The notes under the pieces were generated by a model. It was not told where the DNA came from. It did not search any database and worked only from the letters and a program-made list of their open reading frames with translations. Shown here one piece after another: positions 1 to 59,686 of a DNA stretch of 59,686 bases. The stretch is from the NCBI GenBank assembly GCA_034659915.1, contig JAYEID010000012.1:1-59686 (forward strand), written 5' to 3'. Numbering within the stretch: position 1 is the stretch's first letter; the number at the start of each line of letters is the position of its first letter. Position numbers and translations under genes: made by a program. Source of the stretch: Patescibacteria group bacterium (GTDB lineage: Bacteria; Patescibacteriota; WWE3; JAUXAW01; JAYEID01).

Positions 1-103
1 AGAGGCAGGGTATTAGCAAGTTCTTATAATGACTAAAAAAGTAGGAGTACATTATATACTCAAATATAGGATAGGTAGCTTACCCCATAGGTCATTAAAA
101 AGG

Positions 104-541
104 TCAGGCAGCACACTTTTTCATAAAACTCGCACTGCCAACCACAAAAGGGGCCATTGCCTCTTCAAGTTTCGATCTTTGTGCCCCAGATTCAAGATCA
201 ATTTGATCTTTCAAAGCATACAACCGAAAGAAATACCGATGGACGCCAGATGGGGGACAGGGTGGATAATAACCAACCTCTCCACTACTGTTTATTCCTT
301 CTACCGCCCCAGCAGGTAGTGAATTCTCTTCTATTTTAGAAGTATCCGCACTTACATTCCAAACTAACCAATGGGTAAATGTGCCTCCTGGAGCATCAGG
401 ATCATCCATTACCAAAACCAAACTAACCGCTTCTGGGGGAATGTCCTCAATTTCCAAGGGGGGACTAATTCCAGCCCCGTTACAAGTATACTTTTGCGGA
501 ATATACTGCTCTTTTTCTAGTACAGAGCTCGTAATTCTCAT
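104..541 (-). CDS. YbhB/YbcL-type PEBP (Raf kinase inhibitor-like) protein
   Basis: 145-aa ORF with PEBP hallmarks: DDPDAPGGTFTHW and GYYPPCPPSGVHRYFFRLYAL. Confidence 0.85.
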   Translation of the reverse strand: MRITSSVLEKEQYIPQKYTCNGAGISPPLEIEDIPPEAVSLVLVMDDPDAPGGTFTHWLVWNVSADTSKIEENSLPAGAVEGINSSGEVGYYPPCPPSGVHRYFFRLYALKDQIDLESGAQRSKLEEAMAPFVVGSASFMKKCAA

Positions 542-618
542 AATGCTGATTTAAAGCTAACAAATTTCTATTAATTATAAGTTAAAAAAGTGTAAGATTT
601 CTTAAAGATTAAAACTTC

Positions 619-2235
619 CTAGCGATACGCCCGGTGCAAGTATTCCTGTACCATCCTGCTAGCATTGAAAAATGAAGCATTTAGCACAATTGCTTGCTTC
701 ATAATATTTTGCCACTTAGCCGGTTTGTTATAAAAAGTAGGAACAATATCCTGTTCTAGTTTCTGGTACAACTCTTCCGAGCCCTCGAAAGCCCACCCAG
801 TTTTACCTTCTACCCAACCCTCACGCCACCAGCCATCCAGTACACTAAGTTGAGGAACACCATTCAATGCACACTTCATCCCGCTTGTCCCTGAGGCTTC
901 CCGCAGTGGCTGGGGGGTATTAAGCCACAAATCCACGCCAGCAACTAAGTCCTTTGCCAAATCTATATTGTAATTTTCAAGATAAACCAAACTTAACTTA
1001 CCAGTAAGTTTCCGGGACAATTTGATAATTTCCCTAATTAATTCCTTTCCCTCCTTATCTCGGGGATGGGCTTTCCCCGCATAAATAATCTGCAACTGAC
1101 CTTGGGTATTTGCAATATCTCTTAGCCTTTCTTTATCCTCCAAAAAGAGCAGGGGACGCTTATAAGAAGTAAAGCGCCGCGCCCAACAAAGAGTTAAAAA
1201 GTCGTAATCAAAGCCAGCGTTTTTTTGACTATTGACATAGTCAATAACCTTTGTTTTTGCCTTTTGGTGCGCTTTCCAGATTTTTTCCTCTTCAATTCGA
1301 GTTGCAGATCTTAATGTAGAAGGATCTCGCCGCCAATCCGGTAGTTCTAAATCATAAAGCTCTTGAAACGGCTCAGAGGTCCAAGTCTGAGCATGTACCC
1401 CGTTAGTAATAGAATGAACTGGGAAATTAGGAAACATAGATCGGGAAATTTGCGCATGCCGCTTTGCAACACCATTTATGTAACCAGACATCTCTAACGC
1501 TAATTCAGTCATATTCAGGCGATCTTTTTCCTTAAGCCCAGAAGGTATTGCTTGAAAAAGAGAGTCACTAAGAACCAACTTCACATCCCTAAGGGGAAAC
1601 TTGTCATGTCCAGCTGGTACAGGTGTGTGGGTAGTAAACTTACAAAATTCGCGAACTTTTTCCCTGCTACCTAGTTGCTTTTGAAGTTCCAAACAAAGAA
1701 ATGAGGAATGCCCCTCATTAAGATGATAGTGCTCAACTGAATCATAACCTAACTCCTGAAGCAGCCGAACCCCACCAACCCCCAAAATAAGTTCCTGCTT
1801 CATCCGATACATATCACCACCGCCGTACAGCTCATTGGTAAGACCTCTATCTTCATTCGCATTTTCCGGCAAATCCGTGTCCAAGAAAAATAATGGGACT
1901 CGGTATCCGGAAACACCCTCAATCAAATACTTCCAAGCAGTAACAGCTACATCTCGCCCCGCCACTTTAACCTGAACCTTAACATCAACAGGTTCTAAAA
2001 AGTCGTCCAACCGCCAACTAACTGGAGCCTCTACTTGCCGATCACCCTCAACCTTCTGGTAAAAGTAGCCTCCACGAGAAAGCAGAGTAACACCTAAAAT
2101 GGGAAGCGAATTGTCTGCGCTTGCTTTTAGAAAATCCCCAGCCAATACACCCAAACCACCAGAGTAGGTGGGTATTCTAGAATCTACACCAACCTCCATT
2201 GAAAAATAAGCAACCTGTCGTCTATCTTCCTGCAT
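619..2235 (-). CDS. glgP: alpha-glucan (glycogen/maltodextrin) phosphorylase, GT35 family
   Basis: 538-aa ORF. YFSMEVG...GGLGVLAGD N-terminus, NGVAKRH motif and the PLP-lysine context EASGTSGMKCALNG. Confidence 0.9.
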   Translation of the reverse strand: MQEDRRQVAYFSMEVGVDSRIPTYSGGLGVLAGDFLKASADNSLPILGVTLLSRGGYFYQKVEGDRQVEAPVSWRLDDFLEPVDVKVQVKVAGRDVAVTAWKYLIEGVSGYRVPLFFLDTDLPENANEDRGLTNELYGGGDMYRMKQELILGVGGVRLLQELGYDSVEHYHLNEGHSSFLCLELQKQLGSREKVREFCKFTTHTPVPAGHDKFPLRDVKLVLSDSLFQAIPSGLKEKDRLNMTELALEMSGYINGVAKRHAQISRSMFPNFPVHSITNGVHAQTWTSEPFQELYDLELPDWRRDPSTLRSATRIEEEKIWKAHQKAKTKVIDYVNSQKNAGFDYDFLTLCWARRFTSYKRPLLFLEDKERLRDIANTQGQLQIIYAGKAHPRDKEGKELIREIIKLSRKLTGKLSLVYLENYNIDLAKDLVAGVDLWLNTPQPLREASGTSGMKCALNGVPQLSVLDGWWREGWVEGKTGWAFEGSEELYQKLEQDIVPTFYNKPAKWQNIMKQAIVLNASFFNASRMVQEYLHRAYR

Positions 2236-2338
2236 AATGTGATTTTATCAAAAAGGGGAAAAAATAAAAGGTTTCTAAAATTCAAACTTAAGGCATAAAA
2301 TAAAAACCGTAAGCTTACTTCTAATTTACTTGGTCCTG

Positions 2339-2542
2339 CTACCAATGCTGAACAATATCTCTAACCCATATCTCAAAATCATTTGCGGAACCCGAGGGAT
2401 TATTCTTGGAACAGTACTCCTTCAAAACTCGCATAATATCGGCGCATTCTTCAAGGGTAATTTCAAAACCCAAACTCCTCAAAAAATTGAGAAAGCTTTT
2501 TTCATCAAAAAGAAGTAAATTTAAATAATAATTGCTAAACAT
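2339..2542 (-). CDS. hypothetical small protein (67 aa)
   Basis: ORF in the gap between two minus-strand genes with a plausible globular composition. No recognisable motif. Confidence 0.3.
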   Translation of the reverse strand: MFSNYYLNLLLFDEKSFLNFLRSLGFEITLEECADIMRVLKEYCSKNNPSGSANDFEIWVRDIVQHW

Positions 2543-2607
2543 GATAAAAGTGTTAAGATATAAATATAGCCCAAAAGAAATTTCTCAAGATTTCTTTTGC
2601 GGTTTTC

Positions 2608-2631
2608 GGGGCTGGTGTAAAAGCCAGCCCC
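2608..2631. terminator. GC hairpin GGGGCTGG-N8-CCAGCCCC between convergently ending ORFs
   Basis: 8-bp perfect stem just downstream of the 2670..4187 stop. The flanks are only moderately T-rich on either strand. Confidence 0.4.
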
Positions 2632-2669
2632 AGCCCTTCTCTTTTGTTATTCTTCAAACATTTCTTTTG

Positions 2670-4187
2670 TTATTCTTCAAACATTGTCAAAATAATTCCA
2701 TCATTTACATTTTTATTGCTGGGTATTATTGTTTTTGCTCCTACTCTCTTAGCAATAGTTTCACCCAAGGCATTGCTAACTACCGCCCCATCTATCCACT
2801 TTGGATTACTAGGCATATAGCTCCGAAGTTCGTCTTTCGGCATCTGACGCATCTTTTCCGCATGTTTTTCCAAAGCACTAATAGATAACTCTTTCGGATG
2901 CTGCCGCGAATAATCGGAATTTTCCAATGGAAAACCAGTTATCAGCATATAATCAAGTTCTCCTCCAGTATAAATAAACAGAAGGTCACCCTCCAGCTTA
3001 CCTATACCTTTTTGATCCAAAACTTCTTCAATCTCACCAACCAGTTTTTTGTAGTCAGTTGCGGAAATTATATCTTCCGCATAATACTTTTCATTAAGAT
3101 CAGTTACACTCAAAGGGAAGCTAACATTCTTAATTATTTCTCCATCCGGATCACTTGTTACCAGCCGGGTAGTACTTCCGCCTACGTTCAAAACAGCCAA
3201 AGGACGTTCAACTCCCGCAAAACTTTCATGAACAGCCTCAAAAACTAAGCGAGCCTCGTCTTCCCCCGTTAAAACCTCCAACTCCAGCCCTGTCTTTTGC
3301 TTTATTGTAGACATAAACTCCTCGGCATTTTTAGCCATCCGCAAAGCACCAGTCCCTACCAACTTCACATCAACTGCACCGCGAGAGTCTGCTTCTTCCA
3401 AAAGCTCTTCAACTGCCTGAAGAGTTCGCTTCCGCGGCAATTCGCCCAAAACTTTTTTTTCAAAGAAGTTTTCTACCAAATTAGTATAAACTGATTTTTT
3501 GTGGACGGTCTCCGCGCTGCCATCCTTATTAACTTTACAAACATAAAGTTTAACTGTGCTAGAACCAAGATCAATAATTCCCAATATCACCGGATAGTTA
3601 AGTTTCTTACCACTCTGTAACTCTGCCTTTTCTCCTATACTATTAAAAATATGCCAATTGCTTTCATCAACATACTTTGGAATACCAATATCACCCCAAG
3701 TTACAAACCTTAGAGGCTGATCTGGCTTATGAGCAAGCCAGAAATAAATCTCCGCCAAAACACCCTCCGGAAAATTGGAAATATGCGCTGAAGTTTCTTT
3801 TCCATCAAACAGCGGACGCTCCTCTCCAAAGACCCACAACTCATCACACCCTTCAAGCAAGGAAAAACAATCCTTTACAACCTCTTCCTTCTTATTTTTA
3901 TGGGAAACGCTACTCAGATAATAATCGAGAGTACCAATAGGGTGAATAGGAACGTAGTTTAAGGAATAAGCAAACTCCCGCATAAAGTTTATGTATTTGT
4001 AAAACCTGCCTCCGCTAGAGAGATAAACTGTTTTTCTAAGATCTCGGTCAGGGTTGTGAGAAATTTTATTTAGCTTTTTCCTTTGCCCCTTATCTAATAA
4101 TTGGGCAAAATTGTCAAAGCTCAACTTGGTGGGGGAGGGAAGGCTATTGCGAGTGTTGAAATTTTTGTCACTTGACATTTGGCACAT
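2670..4187 (-). CDS. fusion protein: N-terminal nucleoside 2-deoxyribosyltransferase-like domain plus C-terminal Ppx/GppA (ASKHA) phosphatase domain
   Basis: The C-terminal part carries ASKHA/Ppx-GppA motifs: IIDLGSSTVKLYV, LVGTGALRMAKN, LNVGGSTTRL. Residues about 50-170 (VYLSSGG...CDELWVFGE...GVLAEIYFWL) resemble the NDT/DUF4406 Rossmann-like fold. Confidence 0.7.
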   Translation of the reverse strand: MCQMSSDKNFNTRNSLPSPTKLSFDNFAQLLDKGQRKKLNKISHNPDRDLRKTVYLSSGGRFYKYINFMREFAYSLNYVPIHPIGTLDYYLSSVSHKNKKEEVVKDCFSLLEGCDELWVFGEERPLFDGKETSAHISNFPEGVLAEIYFWLAHKPDQPLRFVTWGDIGIPKYVDESNWHIFNSIGEKAELQSGKKLNYPVILGIIDLGSSTVKLYVCKVNKDGSAETVHKKSVYTNLVENFFEKKVLGELPRKRTLQAVEELLEEADSRGAVDVKLVGTGALRMAKNAEEFMSTIKQKTGLELEVLTGEDEARLVFEAVHESFAGVERPLAVLNVGGSTTRLVTSDPDGEIIKNVSFPLSVTDLNEKYYAEDIISATDYKKLVGEIEEVLDQKGIGKLEGDLLFIYTGGELDYMLITGFPLENSDYSRQHPKELSISALEKHAEKMRQMPKDELRSYMPSNPKWIDGAVVSNALGETIAKRVGAKTIIPSNKNVNDGIILTMFEE

Positions 4188-4281
4188 TAAGTGTCATTTT
4201 TAATAAAATTAGGTGGCACTTTTTACATACTGGTTTTAGTTAACTATTTTCTAGTTACCTTGTCGAGGAGTTTATAGATTT

Positions 4282-4881
4282 ATGAACGAAATTGTTCGCG
4301 CCTATTTTGATGCGCAACCTAAACAAAAGGAGGAAGAGGTCCTCTGTCACAAAATTGTAGATATTCTTAGTCAAAAAGGCTGCAACGTAATCCAAACCAC
4401 ACTGGGAATAGAATGGGATTACATGGAAGAGTGGGGGAGGGAAGCTGCCACAAATATTTACAGTTCAAAAATCGAGGATATAAAAAGCTCTGATATTATT
4501 GTTCTAGAAATGTCGCGTAAATCACACCTTCTAGACTTCGAAGCAGTAGAAGCTATAAATCAATCCAAACCATCTCTCATCCTCTTTAACAAAAACAAAA
4601 ATGAACGCCCCGACGTTGCTCTACTCGGACACCCCTCTAGCAATTTAAAAATTATTGTATATAAAGAAGAAAATTTGGAAAAAATAATTGAGGATTTTCT
4701 CAAAAAAGCACAAAAGAAAGTTCCCCGGGTACGCTTTACAGTCCGCCTTTCCGAAGAAATAAATAACTATCTAAAATTCCTGAAAGCAAAATTAAAACTA
4801 TCTTCCAAAAACGATGTTGTTAACAAGATACTTGAAGAGAAAATGAAAAACGACCCCGACTATCAAAACATAAAACTCTAA
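4282..4881 (+). CDS. DNPH1/NDT-like domain fused to a C-terminal ribbon-helix-helix (CopG/Arc-like) DNA-binding domain
   Basis: 199 aa, colinear paralog of 8162..8740. C-terminal RFTVRLSEEINNYLKFLKAKLKLSSKNDVVNKIL fits the RHH strand-helix-helix pattern. Confidence 0.7.
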   Translation: MNEIVRAYFDAQPKQKEEEVLCHKIVDILSQKGCNVIQTTLGIEWDYMEEWGREAATNIYSSKIEDIKSSDIIVLEMSRKSHLLDFEAVEAINQSKPSLILFNKNKNERPDVALLGHPSSNLKIIVYKEENLEKIIEDFLKKAQKKVPRVRFTVRLSEEINNYLKFLKAKLKLSSKNDVVNKILEEKMKNDPDYQNIKL

Positions 4882-5149
4882 CGCCCCACAAATAATTCCA
4901 GCCCGCCACAAAAAAACATTGTGACTTTTAAAGGATTTTTTAGTTCTACTAAATAGAGTGCTCATAAATATTACAAACGATTTGGTTGAGTTTCTTCGGG
5001 CTCAACTATTAAAAAAACATAAAGCAGCTGCCTTTGAAGAACCAAGAAAATCACCTACCAAGAGTAAAAGGTTAGCCAAAATCCAAACAAAGTCGGAGCC
5101 AAAATAGGTTATCTTTGATCCCCAGAAAAACCGCGCTTACGTCAGCTGT

Positions 5150-6013
5150 ATGCGGGGGAAATGCATTCAAATCTTTAAGATAAAAAATAAAAACCTTTTC
5201 CTAGAATCTGAAATAAGCCTTCCCGAACATTGCATAGAGCTAGAAACTTTTGACTCGCTGCTACTTGCTACCACCAGTAACTTCAAACGGGGACCAATAG
5301 AAAGAAGCTATCTCTACATTATCAACAAGAACACTCAAGAAATAGTCTCTAAAACTAGGACAGGTGGGTCTTGGAGCAAAGTTGCAAAAAAGCATCCCCA
5401 AAAAAATTTGGTTTTTGTTTCCAACTGGAGAAGTAATAACATCTCAATCATTGATATGGAAAATACGAAATCGCCCAAAATCAAACAGGTAATTCACTGC
5501 GGCAACCGTCCCCGGGGAATAACATTTACCCCAGAAGGCACAGTCTTAGTAGCAGGTTTTTACTCACGAAAACTACATTTCCTTAAAGAAAATAGGGGAA
5601 AATACCAAAAAAGCTCTAAACTTGTCCGGTTCGCGTCAAAAGCTTACAGCGGAAATATGCGAGATGTGCTCGTAACCAAAAATGGTAAATATGCCTACGT
5701 TTCCAATATGGGAAAAAATATGGTTCATAAATTTGATTTAGAAAAGAAAACATTTACAAAATCCACACTGGTAGGAAAATTTCCTAGTTCAATCCGCTTT
5801 TTAAACAATAAAGAAAACGCACTCCTTGTATCATGCAGAGAATCAAATTTCATTTATTTTCTTGACACAAAAAGAATGAAAATTATCGGTCACTCAGAAA
5901 AAACAAGCAAAAAGCCAACAGGACTAGCCCCTGTGCCAAGGGGTTTTCTTTGCACAGCTTTTAGATCAAATACCTTGGAATATCACAAGATTTCGACCAA
6001 TATATTAGTGTAA
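5150..6013 (+). CDS. YVTN/YncE-like beta-propeller repeat protein (possibly 5'-truncated)
   Basis: Repeated blade motifs: LVFVSNWRSNNISIID, YAYVSNMGKNMVHKFD. One more blade-like stretch (VIFDPQKNRAYVSC) lies in frame upstream of the first ATG, directly after a TAG at 5105-5107. Confidence 0.65.
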   Translation: MRGKCIQIFKIKNKNLFLESEISLPEHCIELETFDSLLLATTSNFKRGPIERSYLYIINKNTQEIVSKTRTGGSWSKVAKKHPQKNLVFVSNWRSNNISIIDMENTKSPKIKQVIHCGNRPRGITFTPEGTVLVAGFYSRKLHFLKENRGKYQKSSKLVRFASKAYSGNMRDVLVTKNGKYAYVSNMGKNMVHKFDLEKKTFTKSTLVGKFPSSIRFLNNKENALLVSCRESNFIYFLDTKRMKIIGHSEKTSKKPTGLAPVPRGFLCTAFRSNTLEYHKISTNILV

Positions 6014-6083
6014 AGAAAAGGCGGAGGGTGAAGCCTGCCTAAAACAAGGCAATTTTGCAATTTCAAACCTCCGCAAAAAAAGA

Positions 6084-6488
6084 TCAAACCAAAACCTTCT
6101 CTCCCTCTTCAACTGCTTGTGGGTCAACTGTAGTCCCACCCACATAAACAACCTCGAAAGCACCAAAAAGAATAAGGGTACGCCAATACTCATATTTTTC
6201 AACAAAGTCCTGGATTCTATCCAAGCAATCATTGGCATCACCCGCAGAATCAAACCGCAAAGTGACTGCCCCCTCTTTTTCCCCGCCATAAAAAGTATCA
6301 ATCTCAGAATGTCTGATTACACTTGCGGGAATCTTAAAACCGTTCACAGATCCCACAAAAATAACTCTCTGAAAGTTTAGCTCCACAGGACCAGATTCCT
6401 CTTCGCACGATAGCTGTATCCGAGCCTTATTGAATTCGTCTCTGCGCTGCCTGCCGTTCGGGAAAACCAAAGTAACCCAAGCCGCCAT
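6084..6488 (-). CDS. hypothetical protein (134 aa)
   Basis: Longest ORF in this interval. No motif recognised. Confidence 0.45.
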   Translation of the reverse strand: MAAWVTLVFPNGRQRRDEFNKARIQLSCEEESGPVELNFQRVIFVGSVNGFKIPASVIRHSEIDTFYGGEKEGAVTLRFDSAGDANDCLDRIQDFVEKYEYWRTLILFGAFEVVYVGGTTVDPQAVEEGEKVLV

Positions 6489-6817
6489 TCTACACCAACG
6501 TCCCTATTGTCCACAAGCGGAATTACATTGGAACTTTTTCCGAAAACACAGTATTGAAACTTTACAACCAACACAAAGTCCAAGAAGATCTTTTGGTCAA
6601 AAATATTAAAGATACCTTAACTTCTCGCGCAAATACTGCTGAAGTAGAGTTTTTAGACCCTAACGTTAGCTTTTATGAAGTTATGTAACAGTTTCAAAAT
6701 TACATCAATGAAGGAAAGCGGCTAGGCGTAATTTACCTAACTCCCGGAAGCAAAAAGTCCGGCAATATAAAAGGAATCATAACCGCCTGGGACCTTTATA
6801 AGGGTAAAGAAACATAA
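6476..6817 (+). pseudogene. CBS-domain pair remnant interrupted by an in-frame TAA, with no start codon
   Basis: One frame reads ...YTNVPIVHKRNYIGTFSENTVLKLY...FYEVM, then TAA at 6686-6688, then QFQNYINEGKRLGVIYLTPGSKKSGNIKGIITAWDLYKGKET. Both halves look like CBS motifs. There is no ATG/GTG at the 5' end. Confidence 0.4.
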
Positions 6818-6923
6818 CTACTTTTACTGGCATTTCCAATGGTCTGGTTTCCTATCATAGAACTCCATTGGCCCTCCGCCATCATATCCTCATCTCCACC
6901 ACCATCTGTACCAGGTTTAAAAC

Positions 6924-7643
6924 TTACTTAAATAACAGACTCACACCAGCAATAAAAACAAAAGCATAAATCGCACGCTCTATCCAAATTGGGCTCACTT
7001 TCTTAAAAAGCTCTGTTCCCAAGAACAGCCCCAAAAAGAGGCAAGGTAATGCGAAAAGAACATAACGCAATACTTCTCCAGTTATCCGCCCGGAAAGAAG
7101 GTGTCCCACAACAACAAAAACCCCGGTAATACCCATATAAGTAGCAACCAAATCCTTATTCTCATGTTTAGAAAGGTTTTCGTTTGCAATCGAATAGAGC
7201 CCAATCAAAGGACCATTAACATTAAAGGAAGCACCAAAAAACCCAGCAATAGACCCCATAATAAAACCGCCAACATTGCCCATCTTTAAGAAACTCTCTT
7301 TGCTAAAAAAGTTATAAAGGACGTACACAATAAGAACCACCCCCAAAATCAAAGAGAGTGTTTCCTCCTGAGCATATCCCAAAAATAAAATTCCCAACGG
7401 AACTCCAACAAAAGCTCCCGCAAAAAGCGGAATTAGGTGTGGAGAAAGATTGTGCGTTTTAGTCTTTATAGCAACAATACCAGTAGCAACTAGCGAAATA
7501 ACAGCTACCAGGGGGATAGCAGTAGAGAGAGGCAAGATAAAAGGAAGGAGAGACATTAAAATTGCAGAAATACCAAAACCAATTAGCTCCACTCCAACAC
7601 CAGCAATTAAAAAGGCAATTGCAAAAAGCAAATACTGCACCAT
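6924..7643 (-). CDS. TauE/SafE family sulfite/anion exporter (membrane)
   Basis: 239-aa polytopic membrane protein with the glycine-rich helices and length typical of TauE/SafE. Confidence 0.8.
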   Translation of the reverse strand: MVQYLLFAIAFLIAGVGVELIGFGISAILMSLLPFILPLSTAIPLVAVISLVATGIVAIKTKTHNLSPHLIPLFAGAFVGVPLGILFLGYAQEETLSLILGVVLIVYVLYNFFSKESFLKMGNVGGFIMGSIAGFFGASFNVNGPLIGLYSIANENLSKHENKDLVATYMGITGVFVVVGHLLSGRITGEVLRYVLFALPCLFLGLFLGTELFKKVSPIWIERAIYAFVFIAGVSLLFK

Positions 7644-7698
7644 GCAAAGTCTATTATAACAAAAGCTTATTTCAAAACCACAAAGAAAGAAAAAAAGC

Positions 7699-7766
7699 GG
7701 AAAGAGTAGAACCTGCGTTCTTGCTCAAGAGCGTTGAGCTTTTCTCCCCAGGGGAGTACTCTTTCC
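7699..7766. ncRNA. 68-nt cloverleaf-like structured element, copy A
   Basis: Closing stem GGAAAGAGTA/TACTCTTTCC encloses three hairpins: GAAC-CTGC-GTTC, GCTCAA-GAGCG-TTGAGC, CTCCC-CAG-GGGAG. Second copy at 10934..11001. Confidence 0.55.
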
Positions 7767-7792
7767 GTAATACTGCTCTTCCTAACGCGCAT

Positions 7793-7987
7793 TTAGCGCT
7801 TGGAGGGAGGGGGTCCCTGCTTACTCTCCAACTTGTCCCAAGCGTTTCGGTCCGCTTCTTGCCTGTCTCGGCCCCAAGCTCTCGCTCGGTTTCCAGTCTT
7901 GGTATCCTCAACAGTCGTCGAGCGACCCGTGCCGAGCAGGGCATCTAGAACACCAGTACTGTCATACTTCTTGAATCTTTTACCCAT
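7793..7987 (-). CDS. small basic protein (64 aa), hypothetical
   Basis: ATG preceded by AAGGAGGTGAgactg. Several frames are open here because the segment is GC-rich, so coding status is uncertain. Confidence 0.4.
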   Translation of the reverse strand: MGKRFKKYDSTGVLDALLGTGRSTTVEDTKTGNRARAWGRDRQEADRNAWDKLESKQGPPPSKR

Positions 7988-8042
7988 CAGTCTCACCTCC
8001 TTTCCATCTCTATCTGCAGCTAACTTTTTAAGGTTCGCCAAA

Positions 8043-8071
8043 ATTTTAAAACTACCTAGAAAAACAGGCAA
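8043..8071 (-). promoter_or_regulatory. sigma70-like promoter (TTGCCT-N17-TAAAAT) upstream of the 7793..7987 ORF
   Basis: On the minus strand the -35 is at 8066-8071 and the -10 at 8043-8048, with a 17-nt spacer, about 55 nt upstream of the ATG. Confidence 0.45.
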
Positions 8072-8088
8072 TTCCACATATTTATGCT

Positions 8089-8107
8089 GTGCATAATTTT
8101 TATGCAC
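8089..8107. promoter_or_regulatory. 19-bp perfect palindrome GTGCATAA-TTT-TTATGCAC (candidate operator)
   Basis: 8-bp arms, 18 nt upstream of the predicted -35 and directly downstream of the RHH-domain gene. Confidence 0.4.
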
Positions 8108-8161
8108 GTAAGAACAAAAAATTATCTGAGAAAGTAGGAAAAAGTAAGTAGGGGAGGGGTT

Positions 8162-8740
8162 TTACACTTCTTTTTTAATAAGCTGGCGAATAAACTCCGA
8201 CTTGCTTACCGAGTTTCTCTCAGTAGCTTCATTAAGCATTTTGTCAATTTCTGGCGAGATGTAAAAAGTAAATCTGCGATTAAAAGTATTTTTTACTTCT
8301 TCCAAACACCAATCCAAAACATCTTCCAAAATGTCCTCATCGTAAGCAGACTTAATTAATCGGCTGGAATCAGCCCCGTTTGCAAAAATAGGATTCCTAT
8401 TACTTTTGTAAATTAGTATGGTCGGTTTTTGCTGGGAAACAAGTTGTCCCAGCTGATACCCAGTGTGGATCGAGGATGGATACGAACCTTCAACAACTGC
8501 GCAGTCAGCTTTTGCCATCTGTGAAAACCACTCCTTACTCAACTCATTAAGCTTAAACTCAGGCAAGTTGCTAAATTCCTTTACATCCCCTGAATATAGT
8601 GCTTTGTAAACATCATGGCCTTGACCTTCTAAATAATTTACAATTCTTTCGTAGATATGCTGAAAGTCCGCTTTTTGTTCTTGCGAAGCTGTAAAATATA
8701 TTTTCATCTTTTCTTTACTCCCTAATAAAAAAGCTCCCAT
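8162..8740 (-). CDS. DNPH1/NDT-like domain fused to a C-terminal ribbon-helix-helix domain
   Basis: KIYFTAS...ADCAVVEGSYPSSIHTGYQLGQLVSQQKPTILIY resembles the DNPH1/Rcl core (YFCGS...PSLGVGYELG). The C-terminus RFTFYISPEIDKMLNEATERNSVSKSEFIRQLI is RHH-like. The likely true start is the ATG at 8707 (MKIYFTAS), preceded by AGGGAG. Confidence 0.75.
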   Translation of the reverse strand: MGAFLLGSKEKMKIYFTASQEQKADFQHIYERIVNYLEGQGHDVYKALYSGDVKEFSNLPEFKLNELSKEWFSQMAKADCAVVEGSYPSSIHTGYQLGQLVSQQKPTILIYKSNRNPIFANGADSSRLIKSAYDEDILEDVLDWCLEEVKNTFNRRFTFYISPEIDKMLNEATERNSVSKSEFIRQLIKKEV

Positions 8741-8750
8741 TAAGGGAGCT
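8727..8750 (-). terminator. hairpin AGCTCCC-TTAAT-GGGAGCT plus U-run in the leader of 8162..8707
   Basis: 7-bp stem followed by TTTTTT on the minus strand. The upstream in-frame ATG (8740) lies in its loop. Confidence 0.45.
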
Positions 8751-8778
8751 CAAACCGCGGATTTTCTATATTTCCGCG

Positions 8779-8812
8779 AAAAAAAAAAAAAAAAGCTCCC
8801 TTTTGCGGGAGC
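8779..8812 (-). terminator. strong intrinsic terminator (GCTCCC-GCAAAA-GGGAGC plus a 16-nt U-run)
   Basis: Read on the minus strand this is a perfect 6-bp GC stem followed by the 8779-8794 A-run (T-run on minus). Confidence 0.75.
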
Positions 8813-8858
8813 GTCCAAGAATTATCAAGGTGCTAGTCACTATTCACTTGTTATCAAC

Positions 8859-8887
8859 TTTATAGCACAAAGAGTTTTGGTTGTCAA
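8859..8887 (-). promoter_or_regulatory. near-consensus sigma70 promoter TTGACA-N17-TATAAA
   Basis: On the minus strand the -35 is at 8882-8887 and the -10 at 8859-8864, with a 17-nt spacer. It points toward the 8779-8812 terminator about 45-75 nt away. Confidence 0.55.
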
Positions 8888-9018
8888 ACGTTTTTTACAT
8901 AACATAACATTCATCTGCTCTAAGCCAGAATTGATCATACCCATGCACAAGCCAAAAGTTTGTGCTACCCTAAATTCAAAGCAAAACAAAACAAACCTAA
9001 AAGGGGGTGAATTTATGT

Positions 9019-9261
9019 ATGGTTAAAATAAGAAAGAAAGATAATAGCTTGGAAGATTTTGACCGCGAAAAGCTTCGCCGAAGTGTTTTGGCAGCTGGAC
9101 TTTCAAAGGAAAATGCTAATGATGTTACTAACCAAATTGAAACCTGGGTACAGCAAAGCGAGGATGTCGTCTCCACTGCCCAAATTCGGTCAAAAGTGAT
9201 TAACTTTATGGAATCCAAAAATCCAGAAGCTGCTAAAAACTACAAAAGCTACAAAAAATAA
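9019..9261 (+). CDS. stand-alone ATP-cone domain protein
   Basis: MVKIRKKDNSLEDFDREKLRRSVLAAGLS...VSTAQIRSKVINFM matches the ATP-cone pattern of NrdR/RNR N-termini. SD AAGGGGGTG upstream. The ORF track starts at the GTG at 9007. Confidence 0.8.
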   Translation: MVKIRKKDNSLEDFDREKLRRSVLAAGLSKENANDVTNQIETWVQQSEDVVSTAQIRSKVINFMESKNPEAAKNYKSYKK

Positions 9262-9265
9262 ATTT

Positions 9266-9282
9266 AGACCTCTAAGGTCTAA
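9266..9282. repeat. AGACCT-stem palindrome (TAGACCTCTAAGGTCTA), terminator-like
   Basis: Immediately after the ATP-cone stop. The same stem recurs at 16971, 17061 and 59419, and in the composite repeats. Confidence 0.5.
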
Positions 9283-9450
9283 CAGCCGCTACCCTACAGG
9301 GAGTTTCAATTGCTTGCACACTTTTTTACACTCTTTTAGTTGTTAGTTTATTTCTGAGAGTTCTTTTGAGTACAAAACTAAAAAGGCAATCAAAGGTAAT
9401 ACCTTTGCGAGCAACCACTTACACAGCACTGGGTAGCACACTCCTCGTAC

Positions 9451-10686
9451 CTACTTGGCCAAAACTATAGCAATGGGAAGTTCTCTCCCCGGACCTACTG
9501 CATATTTACCGTTAATATAAAGGGCAGAACTTGCCCCGCCGTCCAAATTCAAGGCGTCCCTTGCTCCCAAAGCTTTCATCGCATAAGCCGATTCTGGCAC
9601 AGTCGCCCCATTAACAAGCGCTAGGTAAAGGTTACTACCATCCACACCAATTGCTCCTCTTAATCCGCGAATATCAGTCTGGTAAGAAGTAAGGTCATCT
9701 ATATCTACCACAACTTCACCTTCTGACAAGAGAGTAGGATAATTAGAAAGCCCAGCAGAACCCGCCTCGCCACCATAATCAGAAGATCTCTGGTAAAACT
9801 TTGCTGAGCTATCTTTAAACGTGGCTAAACCCGTCTTGCTCCAGCTTAGAGCTTCTTTTTGCAACCACCGCCCATTACTAGAATTGTAAAATGCAAAATC
9901 AGTAGAATTTGTTTTATTGGCACAGGTAACGTAATCCGGGGGGCAAAAATAACTAGCACTCATCCCCGCATAACCGCCGTGATCTTTAATATGCTCTTCC
10001 AGAGGTTTAACTGGACAGTTGTCATAACAAGTATCTTCGCTTGCTGAAGAAGTTACTACCCGCACATCAGAAAGAGCAACTTTCACCAAATGCACTCCAA
10101 AGCTTCCTCTCTCTGTATTTACAGTAACAAAGTCGTACCCTTCAATGTCAGAACGAGGAACTTCCCGGGGACGGAGTGACGCCAAGTATTCTTCGTGATC
10201 ATCATCTAAAGAACTTATTATATCCAGCATATTCTCTTTTAAAACATCGAAGTCTTTCTCCAAGAGCAATCCCTCCAAATCTTCCATTTCTTCTAATTCG
10301 TGAGCCACATCTAAGCCTAGTTCCTCATTTCTCTCCAAGTTCAACTTAAGAGAATTGTAAAGGCTGTATATTTCCTTCATCTCCAAATATTCCTTATTTT
10401 CTTCTTTTTCCGATAACTCAGTAAGTTCCTCTTCCAACTTAGATGCTTTTGATTCAACCTTAATTTTTTCAATGTGCCTTAAGTGATCTTCATAAATACT
10501 TCTTTCATAACTTTCTTCTTTCCGACTCAATTCTTGTGATAGGCTTTCCAAGCGCTGATTAACACTTTTTAACTCATGAAAAAGATAATTAACTGTATAA
10601 CCAAAAGACCCCACTATCACCAAAAACACAAATCCAATCAATACTATTTTTCTAGCCCAAATTTTTTGAAGTAGGGAACTCTCCAT
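9451..10686 (-). CDS. membrane-anchored coiled-coil protein with a C-terminal phosphodiester glycosidase (DUF2233/NAGPA-like) domain
   Basis: N-terminal TM helix and an E/K-rich coiled coil. The C-terminus RGAIGVDGSNLYLALVNGATV...ALNLDGGASSALYING is typical of DUF2233. Confidence 0.7.
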   Translation of the reverse strand: MESSLLQKIWARKIVLIGFVFLVIVGSFGYTVNYLFHELKSVNQRLESLSQELSRKEESYERSIYEDHLRHIEKIKVESKASKLEEELTELSEKEENKEYLEMKEIYSLYNSLKLNLERNEELGLDVAHELEEMEDLEGLLLEKDFDVLKENMLDIISSLDDDHEEYLASLRPREVPRSDIEGYDFVTVNTERGSFGVHLVKVALSDVRVVTSSASEDTCYDNCPVKPLEEHIKDHGGYAGMSASYFCPPDYVTCANKTNSTDFAFYNSSNGRWLQKEALSWSKTGLATFKDSSAKFYQRSSDYGGEAGSAGLSNYPTLLSEGEVVVDIDDLTSYQTDIRGLRGAIGVDGSNLYLALVNGATVPESAYAMKALGARDALNLDGGASSALYINGKYAVGPGRELPIAIVLAK

Positions 10687-10824
10687 ATTAGATATATTAC
10701 TACGTTAACCAAACATATAAAAGCAAGCTTACACCGTAGGTCCTTTATAGCATCTTAGTGAAATCTACAAAACAAACACCGAAACGGCGTATCAAACTAA
10801 GTTAAAGCCTGAGCTGAGTAAATA

Positions 10825-10930
10825 GGGGAAGTGGTCTTTACTATTGAACTTGAAATTAAAACAAAGTAAGCAACTTTATGGAAGTCGGAAAACCCGAAGC
10901 TGTTGAAACCAATCAAAACTACAAAAATAA
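10825..10930 (+). pseudogene. decayed duplicate of the ATP-cone gene 3' end
   Basis: AACTTTATGGAAGTCGGAAAACCCGAAGCTGTTGAAACC..AAAACTACAAAAATAA aligns with 9207-9261 of the intact gene. A frameshift and stops lie upstream. Confidence 0.55.
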
Positions 10931-10933
10931 GGA

Positions 10934-11001
10934 GGAAAGAGTAGAACTTTCGTTCTTGCTTAGTGGCCATAAGCTTTATCTCCGCAAGGAGTACTCTTCC
11001 C
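10934..11001. ncRNA. 68-nt cloverleaf-like structured element, copy B
   Basis: Same architecture as 7699..7766. Hairpins are GAAC-TTTC-GTTC, GCTTA-GTGGCCA-TAAGC (C-G to T-A double change versus copy A) and CTCC-GCAA-GGAG. Confidence 0.55.
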
Positions 11002-11090
11002 TTAAACTAGCCACACGTATCTGAGTTTGGCATCTCTATGCCTCTTCCTTATTGGTCCGCGCCTTAAACTAAGACAACCAGCTCTATATG

Positions 11091-11273
11091 CTAGTCATCA
11101 TCCGAACCATCACTGTCCGAACCATCACTATCCGGATCAGGGCAAGGCGATCGGCCGCCAGCCTCTTCGAAGCACCAATTTGCAGCCACCGCATCCTGCT
11201 CACTAGTGTGGACGCGACCATCCGCCGAAATGTAAAGATCTCGCCCTCCTTCATCCTTATCATCTGGGCACAC
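11091..11273 (-). CDS. small acidic Cys-containing protein (60 aa), hypothetical
   Basis: GTG start 9 nt after AAGGAGG. C-terminal DSDGSDSDGSDDD is encoded by a 15-bp tandem repeat. Other frames are also open. Confidence 0.35.
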   Translation of the reverse strand: MCPDDKDEGGRDLYISADGRVHTSEQDAVAANWCFEEAGGRSPCPDPDSDGSDSDGSDDD

Positions 11274-11543
11274 CGCAACTCACCTCCTTTAACCCCGTTC
11301 TCTTCCGCTCCAAACCCAAAGCGCGCCAAACTTGCTCTCAGTATAGTAAACAAAAATAGGTTAAACTTATCACAAAAATATACAGCCAAAGAGAAGGAAA
11401 ACAGAAAAGACCAACTGCTTAAAAAGCCCTAGAAACAGTAACTATGTAAAACATTAATCACATTTTTGTTACAACACAAAGCCTTTTGCAAGAATAGGTT
11501 TTTAACTTGAATTTCTAATCACAAGTGTTAATCTGTTCAAAAT

Positions 11544-12980
11544 ATGAAAAACAAGGTCCGAATTGCTTTTTTTGCTGATCCTCACATTAAGCACAGGAAA
11601 ATCCAATCCCAAACCGACTTTGGCGCCCCTAGCAAATGGCTACCCCGCAAAGCAATCCGCGCTCTTAACGATATAAAACCTAATTATATTTTTGGACTGG
11701 GAGATCTCACTGCTACAGGGCACAAAAAGGACTGGCAAGGATACAAGAGATGGGTCCAAAAGTTAGAAGCTCCTGTCTTTGACCTCATGGGCAACCATGA
11801 CCGCGACTACACGATATTTCAATCTCACAATTACGGAGAAGGCTTTTTCACTGTTTTGGGAAGAGTATCTGCTACCAAGGCAGTGAAGATTGGAAACTTA
11901 ATCTTTATTCTTATCTCGGAAGAGCACGACCCAGAAGGAAACAAAAAACTCTTGACTTCTACAGTACCACTAAGAACCTTCGAATTTATTGAAAAAATAC
12001 TAAAAAAATACTCCCCAGACCATAATATCTTTGTTCTCAGCCACACCTTGCTTCGAGGGACAACTGCACTCTCTAATGATTGGTCATTTAACGATATCAA
12101 CGATTGGAAAACTATTTCCGAAAGATTTTTCCAGCTGTTTGAAAAATATCCCGTGGTAGCGCATTTAACAGGGCATGCGCATATTGACTACCGCTACCGC
12201 GCAAAGCTAAAAGATATTGGTGAAAAAAAGTATAAACAAAAAGTAGGAAAGTTTATAAATGGAAAGGATTTTGAAAGCTTACCTAATACCCACTTTTTAA
12301 ACATGCCTTGCGTAGATACTGCCCACGGTTGGATTGGAAGCAACTTCGCACTACTACGAAAGCTGGGTAAAGCAACAGCTAAAGCTAAGCGCTCTCCATT
12401 CCGCTGGCTGTATATTCAACTAGAAGAAAAGGGACCACCTATCTTTGACATTTTGTACACTTCAAAAATTCACTATATCCTAGGCAGACCGGCTGTCTAT
12501 TACTTGGACGTGGTTCCTGGAAAAGATACTATAAAAATAATCACTCGGTGGGTAGGAAAGAATAAGGATACAGAACAGTACAATGTGGATCTAAAAATCC
12601 CAATTGAGCTTGGAATAACACCACACGCAGAGGTTATTAGCACTGCTCTTAGCTTACAAAACAAAGAAAACCTCCAGATCACTAGAGACAACTGGTTTCA
12701 GATCCCAGCTAGTAAAAAAGGTTGGGGAATCTTTTCGCAAAGATTTACAAAAATGAGAGAATTAATTGGGATCAAAGTAGATGCAAAAAACCTAGAAGAC
12801 TACACTGTCTGGTGGCAAGGCAGTACAACCAAAGGTAAAACCTGGACAACAGAATGGACAAGGACCTTCTCAGAACTAGGTAAGGTCAACGCTGTTAAAA
12901 TAAAAGTTGAGTTCCAAGCGGAAAAATCACCTGCAAAAATAAAAGACATCATAATAAAAACTAAAAAGCCAGCCTCCTGA
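11544..12980 (+). CDS. calcineurin-like metallophosphoesterase with an unknown C-terminal domain
   Basis: Motifs in order: FFADPH, GLGDLTATG, GNHD, LSHT, GHAH. Confidence 0.8.
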   Translation: MKNKVRIAFFADPHIKHRKIQSQTDFGAPSKWLPRKAIRALNDIKPNYIFGLGDLTATGHKKDWQGYKRWVQKLEAPVFDLMGNHDRDYTIFQSHNYGEGFFTVLGRVSATKAVKIGNLIFILISEEHDPEGNKKLLTSTVPLRTFEFIEKILKKYSPDHNIFVLSHTLLRGTTALSNDWSFNDINDWKTISERFFQLFEKYPVVAHLTGHAHIDYRYRAKLKDIGEKKYKQKVGKFINGKDFESLPNTHFLNMPCVDTAHGWIGSNFALLRKLGKATAKAKRSPFRWLYIQLEEKGPPIFDILYTSKIHYILGRPAVYYLDVVPGKDTIKIITRWVGKNKDTEQYNVDLKIPIELGITPHAEVISTALSLQNKENLQITRDNWFQIPASKKGWGIFSQRFTKMRELIGIKVDAKNLEDYTVWWQGSTTKGKTWTTEWTRTFSELGKVNAVKIKVEFQAEKSPAKIKDIIIKTKKPAS

Positions 12981-13104
12981 CACCGTTAGGTAAACTTCTT
13001 TTAGCCTATTCTAAACTCTCACTTTCTCATATGTTATCCTAAATGTTAGAGGACCTTCACAATTAAAAAGTTCAGTCGCAGAAGAACAAGAAAAGGAGCG
13101 TGAC

Positions 13105-15036
13105 ATGAGTAGGTCGAAAGCTGTCCTTAGTATAACCCTTATCATTAGTATACTGCTAGCACCCGTAGTAGGGTGGGGAGCAGTACCACTCCAAGCTTCA
13201 AAGCCTGTTGATAGTTTTAACTTGGAGATCGATATCGAAAATGACGGGAGTATTACTATCCGCGAACTGGAGGTGGGGGATCTAGATATTTCAATCCCGG
13301 TAGACGGAGAAGAGGTTGAAATGCATCTGGATGGACTCCAGTTACGAAACATAAGCACCCGTACCTTGGGAAAACTACTTGCCAACTATGGTATTGAAAC
13401 CGAGATTCCAGAATTTACCCTGGACCCTCAGCAGGTAAGGGTACTGGTAGGTTATGGAGTTGAACACCTTGGGCTACGCAAAGTATCCCACGGAGCATGG
13501 CAAGAGCTAAGCCTCTACATCAACAACACCAAGTCTTTAGAAGCAGGTTTTGCAGATGAGACTCTAGACCTCCTGCTTACAGAAATGCGGTTAAGAAAAG
13601 AGGAAGCAGAGATGCTTAGAAGCTTTCTCTTGAAAGGCGCGGGGCAATTACTAGTTAACCTACCCAAGGCAGAAACAAAACCCTTATTCACCGACCAAGT
13701 CGAGGCTGAGAACAACCCACCGTTAAACACGGTGAGAGTAGGCGCTACACTCTCAGGAACAACTTCTGCTGGGGAAATAATCTCAGTGGGAGGAATAACC
13801 TTCGAGGAAGCAAACAAGGTACTACAAGGTATGGGCATCCCAACCCGTTGGCCCTTCTTAGTAGCCAACCCGTTAACAATCCTAGAGACGGAAACCCTAA
13901 TAGCCAATGCAGGCAGAAACGGATTCCGACTGGAGAGCAACAACGGGCACTGGGCTCAAATAAGGTGGGACCAAGAAGGACGAGAAGCCCTATACAACAT
14001 AGCCCCTGTTGCCTTCGACCTGGCAGAACAGTACAACTACAAGCTCCCTGTTTCGGCAGAAGAAGTTGCGACTGCTGCCTCGCTAGCAGAAGTTGCGCTG
14101 CCCAAAACAGAGCTGGTGCTTACTATTCACAACAGCACAGCACAGGTGGAAAGCAGCCCCAAAATCAAGGTTGGCCAAGTGCTGACATTCGAACTAGACA
14201 AGAGCGGCAATATCTTGCTTAACGGTGTTCCAGCGGGAACAACCTTCCTGGATTACAATTGGCTTGACTATCTAGGACCGGTTGCTGTTAGTTGGGACGG
14301 AGAAGCAAGGGAAGTCCGCTACACTGCAGATGAAGTAGCTTTACCACCAATATTTGTAGCCGAAGATGCTGCTGTCCAAGCAGGTGAAATTGCAGCCAAG
14401 AGCTTCCCGAATAGTCCAACGCTTGCGGAAGCTCCCTGGTCTAAGCTAGATAACTTGCTAGCAAACACCAGCTTAACAGGGATTGTTCTAACCACAGCCG
14501 GAGAAGCGCCCAAAGAGCTGAACTTGGAATACAGTGCAAAAAGTAGCATCGAGCCGCAAACAAGTGTTCTCCCTTCCTTGGCTTTGGATAGGGAAGGGAA
14601 TATTGCACTGGGAAGCGATAAGGCAGCTCTCAACCTAACGCCCTACTTGGAAGAGAATGGCATATCTCTAACAGAGATAGCAAGCCTAGTTCCGCTAGGT
14701 ATTAAAGATGCCAGACTCTCTGTAGATTCCAACCAAGTGGGCATCAACCTCAACGGGGCAAGTAACCCTATAATAGGTCTGCGTTGGGATTACGGATTAC
14801 GGAAGAACGCTTTCAACACAGCAGACAAGGCATTTGGCGTGCGAAACTTCGTAAACCTCACAACCTACGGGATCGCAGACGCAATATTCCCTTACTGGGA
14901 GGAAACCGCCACCGAAATGGTTGCAGGGGGTCGCGGGTTCCAGTGGGGAATCCGAGTGATCATGGTAGAGAATGTAGAAGAGCTACCATCCTCACCCGCC
15001 GAGAACCTTCTCAAAAGACTAGGCATTACGCCCTAG
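13105..15036 (+). CDS. secreted hypothetical protein (643 aa)
   Basis: N-terminal signal-like segment MSRSKAVLSITLIISILLAPVVGWGAVPLQA. Visibly GC-richer and poorer in K/N than its neighbours. No known motif. Confidence 0.7.
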   Translation: MSRSKAVLSITLIISILLAPVVGWGAVPLQASKPVDSFNLEIDIENDGSITIRELEVGDLDISIPVDGEEVEMHLDGLQLRNISTRTLGKLLANYGIETEIPEFTLDPQQVRVLVGYGVEHLGLRKVSHGAWQELSLYINNTKSLEAGFADETLDLLLTEMRLRKEEAEMLRSFLLKGAGQLLVNLPKAETKPLFTDQVEAENNPPLNTVRVGATLSGTTSAGEIISVGGITFEEANKVLQGMGIPTRWPFLVANPLTILETETLIANAGRNGFRLESNNGHWAQIRWDQEGREALYNIAPVAFDLAEQYNYKLPVSAEEVATAASLAEVALPKTELVLTIHNSTAQVESSPKIKVGQVLTFELDKSGNILLNGVPAGTTFLDYNWLDYLGPVAVSWDGEAREVRYTADEVALPPIFVAEDAAVQAGEIAAKSFPNSPTLAEAPWSKLDNLLANTSLTGIVLTTAGEAPKELNLEYSAKSSIEPQTSVLPSLALDREGNIALGSDKAALNLTPYLEENGISLTEIASLVPLGIKDARLSVDSNQVGINLNGASNPIIGLRWDYGLRKNAFNTADKAFGVRNFVNLTTYGIADAIFPYWEETATEMVAGGRGFQWGIRVIMVENVEELPSSPAENLLKRLGITP

Positions 15037-15108
15037 CTATACAAGCGGAAGGAAAAATGTAAGGTCCTCAAAAAGGAAAAAGAAGAGAAGACACGTTCCT
15101 GACTCACA

Positions 15109-15141
15109 AAGCCTTGGCCACCCCTGCCAAGGCTTTTTTTC
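15109..15141 (+). terminator. intrinsic terminator AAGCCTTGGC-N7-GCCAAGGCTT plus T-run
   Basis: 10-bp perfect stem followed by TTTTTTT, 70 nt after the 643-aa ORF stop. Confidence 0.8.
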
Positions 15142-15337
15142 TGGAAAAGGCTAAGCCTCTTAGTTCTTTGCTATACCCCAATTCAGCAACCCAATTTAAA
15201 TACTTAAAACTAAGTCCTCTAAAAATAATTATTCAGATAATATGACTATTGAAACTTCCTAGCTTCTAATATATAATGAGGCCTACGATATAGGCTAGAT
15301 CTATTGGCCGACCATCGGGTGGGAAGAACTCCCACTT

Positions 15338-15352
15338 TTGCTCAATCTTGGC
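15338..15352. repeat. left arm of a 15-bp perfect inverted repeat (TTGCTCAATCTTGGC)
   Basis: Its exact reverse complement occurs at 15957..15971. The pair brackets the whole 15390..15941 CDS. Confidence 0.8.
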
Positions 15353-15389
15353 ACCTAAACAAACATATTCCTAAGGAGGGAAAAAGTAC

Positions 15390-15941
15390 ATGCGGAAGAT
15401 ACTAGCAGTATTGATAGTTCTGACATTGGCACTTACGATCACATCTTCAGCCTTGGCCGACGGTGAAGAGTACACCGAAGGCATTGCCGACAACCCCCAC
15501 AAGATCCGCAACAAGTGGGATCTGTCGGGAACCTTCGAAACGCGCTCCGGATACGATTGGGGAGGGCTTGCTGAAGGAACTTGGACGTACAAGTTCCATA
15601 TCAAAGAAGCAATGGACGGAGAGTACTCCGTCGGCTCGATCCACTTCATTAATGGTGATATCGATGTCGTTGCTCATGTAGAAGCAACGGCAAGGGATTA
15701 CGGTTATTGGAGTGGAAATGAGGGCAACCTCGCAGCAGTAGGCACTACCAACTACAACGACACCACCTATTACTTCATGTTTTTGTACGGGGAACGTTCC
15801 GTCTGGATGGCTCTAAGTACCACCCCTTACGATTCGTACTGGGCTAACCAGACCGTATGGGGAAGTTCCCTGCGAGCATACCAAGTCCACAGCCCCAACA
15901 CCTACGACTTCCCACTCGACTACAAGATGATCAACCAGTAG
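15390..15941 (+). CDS. secreted hypothetical protein (183 aa)
   Basis: SD AAGGAGGG. Signal peptide MRKILAVLIVLTLALTITSSALA. Aromatic and beta-rich mature part. Confidence 0.75.
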   Translation: MRKILAVLIVLTLALTITSSALADGEEYTEGIADNPHKIRNKWDLSGTFETRSGYDWGGLAEGTWTYKFHIKEAMDGEYSVGSIHFINGDIDVVAHVEATARDYGYWSGNEGNLAAVGTTNYNDTTYYFMFLYGERSVWMALSTTPYDSYWANQTVWGSSLRAYQVHSPNTYDFPLDYKMINQ

Positions 15942-15956
15942 TGATCAGCAACATCA

Positions 15957-15971
15957 GCCAAGATTGAGCAA
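15957..15971. repeat. right arm of the 15-bp inverted repeat (GCCAAGATTGAGCAA)
   Basis: Perfect complement of 15338..15352, 16 nt after the stop codon. Confidence 0.8.
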
Positions 15972-15974
15972 CCA

Positions 15975-16033
15975 AAGGTGAGGAGAGGCAACAAGCCTCT
16001 TTGCGCATACGCGCCCTCACCTTGTTTTTTTTT
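15975..16033 (+). terminator. compound terminator (AAGGTGAGG...CCTCACCTT plus T9)
   Basis: 9-bp outer stem encloses the small hairpins GAGGC-AACAA-GCCTC and GCGC-ATAC-GCGC, followed by GTTTTTTTTT. Confidence 0.65.
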
Positions 16034-16039
16034 AAAACT

Positions 16040-16218
16040 TACTAAGCAGAGCTGCCCTTCCATCCAAATTTAAGACATCTCTTGCCCCGAAACTTTCATT
16101 TCATAAACCGCCTCGGGCACTGTTGAATCACTAACAAACGCCAGATAAAGACTATTACCATCTACATCAATTGCGCCTCTTAGTCCGCAAACATCAGTTT
16201 GGTAAGAAGTTAGATTAA
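16040..16218 (-). pseudogene. fragment of a second phosphodiester glycosidase gene (paralog of 9451..10686)
   Basis: DNA aligns with 9520-9700. The minus strand reads NLTSYQTDVCGLRGAIDVDGNSLYLAFVSDSTVPEAVYEMK.., then an in-frame stop where LNLDGG is expected. The 5' part is absent. Confidence 0.6.
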
Positions 16219-16405
16219 CTAACAATATTTCCTTATACTACTACGCTATTAGCTTTCAGAAAAGCAATTAACTCGGGAGGTAGCAACTTCTTTACAAATA
16301 GTGTACAATAACCGTCTGCAACTTAGAGATTTTAACTTAAAATCTCCAAGTAAATTAGCTTTAGTGCACAGAAGTTCAAATAAAAAGGAGAGCTCGTTGA
16401 GTACA

Positions 16406-16912
16406 ATGGGCGCGTTACTAAGCCTGAGTTTGGTACTTTCCGGAACAGCCTCACAATACGCACCGGGAGTAATGGAAGCAACAATCCAGACTCGGCAAAG
16501 CGGAAGAACAGCCTATAATCTACCCAAGAATCTGCCGCCAGTAGATGGCTTTGCAGCTCTAGCTGAGGAGTACTACATAGGGAAAATTGTTTTCTTTCGC
16601 TCCCAGGGAGCAGGCGAGTGGGAAGCGTTCCTTGTAGTAGACTACGCAGGAAAGAGCGATTGGCAAAGCGCAACGGATCACCGCTCTGGTTACCAATGGA
16701 TAAAGACCAGCAGTATTGTTGCAGAAGTAGATGCTGCTACCGGAAGAAGGTGGGGCAAATCCTGGGGAGGTATTCCGGTACAAATGATTATCCCTCCTAA
16801 AGGATCCCTCATATTCCCCTCAAGGCTAGGTAACAGATTGCCTAAACATATGCTAGATAGCTACTCCGAAGCACAACTAGCTGGGTTCACAATCCTCCTG
16901 CCCGAAAAATAA
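16406..16912 (+). CDS. secreted RlpA/expansin-like (double-psi beta-barrel) protein, tentative
   Basis: ATG at 16406 after AAGGAG. Short signal-like N-terminus, then GTASQYAPGVME...AFLVVDYAG...AEVDAATGRRWG, which resembles DPBB lytic-transglycosylase-like folds. The ORF track starts at the GTG at 16301. Confidence 0.5.
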   Translation: MGALLSLSLVLSGTASQYAPGVMEATIQTRQSGRTAYNLPKNLPPVDGFAALAEEYYIGKIVFFRSQGAGEWEAFLVVDYAGKSDWQSATDHRSGYQWIKTSSIVAEVDAATGRRWGKSWGGIPVQMIIPPKGSLIFPSRLGNRLPKHMLDSYSEAQLAGFTILLPEK

Positions 16913-16925
16913 GCCGCAGCCTCTG

Positions 16926-16971
16926 GGTGCTCTTTCAACGTGCGTCCCGCACAAAGAAGAGCACCTTCTTT
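16926..16971 (+). terminator. hairpin GGTGCTCTT...AAGAGCACC plus TTCTTT
   Basis: 9-bp stem with the inner hairpin GTGCG-TCC-CGCAC, just after the 16912 stop. Confidence 0.55.
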
Positions 16972-16987
16972 AGACCTCCGAGGTCTA
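16971..16987. repeat. AGACCT-stem palindrome (TAGACCTCCGAGGTCTA)
   Basis: Perfect palindrome between convergent genes. Family member of 9266, 17061 and 59419. Confidence 0.5.
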
Positions 16988-17060
16988 TAGACGCTGTCTC
17001 CACGGGCTTAAAGGCGTGGTTCTAATTTAGCCCTTTTCAAACCCATCATTACAAGGTTTT

Positions 17061-17078
17061 TATACCTCGGAGGTCTAG
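17061..17078. repeat. AGACCT-stem palindrome variant (TATACCTCGGAGGTCTAG)
   Basis: ACCTC-G-GAGGT core, 7 nt from the rtcB stop. Confidence 0.45.
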
Positions 17079-17084
17079 GAAGGG

Positions 17085-18254
17085 CTAAGCGATAACCACT
17101 GCGAGGGGGGTGAGGGTAATTTCCATCTTTGCCAAACTTTTTTGGTCTTCAACCACACTTTCAATATCTTTGTACGCCCAGGGGGATTCTTCGGGGATAT
17201 CGCTCTTTTTAGCTTTACCTAGAACTACACCGCGCTCTTTAATGTCTTCCATCACTTCCTGAACAGAATACTTCCTTTTGGCTTCTTTACGGCCCATTGT
17301 TCGTCCGGCACCGTGGGCACAAGACTCAAAGCTATCCGGGGTACCCAAGCCTTTGCCAATATAAGAATTGGTACCCAAACTACCCGGAACAATAACCGTT
17401 TCTCCCTCTCGCGCGCGAATTGCACCTTTGCGGTGAACCCAAACCTCCTTACCAAAATGTTCTTCCAAAGCCGCGTAATTATGGTGGGCATTTAACTGCT
17501 CCCCAAACTCAACCGGACCAAAGGTTTCCTCAAAGATTCTCTTAGCTACCTTCAAAATACGACGTCTGTTTTCCCGAGCAAACTTCATTGCTAACTGCAT
17601 AGCCTGAATATACGCCTGTGCATCTCCTGTTTCCAAATCCAAATAAGCTAAATCCCAATCGGGTAAATCCAAACCTCTCTTTTGGCATTGCTTTTGCGCT
17701 TTCTTATGAAAATGTTCAGCAATTGCGTAACCAAAATGGCGGGAACCAGTATGGACCATTAAAGACACCGAACCTTCATCTGTTTTCAAAACATCCACAA
17801 AATGATTACCCCCACCCAATGTACCCAAAGATTTTTTCGCTCGTTTAACCTCATGCTCCAACTCTGGGGGAAGTAAGTTTTTATCTAAAAACCCGGAACC
17901 AGCCTGGACTTTATCGTGAACACGGAAACCCATCGGCACTGCACGCATAACTTGCCCCGTGAAGTGCTGCAGCTTTTCTTCGGCAGCTTCTGCCGCAGGA
18001 AAATCTGTCGAAACGTAAGCCATCCCGCAGCCAATATCTACCCCCACCGCATTAGGGCAAATTGCCGCCTCCAAGGCCAAAACCCCACCGATGGGCATAC
18101 CGTAACCAATGTGGGCATCGGGCATTAGCGCGGTGTGGTGGTAAGCAGGCAAAAGGTTGGACATATTCCTTGCCTGCTGAAGACAATCTTCTTCCAAATT
18201 TTTGGGATCTGTAAAAACGTAAAGAGGAACTCTCTCGGTATCAATTATTTCCAT
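17085..18254 (-). CDS. rtcB: RNA ligase RtcB
   Basis: 389 aa with the RtcB metal/GMP-site motifs PDAHIGYG, GGGNHF, TGSRHFG, HHNYA, CAHGAGR. Confidence 0.9.
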   Translation of the reverse strand: MEIIDTERVPLYVFTDPKNLEEDCLQQARNMSNLLPAYHHTALMPDAHIGYGMPIGGVLALEAAICPNAVGVDIGCGMAYVSTDFPAAEAAEEKLQHFTGQVMRAVPMGFRVHDKVQAGSGFLDKNLLPPELEHEVKRAKKSLGTLGGGNHFVDVLKTDEGSVSLMVHTGSRHFGYAIAEHFHKKAQKQCQKRGLDLPDWDLAYLDLETGDAQAYIQAMQLAMKFARENRRRILKVAKRIFEETFGPVEFGEQLNAHHNYAALEEHFGKEVWVHRKGAIRAREGETVIVPGSLGTNSYIGKGLGTPDSFESCAHGAGRTMGRKEAKRKYSVQEVMEDIKERGVVLGKAKKSDIPEESPWAYKDIESVVEDQKSLAKMEITLTPLAVVIA

Positions 18255-18297
18255 GCCTTTATATTACAACAAGTAACAACCAATACCAAAGTTCTAT

Positions 18298-19086
18298 GTG
18301 CTAAAATATCAAATAATGAGCTTGATAACGGAAAGGGGTTTACGAGAGTTTCTAGAAAAATATACTATTCCTGTTGCTATCAATATTGTCTGGTTAGTCC
18401 CAGCTTTGGGTTTAGCTGCAAGTTATTTTAACCTCCTACCTCATTATGGCTTTCTTTACTCACTATTATTCGCATTTCCCGCTGCTCTTATCCCTTTCAT
18501 AGCTAGGGAAATTCTACAAAAGCGCCAATTACAACAAACCAAAGAGAAAGAATTTAAAGAAAGTGCAAGAGGCGAAAGTTGGAAAGAACCCCACTTTGTG
18601 CGCAATCTAACCAAGAAAGAGAGAAAAATACTGGGTAACCAAGGCAAATTTGCCAAACAGCTGTACCTAAAATCTTTTAAAACAATATTTTTAATCCTAC
18701 TAGGTGTTGTCGCGCTTTCCCTTCTTTTTGGAATAGCCGCTGCAGCAGAATATAGCGCACCACTCCTACCTCAAACTTTAATATATTTTTACATTTTCGG
18801 TACTTTAGCAACTTTTTTTGTAATAAGAGAACATAGCAAAGAAAGAAAAATATACAAAGACTTGCAACTACCAGTAAAAAAGGTCTGCGGTAACCTTATA
18901 AAACAAGAGGATTATTACGACGAAGAAAATTATGATAGAAGACTTATTGTTCGTGGTGTAACCTTTTCCGGAAAATACAATGATATTGATAACTTTTGGA
19001 ACATAGATGAGGAGGATCAGGTAATAATTGAGTACAGTCCAAACACAAAAAAAATCTGGAACCTAAAAACAGTTAACAATAATTAG
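18298..19086 (+). CDS. hypothetical membrane protein (262 aa)
   Basis: Several hydrophobic helices and a charged central loop. No motif recognised. Confidence 0.55.
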   Translation: MLKYQIMSLITERGLREFLEKYTIPVAINIVWLVPALGLAASYFNLLPHYGFLYSLLFAFPAALIPFIAREILQKRQLQQTKEKEFKESARGESWKEPHFVRNLTKKERKILGNQGKFAKQLYLKSFKTIFLILLGVVALSLLFGIAAAAEYSAPLLPQTLIYFYIFGTLATFFVIREHSKERKIYKDLQLPVKKVCGNLIKQEDYYDEENYDRRLIVRGVTFSGKYNDIDNFWNIDEEDQVIIEYSPNTKKIWNLKTVNNN

Positions 19087-19114
19087 CTTTTTTCAAATCT
19101 TACAAAAAGATAGC

Positions 19115-19363
19115 ATGTATTACTTTTATATTCTACGCTGTTCTGATAATTCTCTGTACTCCGGAGTAACAACCAACCCCAAAAGAAGGGTTAAGGAACA
19201 CAATTTTGATAATGTCAAAGCTTCAAAATATACAAGGGCGCGCCGCCCGGTAAAACTAGTTTATACAGAAAAACACAAAAGCAAAGAAAGCGCACTGAAG
19301 CGGGAAGCAGAAGTTAAGAGTTGGAAAAAGAAAGAAAAAGAAAAACTAATCTCTTCTAACTAA
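19115..19363 (+). CDS. GIY-YIG nuclease superfamily protein (UPF0213-like)
   Basis: MYYFYILRCSDNSLYSGVTTNPKRRVKEHN is the GIY-YIG signature. 82 aa. Confidence 0.85.
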   Translation: MYYFYILRCSDNSLYSGVTTNPKRRVKEHNFDNVKASKYTRARRPVKLVYTEKHKSKESALKREAEVKSWKKKEKEKLISSN

Positions 19364-19425
19364 CACATTTTAGAAAAAACCTGTGCTAAGATAGGAAAGG
19401 TAACTAGTAAAGGAGGTGATACTTT

Positions 19426-19926
19426 TTGGCTAAACCATACCAAAACGCAACTACAATTTGCATTATTCTCACAATAATTGCAGTCATTGGAATAATATTA
19501 GGATTTGCAACCGCTAATCCTCTTTTCCCAGTTCTATTACTTTTACCTACTGCCGGCTATGAGCTTTACCGGACAGAAGGGAAAAGTACCAAGTTTGCTT
19601 CCATTGTAATGTTAGCTGTTCTTGTTGCCGAACTAGCATTCATCTTATTTGGTATTAACTTCAATGTTGCTGAATACCTGGGACACTCAGGACAATATAT
19701 TAGCGGTTATTATGTACCTTTCGGTGATATTAAAATTCTTGCTCCATCACTAATGGCGGTAGCTGCTGTAGTTTTAATTAGTAACACAAGGGGAAAATAC
19801 ACAAAATGGCTAGCAGCAATTATTTTTGTTTCAGCTTTTGCTATTGTCCATATTGTTGATCCTACAGCTTTTCAGCAACTGTTAAATGTTGGCGTGAAAG
19901 AAGGAATGCGCAGATTGCGCTTCTAA
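19426..19926 (+). CDS. hypothetical membrane protein (166 aa)
   Basis: TTG start 6 nt after AAGGAGGTGA. Four to five hydrophobic helices. Confidence 0.6.
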   Translation: MAKPYQNATTICIILTIIAVIGIILGFATANPLFPVLLLLPTAGYELYRTEGKSTKFASIVMLAVLVAELAFILFGINFNVAEYLGHSGQYISGYYVPFGDIKILAPSLMAVAAVVLISNTRGKYTKWLAAIIFVSAFAIVHIVDPTAFQQLLNVGVKEGMRRLRF

Positions 19927-19955
19927 GAACACAAATTACCCCAGCCTCCTTAATT

Positions 19956-20462
19956 ATGAAGAGGAAAGTTGTTGTAAATGACAAAATGCAGCAAGGCTAC
20001 ACTTATTACTGCACTGATCCAATAGGGAAAGACTTTCACCCTGAATTTAAACCCGAGTTAACTCCAAAGGAAATGTTGGAGCTTGGTGTTTTTGGCGGCA
20101 AGTACATGACAGATTGCAAAGAAGAGTTCCCAAACAACTGGTTTGAAAATGCTAAATTATCTCCAGAAAAGAAAAATCCAAGCTTAAATTACTTTGGCGT
20201 GGAAGCTTCCATGCCGTTGAAGCACTGGCAAGAAAAGGGCTGGATTTATGAAGAAGATCCCCGCGGCTGGTTCCAATGGTATGCGCGTTATTTCATGGGT
20301 AGGAGAATACCAGAAGAAGACGAGCGGCAAATAAAAAGGTGGAAAGCTTTTCGCAGACATAAAGCTGCAGTGGAAAAGAATTGCAAGAAAGGTAACCTTA
20401 CTTGCAGAAAAAAGCAACGCCAAGCGTTACTCCATTGGGCTTACGATTCAAGAAAGATATAA
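19956..20462 (+). CDS. conserved-looking hypothetical protein (168 aa)
   Basis: Well-formed ORF with a Trp/Arg-rich block DPRGWFQWYARYFMGRRIPEEDERQIKRWKAF. I cannot name the family. Confidence 0.6.
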   Translation: MKRKVVVNDKMQQGYTYYCTDPIGKDFHPEFKPELTPKEMLELGVFGGKYMTDCKEEFPNNWFENAKLSPEKKNPSLNYFGVEASMPLKHWQEKGWIYEEDPRGWFQWYARYFMGRRIPEEDERQIKRWKAFRRHKAAVEKNCKKGNLTCRKKQRQALLHWAYDSRKI

Positions 20463-20780
20463 AAAAGTGCTTGTATGATAAAATAAAAAGCGCGTCAAAT
20501 GCATTCCGGTGGAAAAGCTAGATAAGGAAAGAACTATCCGCTCTCTTCCGTTTTCCTATGTCCGAATCAGAACTATCCTTTGTTAGAAGAAAGGAAAAGA
20601 TGCTTTGAACACAACAATTACTCGGCTCTAGGTTCTGTCTTTTTCTTTTTATAAGCTACTACTAACAGTTTTTCAAAAAAAATCGAAAGTGAAAAAGCCA
20701 AGCAACTGTTGCAAATATTATTACCTCAATCTTACATTAACTTAATTCTACTTTTATCTGTAAGGTGTATATTTACAAGT

Positions 20781-21959
20781 ATGGAAAGCAAAATCCTTAA
20801 AAGAAATGCTGCGCAAAAGGCTGTAATTATAGTGCTAATATCATTTTTTGTTTTGGGAGGAGCTAGTCTATTTATAATTTCTCGAAATAAAGGGCGAGTT
20901 CAACAACTGCTACCATCCACTGCACTCCAAGAAATACAAGAAACAGGACAAAAACCACAGCTAGAAGAATCATCACAAAAAGACACAGAAATTGTAGCTA
21001 AAAATTTAAATATTCCTTGGGAAGTAGTTTTTCTTCCAGGAGGCGACTTGCTAGTAACGGAACGGCCAGGAACCTTACTTAGAATTTCTGAAACTCAAGC
21101 CGAGATTCCCATTCAAGGAGTGGAACACAGAGGAGAGGGAGGACTGTTAGGGCTTGCTCTTCACCCCAATTTCCAAGAAAACAGCTTTATTTACCTTTAC
21201 CTTACAACCCAAGGTGAGGGAGGTTTAGAAAACAGAGTAGAGCAGTACCGTCTAGAAGAAAACCAAGTAGAAAAAACAGCTACTATTATTGACAGCATAC
21301 CCGGCGCAGTTTATCACGATGGGGGAAGGATTAAATTTGGTCCTGACGGTAAGCTTTACATCACTACTGGTGACGCTGGTAATGATAATCTAGCTCAAGA
21401 CGTAAACTCTCTAGCTGGTAAAATACTGCGCCTAAACCCAGATGGGAGCGTACCAGAAGACAACCCCTTCAACAATGCGGTATGGACATACGGGCATCGC
21501 AACCCCCAAGGTCTAACCTGGGACAATCAAGGCAGGCTTTGGGCTACAGAACACGGACCCTCAGGATTACAATCCGGTTTGGACGAACTTAATTTAATTG
21601 AAAGGGGGCAAAATTACGGATGGCCGGAAATACGTGGAGACCAAACTCGAGAAGGAATGGTAACACCAGTTATAGACTCTGGACGGGACACCACCTGGGC
21701 TCCTGCCGGCGCAGTTTATTTGGATGAGAAAATCTTATTCGGAGGGTTGCGCGGATCAGCACTTTACGCAGCAACAGTTTCCAAAGGAAAAATTACACAA
21801 GCGTTATCCTATTTTCAAAACGAGTTTGGTCGTATCCGCGCAGTAACACTTGGACCGGACAATTATCTTTATATAACCACTAGCAACACAGATGGTCGTG
21901 GCAATCCAGCACAAAACGATGACAAGATAATTCGAATCAACCCTCGTGTACTTCGTTAA
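20781..21959 (+). CDS. PQQ-dependent sugar (glucose/sorbosone) dehydrogenase family beta-propeller, membrane-anchored
   Basis: GLLGLALHPNF, HDGGRIKFGPDGKLYITTGD, YGHRNPQGLTWD, NYGWPE. The likely start is the ATG at 20781 (the track begins at the TTG at 20709). Confidence 0.85.
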   Translation: MESKILKRNAAQKAVIIVLISFFVLGGASLFIISRNKGRVQQLLPSTALQEIQETGQKPQLEESSQKDTEIVAKNLNIPWEVVFLPGGDLLVTERPGTLLRISETQAEIPIQGVEHRGEGGLLGLALHPNFQENSFIYLYLTTQGEGGLENRVEQYRLEENQVEKTATIIDSIPGAVYHDGGRIKFGPDGKLYITTGDAGNDNLAQDVNSLAGKILRLNPDGSVPEDNPFNNAVWTYGHRNPQGLTWDNQGRLWATEHGPSGLQSGLDELNLIERGQNYGWPEIRGDQTREGMVTPVIDSGRDTTWAPAGAVYLDEKILFGGLRGSALYAATVSKGKITQALSYFQNEFGRIRAVTLGPDNYLYITTSNTDGRGNPAQNDDKIIRINPRVLR

Positions 21960-22010
21960 AAAACCAAAAAACACTAAGTAGCTATTTTCTTTCTACTGGT
22001 TTATACTTAA

Positions 22011-22418
22011 AGCATAACTGTTTTAAACTTTTTAAAAATTTACATTGCAGCTGGCGTACCATTTTGGATTCTAGATGCGATCTGGCTGGGAATAGTATCC
22101 AAAAATTTTTATCAAAAAGAGCTTGGGTCACTCCTAAGAAAAGATATAAATTGGTCTCCTGCAATTATATTTTACCTACTTTATCCACTGGGCATTACTA
22201 TTTTTGCCCTTGTTCCAGTTAAAGACACAAACTCTCTACAAAAAGCAGCTAGTCTAGGCGCACTGCTGGGTCTTATTGCTTATGCAACCTACGATTTAAG
22301 TAACTTTGCCACACTAAAAGATTGGCCTATTTCTGTAGTTATAACTGACATCTTTTGGGGAATATTTGTAACAGCAACAAGTACTGCTATTGCTTATCTC
22401 CTGCTTAACAAATTTTGA
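22011..22418 (+). CDS. DUF2177-like small membrane protein with no canonical start codon
   Basis: Open frame reads ...KIYIAAGVPFWILDAIWLGIVSKNFYQKELGSLL...YATYDLSNFATLKDWP...LLLNKF. It contains no in-frame ATG, GTG or TTG, which is why it is absent from the ORF track. Confidence 0.55.
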   Translation, partial: SITVLNFLKIYIAAGVPFWILDAIWLGIVSKNFYQKELGSLLRKDINWSPAIIFYLLYPLGITIFALVPVKDTNSLQKAASLGALLGLIAYATYDLSNFATLKDWPISVVITDIFWGIFVTATSTAIAYLLLNKF

Positions 22419-22420
22419 AC

Positions 22421-23212
22421 TTAGTCCTTAGGAGGTAGGGGAACAAAAACACTAGTTTTCTTCTTGTACTCTTCAAATTCTGCATTACCTTCCATCTTCT
22501 TTTCCAAAAGAGGAATTCCCGAAACTTTTAAAATTAAGATTGTAATTGCCAACGGACCAATAATACTTACCAAACCATAGGGATGGGCTAACGCTAATAA
22601 AAACACGCCCCACCACAAAAGAACCTCACCAAAATAATTAGGGTGCCTTGAGTATTTCCACAATCCTGTAGTAAGAAGCTTGCCCTTATTATCCGGGTCC
22701 TTCTTAAATTTATACAGTTGCCAGTCAGCAAGAGACTCGAAAGAAAAGCCTACAACCCAAATTATTAGACCTAATAGATCTGAAATCCAAAAACTGCGTC
22801 CGGAAGTAGAGTGGATTAAGAGTAGGGGAGTAGCAATAACTAAAAGCAAGAATCCCTGCAAAATAAAAACTTGAAAGTAACTATAAACAAGGGCTTTCTC
22901 TCCCCATTGCTCTCGCCACTTTTTATAACGAAAATCCTCATCCCGCCCGCGCCCTCGTAAATATATGTGGGTAGCCAAACGTAGCGCCCACAAAGTAACC
23001 ATGGTTAAACTTAAAATTTCTCGCAAGGTAACCTGACCCTTAGTAAGAAATGCAGTATAAGTAACAACTATAAATCCTAATCCCCACGCAATGTCAGCTA
23101 CTGAGTTATCTTTTCGAAGAGTAGCAACAATAAAAGCAATGTTCAGATGAATGAACAAAATTAGAGCAGGAATCTTAAATATTTCAAGCCAGAACTGAAT
23201 AAAATCCAACAT
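22421..23212 (-). CDS. DUF1295 / steroid 5-alpha-reductase-like membrane protein
   Basis: 263-aa polytopic protein with the C-terminal motif YSRHPNYFGEVLLWWG. Confidence 0.8.
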   Translation of the reverse strand: MLDFIQFWLEIFKIPALILFIHLNIAFIVATLRKDNSVADIAWGLGFIVVTYTAFLTKGQVTLREILSLTMVTLWALRLATHIYLRGRGRDEDFRYKKWREQWGEKALVYSYFQVFILQGFLLLVIATPLLLIHSTSGRSFWISDLLGLIIWVVGFSFESLADWQLYKFKKDPDNKGKLLTTGLWKYSRHPNYFGEVLLWWGVFLLALAHPYGLVSIIGPLAITILILKVSGIPLLEKKMEGNAEFEEYKKKTSVFVPLPPKD

Positions 23213-23267
23213 TATAAAAGAGATAGCATTTAGTTGACTAATCTATTATAATCACAATCAGAACACT

Positions 23268-23735
23268 ATGTCCAATATTATTAAATTTTTTACTTCGCTG
23301 TTAATTACTCTTAGTGCTGGCGGCATTGGTTCTATTTTTACAACGCCAGCTATACCCACCTGGTATGAAACTCTAAAAAAGCCAAAATTTAACCCCCCGG
23401 GATGGGTTTTTGGCCCTGCCTGGACTATTTTATACATACTTATAAGTATTTCCTTTCACCTTATTTGGTCAACGGTGGGTTTTGAAAAAAACAAAAAAGT
23501 TTTAGTGATTTTTGTTATTCAACTAGTTTTGAATGCTTTGTGGTCCATAATATTTTTTGGCTTACAAAACCCAGCCCTTGCCTTCATTGAGATAGTAATT
23601 CTATGGGTAGCGATCCTCCTAACCCTGTTAAACTTTTACAAATTAGATAGGACTGCGGGGCTACTTCTCGTACCTTATCTACTTTGGGTCACCTTTGCTG
23701 CACTCCTAAATTTCTCCATCTGGCAACTAAACTGA
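23268..23735 (+). CDS. tspO: TspO/MBR tryptophan-rich sensory protein
   Basis: 155 aa, five TM helices, W-rich, with WYETLKKPKFNPPGWVFGPAWTILY. Confidence 0.85.
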   Translation: MSNIIKFFTSLLITLSAGGIGSIFTTPAIPTWYETLKKPKFNPPGWVFGPAWTILYILISISFHLIWSTVGFEKNKKVLVIFVIQLVLNALWSIIFFGLQNPALAFIEIVILWVAILLTLLNFYKLDRTAGLLLVPYLLWVTFAALLNFSIWQLN

Positions 23736-23775
23736 AAAACTGTGACAAAACCTCTTTAACTCGTTTCCCTAGTCG

Positions 23776-25239
23776 ATGACTATAAAAAGATACGCAAAGT
23801 CTCTTAAAGACCACAACCTCATCCTAGATACAAACCTCCCTCAAAATCTAGAAATAAGTGGGATCAGTTCCGACTCCAGAAAAATCGAAAAGGGTAATAT
23901 CTTTGTAGCCATAAAGGGTTTAACATTTGACGGGCATCGCTTTATAACAGAAGCAAAACAAAAAGGAGCTGTAACTTTTGTAGTAGAAAAAAAGCTGCCC
24001 CAAGAATACCCCTATATTCAAGTAGCCGATACCAGAAAAGCTTTGGCTTGTCTCTGGTCCACCTATTACAACCATCCGCAAAAGAAGCTTAAAATAATTG
24101 GAGTAACTGGCACAGATGGAAAGACCACCACTACATATCTGATTCAACACTTTTTAAAAGCTGCTAGGTATGAAGCAGGACTGATTTCAACAGTTAAAGC
24201 GTGCTGGAACGACAAAGAAATCCCAACTGGCCAGCATGTTTCCACACCAGAACCCAAAGATTTGTTCAAAATACTTTCTCAAATGGTTAAAGATAACTGC
24301 ACCTACATAGTAGTAGAAACAACCTCACATGGGCTGGATCAAGACCGCGTTTTTGGCATTAACTTTGAAGTAGGCGTACTAACTAACATTACACCTGAAC
24401 ATCTTGATTACCATCACACATTTGAAGAATACAAGAAAACCAAGGCCAAACTTTTCCAAAATTCCCAAATTTCCGTCTTAAATGAAAATGACCCCCAAAT
24501 AAATTATTTTAAAAACAAGGCAAAAGGTGCAATAAAAACATATGACCACAAAAAAGAAAAACTCAACCTAAAATACGACAAGAAAAAATTACCCGGGGAC
24601 TACAACCGAGCTAATATTCTTGCTGCAAAGAAAGCAGCCCGTATCTTTAATGTTTCCGACCGTTCTTTACAAGAAGGACTCAAAAAATTCCAACCCCCAA
24701 AGGGTCGGTTCCAAGAAATAGTTAGCAACCAACCGTTCAAAATTATTATTGATTTTGCCCACACCCCCAACGCTTTAAAAGCATTACTTTCTACTGTTAA
24801 TAAAATCAAAAATAAAAACTCAGGAATAATCTGCGTGTTTGGCTGTGAGGGTGAGCGAGATAAAGGAAAGCGCGTTCCTATGGGCAAAATTTCTGCTCAC
24901 TACGCAAAAATCTCTATCCTCACCGCAGTTGACCCCCGCAACGAGTCCCTAAAATCAATAAACAAAACAATTGCCTTCGGCCTAAAAGTGGGTGGTGCTC
25001 ACAAAATTCACCAAAAAAATATTCATAAATTGGACAACACTAATACAAATAAACACTTTTTTATACAAATTCCGGATCGCGCTCGGGCAATTAAAAAGGC
25101 TTTACAACTCGCGAGAGTAGGGGACTGGGTACTGGTTTTAGGTAAGGGCCACGAAAAAACAATGAATCTTGGCAGCGGGGAGGTACCCTGGAGTGACCAA
25201 CAAGCAATAAAAAATGCTCTCACCACTTTTAGTACGTAA
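23776..25239 (+). CDS. murE: UDP-N-acetylmuramoyl-L-alanyl-D-glutamate--2,6-diaminopimelate (or L-lysine) ligase
   Basis: SSDSRKIEKGNIFVAIKGLTFDGHRFI, GVTGTDGKTTT, DFAHTPNAL. Confidence 0.85.
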   Translation: MTIKRYAKSLKDHNLILDTNLPQNLEISGISSDSRKIEKGNIFVAIKGLTFDGHRFITEAKQKGAVTFVVEKKLPQEYPYIQVADTRKALACLWSTYYNHPQKKLKIIGVTGTDGKTTTTYLIQHFLKAARYEAGLISTVKACWNDKEIPTGQHVSTPEPKDLFKILSQMVKDNCTYIVVETTSHGLDQDRVFGINFEVGVLTNITPEHLDYHHTFEEYKKTKAKLFQNSQISVLNENDPQINYFKNKAKGAIKTYDHKKEKLNLKYDKKKLPGDYNRANILAAKKAARIFNVSDRSLQEGLKKFQPPKGRFQEIVSNQPFKIIIDFAHTPNALKALLSTVNKIKNKNSGIICVFGCEGERDKGKRVPMGKISAHYAKISILTAVDPRNESLKSINKTIAFGLKVGGAHKIHQKNIHKLDNTNTNKHFFIQIPDRARAIKKALQLARVGDWVLVLGKGHEKTMNLGSGEVPWSDQQAIKNALTTFST

Positions 25240-25321
25240 TTAGAGTTGAGAGTTGGGGTTAAATATGCTTAAATTGGCGTAAGCATCCATCTTATCCTCC
25301 TTTCAAAAAAGGAGGTGGCAA

Positions 25322-25693
25322 GTGTCTGAGGAACGGCACATATTCGAGGAGACGGTAAACGAAGAAATTGAAAGGTTGCTGGACGTGCACCTAGCAGAAG
25401 AAGGAATCTACAGGTTAAGGGAAAACCTCAAACTAATCGTCGAGGTTATGTTGAGAATACCACCGGAACCCGTAAGGGAACTAAACACCTTAGCCCGTGC
25501 TTATGTGCAAGGAAACAAAAGTCAAGATGAGCTTATTAATGCTCTCGAGACTTTCCTTGCAAAAATCCCCCCAGAGGCGGTAAGCCTCTTAACCGAACAA
25601 AGGGACGGGACGGGCACTCTGATGAGCAACCTACGCAAAAAGGTAGAGGAAAAACGCCGCTTCGTCAAAACACAGGGGAAAGTATACAGATGA
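25322..25693 (+). CDS. hypothetical helical protein (123 aa)
   Basis: GTG start 6 nt after AAGGAGGTGG. GC-richer than the surroundings. No motif. Confidence 0.5.
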   Translation: MSEERHIFEETVNEEIERLLDVHLAEEGIYRLRENLKLIVEVMLRIPPEPVRELNTLARAYVQGNKSQDELINALETFLAKIPPEAVSLLTEQRDGTGTLMSNLRKKVEEKRRFVKTQGKVYR

Positions 25694-25755
25694 AAAGTGC
25701 AAAAAGGAAATGCGTGAGCTCCACAAACAGGAGGAAAAGATGGCTAGCCCCAAAC

Positions 25756-25807
25756 GTGAAGCGCGCCGTCCCAATGCGGTCCCAACAAAGGCGCTTCACA
25801 TTTTTTT
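25756..25807 (+). terminator. hairpin GTGAAGCGC...GCGCTTCAC plus T7
   Basis: 9-bp stem with a large loop, followed by ATTTTTTT. Confidence 0.55.
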
Positions 25808-25863
25808 AATTGGTAACGCTTTTCCACCATTCAAAATAATACCCCGTTTGCTATACTTAACCT

Positions 25864-27036
25864 GTGCAAATTGAACTTAGCACTGATCAAAGAAAAGTCC
25901 TCAGAAAAATCTGGAAATGGTTTGTGGGGAAAAGACACCCCTTCTTAACCTTTGGTGGTTACGCTGGTACAGGTAAAACCACCATGACAGCACTTTTCCG
26001 CCAAGCTCTAAAGCAAGAATTCCCCGAAGTAAAAGTTGCTTTCTGCTCCTACACGGGAAAGGCAGCTCGTGTTTTAGAAGAAATATTAAAAAACCACCAC
26101 GCACAGTTCCCAGGTGACACCACCGGTACTATTCATTCTCTAATCTATGAACCAGAAAAGGATGAAAAGGGACACATCCTTGGCTGGTATCCAAAAGATG
26201 AATTAAAAGCAGACTTGATAATTGTTGATGAGGCTTCCATGGTAAATAGAAAAATTTGGCACGATTTACTACGATTTGAAAAACCTATTCTTGCTGTAGG
26301 TGACCATGGTCAACTACCCCCAGTCCACGGGGAGTTTAATCTTATGGAAAATCCTAACCTAAGATTAGAAAAAATTCACCGCCAAGCTCGAGGGAACCCT
26401 ATAATTGAATTATCGGAAAAGGTAAGGTCAGGAAAAGAAATACCTTACGGCGATTTTGGTAAAGTTAAAAAGTTAAGACGAGAATCTCCGGAAACGGGAG
26501 AATTAGTGGAAGAGATTCTCAGCGATTATAATGAAGAACTTCTTGTACTAGTAGGTTATAACCGCACGCGTGTACAATTGAACAACGCAATTAGGGAAAT
26601 GCAATACCGAAAGAGCAGGGAACCACAAAGTGGGGACCGCATAATTTGTTTGCGGAATAATCACCGCAAGGGGATCTATAATGGAATGCGCGGAAAGATA
26701 CAACAAATAGAACCCTGGAGAGGTGATAGGGGAAGAACCTTGTGGTACTTTTTAGAAGCTGAGATGGACAACGGGGAACTGTATACGGGAAAGGTTTTAA
26801 AAAAGCAGTTTAATCAAGAAAAAACAATTCAAGAACTGCCTAACCTTTCCTTCAAAGAAATGGGAGATTTGTTTGATTTTGGGTATGCTTTAACTGTGCA
26901 TAAAGCACAAGGAAGCCAGGCTAGGCAGGTGCTGCTTTTCGAAGAGCGGTTTCGCCAAATGGATGACGACGATTGGTTCCGCTGGCTTTACACCGCAGTA
27001 ACAAGAGCAGAAGAAGAGCTGGTTATTGTAGGATAA
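25864..27036 (+). CDS. RecD/TraA/Dda-like SF1B DNA helicase
   Basis: Walker A GGYAGTGKTT, IIVDEASMV, GDHGQLPPV, C-terminal YALTVHKAQGSQ. Confidence 0.85.
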   Translation: MQIELSTDQRKVLRKIWKWFVGKRHPFLTFGGYAGTGKTTMTALFRQALKQEFPEVKVAFCSYTGKAARVLEEILKNHHAQFPGDTTGTIHSLIYEPEKDEKGHILGWYPKDELKADLIIVDEASMVNRKIWHDLLRFEKPILAVGDHGQLPPVHGEFNLMENPNLRLEKIHRQARGNPIIELSEKVRSGKEIPYGDFGKVKKLRRESPETGELVEEILSDYNEELLVLVGYNRTRVQLNNAIREMQYRKSREPQSGDRIICLRNNHRKGIYNGMRGKIQQIEPWRGDRGRTLWYFLEAEMDNGELYTGKVLKKQFNQEKTIQELPNLSFKEMGDLFDFGYALTVHKAQGSQARQVLLFEERFRQMDDDDWFRWLYTAVTRAEEELVIVG

Positions 27037-27061
27037 CTATGTTAATTTTCAAATTAGAATT

Positions 27062-27427
27062 ATGAGCAGTCTTACCACTTTTGAATTACTCTTAATCACG
27101 CACCTAGTAATGGATTGAATTTTTCAAGGCCATAAAGAAGCAACCAAGAAAAGCACCCAACCCAAATATTTGCTCCGCCACAGTTTAATTTACACCCTTG
27201 GATTTATTCCCGCTTTTACCTATCTAAATATAAATCTTCTTTGGCTTGCGCTCCTTTTTACAAGCCACCTTATTCTTGATGAAAGAACGTTTGAAACCTG
27301 GATTATGGAAAAAATAAAGGGAGTAACTGAGAAAAACACAACACCAGAGCTGCACCGCATTGTCTCGACCGGAGTGGATCAGACACTACATATCTTAATC
27401 CTAGCTACCATTACCGCTCTGATATAA
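27062..27427 (+). pseudogene. DUF3307-like membrane protein interrupted by an in-frame TGA
   Basis: ATG at 27062 gives MSSLTTFELLLITHLVMD, then TGA at 27116-27118, then IFQGHKEATKK...HLILDERTFE in the same frame. This matches the H-x3-D-aromatic-x-x-Q motif of DUF3307. Confidence 0.55.
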
Positions 27428-27546
27428 ATCTTAAAGCTTAGTTACTTTTTTCTCCCACGTAAACAGCGCCCCCAAAGACTTGCCTTGGTGGATCCTCTTA
27501 ATTACTAGGGAAAATAAATCAGCTAGGGAAATTATTTTCATTTTTT

Positions 27547-28389
27547 CTAGTTTTTTTTCTCGGAGAGAGGAACTGTATCCAAAAGCAAAATTTTGGAAAT
27601 AGGGGAGATCTCTAGCCTTCCTACTGCTGAACCAGATAAAAGAGCATGTGTAGCACAAATAATTATATCCTTCGCCCCAGCTTGCTTTAAAACTTTTGCA
27701 GCATTAGTAATGGTTCCTCCCGTATCAATAATGTCATCAACAATAACAACTAGCTTATTTTCCACATCTCCAATTACTCGAACCACTTCCGATTGATTGT
27801 GCCCCACCCGTCGCTTGTCCAAAACTACCAAAGGAACTAGCAACAATCCTGCCATTTTCCGACATCTTTTCATTGCGCCAGTGTCCGGAGCTGCAATTAC
27901 CATATCTTCATAATCCTCATCCTTTAAATAATTCGCAAACTGCGGATAGCCTACAAAATGGTCAAAAGGAATATCGTAAAATCCTTGAATCTGATCGGAA
28001 TGTAAATCCACTGTAACTACTCGATCTGCTCCTGCCTTACTAATCAAATTAGCAACCAACTTGGCTGTAACTGGTTCTCTAGAAATAACCTTCCTGTCTT
28101 GCCGAGAGTACGCTAAATATGGACAAATGATATTAATTCTTCTCGCTGAAGCCCTTTTCAAAGCATCAATAGTAACTAAAAGCTCCATTAAGTTTTCATT
28201 AACGGGGTTACCTAATGTCTGAATTAGAAAAACATCATCACCACGAACCTTCTCTTTTATCCGTACGTAAGTTTCTCCATCAGAAAATTTTTCAATCTGA
28301 GTGGGAGTAAGAGGAATTCCCAAATTAGAAGAGATTTTATTAGCCAAATCTGGGTGAGAACTACCACTTATTAGATGGGTTTTTGACAT
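27547..28389 (-). CDS. prs: ribose-phosphate pyrophosphokinase
   Basis: FSDGETYVRI, PYLAYSRQDRK and the PRPP loop VIVDDIIDTGGT. Confidence 0.9.
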   Translation of the reverse strand: MSKTHLISGSSHPDLANKISSNLGIPLTPTQIEKFSDGETYVRIKEKVRGDDVFLIQTLGNPVNENLMELLVTIDALKRASARRINIICPYLAYSRQDRKVISREPVTAKLVANLISKAGADRVVTVDLHSDQIQGFYDIPFDHFVGYPQFANYLKDEDYEDMVIAAPDTGAMKRCRKMAGLLLVPLVVLDKRRVGHNQSEVVRVIGDVENKLVVIVDDIIDTGGTITNAAKVLKQAGAKDIIICATHALLSGSAVGRLEISPISKILLLDTVPLSEKKN

Positions 28390-28424
28390 TACTAATTCTA
28401 ATCTAAGCTAGATTATTTTAAGTT

Positions 28425-29384
28425 TCAAGAACTGTCCCCATCTTCATTTCCACTATGATATTCCTCGTGCACTTCTTTTAATTTCTGGTCAGTAACATGC
28501 GTATAAATCTGAGTGGTGGAAACGTTTTTGTGACCCAAAAGCTCTTGCACCTCTCGCACATCTGCACCTGCACGGAGCAAATCTGTTGCAAAAGTATGGC
28601 GTAAAGTGTGTGGTGTAGCCTCAGTAGTTAACCCTAATTTATGTACATATTTCTTTACCAAGCGCTGCACACTACGAGCAGAAAGGCGGTATGCCTCGTC
28701 CTCATCTTCGCCCTCATCTGGCGCTGGACCGCGGTACCGAATAAACAATGGATCTAAGTCATCCTCTCGAGTCTCTAAATACTCAGAAAGAGCACGCGCT
28801 GCGCGATCACTTACAAACACAACCCTACTTTTTCCACCTTTTCCAACTACTGAAAATTCCCGGGTTTCTAAATTTATCTTATCTCTATTAAGAGAAACAA
28901 GTTCGCTAACCCGCAAACCAGTCGAAAACAGAAGCTCCAAAATAGCCCGATCCCTTTTCCCAATCTTTGTTTTAGAATTAGGAGCAAAAAAAAGTTTTCG
29001 CAGCTCTTCCGATTGCAAAAAATCAATTTCTCTTTCACCAGTTTTTCCCAGCGAAATTTTCTCCGGAGGCATAACCTCTAGCCCTCGTTCAGTAATAAGA
29101 TAACGGAGAAAGCTTCTAAGAGCAATTAAGTGGTAATTACGAGTCTTAGGCTTTAATTTACGACCTTTTTCATTTTTAAAGTCAAAAAGCTTTACTTGGT
29201 AGTCGCGAATTAGAGTAGGGGAGATGGAAGAAACTTTCTTAACATTAGTCCAATTTAAAAATCTGGTAAGGTAGTGGCCATAACTTTCTAAAGTTTTTTC
29301 TGAATAATTTTTTTCCAGTTTAAGGTACTGTAAAAAATTATGAACCAAGTTTTCAACTTGATTTGCTTCTTTTTTGTCACTCAT
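28425..29384 (-). CDS. tyrosine recombinase, XerC/XerD family
   Basis: HTLRHTFATDLLRAGADVREVQELLGHKNVSTTQIYTHV plus an N-terminal SAM-like domain. The likely start is the ATG at 29384 (the track has the TTG at 29423). Confidence 0.85.
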   Translation of the reverse strand: MSDKKEANQVENLVHNFLQYLKLEKNYSEKTLESYGHYLTRFLNWTNVKKVSSISPTLIRDYQVKLFDFKNEKGRKLKPKTRNYHLIALRSFLRYLITERGLEVMPPEKISLGKTGEREIDFLQSEELRKLFFAPNSKTKIGKRDRAILELLFSTGLRVSELVSLNRDKINLETREFSVVGKGGKSRVVFVSDRAARALSEYLETREDDLDPLFIRYRGPAPDEGEDEDEAYRLSARSVQRLVKKYVHKLGLTTEATPHTLRHTFATDLLRAGADVREVQELLGHKNVSTTQIYTHVTDQKLKEVHEEYHSGNEDGDSS

Positions 29385-29941
29385 TATTATTAGTGTATTC
29401 CAAACTAGGAAAGTGGGTCCCAAATCCTAACCCAGTGTTTATAAGAAACGTCGCTCAATGTAGATTATACGACGTATAGGCTTAGATTAACCCATTTCTA
29501 AACAAAAATCAAGCAAGCCAACACCCATCTTCAAGCCTCCTTCAAATCTAAATCCTCATCCAAACAAAAAAATCAAACCTCCTACCCTCAGCAAACTTTG
29601 CGGCTTAATTTTTTACAAAAAAAGGGATAGAAACTACAAAGGGGAGTGCAAAAAAATTAAAAGCAAAAATTGAACAAAAAAACAATTTTTTAGCCAATAC
29701 TTATATCATGTTTAGAAAAAAATTGCCTTAGAAATGCTCTAAGCGGCTCAACAATTATTCCCTATAATAATAGGTTATCCACAAAATAACAAAATAGGGA
29801 AGTTCCAGTTTTCTGAAAAAGTTCGGATATAAATTTAGAGGGAAACCTTTTTGGGGAATTAAGCAAAAAAAAATATAAGAAAAAAATACAAAATAAAACT
29901 TAAAAAATTTAGGCTTGGTATTTTTTTTTGTTTTTTTTGTT

Positions 29942-29955
29942 CCACCAGCTGGTGG
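29942..29955. repeat. P3-type palindrome variant CCACCAGCTGGTGG followed by ATTGGATTTGGAA
   Basis: The same 3' flank (ATTGGATTTGGAA) follows CCGCCGGCCGGCGG inside ychF at 47900. Confidence 0.55.
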
Positions 29956-30092
29956 ATTGGATTTGGAAAGATGAAAAGACTTCAACAATTAAGTTAAGGC
30001 GCCCTTTATTATAGGATAAGTACTAACTACCGTGTTATAGGATAATAATTAGCACTTGCTGCTTCTCGCTGATAAGTCCCCTACTCTCTCAC

Positions 30093-30902
30093 CTACCCAA
30101 CACTAAACTTAAAGATGCTAACCCCTAATAATATAAGCAAAACTAAATATTCAACAATCAAGCGGCTGTTGAGCTTGTGCTCAAAATACTCTCTTTCAAT
30201 TGAAATTCCAACATAGAACGCAGCCGAAATAATCAAACCTCGAAAAAACTGCTCCACGGGGACAAATGCAAAACTAAGAAAAATCTCAAGACAAAGAAAA
30301 GCAATTAGCACTGCGCCAAGAAGAACTCTCCTTTCAAATCCTTTTATCAAAAAGAAAAGAGCGAACGAAAACAGAAATGAGAAAAGAATAACAAAGAAAA
30401 GTTGGAAGATTAAAATCTCCAACCCCTTGAGAAAAACCGTAAAGGAGAAGAAAGATATAATCGTAGTTGCAAGAAAAAGTGTTGTTCGGGCTGGGCGCAG
30501 AAGAGGGATTTCCTCTTCTCTACTCCTTGCAACCTTAAAAATGTTTAAGCTAAGCATCAATGCATAAAAGAAAAAAAGAAAAAATACCACAAACGCAATT
30601 TTAAACCATGTTACTGTATACGGAAAATAATATTGGGTAAGACCTGTACTCAAAACAAAGAAAGTCGGAAAGAGAGAAACAACCAACCAGTAAAAATCAA
30701 AATCTGTTTTTAAAACAAATTTAATTCCCAAAAAAGAGGCAAGGGTAGCAATCCCTATAGAAGCAAGATTATAGGGAAATTCAAAAAAATAAACAAAAGA
30801 AAATAGCAACGAAACAAGAACTGAAAATAAAAAAAAGAGTTGCTTTTTAGAAAATTTAAAAGAAGAAGCCTTATTAATTAAAGTTTGCATTGGTAAATAC
30901 AT
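30093..30902 (-). CDS. hypothetical polytopic membrane protein (269 aa)
   Basis: Phe/Leu-rich with about 8 predicted helices. Confidence 0.6.
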   Translation of the reverse strand: MYLPMQTLINKASSFKFSKKQLFFLFSVLVSLLFSFVYFFEFPYNLASIGIATLASFLGIKFVLKTDFDFYWLVVSLFPTFFVLSTGLTQYYFPYTVTWFKIAFVVFFLFFFYALMLSLNIFKVARSREEEIPLLRPARTTLFLATTIISFFSFTVFLKGLEILIFQLFFVILFSFLFSFALFFLIKGFERRVLLGAVLIAFLCLEIFLSFAFVPVEQFFRGLIISAAFYVGISIEREYFEHKLNSRLIVEYLVLLILLGVSIFKFSVG

Positions 30903-31401
30903 TTTCTACATCCTCATGCTGTTCTAAGATATCGAGCATTTCTTGTACTCTATGTTTTGTTTCTTTGTTTACATCAATATTAAACTGTGGTTCAGATTCT
31001 TTAAAAATATATGCAGTACAACCAGCCTCACCCAAAGAACAATTAAAATTCTCAAAAATTTTCCTAATCTCCGAAAGGGTACGGTTTTTGTTATCGGTCT
31101 CAATTTTAATAAGAAAAGCAACACCACCTGGACCATAACCTTCAAGAACCTGATTCTTGCGTATATAATCGCCTTCTCCAGCTCCTCGTTTTATTGCCCG
31201 CTCAATATTTTCTTTCGGCATGTTATGCTCCTTTGCTTCTTCAATAGCAGATCGAAGCTCAGGATTAAAATCAATATCTTTACCACCCTCTCGTACTGCA
31301 GTAGATATCTGATCTGCAAGTTTTGAAAACAGCTTACCCCGCCGGCGATCCTTCCGTTGCTTTCTATGTTTTATATTTTGCCAATGAGAATGTCCAGACA
31401 T
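30874..31401 (-). CDS. yebC: YebC/PmpR family transcriptional regulator (short form)
   Basis: MSGHSHWQNIKHRK is the canonical YebC N-terminus. The track ORF extends to 31509, but that extension is read from repeat DNA. Confidence 0.8.
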   Translation of the reverse strand: MSGHSHWQNIKHRKQRKDRRRGKLFSKLADQISTAVREGGKDIDFNPELRSAIEEAKEHNMPKENIERAIKRGAGEGDYIRKNQVLEGYGPGGVAFLIKIETDNKNRTLSEIRKIFENFNCSLGEAGCTAYIFKESEPQFNIDVNKETKHRVQEMLDILEQHEDVENVFTNANFN

Positions 31402-31676
31402 AATTAGTAGTAGGCAGTAGTCATCAGTAATCCTCGATCCGCTTTCGGCAGTCATCCTGAAGGAGTCCCGATTTATCGGGACGACTGAAGGATCCCCTGC
31501 AAAAGGCACTGTACAGTAACATCACGGTCGCCGAAGAGGCGACTTCTACCCGTCATTTAAAATTCAAAATCTATTCCCTATTCATTATTTATTATTTAGT
31601 ATTTCGTATTTATTTGGAGCTTCGTATTTCGAATTTTCTTTATTTGTAATTTGTTATTTAGTGTTATTTAGTTATC

Positions 31677-31717
31677 GAGACCTCCAAGGATTAAACAGGT
31701 TAAACCTTGCAGGACTC
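31677..31717. repeat. conserved AGACCT hairpin module of the composite repeat (copy A)
   Basis: GAGACCT-C-CAAGG[loop]CCTTG-C-AGGACTC. The inner stem covaries with copies at 46999 and 55895. Confidence 0.55.
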
Positions 31718-31749
31718 TCAGGTCCGATTCTCCAGTTACGAGTTACGAG

Positions 31750-31773
31750 TCCCTGCCGGCCGGCAGGCAGGTC
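31750..31773. repeat. P1-type GC-rich palindrome (CCCTGCCGGCCGGCAGGCAGG)
   Basis: Other members at 47650, 51497 and 55861. Confidence 0.7.
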
Positions 31774-31843
31774 CAGTCTCTTATCTTTTATTCCTTAACT
31801 CTTATTTCTTATCTCAGCTCAACTTCGTCTTTTTTTTTCTTCC

Positions 31844-32422
31844 TCATTTTTCTTCCTCATTTTTCTCCTGCATTTTCTTCCCCTCTCCCCTACTCTGCTC
31901 TTCCCCACCAAGCTGCTTATCTTCTTCATTTTTTAAAACATTTTTCAAAGCTGCAAAGGGAGCTCGCTCATTTTCCTCTGGAATTAAAGCCACAGCCTCA
32001 TCACCCTCCTCCCCTTGATAGTAACTAACAGCTGCCGGCAGAAGTCTATACGAGCCGTGGGAATCGACTACATGCCAAGCACCATCCTTCTTAGCCAAAA
32101 CACCTCTTATTTCCCGCCGCTTTACTCTTTCCACCTGCTTAAAAAAGTTCCGCCCCTCTTTATCAATCATCTTCAACCGATCCCCATAAACCAATTCTGA
32201 TTTAGAAGCATAGTTCTCAGGAACCTGATATTTTTCACCTTCCTCAGTTACCATTTCATGCCCATTAAAAGTCCCAAAAACACCAGGAAGTTCGCGAGGA
32301 TCACGTTCTTTCGCCTCTTCCAGCTCATTTAGCAACCGCTTAGCTAGATGAATACTCGAAACTGCTGCTGATAATGCTTGGTGTATATTTTGGATTTTTT
32401 TTCTCTCCTTTTTCTCAGTCAT
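31844..32422 (-). CDS. hypothetical protein (192 aa) upstream of the VirD4-like ATPase region
   Basis: Good ORF with a charged tail. No motif recognised. Confidence 0.6.
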   Translation of the reverse strand: MTEKKERKKIQNIHQALSAAVSSIHLAKRLLNELEEAKERDPRELPGVFGTFNGHEMVTEEGEKYQVPENYASKSELVYGDRLKMIDKEGRNFFKQVERVKRREIRGVLAKKDGAWHVVDSHGSYRLLPAAVSYYQGEEGDEAVALIPEENERAPFAALKNVLKNEEDKQLGGEEQSRGEGKKMQEKNEEEK

Positions 32423-32472
32423 TTTGTTTCCTACCTCCTTAGCAAAACTAATAAATTTTTGTAATAGCTTAT

Positions 32473-34959
32473 CTAATCTTCTTCTTTTTCTCTCTGCCTA
32501 GCATCTTCTGCCTTAGCCATACCTAAATCAAATTGTGTTCCATTCCACTTTGCAATTGCTTCCGAAACTGCGCTTTTCCCCCGAGCATATTTCTCGCGGC
32601 TTCTTTCTATTATAGTATTCCTATTACCAGTTCTATACTCCTCATTCAAGGGAAAGGTCACTGCTGAAAAAGGCGGGGAGGTCATACCATCAATCATCAA
32701 TTCCAAATAAACATGGTATTTTTCCAAACTAATCAAATCCTCTTCAGTAAAAACAGGGGTAAATTCCTCCGCCAAAACTTTTGCATCGGGAGCTCCAAGT
32801 GCAAACGAAATAATAGTACCCACATTTCCAAAAACAGCATCCTGCATCTCCTCAGGGAGCTGAGCAACATACTGGTGAGTTATATTCAAACAAAGATGAT
32901 ATTTCCTGGCTTCAGATAAGATAGAAGCAAAAGACCCAGAAGCAAAGTTCTGGAACTCATCAACATATAAATAGAAATTGGGTCGGCTCTCTTCCGGAAT
33001 ATTAACCCTACGCATAGCTTCAAATTGCATTCTCGAAACTAACATCGAACCAAGAATTTCCGAGTCGTCTACACCCAACTTACCCTTTGACAAATTAACC
33101 AAAAATATCTTTCTCTCATTCATAATTTTAGTTAAATCAAAACTGGAATGAGGCTGACCAACAATATTCCTAATAGTAGGAGAGGCAAGAAATTGCCCTA
33201 AGCGATTCTGAATAGGAGCAATTGCTTCTGTAACTAGACGATTATTAGAAAGCATTCCCTTAAACTCATCCTCCCAAAACCTCTTTACTATTGGATCGTC
33301 TATTTTGTAAACAATATAATTCCGGTAATTTTTATCTTGAAGCAAGCGGGTAACTCCTAACAAAGTAGTCCTAGGAACCTCCAACAAAGTAAGAACACAG
33401 TTTCGCAAGATGTGTTCTAGCCGCGGACCCCAAGAAAAGGAAAACCGTTTCCGAAAGACATCAATTAATCCGGAAGCAATTAAACTCTTTTGGTCAGGAT
33501 CCTGCAATTCAAGCATATTAAACCCAAGGGGAAATTCCTTGTCAGCGGGGTTAAAAAGGACCACATCATCAATACGCTCCTCAGGAACAAAGTCTAAAAG
33601 GCGATCAATTGACTCGCCGTGAGGATCAATAAAGGCTACGCCTTCCCCCGCCCGCATATCTTGAATAGCCATATTCTCAAACAGAGTTGTTTTACCTACA
33701 CCTGTTTTTCCAATTGAATAAATGTGCCGCGGCCGATCTTCTCGCTTAATCCCAAACCTAACCATTCTATCCCGAAAGGTAGTCAACCCCAAATAAGTTA
33801 CATCCTCTCCTGCAATTGGTAAATCCAACGGAGGCTCGCCCTTTTTGTAGCGGGACCAAGCAAGTGAGGGCGTTTCCACACTTACATTTGGAAGGTGGAA
33901 CACAGATGCTAGTTCTCCAGTGTTAAGAATATAAACCCAATCTTCTGGAAACTTCCGAGTTCGGTAGTTTTCCAAAAATTCATCAGGATTACCACCAACC
34001 GAACTTCTAGTAAAAGAATTAAGATTAGCAGTACTAAATTGCTTAAAAGAAGCTGAAGCACTTCTCAGCAAGCTTTCTGACTTTTCCGGGGTACTGCCAA
34101 TAGCAATAAGGCGTATGGCTGTTTCAAAACCAACTCTGCTCATTTTCTCTTCCACAGCCTGAATTTCTGTTTGCTGAGAAGGTGTTAGCTGTACTCCACC
34201 GCCTTCTTCCACTTCCACCTCTCTACCTGGATAAAAAATCATAGTGGGTATATCAGTTAAAATAGAAATTACACCATTCATTACACCTTCAGAAATTTCT
34301 CCCAAAGAAAGAGCAGGTCCTCCCACACCAGAACGAACTGCATCTATATAATCATAACCCTCCTGCTGCCAAACGTCTGGGATGGGTCGGAGCAGAATCT
34401 GAATCCACACCTGATCTTCTTCACCCACCTCGGAAAGCGCACCAGTAATAGCTGCAAGGGGGTCTACATCAAAATCAGGAAAGGTTTTGATGGAAAAAAT
34501 ATGACTTTTAGCAAGTTCTATCTTAGCCCCACTTAGGCTCTTACCCAAATCGTCTAATTCTTCTGTATAATCATCTGCTTCTTCAATTTCTGCATTTGGA
34601 TATTGAGCAAAAATCTGGCTCTTAACAAAATCTGTCAGATGCTCCGGAACCCAGGTGTAAAAATATATACCGGCAGAACTAGCTGCAATCTCAAAAGATA
34701 TATGCTCTTGAATTCCAGGAGTTAGACGAAGCAATCCGTGCAGGGAAGCAAACATTTGTTCGGCTGAAAGAGCTCCTTTCTCGTTCTCTTTAGGAACTTT
34801 TATCACCAATACCTTCCCTTTATAAATAGGTTCTTTCATACCTTGTCTAGCTTTTCTTATAGCAAGCAAGGCACCACCAACCAAGGCCACAGCTGCTATA
34901 GCTACAATCAGTGTCACGCTCATCTCCTTTATTGTATGGTCTACAGGGAAAAGAGTCAA
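32473..34959 (-). CDS. membrane-anchored VirD4/TraD/TraG-like (type IV coupling protein-like) P-loop ATPase
   Basis: N-terminal TM helix. Walker A GKTGVGKTT followed by AFIDPHGE, Walker B-like FYLYVDEFQNF, then HLCLNITHQ. The roughly 370-aa N-terminal domain is unassigned. Confidence 0.7.
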   Translation of the reverse strand: MTLFPVDHTIKEMSVTLIVAIAAVALVGGALLAIRKARQGMKEPIYKGKVLVIKVPKENEKGALSAEQMFASLHGLLRLTPGIQEHISFEIAASSAGIYFYTWVPEHLTDFVKSQIFAQYPNAEIEEADDYTEELDDLGKSLSGAKIELAKSHIFSIKTFPDFDVDPLAAITGALSEVGEEDQVWIQILLRPIPDVWQQEGYDYIDAVRSGVGGPALSLGEISEGVMNGVISILTDIPTMIFYPGREVEVEEGGGVQLTPSQQTEIQAVEEKMSRVGFETAIRLIAIGSTPEKSESLLRSASASFKQFSTANLNSFTRSSVGGNPDEFLENYRTRKFPEDWVYILNTGELASVFHLPNVSVETPSLAWSRYKKGEPPLDLPIAGEDVTYLGLTTFRDRMVRFGIKREDRPRHIYSIGKTGVGKTTLFENMAIQDMRAGEGVAFIDPHGESIDRLLDFVPEERIDDVVLFNPADKEFPLGFNMLELQDPDQKSLIASGLIDVFRKRFSFSWGPRLEHILRNCVLTLLEVPRTTLLGVTRLLQDKNYRNYIVYKIDDPIVKRFWEDEFKGMLSNNRLVTEAIAPIQNRLGQFLASPTIRNIVGQPHSSFDLTKIMNERKIFLVNLSKGKLGVDDSEILGSMLVSRMQFEAMRRVNIPEESRPNFYLYVDEFQNFASGSFASILSEARKYHLCLNITHQYVAQLPEEMQDAVFGNVGTIISFALGAPDAKVLAEEFTPVFTEEDLISLEKYHVYLELMIDGMTSPPFSAVTFPLNEEYRTGNRNTIIERSREKYARGKSAVSEAIAKWNGTQFDLGMAKAEDARQREKEED

Positions 34960-35094
34960 ATAGCATCAGAAGAGACGCGCTAAAAGCATGGAACATAAAA
35001 ACATAGAACATAGGAAATAAGAGATACGAGATAATAAATAATAAAAATAAGAAGAAAATATGAAGGGACTATAAAATTACGGGTTCGCCATTTG

Positions 35095-35136
35095 AAAAAA
35101 AAAATCTACCCCCGGACTAAATTCTGGTCCGGGGGT
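35095..35136 (-). terminator. intrinsic terminator ACCCCCGGAC-N9-GTCCGGGGGT plus U10
   Basis: Minus-strand reading gives a 10-bp GC stem followed by the 35095-35104 T-run, 30 nt after the 35167 stop. Confidence 0.8.
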
Positions 35137-35166
35137 GAAGAAAGGAGAGAGACTAGGGAAATCCTA

Positions 35167-36135
35167 TCAAAAAAAGGATTCCTTGTCAAGCCCTAATATT
35201 ACAACAATATCAGCACGACGTGCCCAATTTATGTCACCGCTTAGTTCCCTAATATCATCAATTCCAAAAGCGTTAGAAAGCCTTCGCACAGTATAAGAAC
35301 TTGAATTACGCGCCAAAATAACAGAATTTTCATAATTCTGTCGTGGTGCGTTAGCTACATCCAAAACAAAGCAGCCCAAATTTTCTGCCCAGGAGGCAGC
35401 ATCCCCTGCCAAACCGCTCACCTTTGTTCCGTTTAATATCAAAACCTTAAACCTTTCGCTTTTTATCCTATTATCAGAACATAAATCATCCAAGGAATCG
35501 GGGCTGAGATCTTCTCCACTTGGAAATATCTCATAGCGCTGGTCTTCCCTAGTACTTAGAAACACTTTTGCTAATTTCATAAACTCAGGAAGGGAGAGAT
35601 TACTCCAAAAATAACCTTTAAAACTTCTTAAATAGTGGGGCATTCTAAACACAGTAGTCCAATCAAAACTCGACCAGTCATTACAATCCCCAGAACTATT
35701 AGCCAATTTCTCCAATGCCGCCTTCTCTACTAAAAAGTAACCTTGAATAGGAATATTCAATTCACGAGAAATTTCTGTCAGAGAAAATGCAACGCCACGT
35801 GAAAGAGAAAATCTCCGAGAAGGTAAGTTTATAACAACTACTCGAGAAAGTTGGGGATTAACATGCAACACAGCCGCCTTCTCCAATGAATTATGGGAAG
35901 AGTCTTTTGCCACGAACCAAGCAAAATTAGCTGGGGAATTACTACTCCAGGAAAAATCCACCTCAATATTGTCACCAGCACGGACAAACGGGTGTTTAAA
36001 AACATGGTAGAGGTAAGAAAATGAATAAACCACACCAGCACCAAACACTACAACCAATGCCATACCTACTACCCGTAATTGCTTCTTAATTCGGCTTGTA
36101 ACCCAAATTTTTTTTCTTGAGCGCGATCTAGACAT
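35167..36135 (-). CDS. membrane-anchored protein with a LytR_C (LytR/CpsA/Psr C-terminal) domain
   Basis: TM helix near the N-terminus. The C-terminus KVLILNGTKVSGLAGDAASWAENLG...VILARNSSS fits the LytR_C pattern. Confidence 0.6.
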   Translation of the reverse strand: MSRSRSRKKIWVTSRIKKQLRVVGMALVVVFGAGVVYSFSYLYHVFKHPFVRAGDNIEVDFSWSSNSPANFAWFVAKDSSHNSLEKAAVLHVNPQLSRVVVINLPSRRFSLSRGVAFSLTEISRELNIPIQGYFLVEKAALEKLANSSGDCNDWSSFDWTTVFRMPHYLRSFKGYFWSNLSLPEFMKLAKVFLSTREDQRYEIFPSGEDLSPDSLDDLCSDNRIKSERFKVLILNGTKVSGLAGDAASWAENLGCFVLDVANAPRQNYENSVILARNSSSYTVRRLSNAFGIDDIRELSGDINWARRADIVVILGLDKESFF

Positions 36136-36175
36136 GGGCAGGTTAAAAATCAGGTAAAGTGCTTACTACAACAAA

Positions 36176-36877
36176 TTAAACTACTAATCCCTCTAAAACG
36201 TCCAAAAGTTCTTCCGGTAAGCCTATTTCAAAATATTCAAATTCCCCTGTTTCGGGATGCCGAAAACGGAGGGAAAAGGCATGCAAAAACAAACGGGGAC
36301 ACCACTCTTTGTCACGGCGAAAGCGCTTATCACCACTATACAAGGGATCACCAACTAGAGCGTGGTTAAAAGCAGCAAGGTGTACACGCAACTGATGTGT
36401 TCGACCCGTTTTTGGATAAAGCTCCAAAAGCGTAAAGTGCTTGCCACCCTTTTCAAAATATTTTTGCACAACAAACTCCGTAACTGCAGACCTACCCCCT
36501 TCTACCACTGCCATTTTCCTTCTCTGCTTCGGGTTTCTATCAATAGGTGCGTCTATAACACCCCGTTCAGGCTTAACCTTACCATAAGACAAAGCAAAAT
36601 AGCCTTTTTCCACCTCCCTATTCTTAAACTGACTAAGCAACTTCTCAAATGCCTTTTCTTTTTTTGCTATTAATAGCAACCCTGAAGTGTCTTTGTCCAA
36701 ACGGTGCACAATCCCCGCCCTCCCACCAATACCATTATCAGCAAGGGAAAAATACTTACGCAACTGGTCCTCCAGCGTATCTCCTTCCCAAGTATCACTT
36801 CGATTAACAACCAAACCCGAAGGCTTGTTTACCAACAAAATAGACGGGTCTTCATAAACAACAAACATTATAAACAA
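36176..36877 (-). CDS. RluA-family pseudouridine synthase
   Basis: KPSGLVV...HRLDKDTSGLLLIAK catalytic motif and C-terminal HQLRVH. Confidence 0.85.
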   Translation of the reverse strand: MFIMFVVYEDPSILLVNKPSGLVVNRSDTWEGDTLEDQLRKYFSLADNGIGGRAGIVHRLDKDTSGLLLIAKKEKAFEKLLSQFKNREVEKGYFALSYGKVKPERGVIDAPIDRNPKQRRKMAVVEGGRSAVTEFVVQKYFEKGGKHFTLLELYPKTGRTHQLRVHLAAFNHALVGDPLYSGDKRFRRDKEWCPRLFLHAFSLRFRHPETGEFEYFEIGLPEELLDVLEGLVV

Positions 36878-36887
36878 ATCGCATCAG

Positions 36888-37967
36888 CTAGGAAATAAAC
36901 TTGTCCGCCTTTTCAGCACATTCTTTGCACATAGTTGCTGCAGGATAAGCTCGAAGTCTTTGAGGATCTATCGTCTTGCCGCATCTCTCACATTCGTGGT
37001 AATTTCCCCCTTGCAACCTACTTAAAGCCTTGTCAATTTGGCTACCAAATCGATGCAAAAAATCAGACATTACCTCTACATACTCATGACTTAGAAGCTC
37101 CTCAGCCTCATCACCACTTTCAGCATTATCATCTTCTCTCCCTTCCCTAAAAAATTGATCACCCTGCCTAAGTTGGGTTGTTTCTTTCATAATCTCGTCC
37201 TTCTCGCTTCTTAGCCAATCCCGCAGCTGATTAGATATATCCTCAAGACTTACCTTCTCCTCTTCCCCAAATTTATCCTTACCACTCAGCACACGGTAAC
37301 CCAACAACAAACCACACACTACCATAACAGAAGAAGCTGCCTTTTGAAAAGTAAACAAGCTATCCCCTGAATATAAACTATAAAAATCAAAAACTAAACT
37401 AACTAAGCCCGACCCCACCAAATAAAAAGAAGTTAATGCACCTACCCTAACAGATCCAAAGAGGTTAAAGAATCGCTGCCGCTCAACAACCAAAGCAAGC
37501 ACGAAAAGAACTATATACGCCAAAATTTCAACCCAAATGTGAGGAACAACTAAGCGAGATACCAAAACACCAACAGACCCAAAAGCCTGTCCCAATAAAA
37601 GAGGGGGAACAGCTAAGTCAGCTAGCTTTAGAACAGACCACCCCTTACGCCTAACAAAAAGGTAAAAAGAACCGGCACCAAAAGCAAAACCACCAAGAAA
37701 ATTTAACCCCGAGCCCAATGAACGAAAAACGTCGCTCCAATTGCTCTTAAAAACTGAAAAGTTTATAGCAATAAAAACCAACCTTGCCCCAAAAATTCCA
37801 GCTACAAGACTAATTAAAGAAAGGTCCAATATCTTCTCTTCATCAAAACCCTCTTCCCTAGCCCGCTGCCAAAAAAGAAAAGCTCCCAAAAATACCCCTA
37901 GAGCTAGAAGAATTCCCTGGTAATAAATTGTTACTGGTCCAAGATGTAGAAAAACGGGATCAATCAT
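36888..37967 (-). CDS. fusion: Lgt-like (prolipoprotein diacylglyceryl transferase-like) membrane domain plus C-terminal DksA/TraR C4 zinc finger
   Basis: The N-terminus GPVTIYYQGILLALGVFLGAF...LVAGIFGARLVFI is Lgt-like. The C-terminus IDKALSRLQGGNYHECERCGKTIDPQRLRAYPAATMCKECAEK is the DksA/TraR finger. Confidence 0.65.
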   Translation of the reverse strand: MIDPVFLHLGPVTIYYQGILLALGVFLGAFLFWQRAREEGFDEEKILDLSLISLVAGIFGARLVFIAINFSVFKSNWSDVFRSLGSGLNFLGGFAFGAGSFYLFVRRKGWSVLKLADLAVPPLLLGQAFGSVGVLVSRLVVPHIWVEILAYIVLFVLALVVERQRFFNLFGSVRVGALTSFYLVGSGLVSLVFDFYSLYSGDSLFTFQKAASSVMVVCGLLLGYRVLSGKDKFGEEEKVSLEDISNQLRDWLRSEKDEIMKETTQLRQGDQFFREGREDDNAESGDEAEELLSHEYVEVMSDFLHRFGSQIDKALSRLQGGNYHECERCGKTIDPQRLRAYPAATMCKECAEKADKFIS

Positions 37968-38302
37968 ATAGAAAAAGGTTGCTTAACCTAGCCTTGTCCC
38001 GACTCGCCGTATTCGCAACCCATCAAGTCTTAAAAGATACAGGTCCTTCGCACAAGGTTACGGGCGACACCCCTTCTTCTAAACTCGCTTTGTCCCGACC
38101 TGTCGGGACCGAAGCTCGTTAAGAATGAAGCGCCGTAAATATCTTGCCACTTATGCCGTCCAATTTCGAACGCTCGCTAAAGCAGGTTAAATCACGTTAA
38201 GTTCGAAGGAAACGTGAAATCCCTCGCGGGATTAACGTCCCACTGTGAAAATTAACGAATCGGTTTCGGACTACGTCCTTACCTCTTCGAATTTTCACGT
38301 GA

Positions 38303-38390
38303 TGGTGCCGCGGGAGGGATTCGAACCCTCACGGAGGGTGGCTCCAGCGGTTTTTGAGACCGCCCTGTCTGCCAATTCCAGCACCGCGGC
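38303..38390 (-). tRNA. tRNA-Leu (anticodon CAA), CCA encoded
   Basis: Minus strand reads GCCGCGGTG...CTCAAAA (anticodon loop)...long variable arm GGAGCCACCCTCCGT...GGGTTCGAATCCCTCCCGCGGCACCA. Cloverleaf checked by hand. Confidence 0.9.
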
Positions 38391-38434
38391 ATGCCTTTAT
38401 TTTACCACAAAAACACTACTATTACAGCCAAATG

Positions 38435-39757
38435 TTACCGATCTTCTGCTTCATAAAAACGGGTTCGTTCTCCCCGGAAATACAAGGGTACTTCCCCAGT
38501 AGGGCCGTTTCTCTGCTTAGCAATTGAAAGCCGCACATCTGCTCTATTATCAGGATCAGGACGGTACAAAAACATCACTACATCCGCATCCTGCTCAATT
38601 GATCCCGAAGCTCTAAGGTCGGAAAGCTGCGGACGAGCATCTGTTCTAGATTCTACTGCCCGTGACAACTGGGAAAGAGCAAGAACAGGAGCATTGAGCT
38701 CTCTAGCCATATTTTTAAGAGCCTGAGAAATTTCCGAAACCTCTTGGACCCGATTCTCCAATCCCCTGCCCTGAGCCAACTGCAAATAATCCACCACAAT
38801 CAAGCGCACCCCGTGCTCTAATTGTAATCGACGTGCTTTTATCCTCATCTCAACTACATTCGCGCCCGGAGTATCGTCAATAAAAATAGGAGCCTCTGCC
38901 AGCTCTCCCATTGCCCTCCCAATTCTCTCAAAATCATCTTCCTCCAAATTCCCTGTTGTCAACCTCCAACCATCAACGTCTGCCTGTGAAGCTAACAACC
39001 GGCAAACAAGCTGCTCTTTTGACTGCTCCAAGGAAAAAAAACCAACTGGAATCTCATCGTTTACTGCAGCATACTGGGTAATATTCAACGCTAGGCTTGT
39101 CTTTCCTACGCTAGGGCGCGACGCCAAAACAACCAGATGCGAATCTTGCAATCCCGCTAACATCTCGTCCAAAGAGGGCAAACCAGTAGGAACACCCCGA
39201 AGCTGCTCTGGATTACGGTGTAATTCGTCCAGCTTGTCAAACGCCTCCTCTAAAATACCTCTTACTGGGGAAAAATCCTGCGCAACTTGGTCCCGAGAAA
39301 TGGAAAATAACCGTTGCTCAGCCTGATCCAAAAGGTCACTAGCTTCTTCCTCTTCCTCATACACTGATTCCTGAATTCGAGCAGCTGCTGATATCAATCC
39401 ACGCTTAATAGCGCATTCTTTAACAATTGTTGCGTGATGAGCTGCATGCGCACTTGTTGGAACAGAATTTACTAACTCAGCCAAATATGCAGCCCCGCCT
39501 ACATCTTCCAACTTGCCTTTCTTCCGTAATTCATTAGTCACAGTAATCATATCCAAGGGTTCCCTTCTCTCAAAAAGGGAATAAATTGCCTCAAAAATAT
39601 CTCCATGTTTTTTACTGTAAAAGTGAGAAGGTTTGAGAAATTCAATAACGTCAACAACTGCGTCCTCATCCAAAAGCAGCGCACCTAAAACTGATTTCTC
39701 AGCATCTAAATTTTGGGGCGGAAGTCTTTCTGCCATGTAATAAATCTTCTTGTGCAA
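38435..39757 (-). CDS. dnaB: replicative DNA helicase DnaB
   Basis: PPQNLDAEKSVLGALLL N-terminus, Walker A ASRPSVGKTS, IVVDYLQL, SQLSR. The alternative start MAERL is at 39736. Confidence 0.92.
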   Translation of the reverse strand: MHKKIYYMAERLPPQNLDAEKSVLGALLLDEDAVVDVIEFLKPSHFYSKKHGDIFEAIYSLFERREPLDMITVTNELRKKGKLEDVGGAAYLAELVNSVPTSAHAAHHATIVKECAIKRGLISAAARIQESVYEEEEEASDLLDQAEQRLFSISRDQVAQDFSPVRGILEEAFDKLDELHRNPEQLRGVPTGLPSLDEMLAGLQDSHLVVLASRPSVGKTSLALNITQYAAVNDEIPVGFFSLEQSKEQLVCRLLASQADVDGWRLTTGNLEEDDFERIGRAMGELAEAPIFIDDTPGANVVEMRIKARRLQLEHGVRLIVVDYLQLAQGRGLENRVQEVSEISQALKNMARELNAPVLALSQLSRAVESRTDARPQLSDLRASGSIEQDADVVMFLYRPDPDNRADVRLSIAKQRNGPTGEVPLYFRGERTRFYEAEDR

Positions 39758-39771
39758 AATGCAACAGAGGT

Positions 39772-40386
39772 TTACGCCAACTCCAATACTACAACTTCAG
39801 TATCTTCGTCTAATGTAACATTAGACCGTAATTTAAGTTCTTCTCGCCTATCTAACTCCTCACCCATCTCTTCTATAAACTTCTCCACCGCCGCCAAATC
39901 TCTTAAACCATCGTAATCCATTTTGTAATTCATAGGAATAACAATTCCTGGTTCAATTTGAGCCACCACTTCAGCAGCTTTTTCTGGTTCGATTGTTTCT
40001 ACGCCACCCACTGGCACAAAAAGCACACTAGTCTCCCCTACTTCTGCTAACTGCTCATCAGTCAACACATCGTTAATAGGACCAAGATGCATAAAGCTTA
40101 CTCCATCTATAATAAACTGGTAAAAAGTAGCGCCGTTCAGGGTTCCCGCAAGAACATGAATACCCTCTACCTCATACTCTCCAGGACCAGTAGCTACATA
40201 CTTAAAATCGTGCACAGCTTGTACATTGTTATGCGCGGGATCATCCTTCGTTACCAAAACTAAATCTCCCTTCCTTTCCGGTAGGCTTAAACCGCTAACC
40301 TTCTCTGAAAAGGGATCAATAACAACACTACTACGTTTACCTCTTACTTTGAAGCAAAAATGTCCAAAATACTCAACCTTTAACAT
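39772..40386 (-). CDS. MBL-fold metal-dependent hydrolase (UPF0173-like)
   Basis: MLKVEYFGHFCFKV...VVIDPF. The track ORF extends to 40479 without support. Confidence 0.65.
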   Translation of the reverse strand: MLKVEYFGHFCFKVRGKRSSVVIDPFSEKVSGLSLPERKGDLVLVTKDDPAHNNVQAVHDFKYVATGPGEYEVEGIHVLAGTLNGATFYQFIIDGVSFMHLGPINDVLTDEQLAEVGETSVLFVPVGGVETIEPEKAAEVVAQIEPGIVIPMNYKMDYDGLRDLAAVEKFIEEMGEELDRREELKLRSNVTLDEDTEVVVLELA

Positions 40387-40499
40387 GTGTAAAATACATC
40401 TTACCAAAAACTGAACCACCTGAGAAGACCCTGACCCAAATAACCTACCAAGGCAAGTTTTAACCAACATCCGGTACATGGTATGCGCTACGCTTTGCT

Positions 40500-40625
40500 A
40501 GTTACCAGTTTCCGGTTTCTTCTTTCTTATTCGTAGTATATTCGTTGTACGAATAGAATTTATACCTTAATTATTCGCAATGTATTCGCTATCCCAATGC
40601 TTACTACTAACTACTGATTACTAAT
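40500..40625. repeat. composite repeat fragment, copy E (ATTCGN word array)
   Basis: CTTATTCGTAGTATATTCGTTGTACGAATAGAATT..CCTTAATTATTCGCAATGTATTCGCTATCCC matches the reverse complement of 55660-55860. Confidence 0.6.
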
Positions 40626-40656
40626 ACCAGCTTCTTTTTGCTATAATATTGCCAAC

Positions 40657-41922
40657 ATGAGCAAAAGTAATGAAGATTTACAAAATCTAAAGGGTTTTCG
40701 CGACTTCCTTCCCTCAGAAATGAAAATTCGCAAGTATGTGCTAGGCGTCCTAAAGGATGTTTTCACTTCCTATGGATACGAACCGCTAAAAACTCCTTCT
40801 CTAGAATACGCAGAAACTTTACTTGGAAAATACGGTGAGGAAACAGACAAGTTAGTCTATCAATTTACTGATCAGGGAAATCGACAAGTTGCCCTTCCAT
40901 ATGACCTAACAGTACCAACAGCCAAAATCCTCAGTATGTATCAAGCAGAAATACAAATGCCATTCAAGCGCTACCAAATCCAAAGAATATGGCGGGCAGA
41001 GAAACCACAAAAAGGGCGGTACCGCGAGGTTTTACAATGCGATATTGACATTTTTGGAATTGAAAATCAGTTAGCAGATGCGGAAATCATTACCGTTATC
41101 TACCAAGTCTTTTCCAAACTAGATATACCAAATTTTAAAATATTTATTAATTCCCGACCCGCACTATTCAAAATGCTTTCAAAATTGGGTATAGAGCAAA
41201 ACAAATGGTCTACTACTCTTCAGACTCTAGACAAAATTGATCGAAAGACAAAAAGCGAAGTTGAAAAAGAGCTGGTTGAAAAAGGCTACACGAAAAGCAA
41301 GAGTACAAAGATACTAAAAGAATGGAAAGCTCTTTCTCCCCAAGAAAACGATCCAAAGTTAAAAACACTAGAAACTTATCTACAAGCTCTAGGAGTACCC
41401 AAAGAAATTTACGAGTTTACACCTACCTTGGTCCGCGGTTTAGATTATTACACTGGACCAATTTTCGAAACCAAGGTCACAGAACCAGATTTTGGCTCAG
41501 TAACAGGAGGGGGGCGCTACGACAACTTAGTAGAAAAGCTAGGTGGTCCAAAAACACCTGCAGTGGGTACAACAATAGGATTAGATCGAATTTGTGATGT
41601 AATTAAAAAACTAAACCTACTGGAAGGGAAAGTAAAACCATCTGTGGATCTACTCCTAACCATCTTTAATCCCGATCTTCTTGAAAAAACAATTAATATA
41701 GCGCAAGAAATCCGCTCGCAAGGCTTTTCCACCGAACTTTTCCTAGATCCCAACACCGACCTCCGAGATCAGCTAGCCTATGCTAGTAGAAAGGAAATCC
41801 CTTACGTAGGAATTATCGGACCCCAAGAAGCAAAAGAGGAGAAAATTACTCTAAAAAATATGCAAACTGGAGAACAAACCTTGGTAAGTACCAAAAATAT
41901 AGGAAAAACCCTTGAAAGTTAA
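40657..41922 (+). CDS. hisS: histidine--tRNA ligase
   Basis: Class II motifs: GFRDFLP, FKRYQIQRIWRAEKPQKGRYREVLQCDIDIFG, GGGRYDNL. Confidence 0.92.
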   Translation: MSKSNEDLQNLKGFRDFLPSEMKIRKYVLGVLKDVFTSYGYEPLKTPSLEYAETLLGKYGEETDKLVYQFTDQGNRQVALPYDLTVPTAKILSMYQAEIQMPFKRYQIQRIWRAEKPQKGRYREVLQCDIDIFGIENQLADAEIITVIYQVFSKLDIPNFKIFINSRPALFKMLSKLGIEQNKWSTTLQTLDKIDRKTKSEVEKELVEKGYTKSKSTKILKEWKALSPQENDPKLKTLETYLQALGVPKEIYEFTPTLVRGLDYYTGPIFETKVTEPDFGSVTGGGRYDNLVEKLGGPKTPAVGTTIGLDRICDVIKKLNLLEGKVKPSVDLLLTIFNPDLLEKTINIAQEIRSQGFSTELFLDPNTDLRDQLAYASRKEIPYVGIIGPQEAKEEKITLKNMQTGEQTLVSTKNIGKTLES

Positions 41923-41949
41923 GCCCCAACCTCTTATAATCTACAAGGT

Positions 41950-42264
41950 ATGAAAGAAGATTTGCATCCCAAATACTATCCCGAGGCAAAAGTAACTTGT
42001 GCCTGCGGAAATAAATTCACCTTAGGCTCTACTAAGCCAGAGCTAGAGGTAGAGGTATGTTTCGCCTGCCACCCTTTCTACACAGGCAAGAGCAAGTTTA
42101 TTGACAGTGAGGGGCGCGTAGAAAAATTCGAAAGGAAACGAAAGGAGGCAGAACTTCGCGAAAAGGAAGAAAAAGAAAGGGAAAAGAAAGAAAAAGAGAA
42201 AGAAAAGAAAGAAGAAGAACAACCAAAAACACTCAAAGAAATGCTAGAAAGGATAGAAAAATAA
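41950..42264 (+). CDS. rpmE: 50S ribosomal protein L31 with a Lys/Glu-rich C-terminal extension
   Basis: [21 protein letters not shown] core. About 40 extra K/E-rich residues. Confidence 0.9.
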
Positions 42265-42998
42265 TGCCTCAGATTTCCCCTAGAAGCAACCGTGCCATTC
42301 TTGAAATAAGAGCAGGTACTGGCGGAACAGAAGCTGGCTTATTTGCCAAGAATTTATGGAATATGTACCTGAATTACGGCAAAAGTAAAGGGTGGAAGTT
42401 TAAAATACTTTCCAAAAGTATTGGAGAACTAAAAAGTGTACGGGAAATTACTGCCGCTATCGCTGGCAAAGATGTCTATCAACTACTTAAAAACGAATCG
42501 GGTGTACACCGAGTCCAAAGAATTCCAAGAACAGAATCCTCAGGAAGAATACACACTTCTACAGCTACTGTAGCTGTACTTCCTGTTATTCCCACTAAAA
42601 AGATCAAGCTTAAACCCAAAAACTTGGAAATAGAAACATACCGAGCATCTGGACCAGGGGGACAATTTGTAAATAAAGTTGAAACAGCAGTTCGAGTTAC
42701 ACACAAACCAACCGGAATAACAGTTGAATCCCAAGATTCCCGCACCCAGCAAAAAAACAAAGAGAAAGCTCTAAGTCTTCTCAGAATGAAACTCGCACAC
42801 TTGCTAAGGGAACAAAAGAAAGAAAAGATTGACGATCTTAGGCGTTCCCAGATTGGTAGCGCCGAGCGTTCCAGAAAAATAAGAACCTACAACGTCCCAC
42901 AAGACCGGGTCACCGACCACCGCATTAACAAATCCTGGCGCAATTTAGAAGGAATACTTGAAGGAGATATCGAAGAAATTCTTGCTGCTACCTCATAG
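42264..42998 (+). CDS. prfA: class I peptide chain release factor lacking N-terminal domain 1 (RF1-like)
   Basis: Starts at the equivalent of ILEIRAGTGGTEA. RVQRIPRTESSGRIHTSTATVAVLP and the GGQ motif RASGPGGQFVNK are present. The ATG overlaps the rpmE stop (ATAATG). Confidence 0.8.
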   Translation: MPQISPRSNRAILEIRAGTGGTEAGLFAKNLWNMYLNYGKSKGWKFKILSKSIGELKSVREITAAIAGKDVYQLLKNESGVHRVQRIPRTESSGRIHTSTATVAVLPVIPTKKIKLKPKNLEIETYRASGPGGQFVNKVETAVRVTHKPTGITVESQDSRTQQKNKEKALSLLRMKLAHLLREQKKEKIDDLRRSQIGSAERSRKIRTYNVPQDRVTDHRINKSWRNLEGILEGDIEEILAATS

Positions 42999-43027
42999 CT
43001 AACATTCTAACCAAGTCGGCAAAAAAG

Positions 43028-44155
43028 CTAATCAGTGGGAGCCTCTACCAACTCAGCCTTGAGCGTGATTTCATTACCATTTCGATATACTTCCATAGTT
43101 ATCTCATCCCCAACCGACTTTTGAGCAATAATTTCAGCAAGAGTCTGATTTTCATTCACTGCAGTATTATCAATCTTTGTAATAATATCAGAGGGCTGCA
43201 ACCCAGACTCCTCAGCAGGAGAAGCTGCAACAACTTCCCTCACATAAGCGCCTTCAGGTAAATCCCGTGTTTCTGCTATTTCTGAACTAATTATTACATA
43301 GCTAATACCCAAAAACGGACGAACAATTCGCCCGTGTTTTTCAAAATTTTCCAAGGTTGGCTTTACAGTATTAACAGGAATAGCAAAACCAATATTTTCC
43401 GCACCTTGCGTCATTGCTACATTTATTCCCACAACCTCAGCAGACAAATTGAGCAAAGGACCACCAGAATTACCAAGATTAAGCGCTGCATCAGTTTGAA
43501 TAACATCTTCTAATAGCTGAGCAGTTCCACCAAAAGGGTCAGTAGCAGCTGTAATTCCACGACCAATTCCCGAAACTATTCCACTTGTTACAGCATTAGG
43601 AAATTCACCCAAAGCGTTTCCAATAGCTACCACTTTCTGCCCAACCCTTAATGCGTCCGAGTCACCAAGTTGCAATGATTCCAAACCCTGCGCATCTATC
43701 TTCAAAATTGCTAAATCGTTAAAAGCATCTCGATAAATATCCTGAACCTGATACTCCTCGTCATTATCCAAAACCACAGTATAGCTAGCAGAACTATCCG
43801 AAACCACATGCCGGTTAGTTAAAATAAGACCATCCGAATCTACTATAAAACCAGTACCGACCCCGCCCTCGATTTTCTCTGGTCCTGTTACTGGATTCCA
43901 ACTTACCTTACCCACTAAAATAGAAACAACCGACGGGCGGGCTGCTTCCACTACATCTATTATTGCAGTCTCTTCACTAACAACCTCTCTTTCAACTCTC
44001 GTGGTTACCAGTGGTTCTTGCTGAGACAATGAAGAAAAAATTGCACTAATCTGGTATCCCCCCAGCCGAAAAGCAAGTGCAATTCCTAAAACAACCAAAA
44101 GAATAGTTGCTAATGCTGTATTAAAAATTAAAAAACAGGAATGCCGTTCTTTCAT
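43028..44155 (-). CDS. HtrA/DegP-type trypsin-like serine protease with PDZ domain
   Basis: TNRHVV (His), DLAILKI (Asp), GNSGGPLLN (Ser) and a C-terminal PDZ. Confidence 0.9.
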   Translation of the reverse strand: MKERHSCFLIFNTALATILLVVLGIALAFRLGGYQISAIFSSLSQQEPLVTTRVEREVVSEETAIIDVVEAARPSVVSILVGKVSWNPVTGPEKIEGGVGTGFIVDSDGLILTNRHVVSDSSASYTVVLDNDEEYQVQDIYRDAFNDLAILKIDAQGLESLQLGDSDALRVGQKVVAIGNALGEFPNAVTSGIVSGIGRGITAATDPFGGTAQLLEDVIQTDAALNLGNSGGPLLNLSAEVVGINVAMTQGAENIGFAIPVNTVKPTLENFEKHGRIVRPFLGISYVIISSEIAETRDLPEGAYVREVVAASPAEESGLQPSDIITKIDNTAVNENQTLAEIIAQKSVGDEITMEVYRNGNEITLKAELVEAPTD

Positions 44156-44203
44156 AAATCTTAATCAAGTATAACACAGGAAAATCCTAACAGAAGTTAC
44201 CTT

Positions 44204-45430
44204 TTATTCCCGCAACAGTTGCTTTGCTTTCTCTAGATGGGGGTCTCGGTCCTGCTCTATATCTTGTTCTTCAATTTCAATTTCAAAATCAGGACTTAAA
44301 CCCTCCCCTTCTACACAAGTACCGTTGGGAGTTAGCCATCTAGCTACAGTTATATGAACACCTGAACCATCATCTAAGTCACGCGCATCTTGCACTGTCC
44401 CTTTACCAAAAGTTTGCCTACCTACTAATACAGCTCCTTGGTGATACTTCAAAGCAACTGCCAAAATTTCTGAAGCAGATGCCGAACCGCGATTTACCAA
44501 CACCACTACTGGAACACCAGCAAGCCTTGCTGCTCTAGTACTAGTAAAATCTGTTTCTGGACCTTCTGCAAACTGCTCTTTAATTATAACACCATTATCA
44601 ATAAAATCTGATGCTATTTCTATGGAAGCAGTAAGAACACCCCCCGGATTGTTCCTTAAATCCAATACCAAACCTCTGAGATTTGCCTGAGAACTAATTT
44701 CCCTTATTGCAGAATCCCACTCAGATACGGTTTTTTCACCAAATCTTGATACCCGAACATAATATATACCACTTTCCTCCTGACGCCACTTAACGCTTTC
44801 AAGCTCAATAGTTCCTCTTACAATAGAAACCTCGCGAGCCTCTTCCTCATCTTCTCCCAATAAAGTCAGCACCACCTCTGTACCTGCCTTTCCCCTAATC
44901 TTTGCCACAGCCTCCGACAGCGTAAGATCGCTTGTATCCTTTCCATCAATTTCCAAAATCCTGTCTCCTGCCCTAACCCCAGCAGCCTCAGCAGGAGATC
45001 CCTCAAGAGGAGAGATTATAAGAAGCTGACCCTCACGCATACCCAGTTCAGCACCAATACCCTCATATTCACCATCAATACCTGCCTTAACTGCCTCATT
45101 TTCTGTCGGAGTTAAAAAGGCTGTGTACGGATCACCTGTAGCTTTTGTCAAGCCGGAAATTGCTCCGTAAATTAGATCCTGGGTAACTAACTCATTCCGA
45201 TTCAAGTGATACTTGTAAAGGAGATCCCAAACTTTCCAAAACAAATCAAGGTCGGCACGACTCCTACCTACGCTTTCATTCTGCCTAGAAAGGCTAACAA
45301 CACTATCTAGCCACGTGTTTCTTACCTGGTTAAATTTACCAGAACCAAGGCAATGACCAACCCAAAAGGTAAAAAGGGAAAAAACTAAAGAAAGGAAAAC
45401 TAATCTACGGTATTTAGAAGACATAAACAA
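44204..45430 (-). CDS. S41 carboxy-terminal processing peptidase
   Basis: PDZ followed by LDLRNNPGG and VNRGSASASEI. Confidence 0.88.
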   Translation of the reverse strand: MFMSSKYRRLVFLSLVFSLFTFWVGHCLGSGKFNQVRNTWLDSVVSLSRQNESVGRSRADLDLFWKVWDLLYKYHLNRNELVTQDLIYGAISGLTKATGDPYTAFLTPTENEAVKAGIDGEYEGIGAELGMREGQLLIISPLEGSPAEAAGVRAGDRILEIDGKDTSDLTLSEAVAKIRGKAGTEVVLTLLGEDEEEAREVSIVRGTIELESVKWRQEESGIYYVRVSRFGEKTVSEWDSAIREISSQANLRGLVLDLRNNPGGVLTASIEIASDFIDNGVIIKEQFAEGPETDFTSTRAARLAGVPVVVLVNRGSASASEILAVALKYHQGAVLVGRQTFGKGTVQDARDLDDGSGVHITVARWLTPNGTCVEGEGLSPDFEIEIEEQDIEQDRDPHLEKAKQLLRE

Positions 45431-45479
45431 ATAAGACGCGGCAACCTGTATTAGCTAAAGCTACGAATAAAAAACAAAA

Positions 45480-45716
45480 CTACCTATTAACATAAGAAAT
45501 AAGTGCTGCCTCCCGCGCACGTTTGATAGCAGTGGCTATTTCGCGCTGGTGCCTTGCACAAAGACCTGTTTGCTCTCGTGGACGAATCTTCCCCCGACGT
45601 GTCAAAAACCGTTTCAGGTGCAACACATCTTTATAATCAACATCCCTACCACTTTGACAATAAAAACAGGGTCCTTTATGATAATTCTTTTTTTTATTGG
45701 ATCTTTTTCTCGGCAT
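45480..45716 (-). CDS. rpsR: 30S ribosomal protein S18
   Basis: CYFC...IDYKDV..LKRFLT..GKI.PR..TG.CA.HQR. Confidence 0.92.
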   Translation of the reverse strand: MPRKRSNKKKNYHKGPCFYCQSGRDVDYKDVLHLKRFLTRRGKIRPREQTGLCARHQREIATAIKRAREAALISYVNR

Positions 45717-45829
45717 TTCTTAAAAAAATTTCTAACAAAAATTACAAACACTTCCCGGTAGGCGGGCACTAGCCCGCCCCCGCGGAAAAAAAAAACAGAA
45801 GAGTAAAAATCAATCAAAACTTTGCGGCG

Positions 45830-46273
45830 TTACTCTTCTTCTACCTCCTCGACAATATCCTCATCAACATCCTCTGCTTCCGAACCTTCCTCAACTTCCA
45901 CATCTTCCGTTGCCTCTTCCTTCCTGCCAGATGGCTTCCGACTATCCAACACTACAACTTTGTCAGCAACAATCTCAGTCTTATAGTGGCGTTGCCCACT
46001 TTCATCCTCCCAAGATCGAGTTTGAAGGCGCCCACGCACATATACCTTACTACCCTTAACCAAGAACTGTTCACACACCTTGGCTAAACCATCCCACGCT
46101 ACCACTTCGTGAAGCTGCGTATCCTCCTTCTTCTGCCCATCAGAAGTTACCCACTCTCGGTTAGTAGCCACACCAAAACCAGCCACTGTATGACCGCCAG
46201 ATGTATCACGAACCTCCGGGTCGCGCGTTAAATTACCAATAATTACTGCTAAGTTTTCAGATCGTGCTCCCAT
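45830..46273 (-). CDS. ssb: single-stranded DNA-binding protein
   Basis: NLAVIIGNLTRDPEVR OB fold and an acidic tail. ATG at 46273 after GGAAGGGGGTG. Confidence 0.9.
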   Translation of the reverse strand: MGARSENLAVIIGNLTRDPEVRDTSGGHTVAGFGVATNREWVTSDGQKKEDTQLHEVVAWDGLAKVCEQFLVKGSKVYVRGRLQTRSWEDESGQRHYKTEIVADKVVVLDSRKPSGRKEEATEDVEVEEGSEAEDVDEDIVEEVEEE

Positions 46274-46354
46274 TCTTTGCAACACCCCCTTCCGCAAAAG
46301 AGCAAAATATAATATCTATATGTAAACTACTACGCACTTTAATAAGATCCTTCC

Positions 46355-46633
46355 CTACTTAACAAGCATAAATCTTATAAGGTCATCGTTCATTCCTAAG
46401 GTCTTTTTCAAATAAGCTACATCTGTTTCAGGCACAGAAATTTGCCAAACAAAATAATAGCCTTCCTGAAACCCCTTTATATTATAAGCCAAAGATCGCT
46501 TTCCCCAAGAGTCTTCCTCAATTACCTCTCCCCTACTCTTTTCCACAACATCCCGAATCTGTTCCAAAACTCCTTCTAACTCAGACTCAGCAAAATCTGG
46601 TTTCAAAATAAAAAGCAATTCATAAGTAGACAT
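46355..46633 (-). CDS. rpsF: 30S ribosomal protein S6
   Basis: MSTYELLFILKPD...WGKRSLAY. Conserved rpsF-ssb-rpsR order. Confidence 0.92.
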   Translation of the reverse strand: MSTYELLFILKPDFAESELEGVLEQIRDVVEKSRGEVIEEDSWGKRSLAYNIKGFQEGYYFVWQISVPETDVAYLKKTLGMNDDLIRFMLVK

Positions 46634-47218
46634 AGCGGGCTAAATCTTAACATAAAACAAGTAAATTGTCAGCTATTAGCTATCAACAACCACTCGTCAC
46701 TCTGCGGTCCAATCCGCCCTCCGCTTTCCGTACACCGCGATCATCCTGAAAGAGTTCCCGATTCAATTTAGCAGTCATTCTGAGCCGAGCTTCCAGCGAG
46801 GCGAAGAATCCCCTGCAATAAACTGCAACATCGCGGTCGATTCTTCGTCGGTTTAAGAAAACCTCCTCAGAATGACTTCTAGCCGTCATTTAAAATTCAT
46901 CCCCTATTTCCTATCTCTTATTCATTATCCCTTATTTATTATTTATTATTTCTTTATTTGTTTGGAACTTGGAATTTGTAATTTGTTATTTAGTTATCGA
47001 GACCCGAAGGGACGTACCCTACGCCTGCCGTGTACTCTACGTAGTACTGCGGTGGTGCTGTTCTCCAAGGACTACATCCGTAGACCCCTGGGGTGTGCCG
47101 TATGGTACTACCCTTGCAGGTTCTCTTAGGTTCCAGTCCCTTCCTCCCAATTCACATGAATTTGCTATTATTAAATTCGCAACGTATTCGCTATACTAAT
47201 TCGCATTAATTAGCTATT
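46634..47218. repeat. composite intergenic repeat, copy B
   Basis: Colinear with copy A. Contains a roughly 103-nt nested hairpin (GTCATTCTGAG 46774-46784 / CTCAGAATGAC 46866-46876, inner CGAAGAATC/GATTCTTCG). Also contains an ATTCGC word array at 47160-47215. Confidence 0.75.
46999..47125. repeat. AGACCT hairpin module with a roughly 100-nt insertion in the loop (copy B)
   Basis: GAGACC-CGAAGGG...CCCTTG-C-AGGTTCTC. The loop includes ACCCCTGGGGT (47084-47094). Confidence 0.45.
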
Positions 47219-48352
47219 TCAAATCTTAAACTCAACCACATCACTATCGTGGACAATATAATCTCTCCCACGCACATCAATAATTCCCTGTTCCTTTGCA
47301 GCTAACCACGAACCAGCCTCAATCAGCTCTTGGACTTGAACAACTTCTGCCCGGATAAAATTCTCGGCAAAATCACTATGCACAATTTCAGCTGCCCGCA
47401 AAACAGAAGAACCCTTCTTAATTGGCCAAGCACGAACAATCTCCCCTCCCTTAACAGTGTAGAAAGTAATCAATTCCAAAAGATTATAGCAGCCGCGGAT
47501 TACCTTATCCAAAGCAGACTCCGAAATACAAACCCCCTCTAAGTACTCTTTCCTTTCTTCCGGCGTAAAATCCGCTAAATCCTCTTCCAACTTGGCACAA
47601 ATGGGGATGGCCGAAGATAGGCTACCGCATTCCTCAGCCTCAGGAGCTAGACCTGCCTTGCCGGCAGGCAGGTCCGCAGAAGCCCCTGGGGCTTCTCCTG
47701 CAGCAGCCTCGTCTATATTGGCCACCACCAACTGCGGCTTCATAGTTAATAAATTCAAATCCTCTATCGCCTCTTCCTCTTCTTCTGTAAGCTTTGCTTC
47801 CACAGCCAATCTCCCCTCCTCCAAAACCTTTGACACCTTCTCAACCGCCCTCTTTTTTATTGTTTCTCTCTTATTTACATTTCCTTTTTGGAACTTGGTC
47901 CGCCGGCCGGCGGATTGGATTTGGAATTTCGAAATCCTCTCTAAATCTTTGAGCAACAACTCCGTATTAACTGTTTGCAAATCCTCCGCAGGATCAGCAC
48001 CACCTACCCTTTCCACACCCTCGCCTTCAAAAGCACGAACCAAATGCAACACAACATCCACATTTCTGATATGAGAAAGAAATTCATTGCCCAGACCCTC
48101 ACCCTCATGTGCACCTTTGACCAAGCCAGCTATATCCACAAACTCAATAGCAGCAGGTATTTTTTCTTTTGGATTTAAAACTTCTGCAAGCTGGTCTAAA
48201 TGCTCGTCTTTTACTTCCACCACCCCCACGTTCGGCTCAATCGTACAAAACGCGTATGGAGCGGTATTAGCCACACTACGACCAAGAAGAGCATTAAAAA
48301 GTGTTGATTTTCCAGCATTAGGAAGCCCTACAATTCCTACAGATACATCCAT
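47219..48352 (-). CDS. ychF: redox-regulated ATPase YchF carrying repeat-derived segments
   Basis: [27 protein letters not shown]-terminal TGS-like [13 protein letters not shown]...FIRAEV. Confidence 0.92.
47650..47674. repeat. P1 palindrome inside ychF (GACCTGCCTTGCCGGCAGGCAGGTC)
   Basis: Translated in frame as DLPAGKAGL. Confidence 0.8.
47678..47696. repeat. P2 palindrome inside ychF (AGAAGCCCCTGGGGCTTCT)
   Basis: Perfect 9-1-9 palindrome, translated as GEAPGAS. Confidence 0.8.
47900..47913. repeat. P3 palindrome inside ychF (CCGCCGGCCGGCGG)
   Basis: Flanked by TTTGGAACTTGGT and ATTGGATTTGGAATTTCGAAAT, strings otherwise seen only in the intergenic composite repeats. Confidence 0.75.
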
Positions 48353-48387
48353 AACTTAAGTTTACTATGGAACGCAATCTATTAAAA

Positions 48388-49536
48388 TCAATTTAACTGG
48401 CGCAAGTACTCCTTAGGTTTACTCCAATTTTCATTATATTTCACTGCTAGTTCAAATTGCTCCCGTGTCTTAGCCTCTTCACCTTGTTCCAAATATATCT
48501 CTCCCCGAAGTTGGTAAAGCTCAGAAAAAGCGCGGTTTCCGTTTTCCAAAATTTCATCAGTAATATCAAAAACTTTTTCATAATCACCCAATTCTGTATA
48601 TGCTTTTATCGGCTCAATCTGATACCAGAGCATTCGGCGGGGCAAATCTTCTTGCACCTCTTCAAAAGCTTGAACAGCCTGTTCATATTTGCCTAAATGA
48701 AAAGAACTAGTAGATAGATTGAATTGAGGATAAACATTCTCTGGAGAAAGCTTTGCCTCCTTTTGCGCTCGCCTCAATGCATTTTCCCAGGCTGCCCCTT
48801 CCCTAAATTCCTCACCTAAAATTTCCCTTAGTAATTCTTCATCTTCCTTTTGATAAACTACTATATAGTTATAATTAAAAGGTTGCCACAGTAACAAGAA
48901 ATCATAATAAGAAATTCTTCGGTCTGGTCCCTGATAAGAATCATCCTGAATTATCTTTTGGGCAGAGTCATTGTAACCGCGAACGAGTCTAAAATGACCA
49001 ATATCATCATTAGCATAAAGCCAAGTTTTTACTACTACTGGAAAGCCGTTTGCTGTTAATTTTTTAAGCATTTCAATGTCACCATTTACCCTGTTAACAG
49101 CTCCAAGACCATACTCCTCCGCCCAATCTACAAATTCGTGGGTAAAAATAGTTTTATCATCATTATCCCCTTCCGGATTTTGATATGGCCTCATCTTATC
49201 GCCAATCTCAGCCTGAGAAGCATCCACGCCGTACCAAGATAAAATCATAGAAAGGGTTGCAGGACCGCAATTATTAAAAGATTGATACACATGCTTAGGA
49301 GAATCTAACAATACTTTTTCTCCGGGAGACCTAACACTAATGCCCGAAGAGCCTGTTGCACTTTGCTCTTCCTCCTGAACTTTCTGGACATCTGATTCCT
49401 GCACTAGCTTAGTCCCCTCGCGTACATTTTGCACAAATTTCTCCTCTAGGGGCGGGTCTTCACGCAAAAATAAGAATGAAAACGCCCCCAAGACAAAAAG
49501 CGGTAAAATTATCAGAATCAGCAAAATTTTTTTCAT
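48388..49536 (-). CDS. secreted or membrane-anchored C39-like cysteine peptidase domain protein with C-terminal TPR repeats
   Basis: N-terminal hydrophobic helix. QSFNNCGPATLSMILSWYG (C39-like catalytic Cys context). TPR-like helices at the C-terminus. Confidence 0.7.
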   Translation of the reverse strand: MKKILLILIILPLFVLGAFSFLFLREDPPLEEKFVQNVREGTKLVQESDVQKVQEEEQSATGSSGISVRSPGEKVLLDSPKHVYQSFNNCGPATLSMILSWYGVDASQAEIGDKMRPYQNPEGDNDDKTIFTHEFVDWAEEYGLGAVNRVNGDIEMLKKLTANGFPVVVKTWLYANDDIGHFRLVRGYNDSAQKIIQDDSYQGPDRRISYYDFLLLWQPFNYNYIVVYQKEDEELLREILGEEFREGAAWENALRRAQKEAKLSPENVYPQFNLSTSSFHLGKYEQAVQAFEEVQEDLPRRMLWYQIEPIKAYTELGDYEKVFDITDEILENGNRAFSELYQLRGEIYLEQGEEAKTREQFELAVKYNENWSKPKEYLRQLN

Positions 49537-49575
49537 AATTTTAGTAATTACCAGATAGTTTATTTTATTGAGGAG

Positions 49576-50994
49576 CTATAATAATTTTTGAATTCGGGAG
49601 CCTTCCGGAGTATCTTCAACAGAAAACCCTAATTTTCTTATCTTTTCTCGAACCTTATCTGCTTCATTGTATTCACCAGCTTTTCGAAGCTGCTCACGTT
49701 TTTTAACTAACTTTTCCACTTCCTCAGGAACATGTGTAACTTCCACATTTCCTAGACCTAAGCCCAGAACATGATCAAAATCCGAAACAAGCTTGCGGGC
49801 TACAGATTGAAAAGCAGAGTCTCTTTCTCCCTCTTTGACAACTTCCCACACCACAGACAGCGCTTTTGGCATATTTAAATCATCATTTACTGCTTGAAGA
49901 AACTGTTGTTGATAATAATCCTGCTTTTCAACCAAAGGTTCTGTCAATTGGTAACTTTCCTCGACATTGGCACTTCTCCTTAATTTTTGGCGGAGGCGCG
50001 TCAAGGCGCTCTGGGCCGAGTCTAATGCCTCCCAAGTAAAGTTTAGAGGATGTCGATAACGAGCTGTAAGACAAAGATACCGAAAGGTTAAGGGGTCGTA
50101 TCCTCTTTCCACCAAATCACCAATAGTATAAAGGTTTCCTTCTGACTTACTCATCTTTCCACCCTCAACCTGCAAAAAAGCTGCGTGTAACCAAGTTTGA
50201 ACAAATTTCTTTCCTGTTGCAGCTTCGCTTTGGGCAATTTCATTTTCATGGTGGGGAAAGATATTATCTTGGCCCCCAGTATGGATATCCAACTGTTCAC
50301 CCAAGTACGCCATACTCATTGCACTACACTCAATATGCCAACCAGGATAACCCGTACCCCACGGTGATTTCCACTTCTGGAGATGATTTTCATCCACTAT
50401 CCATAATGCAAAGTCAAAAGGGTTCTTCTTCCCCGGTACTGGTTCAAGCCGCGCACCAGCACGAAGCTCCTCCAAATTCTTCCCCGAAAGCTTCCCATAT
50501 TCTGCAAATTTTGAAATGTCAAAGACCAGATACCTACCAGCCTTGTATGTATAATTCTTTTCTTCCAGGGTCCTGATAAGCTCAATCATCTCTCCAACAT
50601 GCTCTGTTGCCTTAGGCATTACGTGTGGCTGTTGTATATTAAGTCTTTCTAAATCTCTTAAAAAGGCGTTGGTATAAAAATCCGCTATTTCCTCAGGAGT
50701 CTTTTTCTCTTCTCGTGCTGCCTTTTCAATCTTATCCTCACCACTATCCGCAGCCAAATCATCATCGGTCAAGTGACCTACATCAGTAATATTCATTACT
50801 TGCTTAACAGTATAACCATTGTATTCCAAAACGCGCCGAATCAAATCCGACATAATATACCGCCACATGTTTCCAATGTGAGCATACATATAAACTGTAG
50901 GTCCACAGTCATACATTCGTACAAAGTCGTCTTTCAAAGGTTCAAACTCTTCCTTTTTTCGAGATAATGTATTGTAAAAAATCAGCTTAGACAT
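49576..50994 (-). CDS. cysS: cysteine--tRNA ligase
   Basis: [17 protein letters not shown]...[13 protein letters not shown] (HIGH), KMSKS. The track extension to 51081 runs into repeat DNA. Confidence 0.92.
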
Positions 50995-51247
50995 AACTAT
51001 ATAATAACATAGGAAAGGTAAACCATGGGAACATAGAACAAAAAACATGAGAAGAGACTGAAGACAAGAGACTAGTAACAAGAGATAAGAAATAGAAAAT
51101 AATACGGAAGAAATTACAAATCACATCCGCCGGCTGGCGGATCAAGTTCCAAAAACGAAAAATAGAGAATAAGAAAAAAAAATCAACAAGAGGTAACTTC
51201 AAACTTTGAGCAAAAAGTAGTCAACAACAAGCAAAAAATCTGTATCC
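50995..51247. repeat. composite intergenic repeat, copy C (inverted relative to A/B)
   Basis: AAATTACAAAT[CACATCCGCCGGCTGGCGGAT]CAAGTTCCAAA is the reverse complement of the TTTGGAACTTGG..ATTTGTAATTT block of copy B, with a P3 palindrome inserted. Confidence 0.65.
51127..51140. repeat. P3 palindrome variant (CCGCCGGCTGGCGG)
   Basis: One mismatch from a perfect palindrome. Sits in copy C. Confidence 0.7.
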
Positions 51248-51928
51248 CTAAAATTCTGTGCGTCCCTCAAAAGCGTGGGAAAGTGTTACCTGGTCAGCAT
51301 ATTCTAAATCCCCTCCTACCGGCAAACCTTTAGCAATTCGAGTAATCTTTATATTCAGCGACTCTAACTGCTCTTTTATATACATTGCTGTTGATTCCCC
51401 CTCCATCGATGGGTTAGTAGCAATAATTACCTCGGAAATCCGCTCATCGCTTTCCGATTCATCGGCCGCAGCAGGAGAAGCCCCAGGGGCTGGGGAACCT
51501 GCCTTGCCGGCAGGCAGGTGCTGCGGGCTATTTTTCACGCGGTCCACCAATTCATTAATCTTCAAATCTTCAGGACCAATATTATTAACAGGCGAAATAA
51601 CACCATGTAGAACATGATAGAGACCTTTATAATCAGTAGTACCCTCTACCGCCAAAACATCCAACGGGCTTTCAACTACACATATAGTTGATTTGTCCCT
51701 ACCCGAAGAGCGGCAAATTTTACATGGGCTCTCCTCATCAACACTAAAACAAATTTCACAAAGAACAGTCTTCTTTCGCAACTCAAACAATGCCTCAGCT
51801 AACAAGTCCACTTCTTCTTCAGGAACATAAAGAAGATAAAAAGTCAGCCTTTTTGCTGTCTTTGGTCCTATACCAGGAAGCCTTTGCAATGCGTTTATTA
51901 AATTTTGTACTGGTTTTGGTATTTCCAT
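51248..51928 (-). CDS. recR: recombination protein RecR with a repeat-derived in-frame insertion
   Basis: LPGIGPKTAKRL (HhH), C4 zinc finger CEIC..CKIC, Toprim EVIIATNPSMEGESTAMYI. Confidence 0.92.
   Translation of the reverse strand: MEIPKPVQNLINALQRLPGIGPKTAKRLTFYLLYVPEEEVDLLAEALFELRKKTVLCEICFSVDEESPCKICRSSGRDKSTICVVESPLDVLAVEGTTDYKGLYHVLHGVISPVNNIGPEDLKINELVDRVKNSPQHLPAGKAGSPAPGASPAAADESESDERISEVIIATNPSMEGESTAMYIKEQLESLNIKITRIAKGLPVGGDLEYADQVTLSHAFEGRTEF
51474..51491. repeat. P2 palindrome inside recR (GGAGAAGCCCCAGGGGCT)
   Basis: Translated as part of [10 protein letters not shown]. Confidence 0.75.
51497..51519. repeat. P1 palindrome inside recR (ACCTGCCTTGCCGGCAGGCAGGT)
   Basis: Identical 23-mer to the ychF copy. 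Translated as HLPAGKAGS. Confidence 0.8.
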
Positions 51929-51978
51929 TTTTTTTTGCCTACCAGGAAGAAAATAGAAAGGAAAAGTACAAGCCGAGG

Positions 51979-53622
51979 TTAAACTAAGTCATCACTAAAA
52001 ATCTTAGCTGCTTCCTCATCATATTTTTCCAAGCTCTTATGATCCGAGACATTCCCCTTCCCCCCACTCTTTTTTTTGTCCTGCGGAGAGCTCTCCTCAG
52101 ATCCCTCACTACCTTTTTCCTCTTCCGCTTTATTACCTCCTTCACTACTATTATCCGAAACAGAAGCAAAAGAATCCTCCGAGCCCAAAACACACTCCAC
52201 TCGCACAGGAACTCTAATAACATCTTCTATCACTTTTTCAATAAGCGTTTTATTCTTAGTTGAATTTAACTTATCCTTATGAAAAGAGTAAAAAGCTTCT
52301 AGTACCAAAACTTCGCCATCGTAAGATTTGGGCCGGACAGATCTCAGTAGTGCACCAAGAGAGTGGTTATAAGGCTTTACTGAATTTAAAACTTGCTTCC
52401 AATTTTCCTTCACCTTTCTTAAGTTCTGCACACACCTACTCTTAACATAAGCACTTTCAGCAGTAGCGTTCCCATCTTTCTCATTCTTATTTCCCTCAGA
52501 AGCTGTATTTCCCGAATTAGGAGCCTTTTCCTTACTATTTTGAGAAGACTTGCTCTCGCTATTTTCTAAAAAACTTACAACTACCAACTCAAGACCTAGA
52601 GTAGGAATAGGAGAGACTGAAAGGTATTTCTCAGACTGAGTAATTTCATTAATCAATTCCCTATTTCTCGCTACCGTCAAGGACTTTGCCTGTTCACACA
52701 TTTTTCCAAATTCCTCTTCTGAAGCTTCCACCAGCTCCTCTCCAACCTCGGCATTAATAAGCAAAAGATCTCGCAAATAATCCAAAAGGTTGCTATAGAA
52801 AAACTCAAGGTCTCCCCCACTTTCGTAATATTTATTTAGAAAAACCAATGCAGCTTCTTTGTCACTCTCTATCAAAAAATCTACAAAAGATGGGATATCC
52901 AAGTTTCGGCTCCCCCCAACCACGGCATCAACACTTTCTCCTCCAACAATAACCTGCTCCAAAATTGTCTCTGCATCTCGATACGCCCCGCGCGCAGCCC
53001 GTGCTATTTTTCTTAAATCATTTTCTGGCAAAGATACTCCTTCTTTCTCACAAATCATTTTCAACAAATCCACAACCTGATCTTCTCGAGCACGCTTAAA
53101 TTCGAAAATTTGACAACGGGACCTAATAGTTGCTGGAACCCGCTTTGGCTCAGTAGTAGCCAAAATAAAGATAGCATGCTGCGGAGGCTCCTCTAGAGTT
53201 TTTAAAAGCGCATTAAAAGCTTCCCGAGTAAGCATATGAACCTCATCTACCACATAAACTTTCTTCCGACCCTGGGTAGGTGCCAACTTAACTCTATCCC
53301 GCAATCTTCTAACATCTGAAATCCTCCTGTTGGAAGCAGCGTCAATCTCAATTAGATCCATAAACTTGTTTGCCGCAATTGCTTTACAAGAAGCGCACTC
53401 TCCACAAGGCTCGCCAGACCAATTTTTCTCACCAGCTTTCTCACAATTAACTGCTTTAGCCAGCAGTCTAGCCGTGGTTGTCTTACCTGTTCCCCGAGGG
53501 CCTGCGAAGAGATATGCATGCCCTACTCTCCGCTTAGAAAGGGATTTTAAAAGAGAATTCTTAACCGCCTCCAAGCCAACTAGCTCTTCAAATTTCTGTG
53601 GGCGATACTTAGTATAAAACAT
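51979..53622 (-). CDS. dnaX: DNA polymerase III subunit gamma/tau
   Basis: KYRPQKFEELVG, GPRGTGKTT, zinc module C..C..C, VYVVDEVHML, SRCQ. Confidence 0.92.
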   Translation of the reverse strand: MFYTKYRPQKFEELVGLEAVKNSLLKSLSKRRVGHAYLFAGPRGTGKTTTARLLAKAVNCEKAGEKNWSGEPCGECASCKAIAANKFMDLIEIDAASNRRISDVRRLRDRVKLAPTQGRKKVYVVDEVHMLTREAFNALLKTLEEPPQHAIFILATTEPKRVPATIRSRCQIFEFKRAREDQVVDLLKMICEKEGVSLPENDLRKIARAARGAYRDAETILEQVIVGGESVDAVVGGSRNLDIPSFVDFLIESDKEAALVFLNKYYESGGDLEFFYSNLLDYLRDLLLINAEVGEELVEASEEEFGKMCEQAKSLTVARNRELINEITQSEKYLSVSPIPTLGLELVVVSFLENSESKSSQNSKEKAPNSGNTASEGNKNEKDGNATAESAYVKSRCVQNLRKVKENWKQVLNSVKPYNHSLGALLRSVRPKSYDGEVLVLEAFYSFHKDKLNSTKNKTLIEKVIEDVIRVPVRVECVLGSEDSFASVSDNSSEGGNKAEEEKGSEGSEESSPQDKKKSGGKGNVSDHKSLEKYDEEAAKIFSDDLV

Positions 53623-53629
53623 AAGATGT

Positions 53630-53645
53630 GCAGCTCAGAAGCTGC
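53630..53645. repeat. CAGCT-stem hairpin family member (GCAGCTCAGAAGCTGC)
   Basis: 8 nt upstream of the dnaX start. A second hairpin, GCGGCT-GGGA-AGTCGC, follows at 53664-53680. Confidence 0.55.
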
Positions 53646-53755
53646 ATAAAACAATAGTAATTTGCGGCTGGGAAGTCGCGTAAATTGTGATTAAGAAACC
53701 ACACGTAACTCAATAGTAATAGTAATTGACAAAATCCCAAACTACCACCGTACTA

Positions 53756-54295
53756 CTAATCCTCAATCCACTCCTTAATAACAGCTACCAACTCATTTTC
53801 AGTTAAACTCTTGACCATATTCAATTCTTTATCACTAAACAGTGCCAATACATAGTCTGCAGCATCAATCCCTTGCGAAGGTAGACCAATCCCTAATCGC
53901 AAGCGCCAAAAATTCTTCGTACCCAGGGAGCCAATGATAGACTGAACCCCATTATGCCCCGCTGCACCACGATACTTTTGAAGCTTGTAATCACCTAGAC
54001 CAAGGTCCAAGTCATCATGAATTACCAATAAGTTGTCGAGGTCAATGCTTTTTTCTCTAACAATTTCTGCTACCGCTTCTCCCGAAGAATTCATCCCAGT
54101 CTGGGGCTTAAGTAAGAACACATCATCACACTTATACATGACTGCAAAATCTGTACTTGTCTTTTCAAGACTAGAGAAATCCCTACAAATACTTCTAACA
54201 GACCTTAGCAAATCTATAACTAAAAAGCCCGCATTATGGCGGGTATTTTTATACTCTTCGCCGGGATTTCCAAGGCCAACAACTAATTTTGACAT
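53756..54295 (-). CDS. pth: peptidyl-tRNA hydrolase
   Basis: LVVGLGNPGEEYKNTRHNAGF and HDDLD motifs. Confidence 0.92.
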   Translation of the reverse strand: MSKLVVGLGNPGEEYKNTRHNAGFLVIDLLRSVRSICRDFSSLEKTSTDFAVMYKCDDVFLLKPQTGMNSSGEAVAEIVREKSIDLDNLLVIHDDLDLGLGDYKLQKYRGAAGHNGVQSIIGSLGTKNFWRLRLGIGLPSQGIDAADYVLALFSDKELNMVKSLTENELVAVIKEWIED

Positions 54296-54360
54296 AAACT
54301 TCGTTTGAATAACAATTACAGTGCGCTACCCTCAAAAAACTATATGGAGTTCGAAAAGTA

Positions 54361-54374
54361 CAGCTCGAAAGCTG
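54361..54374. repeat. CAGCT-stem hairpin family member (CAGCTCGAAAGCTG)
   Basis: Same orientation and GTACAGCTC...GCTGCAATAAA context as 58068 and 53630. Confidence 0.55.
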
Positions 54375-54555
54375 CAATAAATGCTTGGCCTAAAGGATTC
54401 GCGATAAACAATAGATAAACAATTATGTATCTTTTGTACATGCATCGTATAGCTATTGTATATCAAGCATTTATCTACTGTTTATCCACTGTATATCTAA
54501 CCTTTAACATCTTACCTCTTAAGGGGTAACAAGCTATCAGGATATCTCTAATGCT

Positions 54556-54828
54556 CTAATCATGATGCTTACCCAGAAGATGCAAAACGCCGTGCCGAAT
54601 CAAATCAGCTACTTCTTCCTCAACCTCTTTTCCTATTTCTTTTGCCTGCTCTTCTGCTTTCTCTTTATCAACAACAACCTCACCCAAGAGAAAGATGCCG
54701 TCTTCTGTAGCCTCTTTTATTTCAAAAGAAAGCACATCAGTTACCCCTTCTTGGTCACGATATTTTTCATTAAGCTCTTTCATTTTATTATCATCCACCA
54801 GAGCAAAGGAGATTTTAAACTTAGACAT
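54556..54828 (-). CDS. ybeY: rRNA maturation RNase YbeY, very short form (90 aa)
   Basis: VTDVLSF and the C-terminal zinc motif HGVLHLLGKHHD. Confidence 0.75.
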   Translation of the reverse strand: MSKFKISFALVDDNKMKELNEKYRDQEGVTDVLSFEIKEATEDGIFLLGEVVVDKEKAEEQAKEIGKEVEEEVADLIRHGVLHLLGKHHD

Positions 54829-54856
54829 AATAAATTATTCAAAAAAGGCTTTCAGC

Positions 54857-55303
54857 TCAACCTTCTAAAATATCCACAACAAGCTCCCTAACCTTGCTTC
54901 CCTCCGCCCTACCTTTTACCTTTGGCATTACTGCTCCCATTACCTTACCCAGATCAGCTGAGTCCACAGCACCTAAATCCTCTATACTTTTCCTAATAAT
55001 ATCTCGAATCTCCTGCTCGGAAAGCTGTGTAGGAAGATAGCCCTCAATGATTTCTAGTTCTTTCTCCTCCTTACTAGCGAGGTCTTCCCTCCCACCTTCC
55101 CTGTAAGCTTCTATTGACTCTTTCCGCTTCTTAGCTTCCTTTGAAATTACCTCAATCTCTTCTTCCTCCGACAACTCTCCCCTACTTGCAATTTCAGCAT
55201 TATGCAAGGCTGCCGAAAGCATACGGAGAACTGAAACTTTTAAAGAAGCTTCTTCCTTAATTGCTTTTCTTAAATTTTCTTTTATACGAGAAGTTAAGCT
55301 CAT
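54857..55303 (-). CDS. GatB/YqeY domain protein
   Basis: 148 aa. LKVSVLRMLSAALHNAEI...YLPTQLSEQEIRDII...GKVMGAVMPKVKGRAEG. Confidence 0.85.
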   Translation of the reverse strand: MSLTSRIKENLRKAIKEEASLKVSVLRMLSAALHNAEIASRGELSEEEEIEVISKEAKKRKESIEAYREGGREDLASKEEKELEIIEGYLPTQLSEQEIRDIIRKSIEDLGAVDSADLGKVMGAVMPKVKGRAEGSKVRELVVDILEG

Positions 55304-55485
55304 TTATGATGCTGAGAGAATCGCCATTCAAGTTCTTTTCTCTTTTTCTTCTTTATCTCTGACGGTGGTCTGTAATACTCTCGCTTTTTCAACTCTTCTA
55401 TAATCCCGGCATCATAAACTTTTTGATTAAAGCGGCGAAGCGCTTGCTCAATAGACTCCCCCTCCCGTACCTTAACTTCAGTCAC
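55300..55485 (-). CDS. rpsU: 30S ribosomal protein S21
   Basis: VKVREGESIEQALRRFNQKV...YYRPPSEIKKKK. Confidence 0.9.
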   Translation of the reverse strand: MTEVKVREGESIEQALRRFNQKVYDAGIIEELKKREYYRPPSEIKKKKRKELEWRFSQHHK

Positions 55486-55860
55486 GTGTACTAAATTACA
55501 CCTCCTTATTAAAAAAACTTTTAAACTTAAAATAAATTCTGTCGCTTAAATTTTACACTTTTACAACAAGGTAAGCAAATTATGCCCAAAAAGAAAAAGG
55601 CTTCCCTACAGGAAATAAACAGGTCAAACCTCAACTCCTCCCTATATGAAAAGAAAAATTGGGATAGCGAATCTATGCGAATTGATATAGCTAATTTATG
55701 CGAATTTAACAGTAGCGAATTAATGCGAATTAGTATAGCGAATACGTTGCGAATTTAATATAGCGAATCTGTTACGAATAGTTAAGGTATGAATTCTATT
55801 TATGCTACGAATTGACTACGAATACTACAAATATACTACGAATAAGAGAGAAGAAACTGG

Positions 55861-55881
55861 ACCTGCCTGCCGGCAGGCAGG
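55861..55881. repeat. P1 palindrome (ACCTGCCTGCCGGCAGGCAGG), perfect 20-bp core
   Basis: CCTGCCTGCCGGCAGGCAGG is its own reverse complement. Confidence 0.8.
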
Positions 55882-55894
55882 CACTCGAACCTAA

Positions 55895-55934
55895 AAGACC
55901 TGCGGGGTTTCGGAATCGAATCCCCGGAGGTCTT
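55895..55934. repeat. AGACCT hairpin module (copy D)
   Basis: AAGACCT-G-CGGGG[TTTCGGAATCGAAT]CCCCG-G-AGGTCTT. The inner stem is CGGGG/CCCCG where copy A has CAAGG/CCTTG. Confidence 0.6.
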
Positions 55935-56069
55935 GGTAGATTGCAGAAAGAAGATAAGAAATAGTAAATAGGAGATAAGGGATAAGGGATAGGAGATAAA
56001 AATAAATTACAAATGACAAATGCGGAGAGTGGGGTGCTGTACATCGTACGCGGAATACGGACACCCGAT

Positions 56070-56083
56070 CCGCCGGCCGGCGG
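56070..56083. repeat. P3 palindrome (CCGCCGGCCGGCGG)
   Basis: Identical to the ychF copy. Confidence 0.75.
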
Positions 56084-56294
56084 AGGCGGACGAAGCTCCA
56101 AATAAATACGAAATATTAAATAAGAAATAATAAATAATGAATAATGAATAAGAAATAAAGGGAGGTGGAAAATAATTGCTTATTGTTAATTGCTGACAGC
56201 AGAATGCGGATATCTAATTACTAGTTACTAATCACTAATTACTTACTACTTACTACTCGCTAATTACTAGTTACCAGCTGCTAACTGCTTACCA

Positions 56295-57998
56295 CTAGTT
56301 ACTTCTATTAAGTAGTAACGTCAATCCATCAACACCCGTTACTTTCTCCTCATCCTCTCCTCTCTTCTTAACTTCAACCCCACCATCCTCCAAAGAACGC
56401 GAACTTACTATCACCCGCCAAGGAATACCAATAAGATCTGCATCAGCAAGCTTTTCTCCCGCAGACTGTTCTCGGTCATCATAAAGAACTTCAATATCAG
56501 CTTCCTGCAATTTGTGGTAAACATCTTCCGCCACACCAACCACCTCGGAATCTTCCTTATTTAGATCCAAAAGATGAACCTTATAAGGAGCCACGCTTTC
56601 TGGCCAAATTATACCTTTCGCATCGTGGTGAGTTTCTACCACAGTAGCCATTGCCCGCCCTATTCCAATACCATAAGCGCCCATCCACATTGGTTTTCCC
56701 TCACCATTCTCGTCAACAAAATAGCCGCGGTGGGGCTTAGTATAAAAGAGATCCTGCTTAAAGCAATGGCCAAATTCTATACCCCTTTTCTTTTCCAGCT
56801 TGCCGTGTTCGCAACGAGGACAGAGTTTACCTTCCTCTGCCATAACAATATCTGCAAGAATCTCGTACTCAAAATCACGACCATAATTAACATTAACAGA
56901 ATCTGTCTCTTCTTCCTTTTGTCCCCCAATAAAGTTCTTAACTTTTGTTAATCCCAAATCTCCAATATAAGTAACACCCTCTATCCCCCAAGAATGCACG
57001 TACCCAGGCTTTGTCCCAATTTTGGCTAAATCCTCAGGCTCTGCTGGTTCCAAAGCAGCCACACCCAAAACACGGCGGAGCTTAGCTTCATTTACTTCCT
57101 GATCGCCACGAATAGAAGCAACCACCAAATCCCCATCAGAAGTTTTGTAAACAACATTTTTCAAATATTTATAAAGAGGCTCCCCATAATGTCTAACATT
57201 ATCTTCCATTGTCTTTACCCACTCTGGTTGTTCAATAATCTCAAATGGCCTTTCCTCTTCATCTAAGTTAATTTCTTCCCGTCTAAACTCAGCTCGATCC
57301 TCACTTGCTGCGTAATCACAAGAATTGCAAGTAAAAATTGTAGATTCTCCATCCTCACACAAAACAATAAACTCGTGGTTGTAGTCCCCACCGATAGCAC
57401 CACTCTCAGCTTCCACTGGGACTGGGTCTAGATCAAGCTTCTCTGCAATCCGTAAGTACGCATTATAAAACTTTTGGTAAACTTTCAACGCTTGCTCCTC
57501 GCTCTGACAAAGTGAGTAGGCATCTTTCATCATAAACTCCTTCACCCGTAATAACCCACCGCGGGGGCGCTTTTCATCACGAAACTTACGACTAAATTGA
57601 TAAATTAAAATAGGCAGATCTCTATAACTAGGAGAAAATTTTTTAACCAACTCCACCATCATCCCTTCAGCAGTAGCACCAATTGCAAACTGACTACCAC
57701 TATGATCCTCTGTCAAAAACATCTCTCCTCCAAAAGCAGTATCGCGACTAGTAACTTTCCAAATTTCAAGCGGATGTAAGGTGGGTACTACTAAACGCTG
57801 ACAACCAATACGATCCATTTCATTTTCTATTACTGCTTGGATCTTTGTCCAAACCCTCATTCCAAGAGGAAGAAAAGAGTAAAAGCCTGAAGCTGCTTGC
57901 CGAATAAACCCCCCTTTGTAGAGAAGTTTATGGCTAGGAACAGAAACATCCCGGGGAACAGTCTTTGTTGTTTTTCCAAAAAGATTTGAATATCGCAT
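56295..57998 (-). CDS. proS: proline--tRNA ligase (bacterial type with editing insertion)
   Basis: 567 aa. Class II motifs FRDEKRPRGGLLRVKEF and GAYGIGIGR, plus an anticodon-binding C-terminus. Confidence 0.92.
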   Translation of the reverse strand: MRYSNLFGKTTKTVPRDVSVPSHKLLYKGGFIRQAASGFYSFLPLGMRVWTKIQAVIENEMDRIGCQRLVVPTLHPLEIWKVTSRDTAFGGEMFLTEDHSGSQFAIGATAEGMMVELVKKFSPSYRDLPILIYQFSRKFRDEKRPRGGLLRVKEFMMKDAYSLCQSEEQALKVYQKFYNAYLRIAEKLDLDPVPVEAESGAIGGDYNHEFIVLCEDGESTIFTCNSCDYAASEDRAEFRREEINLDEEERPFEIIEQPEWVKTMEDNVRHYGEPLYKYLKNVVYKTSDGDLVVASIRGDQEVNEAKLRRVLGVAALEPAEPEDLAKIGTKPGYVHSWGIEGVTYIGDLGLTKVKNFIGGQKEEETDSVNVNYGRDFEYEILADIVMAEEGKLCPRCEHGKLEKKRGIEFGHCFKQDLFYTKPHRGYFVDENGEGKPMWMGAYGIGIGRAMATVVETHHDAKGIIWPESVAPYKVHLLDLNKEDSEVVGVAEDVYHKLQEADIEVLYDDREQSAGEKLADADLIGIPWRVIVSSRSLEDGGVEVKKRGEDEEKVTGVDGLTLLLNRSN

Positions 57999-58054
57999 CT
58001 AAATTTTTATTCCTAACTTACGTTACTAGAAAAATATAATAAATTCCTTAACCG

Positions 58055-58140
58055 TCAGCGTTAAGTACAGCTCAGAAGCTGCGTTAAAGTGCAGGCAGAC
58101 CTGCGTAAAGAACTCGGGCCTTTGGCCCTCGCGTTAAAAA
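58055..58140. repeat. array of three short hairpins, each followed by CGTTAAAG-like spacers
   Basis: CAGC-TCAGA-AGCTG (58068-58081), GCAGG-CAGA-CCTGC (58091-58104), GGGCC-TTT-GGCCC (58116-58128). Confidence 0.55.
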
Positions 58141-58321
58141 TGAACCTAACACCACCCTTTTTAACTTCTTAACTCCCTAACTTCTAACAATGTAGAAAAC
58201 CAACAACACAACATATCATCAATTCTTTACAATACTTTACCATTTTTTTACTACACTTAACACTTCAACAAAATAAAAATTAGCATGCCACCAACCGGCA
58301 CTGCTCCCTTTGAATTTGCAA

Positions 58322-59353
58322 TTAAAGCAACCGGTGCACATCCTGAATCGTCACTAAAATTGCCAAAAGTACCAAAAGGGCTATACCCACAGCATTTATC
58401 AGTTGCTTAACCTCTGTCCGGACTTTTTTTCCTTGTAAAACTTCAACCACCACAAAAACAAGTTGGCCACCATCCAATGCAGGCAAAGGAAGAATATTAA
58501 AAAGAGCTAAATTAAGACTAAGAAAAGCTATAAACTGCACAAGATACCTGATACCCATCTGTGAAACCTGTAATGTAGCGCTGTAAACACCAACTGGTCC
58601 CGCAATCTCGGTAGGAACTCGTCCAGCAAAAATAAGTTGTCCTAACATCCAGCTAAGACCATCAACCATATCGCGTAAAACAAAGACACTCTCCCTTAAT
58701 CCCTTTAAAGGTGCTTGAAAGAAAGAAACTCTTTCTAATTTTTCCTCTCCCTCAAAATCTAAGTCAATTCCCAACGGTCCCTGTCCTGGTGGGGGATCTT
58801 TTCTCGGTACTAATCGAAAGGTTTCAAACTCTCCACTATTAGGATTTTTTACAGTAAGCGTAATTTCATTTCCCGCCCTCTTCTGAGCCCTGAGAAACAC
58901 ATCTCCCCTGCTTTTTACCTCCAACCCATCAACTGAAACAATAAGAGAGCCTTCAGAAACTCCTACTTCCTCAGCAGGAGATCCGGCATTAACATTTTCA
59001 ATAGAAACTTCCCCTTCAATATAAGGATACCCCACAGCAAAAAGAGTAGAAAAAAACAACCACCCTAAAACAAAATTAGCCAAGATCCCCGCAACCATAA
59101 CCCCTAACTGTTCTCTTTTAGGCTGAGAATACATTTCCTCTTCAGAAAAACCGCAAAACCCGCCAAAAGGTATCAAGTTTAGAGAAAAAATAGTACCGCC
59201 TATTTTCTTCCCAGCCAAGCGAGGTGGGTAACCAATCCCAAACTCCTCAACCTCCCACCCAAACAAACGAGCTGCCAGAAAGTGTCCAAACTCATGAAAC
59301 AGTACTAAAATAGAGAGAACTAGAGTTGTCCCAGCAATCTGGAAAAAAGTCAT
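58322..59353 (-). CDS. rseP: RseP-like site-2 (M50) membrane metalloprotease with PDZ
   Basis: HEFGHFLAARLFG (HExxH), internal PDZ, C-terminal NLLPLPALDGG. Confidence 0.9.
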   Translation of the reverse strand: MTFFQIAGTTLVLSILVLFHEFGHFLAARLFGWEVEEFGIGYPPRLAGKKIGGTIFSLNLIPFGGFCGFSEEEMYSQPKREQLGVMVAGILANFVLGWLFFSTLFAVGYPYIEGEVSIENVNAGSPAEEVGVSEGSLIVSVDGLEVKSRGDVFLRAQKRAGNEITLTVKNPNSGEFETFRLVPRKDPPPGQGPLGIDLDFEGEEKLERVSFFQAPLKGLRESVFVLRDMVDGLSWMLGQLIFAGRVPTEIAGPVGVYSATLQVSQMGIRYLVQFIAFLSLNLALFNILPLPALDGGQLVFVVVEVLQGKKVRTEVKQLINAVGIALLVLLAILVTIQDVHRLL

Positions 59354-59395
59354 AACAATAAAAATGCAACAAGAACCTTATAACTAGTGACTGGG

Positions 59396-59435
59396 GATCT
59401 AAAAAATAAAAAGTAGCAGACCTAGCTTTTAGGTC
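59396..59435 (-). terminator. hairpin GACCTA-AAAGC-TAGGTC plus a U-rich tail after tsf
   Basis: 6-bp AGACCT-type stem 15 nt after the tsf stop, followed on the minus strand by TGCTACTTTTTATTTTTT. Confidence 0.6.
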
Positions 59436-59449
59436 CTATTCTTCGCGCG

Positions 59450-59686
59450 CTATTCTTCACCAACTGCAATACGGTAAAAATTTCCAATTTCCACATTTTC
59501 CTTTGTCTTTACAGCCATTTCTTGAATTAGATCTTTTATTTTCTTTTCTGGGTCACGGATCCACTCCTGCTCCAAAAGTTCCTCTTTGTCCTCAGGCGCC
59601 ATTGCACAAATCTGCATTGCCAACTCGTATGCCAGATCTTTAAACTCATCCCTATGAGAAACAAAATCGGTTTCTGCACAAAGCTC
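59450..59686 (-). CDS. tsf: elongation factor Ts, C-terminal part (runs off the window)
   Basis: Minus-strand frame reads ELCAETDFVSHRDEFKDLAYELAMQICAMAP...VEIGNFYRIAVGEE, then TAG at 59450-59452. It is not in the ORF track because the start lies outside the window. Confidence 0.8.
   Translation of the reverse strand, partial: ELCAETDFVSHRDEFKDLAYELAMQICAMAPEDKEELLEQEWIRDPEKKIKDLIQEMAVKTKENVEIGNFYRIAVGEE

Follow-up and report, generated by a model that had tools for sequence, protein, structure and literature searches.

A cloverleaf-shaped RNA motif with an invariant closing stem and a pseudoknot, found behind small acidic-protein genes of Saccharibacteria-like bacteria, as a candidate branched terminator

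The 68-nt element that occurs twice in the window, that is, in the whole stretch of 59,686 nucleotides analyzed here, is a structured, cloverleaf-shaped repeat that is under selection for its pairing, a reading that holds and has been strengthened. The RNA motif is new, but its general kind, a structured element associated with 3′ UTRs or terminators, is known, and we place at roughly 55% the probability that it works as a branched intrinsic terminator combined with a compact 3′-end cap for small-protein mRNAs or, in other words, as a cis-encoded RNA, made from the minus strand, at the 3′ end of short and mostly monocistronic mRNAs of small acidic proteins. According to this mechanism, once RNA polymerase has moved beyond the stop codon, about 81 nt of transcript would fold into a four-way junction in which a 10-bp purine/pyrimidine closing stem, called P1 (GGAAAGAGUA/UACUCUUUCC), encloses hairpins I, II, and III, and the 3′ five nucleotides of the hairpin II loop would pair about 8 nt upstream of P1, with hairpin II and the pseudoknot lying alongside P1. 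P1 followed by a U-run would be the intrinsic terminator, and the junction and the pseudoknot would lock P1 shut, leaving the transcript with a compact and exonuclease-resistant 3′ end. The fold with its covariation, the strand, the pseudoknot, and the place behind small genes and ahead of promoter-like sequence are shown by the analysis, whereas termination, stabilization, and a recognition of P1 and hairpin I by a protein or a tertiary contact are inferred. Of the three roles envisaged in the initial annotation, the 3′ UTR terminator or the stable RNA is favored, and the recombination site is not supported.

The two 68-nt copies reported earlier were both recovered, copy A at 7699–7766 and copy B at 10934–11001, and they align with each other without gaps, being 74% identical over the 68-nt elements and 71% identical over a 95-nt repeat that includes flanks (repeat family D5). 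Each copy folds on its own into the 10-bp closing stem enclosing three hairpins that had been described (GGAAAGAGTA/TACTCTTTCC). When the sequence upstream of every T-run in the window was folded, A and B alone came out as strong folds in which a 10-bp closing stem holds three hairpins, so that the structure exceeds what chance would give. The family covariance models, also with filters off, found neither a third copy nor diverged copies in the 59.7-kb window, so that the density is two copies per window; candidates for a third copy at 32119 and 47543 were chance matches within coding regions. The end sequence GGAAAGAGTAC was also considered as a DNA uptake sequence and rejected, given that it is present just three times in the window. 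The coordinates of the features are collected in Table 1.

Table 1. Features of the two copies and of their surroundings in the window, together with the pseudoknot strands of three related copies
Feature	Position	Strand	Basis or detail
Copy A, whole motif (pseudoknot 5′ strand, 8-nt linker, four-way junction)	7699..7779	-	Covariance-model match, 98 bits
Copy A, P1 5′ strand GGAAAGAGUA, first 8 nt all purine	7757..7766	-	Partner UACUCUUUCC at 7699-7708
Copy A, hairpin I, CUCCC-CUG-GGGAG	7744..7756	-	CUCC/GGAG core kept in all copies
Copy A, hairpin II, 5-bp stem, 7-nt loop ACGCUCU (7728-7734)	7723..7739	-	Fold and pair counts
Copy A, hairpin III, GAAC-GCAG-GUUC, abutting P1 3′ strand	7709..7720	-	Pair counts
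Copy A, pseudoknot 5′ strand AGAGC, partner GCUCU (7728-7732)	7775..7779	-	Ends 8 nt from P1
Copy A, U-run UUUUUUUCUUUCUUUGU, two nt after P1	7680..7696	-	Sequence
Copy A, promoter-like site for the next gene	7675-7648	-	Promoter scan, beyond the U-run
Small gene pA, 64 aa, ATG at 7987, SD GGAGGTGA	7793..7987	-	ORF list
Copy B, whole motif in RNA orientation	10934..11014	-	Covariance-model match, 107-109 bits
Copy B, hairpin II, GCUUA-UGGCCAC-UAAGC	10958..10974	-	Fold and pair counts
Copy B, hairpin III with GAAA tetraloop, GAAC-GAAA-GUUC	10944..10955	-	Alignment
Copy B, pseudoknot 5′ strand GUGGC, partner GCCAC (10963-10967)	11010..11014	-	Duplex and covariation
Copy B, pyrimidine/U-rich tail UCCUUAUUUUUGUAGUUUUG	10914..10933	-	Sequence
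Small gene pB, 60 aa, GTG start, SD AGGAGGTGA	11091..11273	-	ORF list
ATP-cone gene 3′ remnant abutting copy B, outside the RNA motif	10863..10927	+	Repeat D11, 75% identical to 9193-9257
L015, pseudoknot GUGGCU / AGCCAC			6 bp
L013, pseudoknot GUGAU / GUCAC			One U.G pair included
L021, pseudoknot GUGAU / GUCAC			One U.G pair included; 13-nt linker

The initial annotation had proposed a search of related genomes for more copies that keep the pairings, and four such copies, in which compensatory changes preserve the pairings, were found in related MAGs, located by exact-pattern scans and by look-ups of homologs of the neighboring small proteins. The first of them (L007/L015, at 10221–10288) belongs to a MAG of an uncultured Candidatus Saccharibacteria bacterium that is 75–83% identical to the window across syntenic genes; the others are L010:1063–1125, L013:1107–1172, and L021:524–593, this last with a model score of 67.7 bits and an E of 9e-17. 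L015 additionally holds a partial copy, consisting of hairpin III, the P1 3′ strand, and a U-run, directly past the stop codon of NAGPA. The exact-pattern scan of the genome collection gave one true match (L007) and three chance matches, and that of the metagenome collection one true match (L013) and two chance matches; the motif was not found in viral contigs by pattern scans, nor in plasmids and phages by BLAST. The set thus comprises six copies from five lineages, with B and L015 counting as one lineage, and the motif family, although real, is rare and so far seen only in a narrow Saccharibacteria-like clade.

For covariation, a model-based alignment of the six copies was used, oriented as the minus strand of the window. 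Standard pairs occupy 97% of its 164 pair cells, as against 41–52% when the partners are slid by 1–3 columns; both sides change at 11 pairs, and the covariation score amounts to 0.44 versus 0.19 in the shuffles; among 500 shuffles, none attains the one value or the other. Hairpin III, which was hairpin 1 in the initial annotation, covaries at four of its four pairs, with stems GAAC, GGAU, UGCU, and GGUU, each complemented, whereas hairpin II has both-side changes at three of five pairs across copies, and the C-G to T-A double change pointed out earlier in its hairpin 2 is real (pair 56/66 of the alignment). Four distinct sequences are thus found for hairpin III, and three or four each for hairpin II and the pseudoknot. 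Hairpin II keeps 5 bp and a 7-nt loop in four of the six copies, the exceptions being L013 with a 6-nt loop and L010 with a 3-bp stem, and the closing stem has 10 bp, or 11 bp in L013. Coding across the element was considered and set aside: the ORFs at 7667–7792 and 10797–10970 share the stretch QER.FYSF just through nucleotide conservation, and L010, L013, and L021 alter this stretch by compensatory substitutions, so that the constraint lies on the RNA structure and not on a peptide.

Two features that the initial annotation had missed are the invariance of the closing stem and the pseudoknot. The ten pairs of P1, which joins a purine strand to a pyrimidine strand, are identical in all six copies save one G.U pair in B, and the CUCC/GGAG core of hairpin I is equally unvaried save one U.G pair in L021; conservation extends to the junction strands A(U)AAA and AA. 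Double changes occur at none of the 14 pairs of P1 and hairpin I versus 11 of the 14 pairs of the other helices; the Fisher p is 1.7e-5 for this comparison and 1.5e-4 if only P1 is taken. Pairing alone does not explain this invariance, which suggests that the sequence itself is recognized, be it by a protein, in a tertiary contact, or through pairing with something else. As a side observation, a GGAAGAG(T) stretch resembling the P1 5′ strand is found upstream of several small-gene SDs, and it is absent from pA, L007, and L013.

In the pseudoknot, the hairpin II loop of 7 nt contributes its five 3′ nucleotides, which pair with a stretch about 8 nt upstream of P1. In copy A this stretch is the best loop complement within 60 nt upstream (duplex energy −5.4 kcal/mol), and in copy B a 6-bp version with a U.G pair reaches −8.5 kcal/mol; in A, in B/L015, and in L013 the top upstream complement of the loop is the pseudoknot strand, ending 6–9 nt from P1; a duplex of 5 bp or more would end 7–9 nt from P1 by chance with a probability of 0.015–0.05 per sequence. 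Both sides change at four of the five pseudoknot pairs, with the reservation that its discovery and its support come from one and the same set of sequences, of only five independent lineages. No convincing pseudoknot was found in L010, where hairpin II is shortened. A coupling of the pseudoknot to translation termination was rejected, given that the stop codon lies at no fixed distance from the pseudoknot strand (9, 13, 25, and 76 nt).

The functional strand is the minus strand of the window, and it is most likely RNA on which selection acts; we take this from the G.U wobbles, the GAAA tetraloop, the U-run, and the orientation of the neighboring genes. In the minus orientation there are four G.U or U.G pairs (in P1 of B, in hairpins I and II of L021, and in the L013 pseudoknot), all four of which turn into A.C mismatches in a plus-strand reading, whereas the minus orientation of the six copies is free of A.C pairs. 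The single mismatch described in the closing stem of B is one of these cases, since it pairs as G.U once the minus strand is read and is an A.C only in the plus orientation. In B/L015 and L010, three copies of two lineages, hairpin III ends in a GAAA tetraloop. The plus-strand GCAA loop to which the initial annotation had called attention is indeed present in B, but it is unique to B and not conserved, the other copies having CAG (by folding) or CCAG, CGGT, CAAG, AAAT, and CGAAA at its position; the recurrent GNRA loop is instead the GAAA of the minus strand, in what was then called hairpin 1. Folding energies are also lower on the minus strand for both copies, with −29.5 kcal/mol for A and −24.3 kcal/mol for B (z −4.1 and −3.7), as compared with −28.1 and −19.9 kcal/mol on the plus strand (z −3.0 and −2.2).

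The genomic position is equally regular on the upstream side. All six copies lie 20–90 nt past the stop codon of a small, G+C-rich gene led by a strong SD of the AGGAGGTGA type, namely pA, pB, the pB homologs of L015 and L021, the second small gene of an array in L010, and a 71-aa ORF in L013, and this upstream gene is always a small acidic-protein gene. The small ORFs with strong SD sites that had been described next to both copies are there on the minus strand, A following the stop of its 64-aa ORF by 26 nt and B that of its 60-aa ORF by 89 nt; both ORFs carry AGGAGGTGA sites, and the T-rich run after each copy is likewise present. pA and pB are islands of 55% G+C in surroundings of about 38–40% G+C, pA has a 63% identical homolog (P0006) in an unrelated G+C-rich contig (L014), and the pB homologs P0002–P0004 differ mainly at third codon positions, i.e., synonymously; both are real genes, and pB is protein-coding. 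The proteins of the pB family have mostly 57–75 aa and the motif YISxDGRVHxS...A.AAN..FE..G..C.DP, and Pfam gave no match for the small proteins at its curated cut-off. No cloverleaf was found downstream of P0006 (L014), nor downstream of the remote pB homologs P0007, P0014, P0015, and P0009 (L017–L020, L022–L025), and therefore the motif does not travel with the whole protein family; in L009, L014, L017–L020, and L022–L025 the gene is followed by ordinary hairpins or by nothing recognizable. Branched terminators as a general habit were also rejected, since L009, L022, and L025 fold as long irregular hairpins, and the only clearly Y-shaped one in that comparison is at 15977–16021 of the window.

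On the downstream side, a U-run after P1 is clear in four copies: in A it is a U7 that begins 2 nt past P1, in L015 a U6 directly adjoining the stem, and in L010 and L021 a U9 and a U6 at distances of 6 and 7 nt, respectively, whereas B has an interrupted run (UCCUUAUUUUU) and L013 a weak one. In L015, as in A, a promoter-like box (TGTTATAAT, read by eye) lies beyond the U-run. The next ORF starts 14 nt after P1 in L013 and 35 nt after P1 in L021, and in B the next gene is 247 nt away, beyond a pseudogene remnant. The downstream genes have nothing in common, comprising TauE, NAGPA, VWA, and proteins without a Pfam match.

The surroundings of copy B have been rearranged. The initial annotation had placed a remnant of the 3′ end of the ATP-cone gene at each copy, and this stands for B (local alignment 57 versus 16.4 ± 2.6 in shuffles) but not for A (19 versus 18.5); an intact ATP-cone gene is located at 9007–9261 of the window. 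In L015 the ATP-cone and Metallophos genes are adjacent, about 40 nt apart, while in the window some 578 nt (10928–11505) separate the ATP-cone remnant from Metallophos and hold B, pB, and the upstream region of pB. The remnant marks the edge of a rearranged module, and the different spacing in the window and in L015 indicates that the unit of small gene and element has moved. The element also sits exactly at the edge of the sequence shared by the window and L015; given that intergenic DNA would not align at a genome identity of 75–83%, this edge is weak evidence, and weak evidence is what these observations would provide for a mobility at the DNA level.

The reading of the motif as a branched terminator with a 3′-end cap accounts for its place after the stop codon and before the next promoter-like sequence, and the partial copy of L015, past the NAGPA stop codon, is found where a terminator belongs and therefore counts in its favor. 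Against it, simple-hairpin terminators exist in the same window at 8795–8812 and 8731–8751, so that termination does not need this elaboration, and termination alone leaves the unvarying sequence of P1 and hairpin I unexplained, which counts against a role as a terminator only. Also to be held against the terminator are the interrupted or weak U-runs of B and L013, the close next ORFs of L013 and L021, and L010 with its missing pseudoknot.

The main rival, which we consider possible but unlikely, is that the motif is a functional RNA module in itself, with the terminator being incidental, for example, a stable small RNA derived from the 3′ UTR or a protein-binding handle. Either P1 and hairpin I (GGAAAGAGUACUCC...GGAG...UACUCUUUCC) would be read by a dedicated protein, or the pseudoknotted junction would block a 5′→3′ exonuclease, for example RNase J, and leave an RNA of about 90 nt, as the viral xrRNAs do. 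The unvarying P1 and hairpin I amid covarying helices point to a sequence-specific recognition, the A-rich junction strands are conserved as well, and the pseudoknot uses sequence 5′ of the junction, which is the side where a 5′→3′ enzyme would arrive; furthermore, a flaviviral xrRNA blocks the bacterial RNase J1 in vitro (PMC5760640), from which it follows that an exonuclease block is physically possible in bacteria. The topology, however, is unlike that of the known xrRNAs, with a four-way instead of a three-way junction and a pseudoknot running from a loop to the 5′ flank; there is no match to an xrRNA or small-RNA family of Rfam, and L010 has no pseudoknot. It is with the same tentativeness that we conceive the motif as a bacterial counterpart of the viral and eukaryotic 3′-end “knots” (xrRNA, ENE/triple-helix), in which the invariant stem would be read by a dedicated factor or in a tertiary contact and the 3′ end of the small acidic-protein mRNA protected, or released as an RNA of about 90 nt, in Saccharibacteria.

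A regulatory leader acting in cis on the downstream gene, be it a riboswitch-like aptamer set in a terminator or an attenuator responding to a protein or to temperature, seems improbable to us; in such a leader a ligand or factor would stabilize or open P1 and in this way set the read-through. The architecture is aptamer-like, with its four-way junction, pseudoknot, and conserved junction purines, the HMP-PP riboswitch (PMC6478431) offers a precedent for an aptamer embedded in a terminator, and in L013 and L021 the next ORF begins within 14–35 nt of P1; yet the genes that such a leader would control share nothing, whereas the upstream gene is always of the small acidic-protein kind, in A and L015 promoter-like sites separate the element from the gene that follows, and in B that gene is 247 nt off, across the pseudogene remnant. 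We give an equally low probability to an element acting as DNA, either a miniature mobile repeat similar to REP or MITE sequences or an attC-like single-strand recombination site that moves small-gene cassettes. Its ends do form a 10-bp inverted repeat, the unit of pB and element has one neighborhood in the window and another in L015, the element lying exactly where the shared sequence ends, a partial copy adjoins NAGPA in L015, and L009 and the window have different small genes behind the RHH-domain gene. Target-site duplications, however, are missing at both copies, as is seen in the flanks ...AAAAAAGC|GTAATACT... of A and ...AATAAGGA|TTAAACTA... of B, and the 59.7 kb hold two copies and no diverged ones (covariance model, filters off). 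The attC core sites RYYYAAC and GTTRRRY are also absent, the ends being GGAAAGAGTAC... and ...GTTCTACTCTTTCC, with GTTCTAC and GTTCTTG not fitting GTTRRRY; the shape is branched and not a single bulged hairpin, and the sole tyrosine recombinase among the scanned ORFs of the window (a set that leaves out 18 ORFs of at least 150 aa beyond 36.9 kb) is Xer-like and lies 17 kb away at 28425–29423. Selection has acted on an RNA, to judge from the G.U pairs, the GAAA tetraloop, and the covariation of the pseudoknot.

The least probable of these alternatives, and a very doubtful one, is a tRNA mimic through which RNase P, RNase Z, or the CCA-adding enzyme would process the 3′ end of the mRNA, as in mascRNA or in the TLS of plant viruses. 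The outline is that of a cloverleaf, the middle arm is of anticodon size with its 5-bp stem and 7-nt loop, and the last hairpin directly adjoins P1 on its 3′ strand, in the fashion of a T-arm. A tRNA has a 7-bp acceptor stem, a CCA end, and D- and T-loops of about 7–11 nt with conserved GG and TΨC. In the motif, the loops of the side hairpins are variable in sequence and have only 3–5 nt, and hence no D-loop/T-loop elbow is available; the closing stem has 10 bp and is followed by GCU, UCC, UUU, GUU, AAC, and UCC in the respective copies, without a CCA or discriminator pattern, and the loop, which is occupied by the pseudoknot, has neither a U at position 33, where A has C, B has G, and L015 has A, nor an R at position 37. 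The view of the initial annotation that this is not a tRNA holds from the negative results of both ARAGORN and Rfam: ARAGORN, which in the window finds only a tRNA-Leu at 38303–38390, was silent at both copies, and so was Rfam 15, with no match at the gathering threshold at either copy and, at E ≤ 10 over 7400–11400, only unrelated weak matches elsewhere, its tRNA model included among the negatives.

Among known systems, the tRNAs, the TLS, mascRNA, and the tRNA-like yjdF aptamer share with the motif the cloverleaf outline and a central arm of 5 bp with a 7-nt loop, and some of them also its position at the 3′ end of a longer RNA; in contrast to them, it has no D- or T-loop signatures, its closing stem has 10 instead of 7 bp, it has no CCA, and its “anticodon” loop is engaged in a pseudoknot. 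With REP/BIME, Correia, and RUP sequences it has in common that they are short repeats with inverted ends lying just after genes, and such REP- or MITE-like repeats can act as terminators or mRNA stabilizers. It differs from them in having no target duplication and in that no associated transposase was seen, and probably, to judge from the two copies in the 59.7 kb of the window, in a very low copy number; the covariation of the internal helices and of the pseudoknot shows that the fold has been under long-term selection and has not spread recently. Similarly to the attC sites of integrons, it follows small ORFs of varied families and consists of imperfect inverted repeats that fold as a single strand, but the R″/R′ cores are absent, the fold is a branched cloverleaf, and there is no array of promoterless cassettes beside an integron integrase; pA, in contrast to such cassettes, has its own promoter-like site, and between A and B, which are 3.2 kb apart, there are ordinary genes. 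With the xrRNAs it shares a compact multi-helix junction of about 70–80 nt in a 3′ UTR and a pseudoknot that reaches outside the junction. The known xrRNAs, nevertheless, are viral, have three-way or stem-loop folds with other pseudoknot partners, and their resistance has been demonstrated, whereas here the fold comes from sequence and matches no xrRNA of Rfam.

Covariation and pseudoknot are clean and the invariant stem is odd, but it should be kept in mind that the family is small, that many candidate RNA motifs of comparable standing exist, and that, to our knowledge, almost nothing is known of RNA-level gene control in Saccharibacteria and other CPR, and few CPR-specific structured RNAs have been described. 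If the motif only terminates, it is a curiosity of modest interest; if the fold has a role beyond termination, such as exonuclease resistance or the binding of a protein, it would represent a new bacterial control of the lifetime of small-protein mRNAs. It would also offer a way into the uncharacterized family of small acidic proteins with the YISxDGRVH...C.DP motif that the element accompanies. Judged from sequence, the closest working likeness is most probably that to the intrinsic terminators, with which the motif shares a stem that has G-C pairs at the base and is followed by a nearby U-run, a place after the stop codon and before the next unit with its promoter-like sequence, and action on one strand. 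Intrinsic terminators are usually plain hairpins, and termination does not require an invariant stem sequence, whereas in this motif the stem is invariant and holds a four-way junction with three hairpins, and a loop pairs with the flank in a pseudoknot. The motif would thus be an unusual terminator, in which a terminator-like invariant stem is joined to a covarying four-way junction and a pseudoknot.

In RNA orientation, the 5' flank of copy B, one of the window's two 68-nt cloverleaf elements, repeats the pseudoknot flank and linker in degenerate form (CTTAGTTTAAGG compared with CTAGTTTAAGG), with approximately 50 nt between the two versions that include a small hairpin, GGCATCTCTATGCC on the plus strand. 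Because the duplicated sequence brackets these 50 nt, copy B lies 89 nt from the stop codon, versus 22 nt for the copy in the related metagenomic contig L015. In that contig, a truncated element directly follows the NAGPA stop codon, and GGAAGAG at the coding end of NAGPA could base-pair with its retained 3' strand; in the window, NAGPA ends instead in a simple hairpin terminator. We also observed a terminator-like Y-shaped structure directly 3' of ORF 15390-15941, with a fold of -25.5 kcal/mol (z -6.2), and therefore the cloverleaf is not the sole branched terminator in this genome.

Coordinates and composition of features in the window and in contig L015
Feature	Position	Strand	Details
Second flank/linker copy at B	11062-11073 vs 11001-11011		
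Small hairpin at B	11029-11042		
Truncated element	L015:9061-9085		hairpin III GAAC-GAGG-GTTC, TACTCTTTCC, T-run
Y-shaped structure	15977-16021	+	GGTGAGG/CCTCACC stem enclosing the hairpins AGAGGC..GCCTCT and GCGC-ATAC-GCGC, then T9
Xer-like tyrosine recombinase	28425-29423	-	
TrwB/TraG-like coupling protein	32473-34959	-	
AT-rich intergenic repeats	31541-31662, 46874-46994, 55952-56303		7- and 14-nt periodicity
74-nt repeat pair	31541-31614, 46874-46947		78% identical
Tandem repeat	55664-55770		25/48-nt unit ATAGCGAATC.ATGCGAATTAAT..., 2.2-4.5 copies
Similar ATTCGC motifs	40529-40598, 47175-47200		
23-nt palindrome	47651-47673, 51497-51519		identical; weaker copies at 31750 and 55856
136-nt direct repeat	9566-9701, 16086-16221		77% identity

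The window holds several other repeats, among them AT-rich intergenic ones (AATAAAT x8 and CTAATTA x9, for example), a tandem repeat, and the palindrome ACCTGCCTTGCCGGCAGGCAGGT, which sits within two different ORFs, both on the minus strand. The 136-nt direct repeat, with one partner in the NAGPA gene and the other upstream of ORF 16301-16912, is possibly a duplicated domain fragment. The recombinase and the coupling protein, no more than 6 kb apart, are perhaps a sign that remains of a conjugative element are integrated here.

Small genes of 55-76 aa, acidic and G+C-rich, occur at 7700-7990 and 11000-11290 of the window and in two related contigs (L009:4707-5402 and L010:526-992), with near-identical ribosome-binding sites, AGGAGGTGA(GAA), and whereas the window has them as singletons, the relatives carry arrays of 2-3. 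Downstream of the RHH-domain gene the gene set differs, with pA, the small gene upstream of copy A, in the window and pB, its counterpart at copy B, plus two others in L009, so the small-gene content of this locus may be variable. The small proteins had no Pfam match at the curated cut-off; the pB family carries the motif YISxDGRVH..C.DP. At L017:1339-4478, the genes after P0007, a remote homologue of pB, encode a 75-aa protein with a C-terminal Gly, two proteins that match nothing in Pfam, and a ThiF protein (E1-like), a gene order that, judged by eye, resembles a bacterial ubiquitin-like conjugation operon.

Follow-up and report, generated by a model that had tools for sequence, protein, structure and literature searches.

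Two genes of the DNA analysed here (the window, a Patescibacteria contig stretch of 59,686 nucleotides taken as a whole) encode proteins in which a domain homologous to the nucleotide hydrolase DNPH1/Rcl is followed by a C-terminal ribbon-helix-helix (RHH) domain, and this fusion is probably an undescribed type of transcription factor. Regarding its function, we consider it on balance probable that these proteins are ligand-responsive RHH regulators with an enzyme-derived nucleotide sensor, one of them acting through a palindrome that lies next to its gene. According to this model, the products of both genes would be one-component transcription factors with an architecture not described before: the DNPH1/Rcl-derived domain would form a pocket whose ligand is most likely a nucleoside 5'-monophosphate, possibly modified, and would double as an oligomerisation module, with the RHH domain as the predicted DNA reader. 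The protein of the first gene (hereafter the 8162 copy) would bind the core T[GT]CATA-N5-TATG[AC]A, whose half-sites, 11 bp apart, would suit a predicted stoichiometry of two RHH dimers on one DNA face, joined by their N-terminal domains; ligand occupancy would alter DNA binding and, with it, the expression of adjacent genes (the putative sign of this regulation is taken up with the promoter below). The regulated genes would vary by lineage: in the window, the predicted target is the small ORF beside the palindrome, and in most relatives the predicted targets are the operon that the regulator forms with a SAM methyltransferase and, convergent to it, a Qng1-like gene for queuosine salvage; the second window copy (the 4282 paralog) would likewise control the divergent Ppx/GppA fusion gene, via a different operator.

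As for the extent of the two genes, the ORFs 8162-8740 and 4282-4881 of the initial annotation are both present, and the start of the first had to be moved: its homologues begin at Met12 of that ORF, as does the gene called in the collection, so that the gene spans 8162-8707; the ATG at 8740 sits within a terminator-like hairpin, and a Shine-Dalgarno-like AGGGAG is found ~10 nt 5' of the ATG at 8707. The end-to-end paralogy proposed for the two proteins was borne out by BLASTP (26% identity over 164 columns, E = 5e-8) and by profile-profile alignment of the two families with hhalign (98.9% probability, E = 1.9e-17, 182 columns, with the C-terminal RHH included); an HMM scan of all ORFs in the window returned these two family copies and no third. 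The features are collected in the table.

Table. Features of the two fusion genes and of their surroundings in the window (strand as read in the 59,686-nucleotide stretch).
Feature	Position	Strand	Basis and details
P0001 gene, 181-aa DNPH1-like + RHH fusion	8162..8707	-	Stop codon 8162-8164; ATG at 8707; ORF list and homologue starts
DNPH1/NDT-superfamily domain, aa 1-~142 of P0001	8282..8707	-	PDB sequence matches, AlphaFold and Foldseek, column statistics
Codon CAG, Gln85 at the DNPH1 nucleophile Glu position (human E104, rat E93)	8453..8455	-	Rcl alignment, GYQLG vs GYELG
Ribbon-helix-helix domain, aa 144-181 of P0001	8165..8278	-	Pfam RHH_1, secondary structure of the model, conservation
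Palindrome GTGCATAA-N3-TTATGCAC	8089..8107		Core T[GT]CATA-N5-TATG[AC]A at 8090-8106; candidate operator, 55 bp 3' of the 8162-gene stop
Promoter-like TTGCCT-17-TAAAAT	8043..8071	-	Consensus scan; 3' of the palindrome; L007 counterpart TTGCTT-17-TACAAT at the same position
Small ORF, 64 aa, MGKRFKKYDSTG...	7793..7987	-	Strong GGAGG ribosome-binding site; gene beneath palindrome and promoter
Leader of the 8162 gene	8731..8887	-	Sequence reading and consensus scan
Paralog P0030, 199-aa DNPH1-like + RHH fusion	4282..4881	+	Glu87 codon 4540-4542; Lys63 at the Asp position; RHH aa ~149-190 (RFTVRLSEEINNYL...)
Ppx/GppA-family phosphatase with ~190-aa N-terminal extension	2670..4178	-	Pfam Ppx-GppA, 89.6 bits; divergent from the paralog

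The same architecture is fixed in at least 653 clusters (50% identity, E ≤ 1e-10), mostly from Microgenomates, and among the top 150 clusters nearly all proteins are 180-200 aa long and match from end to end. The initial annotation did not recognise it as a characterised regulator family, and the databases concur: neither Pfam nor NCBIfam has a model dedicated to it, the source names are just 'CopG family' or 'hypothetical', and a literature search returned no paper in which an RHH and a deoxyribosyltransferase domain are combined in a single protein.

The N-terminal resemblance to DNPH1 and the nucleoside 2-deoxyribosyltransferases (NDTs) was recovered by sequence, profile and fold searches alike, which gave this superfamily and nothing else. 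With phmmer, the 8162 protein alone matched rat Rcl in the PDB (E = 3.9e-5, aa 7-147), and the family profiles reached Rcl/DNPH1 at E = 3.7e-10 (A1, the 8162 family) and 3e-7 (A2, the paralog family). The AlphaFold model of the 8162 protein (pLDDT 81.6) had DNPH1, MilB/BcmB and NDTs as Foldseek matches, those at E ≤ 1e-4 being DNPH1 or MilB without exception; the values were 1e-6 for DNPH1 (target TM-score 0.75), 1e-5 for MilB, 5e-4 for an NDT and ~3e-3 for a bacterial TIR domain. In Pfam, the two window proteins scored 15.2 and 16.3 bits on PF05014, below its gathering threshold of 28.8 bits, and 17 of 29 homologues matched this model at E < 0.01 (best E 2.7e-5).

Regarding the active site, the SIRGG loop is lost, as had been read from the letters, and the window sequence has TASQEQK there; the window copies lack the DNPH1-like R-G-G part, and S-[IL]-R-G-K occurs in only a few family members. 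Alignment to Rcl also upheld the assignment of the catalytic Glu position, where the 8162 copy has Gln85 and the 4282 copy Glu87. The 8162 copy retains Tyr4, which corresponds to the triad Tyr of DNPH1 (human Y24), the two phosphate-site residues Ser8 and Ser78, and Gly83, and its Trp60 occupies the position of the DNPH1 catalytic Asp. In DNPH1 itself, the E104Q variant is catalytically dead, with substrate binding retained (PMC10603095). Across the family, the catalytic Asp column (human D80) holds W, L, V or M, with Lys63 in the paralog, and the neighbouring column holds K, E or Q, without a conserved acid. Of 166 family representatives, 108 (65%) have the nucleophile Glu and the other 58 (35%) have lost it, Leu, Gln or Ile replacing it in a third of the members. 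Tyr or Phe is found at position 4 in 149 of the 166, Ser8 in 117, Ser78 in 142 and Gly83 in 160, and Lys94-Pro95 is also conserved; 37 of the 58 Glu-less representatives retain Tyr/Phe4, Ser8 and Ser78 together.

The idea, already voiced in the initial annotation, that an enzyme fold has been reused as the sensor that drives an RHH regulator is strengthened by these counts, because about a third of the representatives have lost the Glu, the Tyr/Phe of the pocket and both Ser of the phosphate site being mostly kept, and because the catalytic Asp is conserved nowhere in the family; it is further strengthened because the palindrome is a conserved, family-associated element (see below). The pocket residues away from the dimer interface are conserved even in the Glu-less members, which suggests selection on the pocket itself.

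Since Glu is retained in most members and in the paralog, residual enzyme activity is possible for those members, and for them a different reading has to be weighed, namely a bifunctional enzyme-repressor comparable to PutA or BirA, in which an active N-glycosidase or transferase would have its occupancy coupled to transcription by the RHH domain. It agrees with the invariance of the Glu in the 8-member paralog family, with the Tyr and both phosphate-site Ser that are mostly kept, with the S-[IL]-R-G-K of some members, and with the conserved Qng1-like neighbour, itself a nucleotide N-glycosidase gene, which implies a salvage pathway context. However, the catalytic Asp is missing family-wide, the nucleophile position is altered in a third of the members, the Gln of the 8162 copy is an inactivating change in DNPH1 (PMC10603095), and the PF05014 scores lie under the gathering score, so that we regard this reading as unlikely.

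A further possibility is that the DNPH1-like domain is a mere dimer or tetramer scaffold with a decayed pocket and no ligand, making the proteins constitutive RHH regulators. DNPH1 is an obligate homodimer (PMC10603095), RHH proteins must assemble into higher-order complexes to occupy two half-sites, the Asp has gone and in many members the Glu as well, and the family residues at the DNPH1 E55/H56 lid positions are not conserved, all of which would fit a scaffold; a decayed pocket, however, is at odds with the conservation of Tyr/Phe4, Ser78, Gly83 and Lys94-Pro95, also in the Glu-less members, and makes this explanation decidedly improbable.

The C-terminal RHH domain had been proposed for both copies, and the evidence differs between the two: the 8162 copy passed the Pfam threshold (RHH_1, PF01402; 24.5 bits against a gathering score of 20.5), and the 4282 copy, for which Pfam returned no RHH match, is assigned by the profile-profile alignment, its family profile (A2) giving a weak match to NikR at E = 1.1. 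Fourteen of the 29 homologues matched RHH_1. In the AlphaFold model, the 8162 RHH consists of an extended segment (145-150) followed by two helices (152-165 and 169-180), and its strand reads RRFTFY; R145, F146 and R174 are near-invariant in the family, R145 and T/N147 are conserved, and the strand R-F-T-F-[FY] persists even in relatives of 25-30% identity. Its Arg and Thr/Asn stand at alternate positions, as they do in the strands of CopG and NikR.

As for the DNA element, the palindrome reported in the initial annotation at 8089-8107 is real, it occurs once in the 59.7-kb window, and its arms are conserved in the locus L007. What is new in this analysis is the family-wide recurrence of its core beside family genes. 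With up to one mismatch allowed, the discovery set, which comprised 22 unique sources (21 loci plus the window), had 21 matches, against 4.8 in shuffled sequences; by manual count, 18 of the 21 are no more than 1.5 kb from the family gene. In a second, independent set, made up of 24 non-redundant metagenome loci, there were 17 matches (12 exact), against 1.8 in shuffles. The motif is missing from 8 of the 22 sources of the first set and from 10 of the 24 loci of the second. When present, it tends to occupy one of three stereotyped sites: ~810-890 bp upstream of the family gene and before the methyltransferase, ~980-1030 bp past the family-gene stop and before Q_salvage, or 24-27 bp past that stop; in L012, L025 and L026, it is 30-60 bp upstream of the Q_salvage start codon. 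One-mismatch matches inside the family gene (TTCATATTGGnTTTGAA) correspond to codons of the IHIGFE motif and were treated as coincidence. The palindrome is a conserved element associated with the family and the likely binding site of the 8162 protein.

Alternatively, the palindrome might form a hairpin at the end of a transcript, belong to a repeat element or be bound by a different regulator, with the fusion protein acting elsewhere or only on itself. In several loci, only a few bp separate it from a stop codon (after YchF in L001, after the family gene in L021 and L023), and the G/T and C/A changes in its arms are usually symmetric, as a hairpin would require. Nevertheless, mixed arms such as TTCATA...TATGCA are found in L011, L017 and L036; these break the hairpin pairing and therefore favour a protein site over an RNA stem. 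Moreover, the conservation extends beyond pairing to the arm sequence itself, which is kept in loci whose proteins are only 25-50% identical and in which the spacer is free to vary, and no T-run follows the palindrome. The fusion gene is the sole gene common to all motif-bearing loci, and the motif is absent from L027, a locus with the paralog family only; altogether, a role other than that of an operator for the fusion protein seems very unlikely.

In the window, the centre of the palindrome falls near -62 of the predicted promoter, where one would sooner expect an activator or an upstream site than a classical repressor; in the loci L001 and L014, the palindrome abuts the -35 hexamer. The small ORF placed under this putative control had no Pfam or PADLOC match, and no homology was detectable among the small ORFs found 3' of the palindrome in the window, L007 and L005.

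As for the gene neighbourhood, clustering of the neighbours of family genes returned a methyltransferase and Q_salvage and nothing else, and the order methyltransferase, fusion gene, convergent Q_salvage recurs in at least 18 non-redundant loci. The Q_salvage protein scored 199 bits on PF10343 (Qng1/DUF2419); it is a conserved neighbour of the fusion and not a homologue, its fold being unrelated. Qng1 is described as hydrolysing queuosine 5'-monophosphate (PMC9881137). The distant family members have unrelated neighbours by sequence reading (SecA, RsmI-like, NDK, a permease), so that no single regulon emerges; in the 59.7-kb window, tblastn found neither the methyltransferase nor Q_salvage, and the queuosine link may not hold for the copy of this organism. 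A more specific version of the model can nonetheless be formulated, in which the family would be the dedicated switch of a Microgenomates queuine/queuosine-salvage locus, sensing queuosine 5'-phosphate or another modified NMP from nucleic-acid turnover and controlling the Qng1-like hydrolase and the methyltransferase through T[GT]CATA-N5-TATG[AC]A, with the window copies as offshoots rewired to a small protein and to the Ppx/GppA fusion; we hold it to be speculative and rather unlikely. In a still bolder variant, members that keep the Glu and lack the Asp could be covalently phosphoribosylated by their ligand and would then behave as single-turnover sensors.

RHH domains are frequent in type II antitoxins, and NDT/TIR-like folds are present in nucleotide-based conflict systems. 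An RHH antitoxin or defence component whose NDT/TIR-like domain would be an effector that processes nucleotides, a reading to which the TIR match in Foldseek could also be referred, is nevertheless scarcely credible, given that the neighbours are variable or housekeeping with no conserved toxin-like partner, that PADLOC returned zero matches for five local proteins, and that the TscA and RelB antitoxin models score far under their cut-offs.

Compared with known systems, the first ~140 aa of the family align with DNPH1/Rcl (a 2'-deoxynucleoside 5'-phosphate N-hydrolase, active on 5-hydroxymethyl-dUMP) at the Tyr, the two phosphate-site Ser, the position of the G-[YF]-E-x-G motif and the K-P motif; the family differs from it in the absent Asp, in the Glu changed to Gln in the 8162 copy and lost in about a third of the members, in the SIRGG loop gone from the window copies, in the RHH added C-terminally and in its bacterial (Patescibacteria) origin. 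MilB and BcmB (CMP and hydroxymethyl-CMP N-glycosidases) and the NDTs (PF05014) share the superfamily fold, but their sequence similarity is weaker than that of DNPH1, and they are stand-alone enzymes without a DNA-binding domain. NikR, whose strand follows the pattern R-x-T-x-T/Y, likewise joins an RHH to an oligomerising ligand-binding domain and reads a two-half-site palindrome; its domain order is the reverse, its sensor is an ACT-like metal site instead of a nucleotide-hydrolase fold, and its half-sites are separated by 16 bp, compared with 5 bp in the family motif. In PutA, BirA, NrtR and Bacillus PurR, a metabolic enzyme fold also gives a transcription factor its ligand specificity, and in NrtR (Nudix fold) the catalytic residues are present in some members and lost in others, as in the fusion family; to our knowledge, none of the four has a DNPH1/NDT fold, and only PutA has an RHH domain, which is N-terminal.

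Patescibacteria, whose genomes are tiny and in which few regulators can be recognised, rely on salvage for nucleotides and micronutrients; a family of hundreds of clusters at 50% identity in which a nucleotide-hydrolase fold is joined to a DNA-binding domain would be among the few regulator types apparently specific to them. The predicted operator and the predicted targets, queuosine salvage in most lineages, make the proposal directly testable. If the queuosine link were true, it would imply protein-based control of queuosine-precursor salvage, beside the known preQ1 riboswitches, and would add sensing to the catalytic roles of the DNPH1/NDT fold.

The leader of the 8162 gene contains a promoter-like TTGACA-17-TATAAA at 8887-8858 (consensus scan) and a first terminator-like hairpin at 8812-8795, which T16 follows, and it also contains a CGCGG/CCGCG hairpin and a second terminator-like hairpin (8751-8731); its fold has a z-score of -3.7, and it is kept in L007, the DNA farther upstream being not conserved. 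Rfam at gathering thresholds returned a tRNA-Leu as the sole match in the whole window, and between 7600 and 9060 at E ≤ 1 it gave sub-threshold leader/sRNA matches only, driven by the terminator-like hairpins, so that no RNA-family explanation was found; neither did the leader yield evidence of binding by the 8162 protein.

Finally, the paralog family is present in three loci, namely the window, L005 and L027, and in each of them its gene and that of the Ppx/GppA fusion form a divergent pair, the Ppx/GppA protein of L005 having 74% identity to that of the window. The three intergenic regions share TGACA/TGTCA words only, with no convincing common palindrome. A third NDT-like domain was sought in the N-terminal extension of the Ppx/GppA protein and rejected, as hhalign against A1 gave 0.2% probability and phmmer against the PDB gave nothing. 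This extension has just one homologue found and a Pfam match to DUF7768 at E = 0.09; its model is poor (pLDDT 54.6), and its best sensible Foldseek matches are NDTs at E ~5e-3, which is suggestive only and is not advanced here as a claim.

Regarding the two genes, both reading frames of the initial annotation are present, with one change to the first of them on the minus strand: the homologues and the collection's own gene call begin at the twelfth codon of 8162-8740, so the gene is 8162-8707, with AGGGAG about 10 nt ahead of its ATG, while the ATG at 8740 is inside a hairpin. The encoded proteins are indeed paralogous, with 26% identity over 164 columns in BLASTP (E = 5e-8); hhalign of the alignments of the 8162-protein family (A1, 29 sequences) and of the paralog family (A2, 8 sequences) gave a probability of 98.9%, with E = 1.9e-17 over 182 columns, C-terminal segment included. 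HMMs of both families found no third copy among the ORFs of the window.

The proposed structure, a DNPH1/NDT fold followed by a ribbon-helix-helix (RHH) domain, is supported by PDB and profile matches, by AlphaFold2 modelling with Foldseek, and by Pfam RHH_1 in the 8162 copy. The single 8162 protein matched rat Rcl/DNPH1 in the PDB at residues 7-147 (E = 3.9e-5), and the family profiles matched DNPH1 with E = 3.7e-10 (A1) and 3e-7 (A2), with nothing unrelated scoring. The A1-based AlphaFold2 model (mean pLDDT 81.6, pTM 0.69) had the expected alternating strand-helix core, then two short helices; its Foldseek comparison with the PDB, a check suggested by the initial annotation, ranked human and rat DNPH1 best (E = 1.3e-6, target TM-score up to 0.78), followed by the CMP N-glycosidases MilB and BcmB, and then by nucleoside 2'-deoxyribosyltransferases. 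PF05014 was only sub-threshold in the window copies (15-16 bits vs 28.8). As for the RHH domain, the 8162 copy scored above the RHH_1 threshold (24.5 vs 20.5 bits; 14 of the 29 A1 homologues also match), but the paralog had no Pfam RHH match, and its RHH is supported by the profile-profile alignment, with the NikR RHH as a further, weak match.

DNPH1 is a homodimer with the catalytic triad Tyr24, Asp80 and Glu104, and its E104Q variant is inactive and still binds intact substrate (PMC10603095). The corresponding positions were audited in 166 full-length members (the 29 first matches plus 50%-identity cluster representatives) aligned with rat Rcl.

Features of the fusion genes, their downstream region and the active-site positions (fractions refer to the audit alignment)
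Feature	Position in window or 8162 protein	Strand	Paralog	Remarks
Fusion gene P0001, 181 aa	8162-8707	minus		start shared with homologues and the collection's own gene call
Paralog fusion gene, 199 aa	4282-4881	plus
Promoter-like TTGCCT-17-TAAAAT	8071-8043			after palindrome; position kept in L007
64-aa ORF	7987-7793			downstream of promoter; GGAGG ribosome-binding site
Triad Tyr	Tyr4		Tyr8	Tyr or Phe in 149/166
First phosphate-site Ser	Ser8			Ser in 117/166
Second phosphate-site Ser	Ser78			Ser in 142/166
Catalytic Asp position	Trp60		Lys63	hydrophobic (W/L/V/M) in family
Nucleophile Glu	Gln85 (CAG, 8453-8455)		Glu87	Glu in 108/166; Leu, Gln, Ile or other in 58/166

The Glu-to-Gln change reported for the 8162 copy was found again, Gln85 being aligned with the DNPH1 Glu; within A1, Gln occurs there in no other member than this protein and P0002, its relative at 78%. 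We lean towards a ligand-responsive RHH regulator, in which the DNPH1-derived domain would be the ligand sensor and the RHH domain would bind a conserved palindrome in a ligand-responsive manner. A bifunctional enzyme-repressor is unlikely: the nucleophile is kept in 108 of the 166 members and in the paralog, and those retaining it may still turn over substrate, but the catalytic Asp position is hydrophobic in the family and the 8162 copy carries the substitution that inactivates DNPH1 (PMC10603095). Less probable again is a ligand-free scaffold role for the N-terminal domain, because the Tyr/Phe and both Ser are retained in 37 of the 58 Glu-less members; such a pocket framework, kept where the catalytic residues are dispensable, would be expected if an enzyme fold had been converted to ligand binding.

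The palindrome, GTGCATAA-TTT-TTATGCAC at 8089-8107, occurs once in the window; its arms are kept in the homologous locus L007, where the centre differs. TTCATA-N5-TATGAA, spotted independently upstream of a methyltransferase operon in the loci L001, L014 and L009, is the same motif, from which the window element differs symmetrically, with G for T in one arm and C for A in the opposite one. A scan for T[GT]CATA-N5-TATG[AC]A with at most one mismatch, controlled with shuffles, gave 21 matches vs 4.8 in the discovery set (266 kb from the window and 21 unique loci), 18 of them within 1.5 kb of a family gene by our count; in an independent set of 24 non-redundant metagenome loci obtained later (102 kb), it gave 17 matches (12 exact) vs 1.8, distributed over 14 loci. 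A few one-mismatch matches inside the family gene simply reflect the codons that spell IHIGFE, a motif of the protein. The element recurs at set positions: before the methyltransferase-regulator operon, 30-60 bp upstream of the Q_salvage start codon, or 1-76 bp past the regulator stop and before the next gene (window, L007, L005, L009, L021, L023, L056, L061).

The arm sequence is conserved and the spacer variable, pairing is disrupted by mixed arms in L011, L017 and L036, and no T-run follows the element, all of which speaks for a site bound by protein rather than for an RNA hairpin. Since no gene other than the fusion gene is shared by all loci bearing the motif, and the RHH strand RFTF[FY] is kept throughout them, we infer that the motif is the operator of the fusion protein; that it belongs to something else is, on the same gene distribution, quite improbable. 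The half-site centres are 11 bp apart, a spacing suggestive of two RHH dimers on one helix face, as in Arc-type operators.

In the window, the centre of the palindrome falls near -62 of the predicted promoter, and in L001 and L014 the palindrome adjoins the -35 hexamer, so the sign of regulation is not readable from position. No homologue of the 64-aa ORF was detected in L007 or L005, and other small proteins fill its slot: in L007, past the ortholog (5725-6120), a protein of five tandem CCHC zinc-knuckle-like repeats (ECAQCGSxxHxxxxCPHG) and then a basic protein of 60 aa, and in L005 several acidic small proteins past the palindrome; the cargo under the conserved operator-promoter differs among these close relatives. 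Between palindrome plus promoter and the methyltransferase start, L001 (1840-1910, MVYGNIFIFKTVEMGANILVNV) and L014 (about 1215-1285) share a conserved 22-codon ORF, which could encode a leader peptide or a small membrane peptide.

Relatives at 38-52% identity have a conserved triad, which at least 18 non-redundant loci contain: directly upstream of the fusion gene, often overlapping its start, is a class I SAM methyltransferase, and there is a Q_salvage/DUF2419 gene (199 bits on PF10343) convergent on its 3' end. Qng1, the eukaryotic homologue of the latter, is described as releasing queuine from queuosine 5'-monophosphate (PMC9881137). Methyltransferase and Q_salvage are both absent from the whole window, which forms with its closest relatives, L007 and L005, a lineage of different arrangement; more distant members have unrelated neighbours. 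L005 has the paralog and a Ppx/GppA fusion nearby, like the window, and L007 has neither within its 6.8 kb; the paralog family is head-to-head with a Ppx/GppA gene in all three available loci (window, L005, L027). The Ppx/GppA-family phosphatase of the window (2670-4178, minus strand) carries an N-terminal extension of about 190 aa, with the motifs VYLSSGG...CDELWVF...PEGVLAE at residues ~45-165. The extension was modelled with low confidence (pLDDT 54.6), and the best Foldseek matches of the model include NDTs, DNPH1 and TIR domains (E ~5e-3); Pfam DUF7768 matches at E = 0.09. A further NDT/TIR-like domain may be present here, and the homologous protein P0188 has two copies of this domain without the Ppx part.

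Among 1.84 billion cluster representatives searched with the profile, 1371 proteins matched at E ≤ 1e-3 and 653 of these at E ≤ 1e-10; the best 150 matches were nearly all of 180-200 aa and end-to-end with the profile, which marks the fusion as a fixed architecture. Where sources are named, they belong to the Patescibacteria (Beckwith-, Gottesman-, Chisholm-, Roizman- and Daviesbacteria); the MAG titles "Gammaproteobacteria", "Pseudomonadales" and "Saccharibacteria" of some members were distrusted. Existing annotations read "CopG family" or "hypothetical". In agreement with the initial annotation, this appears not to be a characterised regulator family: Pfam and NCBIfam have no model covering the N-terminal domain, and full-text literature searches found no paper on such a fusion. 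It is a new domain combination in a known class, the one-component regulators with an enzyme-derived sensor, of which NikR, PutA, NrtR and PurR are functional analogues and not relatives.

Finally, the leader of the 8162 gene (8731-8887, minus strand) has a near-consensus promoter, TTGACA-17-TATAAA, followed by two near-identical terminator-like hairpins, GCTCCC...GGGAGC, separated by a CGCGG/CCGCG hairpin; T16 comes after the first, and the second ends about 20 nt upstream of the start codon. This block is kept in L007, where the DNA farther upstream differs; its fold z-score is -3.7, the two hairpins can also pair together, and no Rfam family was above threshold. The block may act as an attenuator or encode a small RNA. 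Divergent from the 8162 gene, an 84-aa stand-alone ATP-cone protein (9007-9261, plus strand; Pfam 47.8 bits) is, within the same intergenic neighbourhood, a putative second module for nucleotide sensing. Elsewhere in the window, ORFs of 643 aa (13105-15036, plus strand) and 134 aa (6084-6488, minus strand) had no Pfam match at E ≤ 0.01, and G+C is 0.46-0.48 at 14-18 kb vs about 0.40 in the remainder.

Follow-up and report, generated by a model that had tools for sequence, protein, structure and literature searches.

In GTAG-tagged REP and REPIN sequences, an imperfect palindrome of 20-40 nt bears an unpaired GTAG at one of its ends, and these elements are mobilised by RAYT, a Y1 HUH enzyme whose gene the repeats flank. 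MITEs are characterised by terminal inverted repeats and a target-site duplication, while RPE-1 units have a length of about 100-150 nt. In the CGTC-tagged REP superfamily, which includes dRS3 and RPE-4/-6, a terminal CGTC (TGTC/CCTC) is combined with an 8-9-bp stem starting from AT; the loop comprises 4-5 nt, and CCA forms the tail. Intragenic copies of this superfamily have been documented in genes for DNA repair and for aminoacyl-tRNA synthetases (Di Nocera et al. 2013, PMC3733652). In the accounts of SDRs that cite Elhai et al. 2008, as far as these go (PMC5861425, PMC3116915), the elements are reported only from Nostocaceae. TIGR arrays, which are known in CPR genomes, alternate two 8-12-nt repeats with 9-nt spacers in a 36-nt unit and come with a Tas (Nop-domain) gene (PMC12045711).

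The window, i.e. the whole 59.7-kb stretch of DNA analysed here, derives from a CPR/Patescibacteria host with housekeeping genes matching CPR MAGs. Its YchF is 62-70% identical to proteins of uncultured MAGs and about 50% identical to those of Beckwithbacteria, WWE3 and Shapirobacteria. The minus strand carries the order proS-rpsU-yqeY-ybeY-pth-dnaX-recR-cysS-(C39 peptidase)-ychF-rpsF-ssb, which is interrupted by long spacers. We propose, with a probability of roughly 0.6, that these spacers hold copies of a mosaic, non-coding and non-autonomous selfish repeat DNA that is REP/BIME-, RPE- and STRR/SDR-like. As in REP/BIME, small palindromes are clustered with short motifs into intergenic mosaics that are found mainly between unidirectional or convergent genes, with occasional intragenic copies. 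Copies within the source genome were counted in the 59.7-kb window.

Relatives keep the order from proS to ssb, some of them without the C39 peptidase gene. Compared to the window, their spacers differ markedly in length: the ychF-rpsF spacer comprises 585 nt in the window, while L082 has about 44 nt, L085 55 nt and L081 149 nt; the recR-cysS spacer measures 253 nt versus 43-48 nt in L085 and L081 and 161 nt in L001, and the proS-rpsU spacer 808 nt versus 194 nt in L085 and 311 nt in L083. Since the three syntenic relatives in which the orthologous spacers were measurable (L081, L082 and L085) have 43-194 nt at these positions, the long spacers of the window are most readily explained as insertions. 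The synteny comparison proposed in the sequence-only reading thus yielded the empty sites it was meant to find, with the same gene order around short orthologous spacers. A putative rpsF promoter (CTGACA-17-TGnTAAGAT; 46644..46672, minus strand), identified in a promoter scan, marks the gene-proximal edge of the insertion upstream of rpsF, and L081 and L082 show an equivalent putative promoter layout about 10 nt from the ATG. Because this putative promoter adjoins the ATG in all three cases, the insertion probably took place between the ychF stop codon and the promoter. Pseudogene remnants were ruled out as spacer content, as a Pfam search with the spacer ORFs gave no credible match.

Three of the spacers contain long composite copies. 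Copy A (31402..31843, plus strand) is located between the stop of the ORF at 31844-32422 and the start of yebC, copy B (46634..47218, plus strand), the locus on which the sequence-only reading had centred, between the ychF stop (47219) and the rpsF start (46633), and copy D (55487..56294, minus strand) between the proS stop and rpsU (S21; 55304-55486), D beginning immediately upstream of the latter gene. A, B and the inverted D have 8-11 blocks in common, in identical order. Global alignment gave a z score of 23 for A versus B; against rc(D), A scored 16 and B 12, whereas with D in plus orientation the values were 0.3 and -0.8. Since the alignments are colinear only with rc(D), we regard A, B and D as copies of one long composite of which D is inverted, in agreement with the earlier proposal that the repeats occur in both orientations. 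Concordantly, self-BLAST of the window detected 78-80% identity between A and B over 66-74 nt, 90-91% between A and inverted D over 48-54 nt, and 98% between B and inverted D over 48 nt. Common blocks include GTCATTTAAAATTCA at 31552 and 46885, TATTTATTTGGAGCTTCG at 31607 (plus) and 56091 (minus), GTTATTTAGTTATCGAGACC at 31663 and 46985, and CCTTGCAGG at 31705 and 47112; all six blocks that had been quoted previously were recovered at their positions.

In mosaic fashion, each copy combines period-7 tandem arrays, arrays of the word ATTCGC, GTCAT-tagged hairpins and small palindromes, three of which we refer to as P1 (TCCGCCGGCCGGCGGA, 16 nt), P2 (CCTGCCTGCCGGCAGGCAGG, 20-22 nt) and P3 (AGAAGCCCCTGGGGCTTCT, about 19 nt). 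P1, P2 and P3 are perfect palindromes, the centre included. The repeat unit is thus made up of much smaller elements than had been noticed before, and some of these also stand in frame in ychF and recR. The spacer between recR and cysS holds a partial copy, C (50995..51247, minus strand), composed of heptamers and a P1 element: its segment 51083-51101 matches D at 55952-55970, and 51110-51160 is 88% identical, in inverted orientation, to 47880-47930 within ychF. The colinearity that had been claimed for all four spacers therefore applies to A, B and D (z 12-23), while C shares only the heptamer stretch and the P1 element. Fragment E (40511..40624, plus strand) in the divergent spacer upstream of hisS includes a CTTCTT block, ATTCG(T/C) arrays and ACTACTA heptamers. 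Here, 40511-40592 is 82-90% identical to D at 55861-55760 (90% for 40511-40549 versus D in the self-BLAST), and the match extends over about 100 nt (40511-40598). Of the further fragments listed in the sequence-only reading this one was substantiated; 34960-35094 and 37968-38302 proved weak, the former having only AT-rich heptamers and the latter only the GTCCCGA..TCGGGAC palindrome in common with the other copies.

The similarity between the spacers consists in part of AT-rich heptamers, and the match of 34960-35094 depends on these alone, as would be the case if AT-rich low complexity or an assembly artefact were responsible. However, the copies have GC-rich blocks of 20-50 nt in common that are 88-100% identical. 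Moreover, an all-against-all BLAST of 11 spacers produced 10 matches of at least 45 bits versus 0 in 30 first-order Markov shuffles, the observed scores being reached by no shuffle, and the same modules were found in independent assemblies, isolate genomes included. The copies are thus no artefact confined to the window, and we consider this explanation hardly credible. The 20-mer GTTATTTAGTTATCGAGACC had no match in the genome contigs searched, nor had the ATTCGC-array pattern in the metagenome contigs searched, and BLAST of B against annotated plasmids and of D against annotated phages gave no match.

Period-7 arrays with the units AATAAAT, TAATTGC and CTAATTA were detected by TRF in D (56101..56290), and arrays of a similar kind are situated at 31572-31614, 31777-31815, 46905-46985, 51052-51106 and 55947-56022. 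Altogether, the long spacers account for 15 of the 18 period-7 arrays that TRF reported in the window. Such intergenic tandem 7-nt repeats are the hallmark of the cyanobacterial STRRs as the available accounts describe them, and the 15 spacer arrays agree with this description. Likewise, the small palindromes resemble SDRs, by description in the same accounts, in being dispersed elements of about 20 nt that are apparently mobile and nest in other repeats. In contrast to both, the host is a CPR bacterium and not a member of the Nostocaceae, and the window has no HIP1 sites. A cyanobacterial origin of the window, which the heptamers had suggested, was rejected on account of these missing sites and of the gene matches to CPR MAGs. 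Heptamer arrays are, furthermore, no feature of BIMEs.

The ATTCGC words form a second type of array. One array is located at the ychF end of B (47149..47218, plus strand) and is 98% identical to D at 55713-55760; the array in D (55657..55779, minus strand) was reported by TRF with a period of 25 and 4.5 copies, and its pattern is enriched; a third array occupies 40528-40598. The unit of about 24-25 nt consists of a pair of ATTCGC words spaced by 10-11 nt, successive pairs being 13-15 nt apart. Similar to TIGR arrays, two short conserved words alternate with short variable gaps in a CPR host. However, the unit is about 24 nt instead of 36 nt and the gaps are 3-7 nt instead of 9 nt, and the arrays have neither UG/CCA box motifs nor a Nop-domain Tas gene nearby, their neighbours being proS, rpsU, ychF and rpsF. 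Due to the wrong unit and gap sizes and the lack of a Tas gene, we rejected TIGR- or CRISPR-like guide arrays as an interpretation. The two ends of the composite are unlike, with TAGTAAN heptamers at one end and the ATTCGC array at the other. These differing ends, together with a 7-nt direct repeat at only 4 of 121 listed P2 sites, set the composite apart from MITEs.

The third component are hairpins. The nested hairpin of about 103 nt that had been noticed in B was verified: the GTCAT-tagged structure GTCATTCTGAG...CTCAGAATGAC (46774..46876; arms 46774-46784 and 46866-46876) is predicted to fold with a minimum free energy of -45.6 kcal/mol (z = -4.0). A contains the hairpin GTCATCCTGAAGGA...GACTGAAGGATCC (31451..31500), in which the palindrome GTCCCGATTTATCGGGAC is nested at 31465-31482. 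Sequence inspection and folding further suggested a hairpin module GAGACC...CCTTGCAGG (GACCTCC...GCAGGTC) at 46999..47125 in B, short forms of which are present at 31679-31715 in A and 55899-55934 in D. Its inner stem shows paired changes between copies, CAAGG/CCTTG versus CGGGG/CCCCG. The GTCAT hairpins are reminiscent of the CGTC-tagged REPs in that they open with a CGTC or AGTC tag followed by AT, as seen for CGTC-ATTTAAAAT-TCA at 31550 and 46883 and for the AGTC-AT hairpins at 31451 and 46774. Yet the tagged hairpins have interiors of 20-80 nt and not loops of 4-5 nt, and the tag is base-paired; both the long interior and the paired tag apply to the AGTC-AT hairpins.

Stable hairpins in the spacers, the paired changes in the GACCTCC...GCAGGTC module, and the location of B upstream of rpsF and of D upstream of rpsU could point to structured non-coding RNAs made from the spacers, or to long leaders of the ribosomal-protein genes downstream. 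However, the putative rpsF promoter is positioned within about 40 nt of the ATG and thus downstream of all of B, and D runs opposite to A and B despite flanking genes that are all encoded on the minus strand. Whole-spacer folding was only marginally better than that of shuffles (z -2.0), and neither B nor D matched any Rfam family at E <= 1, a tRNA-Leu being the sole hit in the whole window. We consider an RNA or leader function of the spacers very improbable. The presence of copies in both orientations, the empty Rfam result for B and D and the 43-194-nt spacers of the relatives also uphold the earlier view that these sequences are not simply conserved promoters or leaders.

Similar mosaics exist in another genome. 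In the MAG CAZOPS01, from which contig L001 originates, the mosaic was found at at least four loci: it precedes rpsU and, in L107, mraZ, it follows ychF, and a further contig (L101) holds it as well. Its modules follow the same order as in the window: heptamers, hairpin, an optional P2, CTTCTT block and ATTCGC array. L001 itself terminates in inverted copies of the mosaic, and the rpsU-proximal part of D shares 83% identity with L001 over 454 nt, rpsU counted in. P2 is present in L107 and missing at the equivalent point of L001 and L101 in the aligned CAZOPS01 copies, which, as judged from this alignment, is a direct case of apparent nested insertion or loss. A recurring module order as in BIMEs was thus observed in A, B and rc(D) as well as in L101 and L107. 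This constancy suggests some constraint or homogenisation beyond random accumulation. The D-type ATTCGC array is conserved in L001, L101 and L107, and L001 has a further array downstream of ychF. At the orthologous L001 sites the arrays are 83-88% identical, though the L001 YchF is only 62-65% identical to that of the window, which again suggests constraint or homogenisation. Because of the constant module order and the conservation at orthologous sites, the ATTCGC arrays may represent phased protein-binding sites.

Extended to all shared blocks, this would make the spacers a set of functional cis-elements of common regulatory design, with the ATTCGC arrays as phased binding sites of a protein that acts on promoters in the vicinity and the hairpins as terminators or insulators. 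The ATTCGC words repeat every 10-15 nt on one strand, and cross-genome conservation of the arrays is seen at two orthologous sites. They precede the rpsU promoter in the window and in L001, are found directly upstream of the TTGACA -35 element of mraZ in L107 and lie 60-130 nt upstream of hisS. On the gene strand, moreover, a T-rich tail comes after the P2 of D. Against this, the array in B and its L001 orthologue abut the 3' end of ychF and point away from genes, and copies occur in both orientations relative to the neighbouring genes. L081, L082 and L085 express the same genes from spacers of 43-194 nt that lack the arrays. Promoter and terminator scans were no richer than those of shuffles, and the same palindromes reside inside coding sequences. 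A regulatory role of the shared blocks as a whole is therefore unlikely, and selfish mosaic repeat DNA, parts of which may have come under constraint, remains the reading we favour.

The small palindromes are found both in the spacers and in genes. A palindrome scan located the exact P2 at 55862..55881 in D, and a P2 variant is present at 31752..31771 in A, with the same left junction (AGTCCCTGCC) as in L107. P1 copies are situated at 51126..51141 in spacer C and 56069..56084 in spacer D. A degenerate P1 (TCCACCAGCTGGTGGA) with the same flanks lies at 29937..29968, its palindrome at 29941, in the 669-nt spacer 29424-30092 and is 84% identical to 47895-47926. There are two in-frame sites in ychF and one in recR. 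The first ychF site is a P1 element (47880..47930, minus strand) encoding 13 aa, with the palindrome TCCGCCGGCCGGCGGA at 47899-47914 and TTCCAAA-type flanks; the second (47650..47708, minus strand) contains a P2 variant with a 21-nt core and P3 at 47676, which together encode a stretch of 20 aa. In the recR linker (51464..51521, minus strand), a P2 variant at 51495 is likewise combined with P3, at 51464, and 18 aa are encoded. The P2 cores of recR and ychF are identical at 23 of 23 positions, while P3 is located on the opposite side and in opposite orientation.

Alignment of protein sequences showed that the P2+P3 insert (LPAGKAG...) is restricted to the YchF of the window and absent from all 18 of 18 other aligned YchF. 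The P1 element is common to the four closest YchF (P0002-P0004, L081, L082) and missing from the rest. Since the DNA differences between the ychF copy of P1 and those of the relatives are mostly synonymous, this element is translated and under selection. The RecR of L085 (201 aa) has a linker without insert, whereas the five other aligned RecR, that of the window counted, each carry a different set of GC palindromes of 20-75 aa in the linker; among those of the L082 RecR is one in-frame CGTC-type hairpin. According to an alignment to 1JAL, the YchF inserts map to the tip of the coiled coil and to a loop; these positions were taken from the 1JAL alignment, the AlphaFold model with its mean pLDDT of 44.6 being too low for use.

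These in-gene copies are comparable to the Rickettsia RPEs, which also are palindromic repeats of a small-genome host that occur in intergenic positions and are translated in frame in essential genes, with the inserted peptides in permissive regions such as, here, the coiled-coil tip and the loop of YchF inferred from 1JAL. The likeness is one of description; the in-gene units measure 16-60 nt, and the host belongs to another phylum. Unlike RPEs, the elements are tied to heptamer arrays, and P2 spans many phyla. P1, with its 6-bp stem and 4-nt centre, is usually followed by CCA, as in the tail of the CGTC family, but has no constant tag. P1, P2 and P3 further differ from REP/BIME palindromes in being perfect and devoid of an unpaired tag, and in their CPR host. 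In the window, neither these three palindromes nor their flanks contain a constant GTAG, and the flanks of P2 are diverse across 164 sites. Hence, none of the known kinds (REP/BIME, RPE, STRR/SDR) fits as a family, since GTAG is absent, the agreement with the CGTC type is partial, the units are far below RPE-1 in size and the host is a CPR bacterium.

Two of the palindromes are not specific to this genome but occur across many phyla, which goes beyond the earlier description: P1 in near-identical form and P2 as an exact 20-mer were found in CPR, Bacteroidota and several further phyla. A search for P1 with its heptamer-like flanks returned 14 loci, about 10 of them convincing, and in different CPR genomes this element stands in frame in LepA, LeuRS, ValRS and TpiA. 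The exact P2 20-mer was detected at at least 120 loci; among the matches listed, it is carried by CPR, Bacteroidota (cultured isolates included), Omnitrophota, Planctomycetota, Bdellovibrionales and others, and 35 IMG/VR (phage-contig) stretches also contain it, with up to 6 copies per contig. The listed P2 loci have a median GC content of 0.42, so that base composition does not explain the matches. Among the matches listed, P2 sites are depleted in long ORFs (open frames of at least 200 aa; 20% versus 71%), but genuine in-frame cases encoding LPAGRQ exist, e.g. in FtsK. A period-7 array is present within 150 nt of 26% of the listed P2 sites compared to 3.4% of controls, and other periods showed no comparable enrichment there. 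Moreover, 9% of the listed sites are at the tip of a larger inverted repeat compared to 1.4% of controls, and P2 is sometimes nested in P2 or in other repeats.

P1 and P2 are inverted runs of (CCG)2 and (CCTG)2, respectively, and all these palindromes are perfect up to the centre. This raises the question of whether they are not mobile and arise in place from (CCG)n/(CCTG)n through hairpin or template-switch errors, long copies being generated by segmental duplication or gene conversion only. The missing target-site duplication and the lack of a linked transposase are in line with such an origin. However, the flanks of P2 at the 164 sites are unrelated and add no CCTG/CAGG extension, which implies that P2 is a discrete unit of 20-22 nt. 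In addition, P2 is mostly found in low-GC genomes where seeds are rare (96 of 120 listed loci have a GC content below 0.5), and P1 is accompanied by conserved heptamer-like flanks in unrelated genes of different CPR genomes. In-place formation is thus quite unlikely to account for the palindromes, and we continue to favour their being insertion units of selfish repeat DNA.

An abutting exact 7-nt direct repeat was detected at only 4 of the 121 listed P2 sites (3%), which argues against a general target-site duplication, and for the same reason we rejected the idea that the heptamers stem from a 7-bp target-site duplication. The possibility of a linked transposase was dismissed as well, because the 59.7-kb window encodes no transposase or HUH/RAYT-like protein and no recurrent gene was found near the 120 listed P2 loci. 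Both results weigh against the selfish-repeat reading. Five apparent D-arm cases suggested that P2 might act as a tiny tRNA intron, but this was also rejected: the P2 cases in L125, L147, L140 and L209 are partial tRNA fragments, three of which adjoin intact tRNAs; in L209 no tRNA was detected, and L195, a 137-nt contig, likewise has no detectable tRNA. Our literature search retrieved no paper with the P1 or P2 sequence and no link of RPE-like elements to CPR; one of four encoded peptide strings was matched, by an unrelated kinetoplastid protein only. We tentatively put forward, though with the odds against it, that P1 and P2 represent a pan-bacterial class of insertion elements that has so far gone undescribed, namely perfect palindromes of ultra-small size (16-22 nt). 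These would insert without target duplication, preferentially beside or within heptamer arrays and at hairpin tips, and could become fixed in frame in essential genes.

If the spacers are selfish mosaic repeat DNA, P1, P2 and P3 would act as non-autonomous insertion units that insert between heptamer units, into hairpin tips and inside other repeats and, given a surface loop that accommodates them, also in frame in essential genes. The mosaics would grow by nested palindrome insertions and by slippage of the heptamer arrays, and entire mosaics or large parts of them would then be copied to new intergenic sites in either orientation. As mobiliser one would presumably expect an enzyme that recognises hairpins and acts in trans, or else a process of replication or recombination. 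While the repeats and their colinearity, the empty sites of the relatives, the in-frame copies, the presence or absence of nested P2 and the spread across phyla are direct observations, it is from these that we infer mobility as the cause of the repeats and the nature of the mobiliser.

CPR/Patescibacteria genomes are regarded as small and streamlined. In the window, core genes of translation and replication are separated by repeat mosaics of 0.25-0.8 kb, and peptides derived from repeats have become fixed in YchF and RecR. Streamlined CPR genomes are thus able to carry miniature repeats as an active load. As L001 ends in inverted copies of the mosaic, these repeats break assemblies and may add to the fragmentation of MAGs. 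The exact P2 in many phyla and in phages, tied to 7-nt arrays, offers a handle on the origin and spread of repeats of the REP, SDR and STRR type, and since its carriers include cultured Bacteroidota (e.g. Winogradskyella echinorum, Flagellimonas yonaguniensis and Flavivirga), the question is experimentally testable. If P1 and P2 do form a pan-bacterial class, their activity would be linked to the origin of STRR-type heptamer arrays, and the mosaic would gain further interest should the cross-phylum palindromes and their link to heptamers prove undescribed.

An additional dispersed hairpin family, (A/T)GCAGCTC(A/G)(G/A)AAGCTGC, was identified in three other minus-strand spacers of the window (53626-53651, 54356-54381 and 58063-58088), namely pth-dnaX, ybeY-pth and rseP-proS, together with a weaker copy at 24511-24536. 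A similar hairpin, GCAGCTTCTGAGCTGC, lies between dnaX and recR in L081 and L082, two relatives with conserved gene order and short spacers. One more long spacer, 669 nt in length and very AT-rich, lies at 29424-30092 and was absent from the repeat-bearing spacers listed by the sequence-only reading. It contains A-rich tandem repeats and, at 29937-29968, a degenerate copy of the 16-nt GC-rich palindrome P1, whose flanks are the same as those of the P1 copy in ychF.

Further repeats were found elsewhere in the window. Downstream of the minus-strand gene for an RtcB-type RNA ligase (17085-18254) there is a 42-nt inverted repeat (16971-17012 / 17036-17077) that carries TAGACCTCCGAGGTCTA hairpins. 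The first 17 kb include two other repeat pairs, 9532-9701 versus 16053-16221 and 7676-7770 versus 10911-11005, with 77-79% identity across 73-159 nt; one arm of the former pair falls within the C-terminal part of a NAGPA-domain ORF (9451-10686). Tandem repeats extend into coding 3' ends at two positions: a 13-nt CT-rich repeat (31823-31881) spans the stop of ORF 31844-32422, the protein tail reading ...EKNEEEK, and ribosomal protein L31 has a Lys/Glu-rich extension at its C-terminus that is encoded by a 21-nt GAAAAG-type repeat (42160-42219).

As read from its translation, Lgt (36888-37967) appears to be fused with a C-terminal DksA/TraR-like C4 zinc-finger region, and the release-factor gene at 42264-42998 is short, encoding 244 aa, with relatives likewise at 248-250 aa.

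In three loci of other CPR genomes (L125, L147 and L140), partial tRNA fragments contain the 20-22 nt palindrome P2 in their D-arm region. These fragments lie directly upstream of intact tRNA genes and resemble remnants of the attachment sites of integrated elements.

MraZ of E. coli binds a direct-repeat operator. In L107, the mosaic copy upstream of mraZ in a related MAG, three GTGGTGA direct repeats with 10-nt spacing (270-312), distinct from the ATTCGC array immediately upstream, are positioned between the promoter and mraZ, and resemble this operator. Tandem heptamer arrays of ATTCGCT were detected in high-GC Alphaproteobacteria MAGs (L102, L104, L109 and L110), often paired as inverted arrays (AGCGAAT...ATTCGCT); in other phyla, therefore, the ATTCGC word also occurs as a simple satellite with a 7-nt unit.

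Follow-up and report, generated by a model that had tools for sequence, protein, structure and literature searches.

Small GC-rich hairpin palindromes in frame within ychF and recR of a candidate-phyla bacterium

Two essential genes of an uncultured Patescibacteria group bacterium, ychF and recR, carry palindromic segments that are inserts relative to their orthologues, and one constituent of these segments, a 21-nt sequence, recurs unchanged in many bacterial phyla. Both genes lie on the stretch of 59,686 nt that was analysed as a whole and is called the window here. According to solved structures, an AlphaFold model and alignments of orthologues, the inserts sit in hypervariable, disordered surface loops. 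The segment at 47630-47708 in ychF is probably best explained as two small GC-rich hairpin palindromes, P1 and P2, which are translated in frame in the YchF loop between the NxxE (G4) and CAK (G5) strands, and not as a functional domain. On balance, we favour the view that the palindromes are selfish or neutral passengers, with ychF having received its composite as a local, inverted copy of that in recR.

The inserts in YchF and RecR

The ychF open reading frame (47219-48352, minus strand) encodes the ribosome-binding ATPase YchF of 377 aa, for which 1jal is the best solved-structure match (E 3e-82) and the precomputed Pfam families are MMR_HSR1 and YchF-GTPase_C. The gene hosts two hairpin inserts. 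The first contains P1 at 47650-47674, which reads GACCTGCCTTGCCGGCAGGCAGGTC over its full extent; its core 21-mer CCTGCCTTGCCGGCAGGCAGG (47652-47672, plus strand) is read on the coding strand as LPAGKAG, residues 228-234. P2, a perfect 9+1+9 palindrome of 19 nt with the sequence AGAAGCCCCTGGGGCTTCT, follows at 47678-47696, and for both palindromes these are the coordinates given in the preliminary description. Together with an asymmetric flank P2 occupies 47678-47708 (plus strand), and within this stretch a 28-nt module (47681-47708) encodes residues 216-225. The predicted stems are 9 bp for P1 (-16.4 kcal/mol, z -4.1) and 8-9 bp for P2, and the whole composite of about 58 nt is predicted to form hairpins of -33.7 kcal/mol on the mRNA strand (z -3.5). 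Residues 219-244 are without secondary structure in the AlphaFold model, with pLDDT below 50 at 223-242, and the ortholog alignment shows the G4-G5 linker to be hypervariable even in the nearest relatives.

The second composite is hosted by the recR open reading frame (51248-51928, minus strand, 226 aa). The match of RecR to 3vdp (E 6e-65) is interrupted, with query residues 134-160 falling in the gap between its two parts, and these 27 residues are absent from solved RecR structures and from the basal Microgenomates RecR of about 198 aa. The P1 core (51498-51518, plus strand) encodes LPAGKAG at residues 138-144 and is part of a copy at 51496-51520 that differs from the ychF P1 at the two end bases only. 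The P2-type module (51464-51494, plus strand) consists of the 28-nt stretch common to both genes (51464-51491) and an imperfect palindrome (51476-51494), which has three mismatches to the ychF P2 and is the weaker palindrome. At the position aligned with the recR P2, two relatives (L122 and L123) have the palindrome CCCAGAACCTGGTTCTGGG, encoding PEPGSG. A palindrome in recR thus predates P1, and by this sequence comparison the P2 module is probably ancestral in recR.

The idea that the ychF segment is an in-frame insert, put forward in the preliminary description, extends to the recR segment as well. It survives the checks on conservation and on copy number, because the Ala/Gly/Pro-rich segments are not conserved and further copies exist: besides the P1-like palindromes at 31752-31771 and 55862-55881, other genomes have the exact 21-mer in no fewer than 120 stretches. 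Two exact and two variant copies of P1 were counted in the 59.7-kb window. The variants are both intergenic and are given without strand. The one at 55862-55881 is a perfect 20-nt form, CCTGCCTGCCGGCAGGCAGG, and the exact 20-mer is also present in 35 viral-contig stretches; the other, CCTGCCGGCCGGCAGGCAGG at 31752-31771, is preceded by AGTTACG heptamer words.

The second insert in ychF (47860-47930, minus strand) is older, is also in frame, and contains the hairpin TCCGCCGGCCGGCGGA at 47899-47914, flanked by TTCCAAA-type words. Heptamer-like words flank both this hairpin and the P1 variant at 31752-31771. The insert encodes residues 142-155 at the tip of a helical hairpin, in a loop between helices 121-149 and 161-178 (pLDDT 57 in the AlphaFold model). 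It is conserved at the DNA level in the relatives L121 and L122 and is missing in L123. An inverted copy lies in the recR-cysS spacer (51110-51180, plus strand, with the hairpin ATCCGCCGGCTGGCGGAT at 51125-51142); the two form an inverted repeat of 71 nt that is 79% complementary, and no such element was found in the corresponding spacers of the relatives. The TCCGCCGGCCGGCGGA hairpin has a further intergenic copy at 56069-56084 (no strand assigned). A search of the whole window with Rfam 15 at the gathering threshold gave a tRNA-Leu (38306-38390) as its sole match, and the hairpins and repeat-rich spacers were unmatched.

P1 as a 21-nt unit in other bacteria

P1 has the form (CCTG)2CC/GG(CAGG)2 with one extra pyrimidine, and its core therefore amounts to seven codons with no stop in any of the six frames. 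A uniform-base model predicts 0.27 occurrences of the exact 21-mer in 596 Gb of genomes, whereas at least 120 stretches contain it. By name, the records belong to at least seven phyla (Patescibacteria, Bacteroidota, Ignavibacteria, Omnitrophota, Planctomycetota, Nitrospirota and Spirochaetia), and no cyanobacterial record was among the matches listed. Cultured isolates with the 21-mer are Aequorivita vladivostokensis KMM 3516, Marinoscillum furvescens DSM 4134, Arenibacter, Hyunsoonleella and Croceitalea. The flanks are unrelated between loci, and outside the window an 8-kb locus usually has a single copy. Chance abundance of generic GC hairpins in 596 Gb was considered and rejected: two permuted control hairpins had no match in the viral collection in which the 21-mer had 7 and the 20-mer 35.

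Gain or loss of the whole unit is seen in namZ of Aequorivita. Filled and empty sites differ there by exactly 21 nt of DNA, without target duplication, and the seven residues are cleanly present or absent among 15 NamZ orthologues. One protein cluster has the 21-mer in 15 contigs from several sources, and mutated descendants of the insert (NLPAGKTG, NLSEGKAG and NLPVGKAG) occur in sister species. These observations bear on the origin of the palindromes. Local de novo formation by template switching or quasi-palindrome correction would reduce the similarity to convergence on stable GC hairpins. Palindromes can be perfected through intrastrand templating, and relatives have many different hairpins at the same loops. 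Nevertheless, this is a very unlikely origin, as it would not account for the exact agreement of 120 or more stretches over 21 nt, with the asymmetric extra T included, when two hairpins of the same composition have no match, nor for a GC content of 81% in loci with a median of about 40%, nor for sites that differ by the entire unit at once. An artefact of assembly or sequencing, such as a chimeric join or an adapter-like hairpin from library preparation or metagenome assembly, is hardly credible. Hairpins can cause chimeras and the window is a metagenome-type contig that was seen once. However, both host frames are open and their flanks unique, the 21-mer is present in cultured isolates and in the 15 contigs of several sources, and sister species hold its mutated descendants.

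Open frames of at least 150 codons contain 67 of 123 P1 copies, and 36 of these 67 are in the LPAGKAG frame (p = 5e-12). Hosts confirmed by Pfam are MurB, TsaD, FolD, LeuRS, an IleRS-like protein, a histidine kinase, NamZ and a multicopper oxidase. Replication-strand bias was not found, either overall (58 of 117 copies) or in the non-coding copies (10 of 21), so the orientation bias of P1 belongs to the coding context. In viral contigs the coding preference of the 20-mer is uninterpretable, as these contigs have a high GC content and abound in long open frames.

The frame bias could mean that the hairpins are functional RNA or DNA structures, as a translational pause, RNase or protein-binding site or as a methylation or restriction site with GCCGGC or CCWGG centres, or that LPAGKAG or APGAS is selected as a flexible linker. 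This would be consistent with the stable hairpins predicted for the mRNA strand of the ychF composite. The pairing of the recR palindrome is maintained across AA/TT to CC/GG double changes between relatives, and the structure itself could be under selection. In two Aequorivita-group species, moreover, the 21-mer is identical though flanking synonymous sites have diverged. Still, a functional role is improbable. The inserts are missing from most orthologues and close relatives have unrelated hairpins instead, while the 21-mer occurs in unrelated proteins and positions, in spacers and in heptamer arrays, and the 20-nt form in a tRNA variable arm. The recR composite folds no better than shuffles (z -1.5), and purifying selection against Cys/Arg-rich readings explains the frame bias equally well.

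The immediate surroundings of 132 P1 copies are not symmetrical. The base that follows is a pyrimidine in 123 of them (93% at +1), whereas the preceding base has no mirror preference; T is found at -2 in 46% and C at -1 in 42%. P1 is therefore directional. Frequent flipping of P1 about its stem was considered as the cause of LPAGKAG in both ychF and recR and is weakened by the unmirrored pyrimidine preference. The flanks of the 132 copies contain neither repeats nor a GTAG or CGTC tag, and the ends of P1 are CCTG and CAGG. At 12 loci the flanks form a period-7 array that is in phase once exactly the 21-mer is taken out, with 21 equal to 3 x 7.

P1 may possibly represent an undescribed class of "nano-element", a proposal that we put forward tentatively. 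In this reading, bacteria of many phyla and some viral contigs have in common, letter for letter, a directional palindrome of 20-22 nt. Horizontal transfer would account for its spread, and a sequence-specific process not encoded adjacent to it would place it in heptamer arrays, tRNA variable arms and protein loops with no duplication of the target. Candidates for the process are a widespread host or phage enzyme that acts on single-stranded DNA hairpins and a templated repair polymerase that advances 7 nt at a time. A Pfam scan of 40 ORFs in the window, 12 of which had no match at all, found no transposase, RAYT or reverse transcriptase. In about 170 loci no family was enriched beside P1, and no neighbours recurred beyond glycosyltransferases, kinases and tRNA synthetases; these scans point to no machinery, which counts against the preferred explanation given below. 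Full-text literature searches with the P1 sequence and peptides matched unrelated zebrafish papers only. Searches by concept found work on REP, RPE, MITE and HIP1 repeats and nothing on the P1 unit or on candidate-phyla bacteria, and a 2025 survey of REPs does not mention the P1 sequence.

Relation between the two composites

The preliminary description held that the same P1 and P2 were present in both genes. For P1 this is correct, since the inner 23 nt are identical (47651-47673 and 51497-51519); dinucleotide-preserving shuffles gave no P1 match at three or fewer mismatches in any of 100 cases. It is not correct for P2: apart from the mismatched recR palindrome, what the genes have in common is the 28-nt module, which is inverted between them and identical at 26 of 28 positions. 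Exact P1 and the module have two sites each in the 59.7-kb window, in ychF and recR only. As described earlier, P2 comes after P1 on the plus strand in ychF and before it in recR, and P1 has the same asymmetric orientation and the same reading frame in both, which gives two genes about 4 kb apart a common repeat-encoded peptide; the distance between the P1 copies is 3846 nt. Over module, spacer and P1 the coding strand of ychF aligns with the template strand of recR. The spacer between P1 and the module is 5 nt in one gene and 7-8 nt in the other, and the base following P1 is T in both.

The two palindromes have different histories. P1 is a pan-bacterial unit, and the P2 module had three chance-level matches in 596 Gb of genomes, all in high-GC Actinobacteria. 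The P2 module as a widespread element is rejected on these three matches, and judged by its sequence matches it is lineage-specific. The nearest relatives have other hairpins in the same two loops (TCCCGACTTGTCGGGA, ATCCTGAATCAAGTTCAGGAT and CCCAGAACCTGGTTCTGGG), and one relative has none. These closest relatives are 62-70% identical, and species-representative genomes held no sequence nearer than 62% identity, so we infer the insert boundaries in the window from distant comparisons. Shared ancestry of the peptide had been doubted before and is excluded; of the explanations named at that time, both independent insertion and gene conversion are kept as options.

In the first of these, four independent insertions would have brought P1 and a P2 element separately into both loops, with hairpins favouring the landing of others beside them. 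The equal orientation, frame and following T of P1 in both genes are expected of directional insertion, and the unequal spacers agree with it. In other genomes P1 often lies directly beside unrelated hairpins (for example at the loci L010, L019, L027, L036, L038 and L059), and the relatives gained different hairpins repeatedly at these two loops. We nevertheless regard separate insertions as rather unlikely. The 28-nt module has 15 nt of non-palindromic flank, is nearly identical in the two genes and occurs nowhere else in the window, and the 596 Gb of genomes are essentially devoid of it. That P1 and the module would meet within 5-8 nt both times is very unlikely if they are unlinked, unless targeting is extremely tight.

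The preferred explanation is local copying of the composite. In this scheme P1 would be a discrete 21-nt unit, found verbatim in many phyla, whose entry into DNA and departure from it leave no target-site duplication. A length of 21 nt keeps the reading frame intact every time, and selection may retain those copies whose host loop is tolerant and whose reading is the harmless LPAGKAG. The P2 palindrome would already have been present in the Toprim-domain loop of RecR in this clade when P1 arrived beside it. The P2 module could then have been copied, inverted, to the other side of a ychF copy of P1 3.8 kb away, most likely when the self-complementary arms of P1 primed ectopic repair or gene conversion. 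Arm-primed copying would explain why the flank is inverted and the asymmetric centre of P1 is not. The directionality of P1 is tolerated, not predicted, by this idea. Local copying is further supported by the elements at 47860-47930 and 51110-51180, a second inverted pair that links the ychF and recR neighbourhoods. Given the unequal P1-module spacers of the two genes, any copying was not recent or not clean. We infer mobility in this lineage, the direction from recR to ychF and the copying mechanism from comparisons of this kind.

Significance and comparison with known systems

If the above is true, genomes in much of the bacterial world would be changed by a 21-base sequence acting as a unit in its own right, and each event would add seven residues to essential proteins such as YchF, RecR, MurB, TsaD, FolD and LeuRS without breaking them. 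It would be a concrete and testable source of the low-complexity loops and length variation that are common in the proteins of candidate-phyla bacteria, and the repeat origin of such loops would be a caution for annotation and structure prediction. It would also raise the question of how the same 21-mer comes to be written into unrelated genomes and by what machinery, a question that cultured Aequorivita with filled and empty sites open to experiment. If the nano-element reading holds, no smaller mobile DNA would be known to cross phyla, and the Ala/Gly/Pro loops of YchF and RecR would be two of its footprints.

Mobile GC clusters and 'byp' elements of yeast mitochondria are GC-rich hairpin units, and byp elements are bypassed by the ribosome. 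Like P1 and P2, they invade AT-rich genomes including coding regions. Those units are organellar, however, whereas P1 and P2 are in effect multiples of three and open in frame, which would make read-through translation a simpler reading than bypass. MITEs found inside ORFs include the QMITEs of Coxiella and the RU elements of enterobacteria (PMC5896051, PMC2759123). They resemble P1 as small non-autonomous repeats that add peptides to host proteins, but are 50-500 bp long with terminal inverted repeats and target-site duplications, while P1 is a single 21-nt hairpin without duplication.

The nearest systems are intragenic REPs, Rickettsia palindromic elements (Ogata et al. 2000, cited in PMC3733652 and PMC10969869) and the small dispersed repeats (SDRs) of cyanobacteria (Elhai et al. 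2008, Genome Res 18:1484, cited in PMC3116915). REPs with GTAG or CGTC tags are GC-rich stem-loops of 20-40 bp, mostly intergenic, though some lie wholly within genes and are translated (Di Nocera et al. 2013, PMC3733652), and many of the intragenic ones are in replication and repair genes (PMC3733652). P1 and P2 are likewise short stem-loop palindromes, P1 with 21-25 nt and a 9-bp stem, and recR is a repair gene. The conserved GTAG or CGTC at one end of REPs, outside the pairing, has no counterpart in P1. Furthermore, REPs have many copies per genome and are species- or genus-specific, in contrast to P1, which is low-copy in the window and identical across at least seven phyla. REPs are associated with RAYT, an IS200/IS605-type tyrosine transposase; neither the scan of 40 window ORFs nor the survey of P1 neighbours in other genomes brought up such a gene.

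Rickettsia palindromic elements are palindromic selfish DNA that is inserted in frame in essential genes, translated and tolerated at the protein surface, and P1 and P2 share the in-frame position. These elements are reportedly about 100-150 bp long and confined to Rickettsia, whereas P1 has 21 nt and P2 19-28 nt, P1 is spread over many phyla and the host of the window is a Microgenomates-like candidate-phyla bacterium. The SDRs of Nostoc and Anabaena are said to be units of about 21-27 nt that occur at high copy number in few cyanobacteria. Compared by description, they differ from P1 in being limited to few cyanobacteria where P1 spans at least seven phyla. In other respects they come close to it: they are tiny units, some of them hairpin-forming, with gain and loss of the whole unit without target duplication, as found for P1 in namZ, and they are nested in tandem heptamer and other repeats, as is P1 at the 12 period-7 loci.

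The composite shared by ychF and recR

In the window, which has a GC content of about 41% and carries most of its genes on the minus strand, ychF (47219-48352, minus strand, 377 aa) and recR (51248-51928, minus strand, 226 aa) are separated by cysS and a gene for a C39-type peptidase, a gene order that is the same in relatives. The small GC-rich palindrome P1, GACCTGCCTTGCCGGCAGGCAGGTC, is located at 47650-47674 in ychF, and its second copy at 51496-51520 in recR differs from it at two end bases only. The inner 23 nt of the copies are identical; shuffled sequences gave no match. In both genes translation gives LPAGKAG for P1 and APGAS for the palindrome core. The preliminary description, made from the sequence alone, held that the two genes share P1 in this reading as well as a second palindrome, P2. 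Since coordinates, sequences and readings were confirmed, it is correct with one refinement, which concerns P2. This element, AGAAGCCCCTGGGGCTTCT, is a perfect palindrome in ychF (47678-47696) and a poorer one in recR. What the genes have in common is not a mere palindrome but an asymmetric 28-nt module containing part of P2, present in inverted form (47681-47708 versus 51464-51491, 26 of 28 positions identical).

The coding strand of ychF aligns with the template strand of recR through module, spacer and P1, so that the composite is inverted between the genes except for the asymmetric centre of P1, whose orientation is kept. A search of 596 Gb matched a 21-mer from the module only three times, each time in high-GC Actinobacteria, and the module is thus lineage-specific. 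Within the window, exact P1 and the module are both confined to these two places, always 5-8 nt apart. The same two neighbourhoods are connected by a second inverted pair, with its ancestral copy in ychF (47860-47930) and the other copy in the recR-cysS spacer (51110-51180). Four unlinked insertions would be an alternative if existing hairpins are strong attractors of new ones, and the P1-module spacers, which differ between ychF and recR, speak for them. The inverted composite, the lineage-specific module, the restriction to two places and the second inverted pair favour local ectopic copying from one locus to the other. We infer its direction and mechanism as follows: copying would be primed on the self-complementary arms, and the P2 module would have moved from recR to ychF.

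The window contains other repeats. Four spacers (31400-31830, 40511-40598, 46640-47216 and 55650-56310) share a mosaic of short modules in which repeats of AT-rich words (TTATTTA, ATTCGC(A/T)A and TTACTAG types) are combined with GC hairpins; no Rfam family matches these four spacers. One pair among these spacers is an inverted repeat of 48 nt, 98% complementary (47169-47216 and 55713-55760), which begins two bases past the ychF stop codon. Another inverted repeat, on TAGACCTCCGAGGTCTA / TAGACCTCGGAGGTCTA at 16971-17077, adjoins rtcB (17085-18254) and adds a further GC hairpin that is broadly similar in style. A yebC-like ORF (30874-31509), of which the first 40 codons extend into the repeat mosaic and the Pfam match covers positions 5-55 of a 160-position C-terminal model, may be truncated or mis-started. 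In the ORF at 36888-37967, which may be a fusion or read-through of two genes, a prolipoprotein diacylglyceryl transferase match limited to the first half of the model (positions 1-132 of 240) is combined with a C-terminal DksA/TraR zinc finger.

Inserts in tolerant loops

The YchF and RecR segments are inserts in tolerant loops. The solved RecR structure 3vdp aligns with residues 7-133 and 161-225 of the window RecR, and its chain is unbroken at its residue 147. This split alignment over a continuous chain indicates that the 27 intervening residues were cleanly inserted into the Toprim domain. RecR of basal Microgenomates, of about 198 aa, has nothing at the insertion point; the closest RecR relatives have an insert at the same point, different in each. 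In YchF, where the alignment is well conserved elsewhere, only the stretch from the NxxE strand to the CAK strand is hypervariable. The AlphaFold model (mean pLDDT 83) has no secondary structure at residues 219-244, with pLDDT below 50 at 223-242.

In the DNA of relatives both loops contain other hairpins. The ychF loop carries TCCCGACTTGTCGGGA in relative L121, ATCCTGAATCAAGTTCAGGAT in L122 and none in L123. In recR, L122 and L123 have CCCAGAACCTGGTTCTGGG (PEPGSG), aligned with PAPGAS of the window. Judged from this position, a palindrome at the recR site predates the lineage of the window, and P1 is a new arrival in recR. At the aligned position (recR at 907-1734 in L122 and at 4089-4757 in L123, set against 51476-51494 of the window) the palindromes of relatives differ by paired changes, so that pairing is kept (CCAGAACCTGGTTCTGG versus CCAGCCCCTGGGGCT), and recR of L122 also has a hairpin nested within a hairpin, CGTCAGATCCTGAA...TTCAGGATGACG. 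Another hairpin insert of ychF (47860-47930) is older and encodes 14 residues in a loop at the tip of a helical hairpin; its DNA is conserved in L121 and L122 and missing in L123.

Distribution, orientation and reading of P1

The exact 21-nt core of P1, CCTGCCTTGCCGGCAGGCAGG, was found in at least 120 genome stretches, where a uniform-base model predicts about 0.27 chance occurrences. According to record titles, from which phyla were assigned, the carriers are Patescibacteria of many classes, Bacteroidota, Ignavibacteria, Omnitrophota, Planctomycetota, Nitrospirota and Spirochaetia; cultured Bacteroidota include Aequorivita, Marinoscillum, Arenibacter, Hyunsoonleella and Croceitalea. Third-party assembly names that look unreliable were left out of the phylum count. 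Third-party MAGs (L123/L135, L137, L139, L141) with titles of 'uncultured Candidatus Saccharibacteria' or 'uncultured Gammaproteobacteria' hold the nearest relatives of YchF and RecR of the Microgenomates-like window, so these titles look unreliable and were not used. Flanks of the copies are unrelated, and median GC of the loci that carry them is 40%. In a viral collection the 21-mer occurs in 7 stretches and its perfectly palindromic 20-nt form in 35, while two permuted hairpins of equal composition had no match there. Two viral contigs (L128, 632-673; L130, 2003-2044) have two 21-mers head to head without spacer, forming a 42-nt super-palindrome. In viral contig L285 the perfect 20-mer forms the long variable arm of a 92-nt tRNA-Met called by ARAGORN (2239-2330). 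It is similarly arranged near 8616 in L262 and lies in an apparent D-loop near 515 in L292, at both of which ARAGORN called no tRNA.

The P1 unit is directional: the base directly 3' of it is a pyrimidine in 123 of 132 listed copies, coding and non-coding alike, with no mirror-image preference on the 5' side. T is its extra base in about 61% of the copies listed, followed by C (25%), G (9%) and A (5%). The 21 nt equal 7 codons and 3 x 7 nt, and at 12 loci the unit lies in phase within a tandem heptamer array.

Open frames of at least 150 codons contain 67 of 123 listed copies. The LPAGKAG frame is used by 36 of these 67 (p = 5e-12) and the mirror reading LPCRQAG by 4. Orientation showed no relation to GC skew, so that the bias belongs to translation and not to replication. 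Host genes confirmed by Pfam encode MurB, TsaD, FolD (exactly between its two domains), LeuRS, an IleRS-like enzyme, a histidine kinase, NamZ and a multicopper oxidase. The LeuRS gene of a Komeilibacteria MAG (L073, 172-2670) has two copies; they lie in opposite orientation, LPAGKAG near residue 32 and LPCRQAG near residue 750. Among 16 ORFs near P1 that sequence motifs, not Pfam, assign to GT4-type glycosyltransferases, 6 carry it. Such ORFs in L016, L037, L077, L093, L119 and L225 have P1 variants at positions 124-240, in some copies flanked on both sides by in-frame heptamer-derived words (e.g. ISNI-PASPAGR-QYPISNIK).

Among Aequorivita NamZ orthologues, seven residues are present in 5 of 15, some with later point changes, and exactly those seven are missing in the other 10. 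The DNA reads GGGAA-[21-mer]-AAAGAAAGAT at the filled and GGAAA-AAAGAAAGAT at the empty site, without target duplication. This patchy distribution means that the unit was either gained repeatedly at a single site or lost precisely. The clean 21-nt filled and empty sites come from cultured and uncultured species of the Aequorivita group (L063, Aequorivita vladivostokensis; L296; L297). Two species with an identical namZ 21-mer have NamZ proteins that are 79% identical (protein alignment A5) and differ at flanking synonymous sites.

Possible function and relation to known repeats

The hairpins of the window are stable by prediction. Hairpins of this type are absent from orthologues, are replaced by other hairpins in relatives and occur in unrelated proteins and spacers, which argues against a host function. 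The classifiable ORFs of the window include no transposase, RAYT or reverse transcriptase, and no gene family recurs beside P1 in about 170 loci. Most likely the hairpins are selfish or neutral passenger DNA, which selection would filter by frame, by place in a loop and by a length divisible by 3.

REPs that lie inside genes have been recorded before, frequently in genes for replication and repair (PMC3733652). Unlike REPs, P1 has low copy numbers, carries no GTAG/CGTC tag and is not restricted to one species. At the protein level it behaves like the palindromic elements of Rickettsia; the difference is in length and range, as those are several times longer and confined to a single genus. Nearest in size and behaviour are the small dispersed repeats of cyanobacteria, which have been described within one phylum. 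The finding is of a kind already known, and the 21-nt unit occurring verbatim across phyla is a wider phenomenon that may be new.
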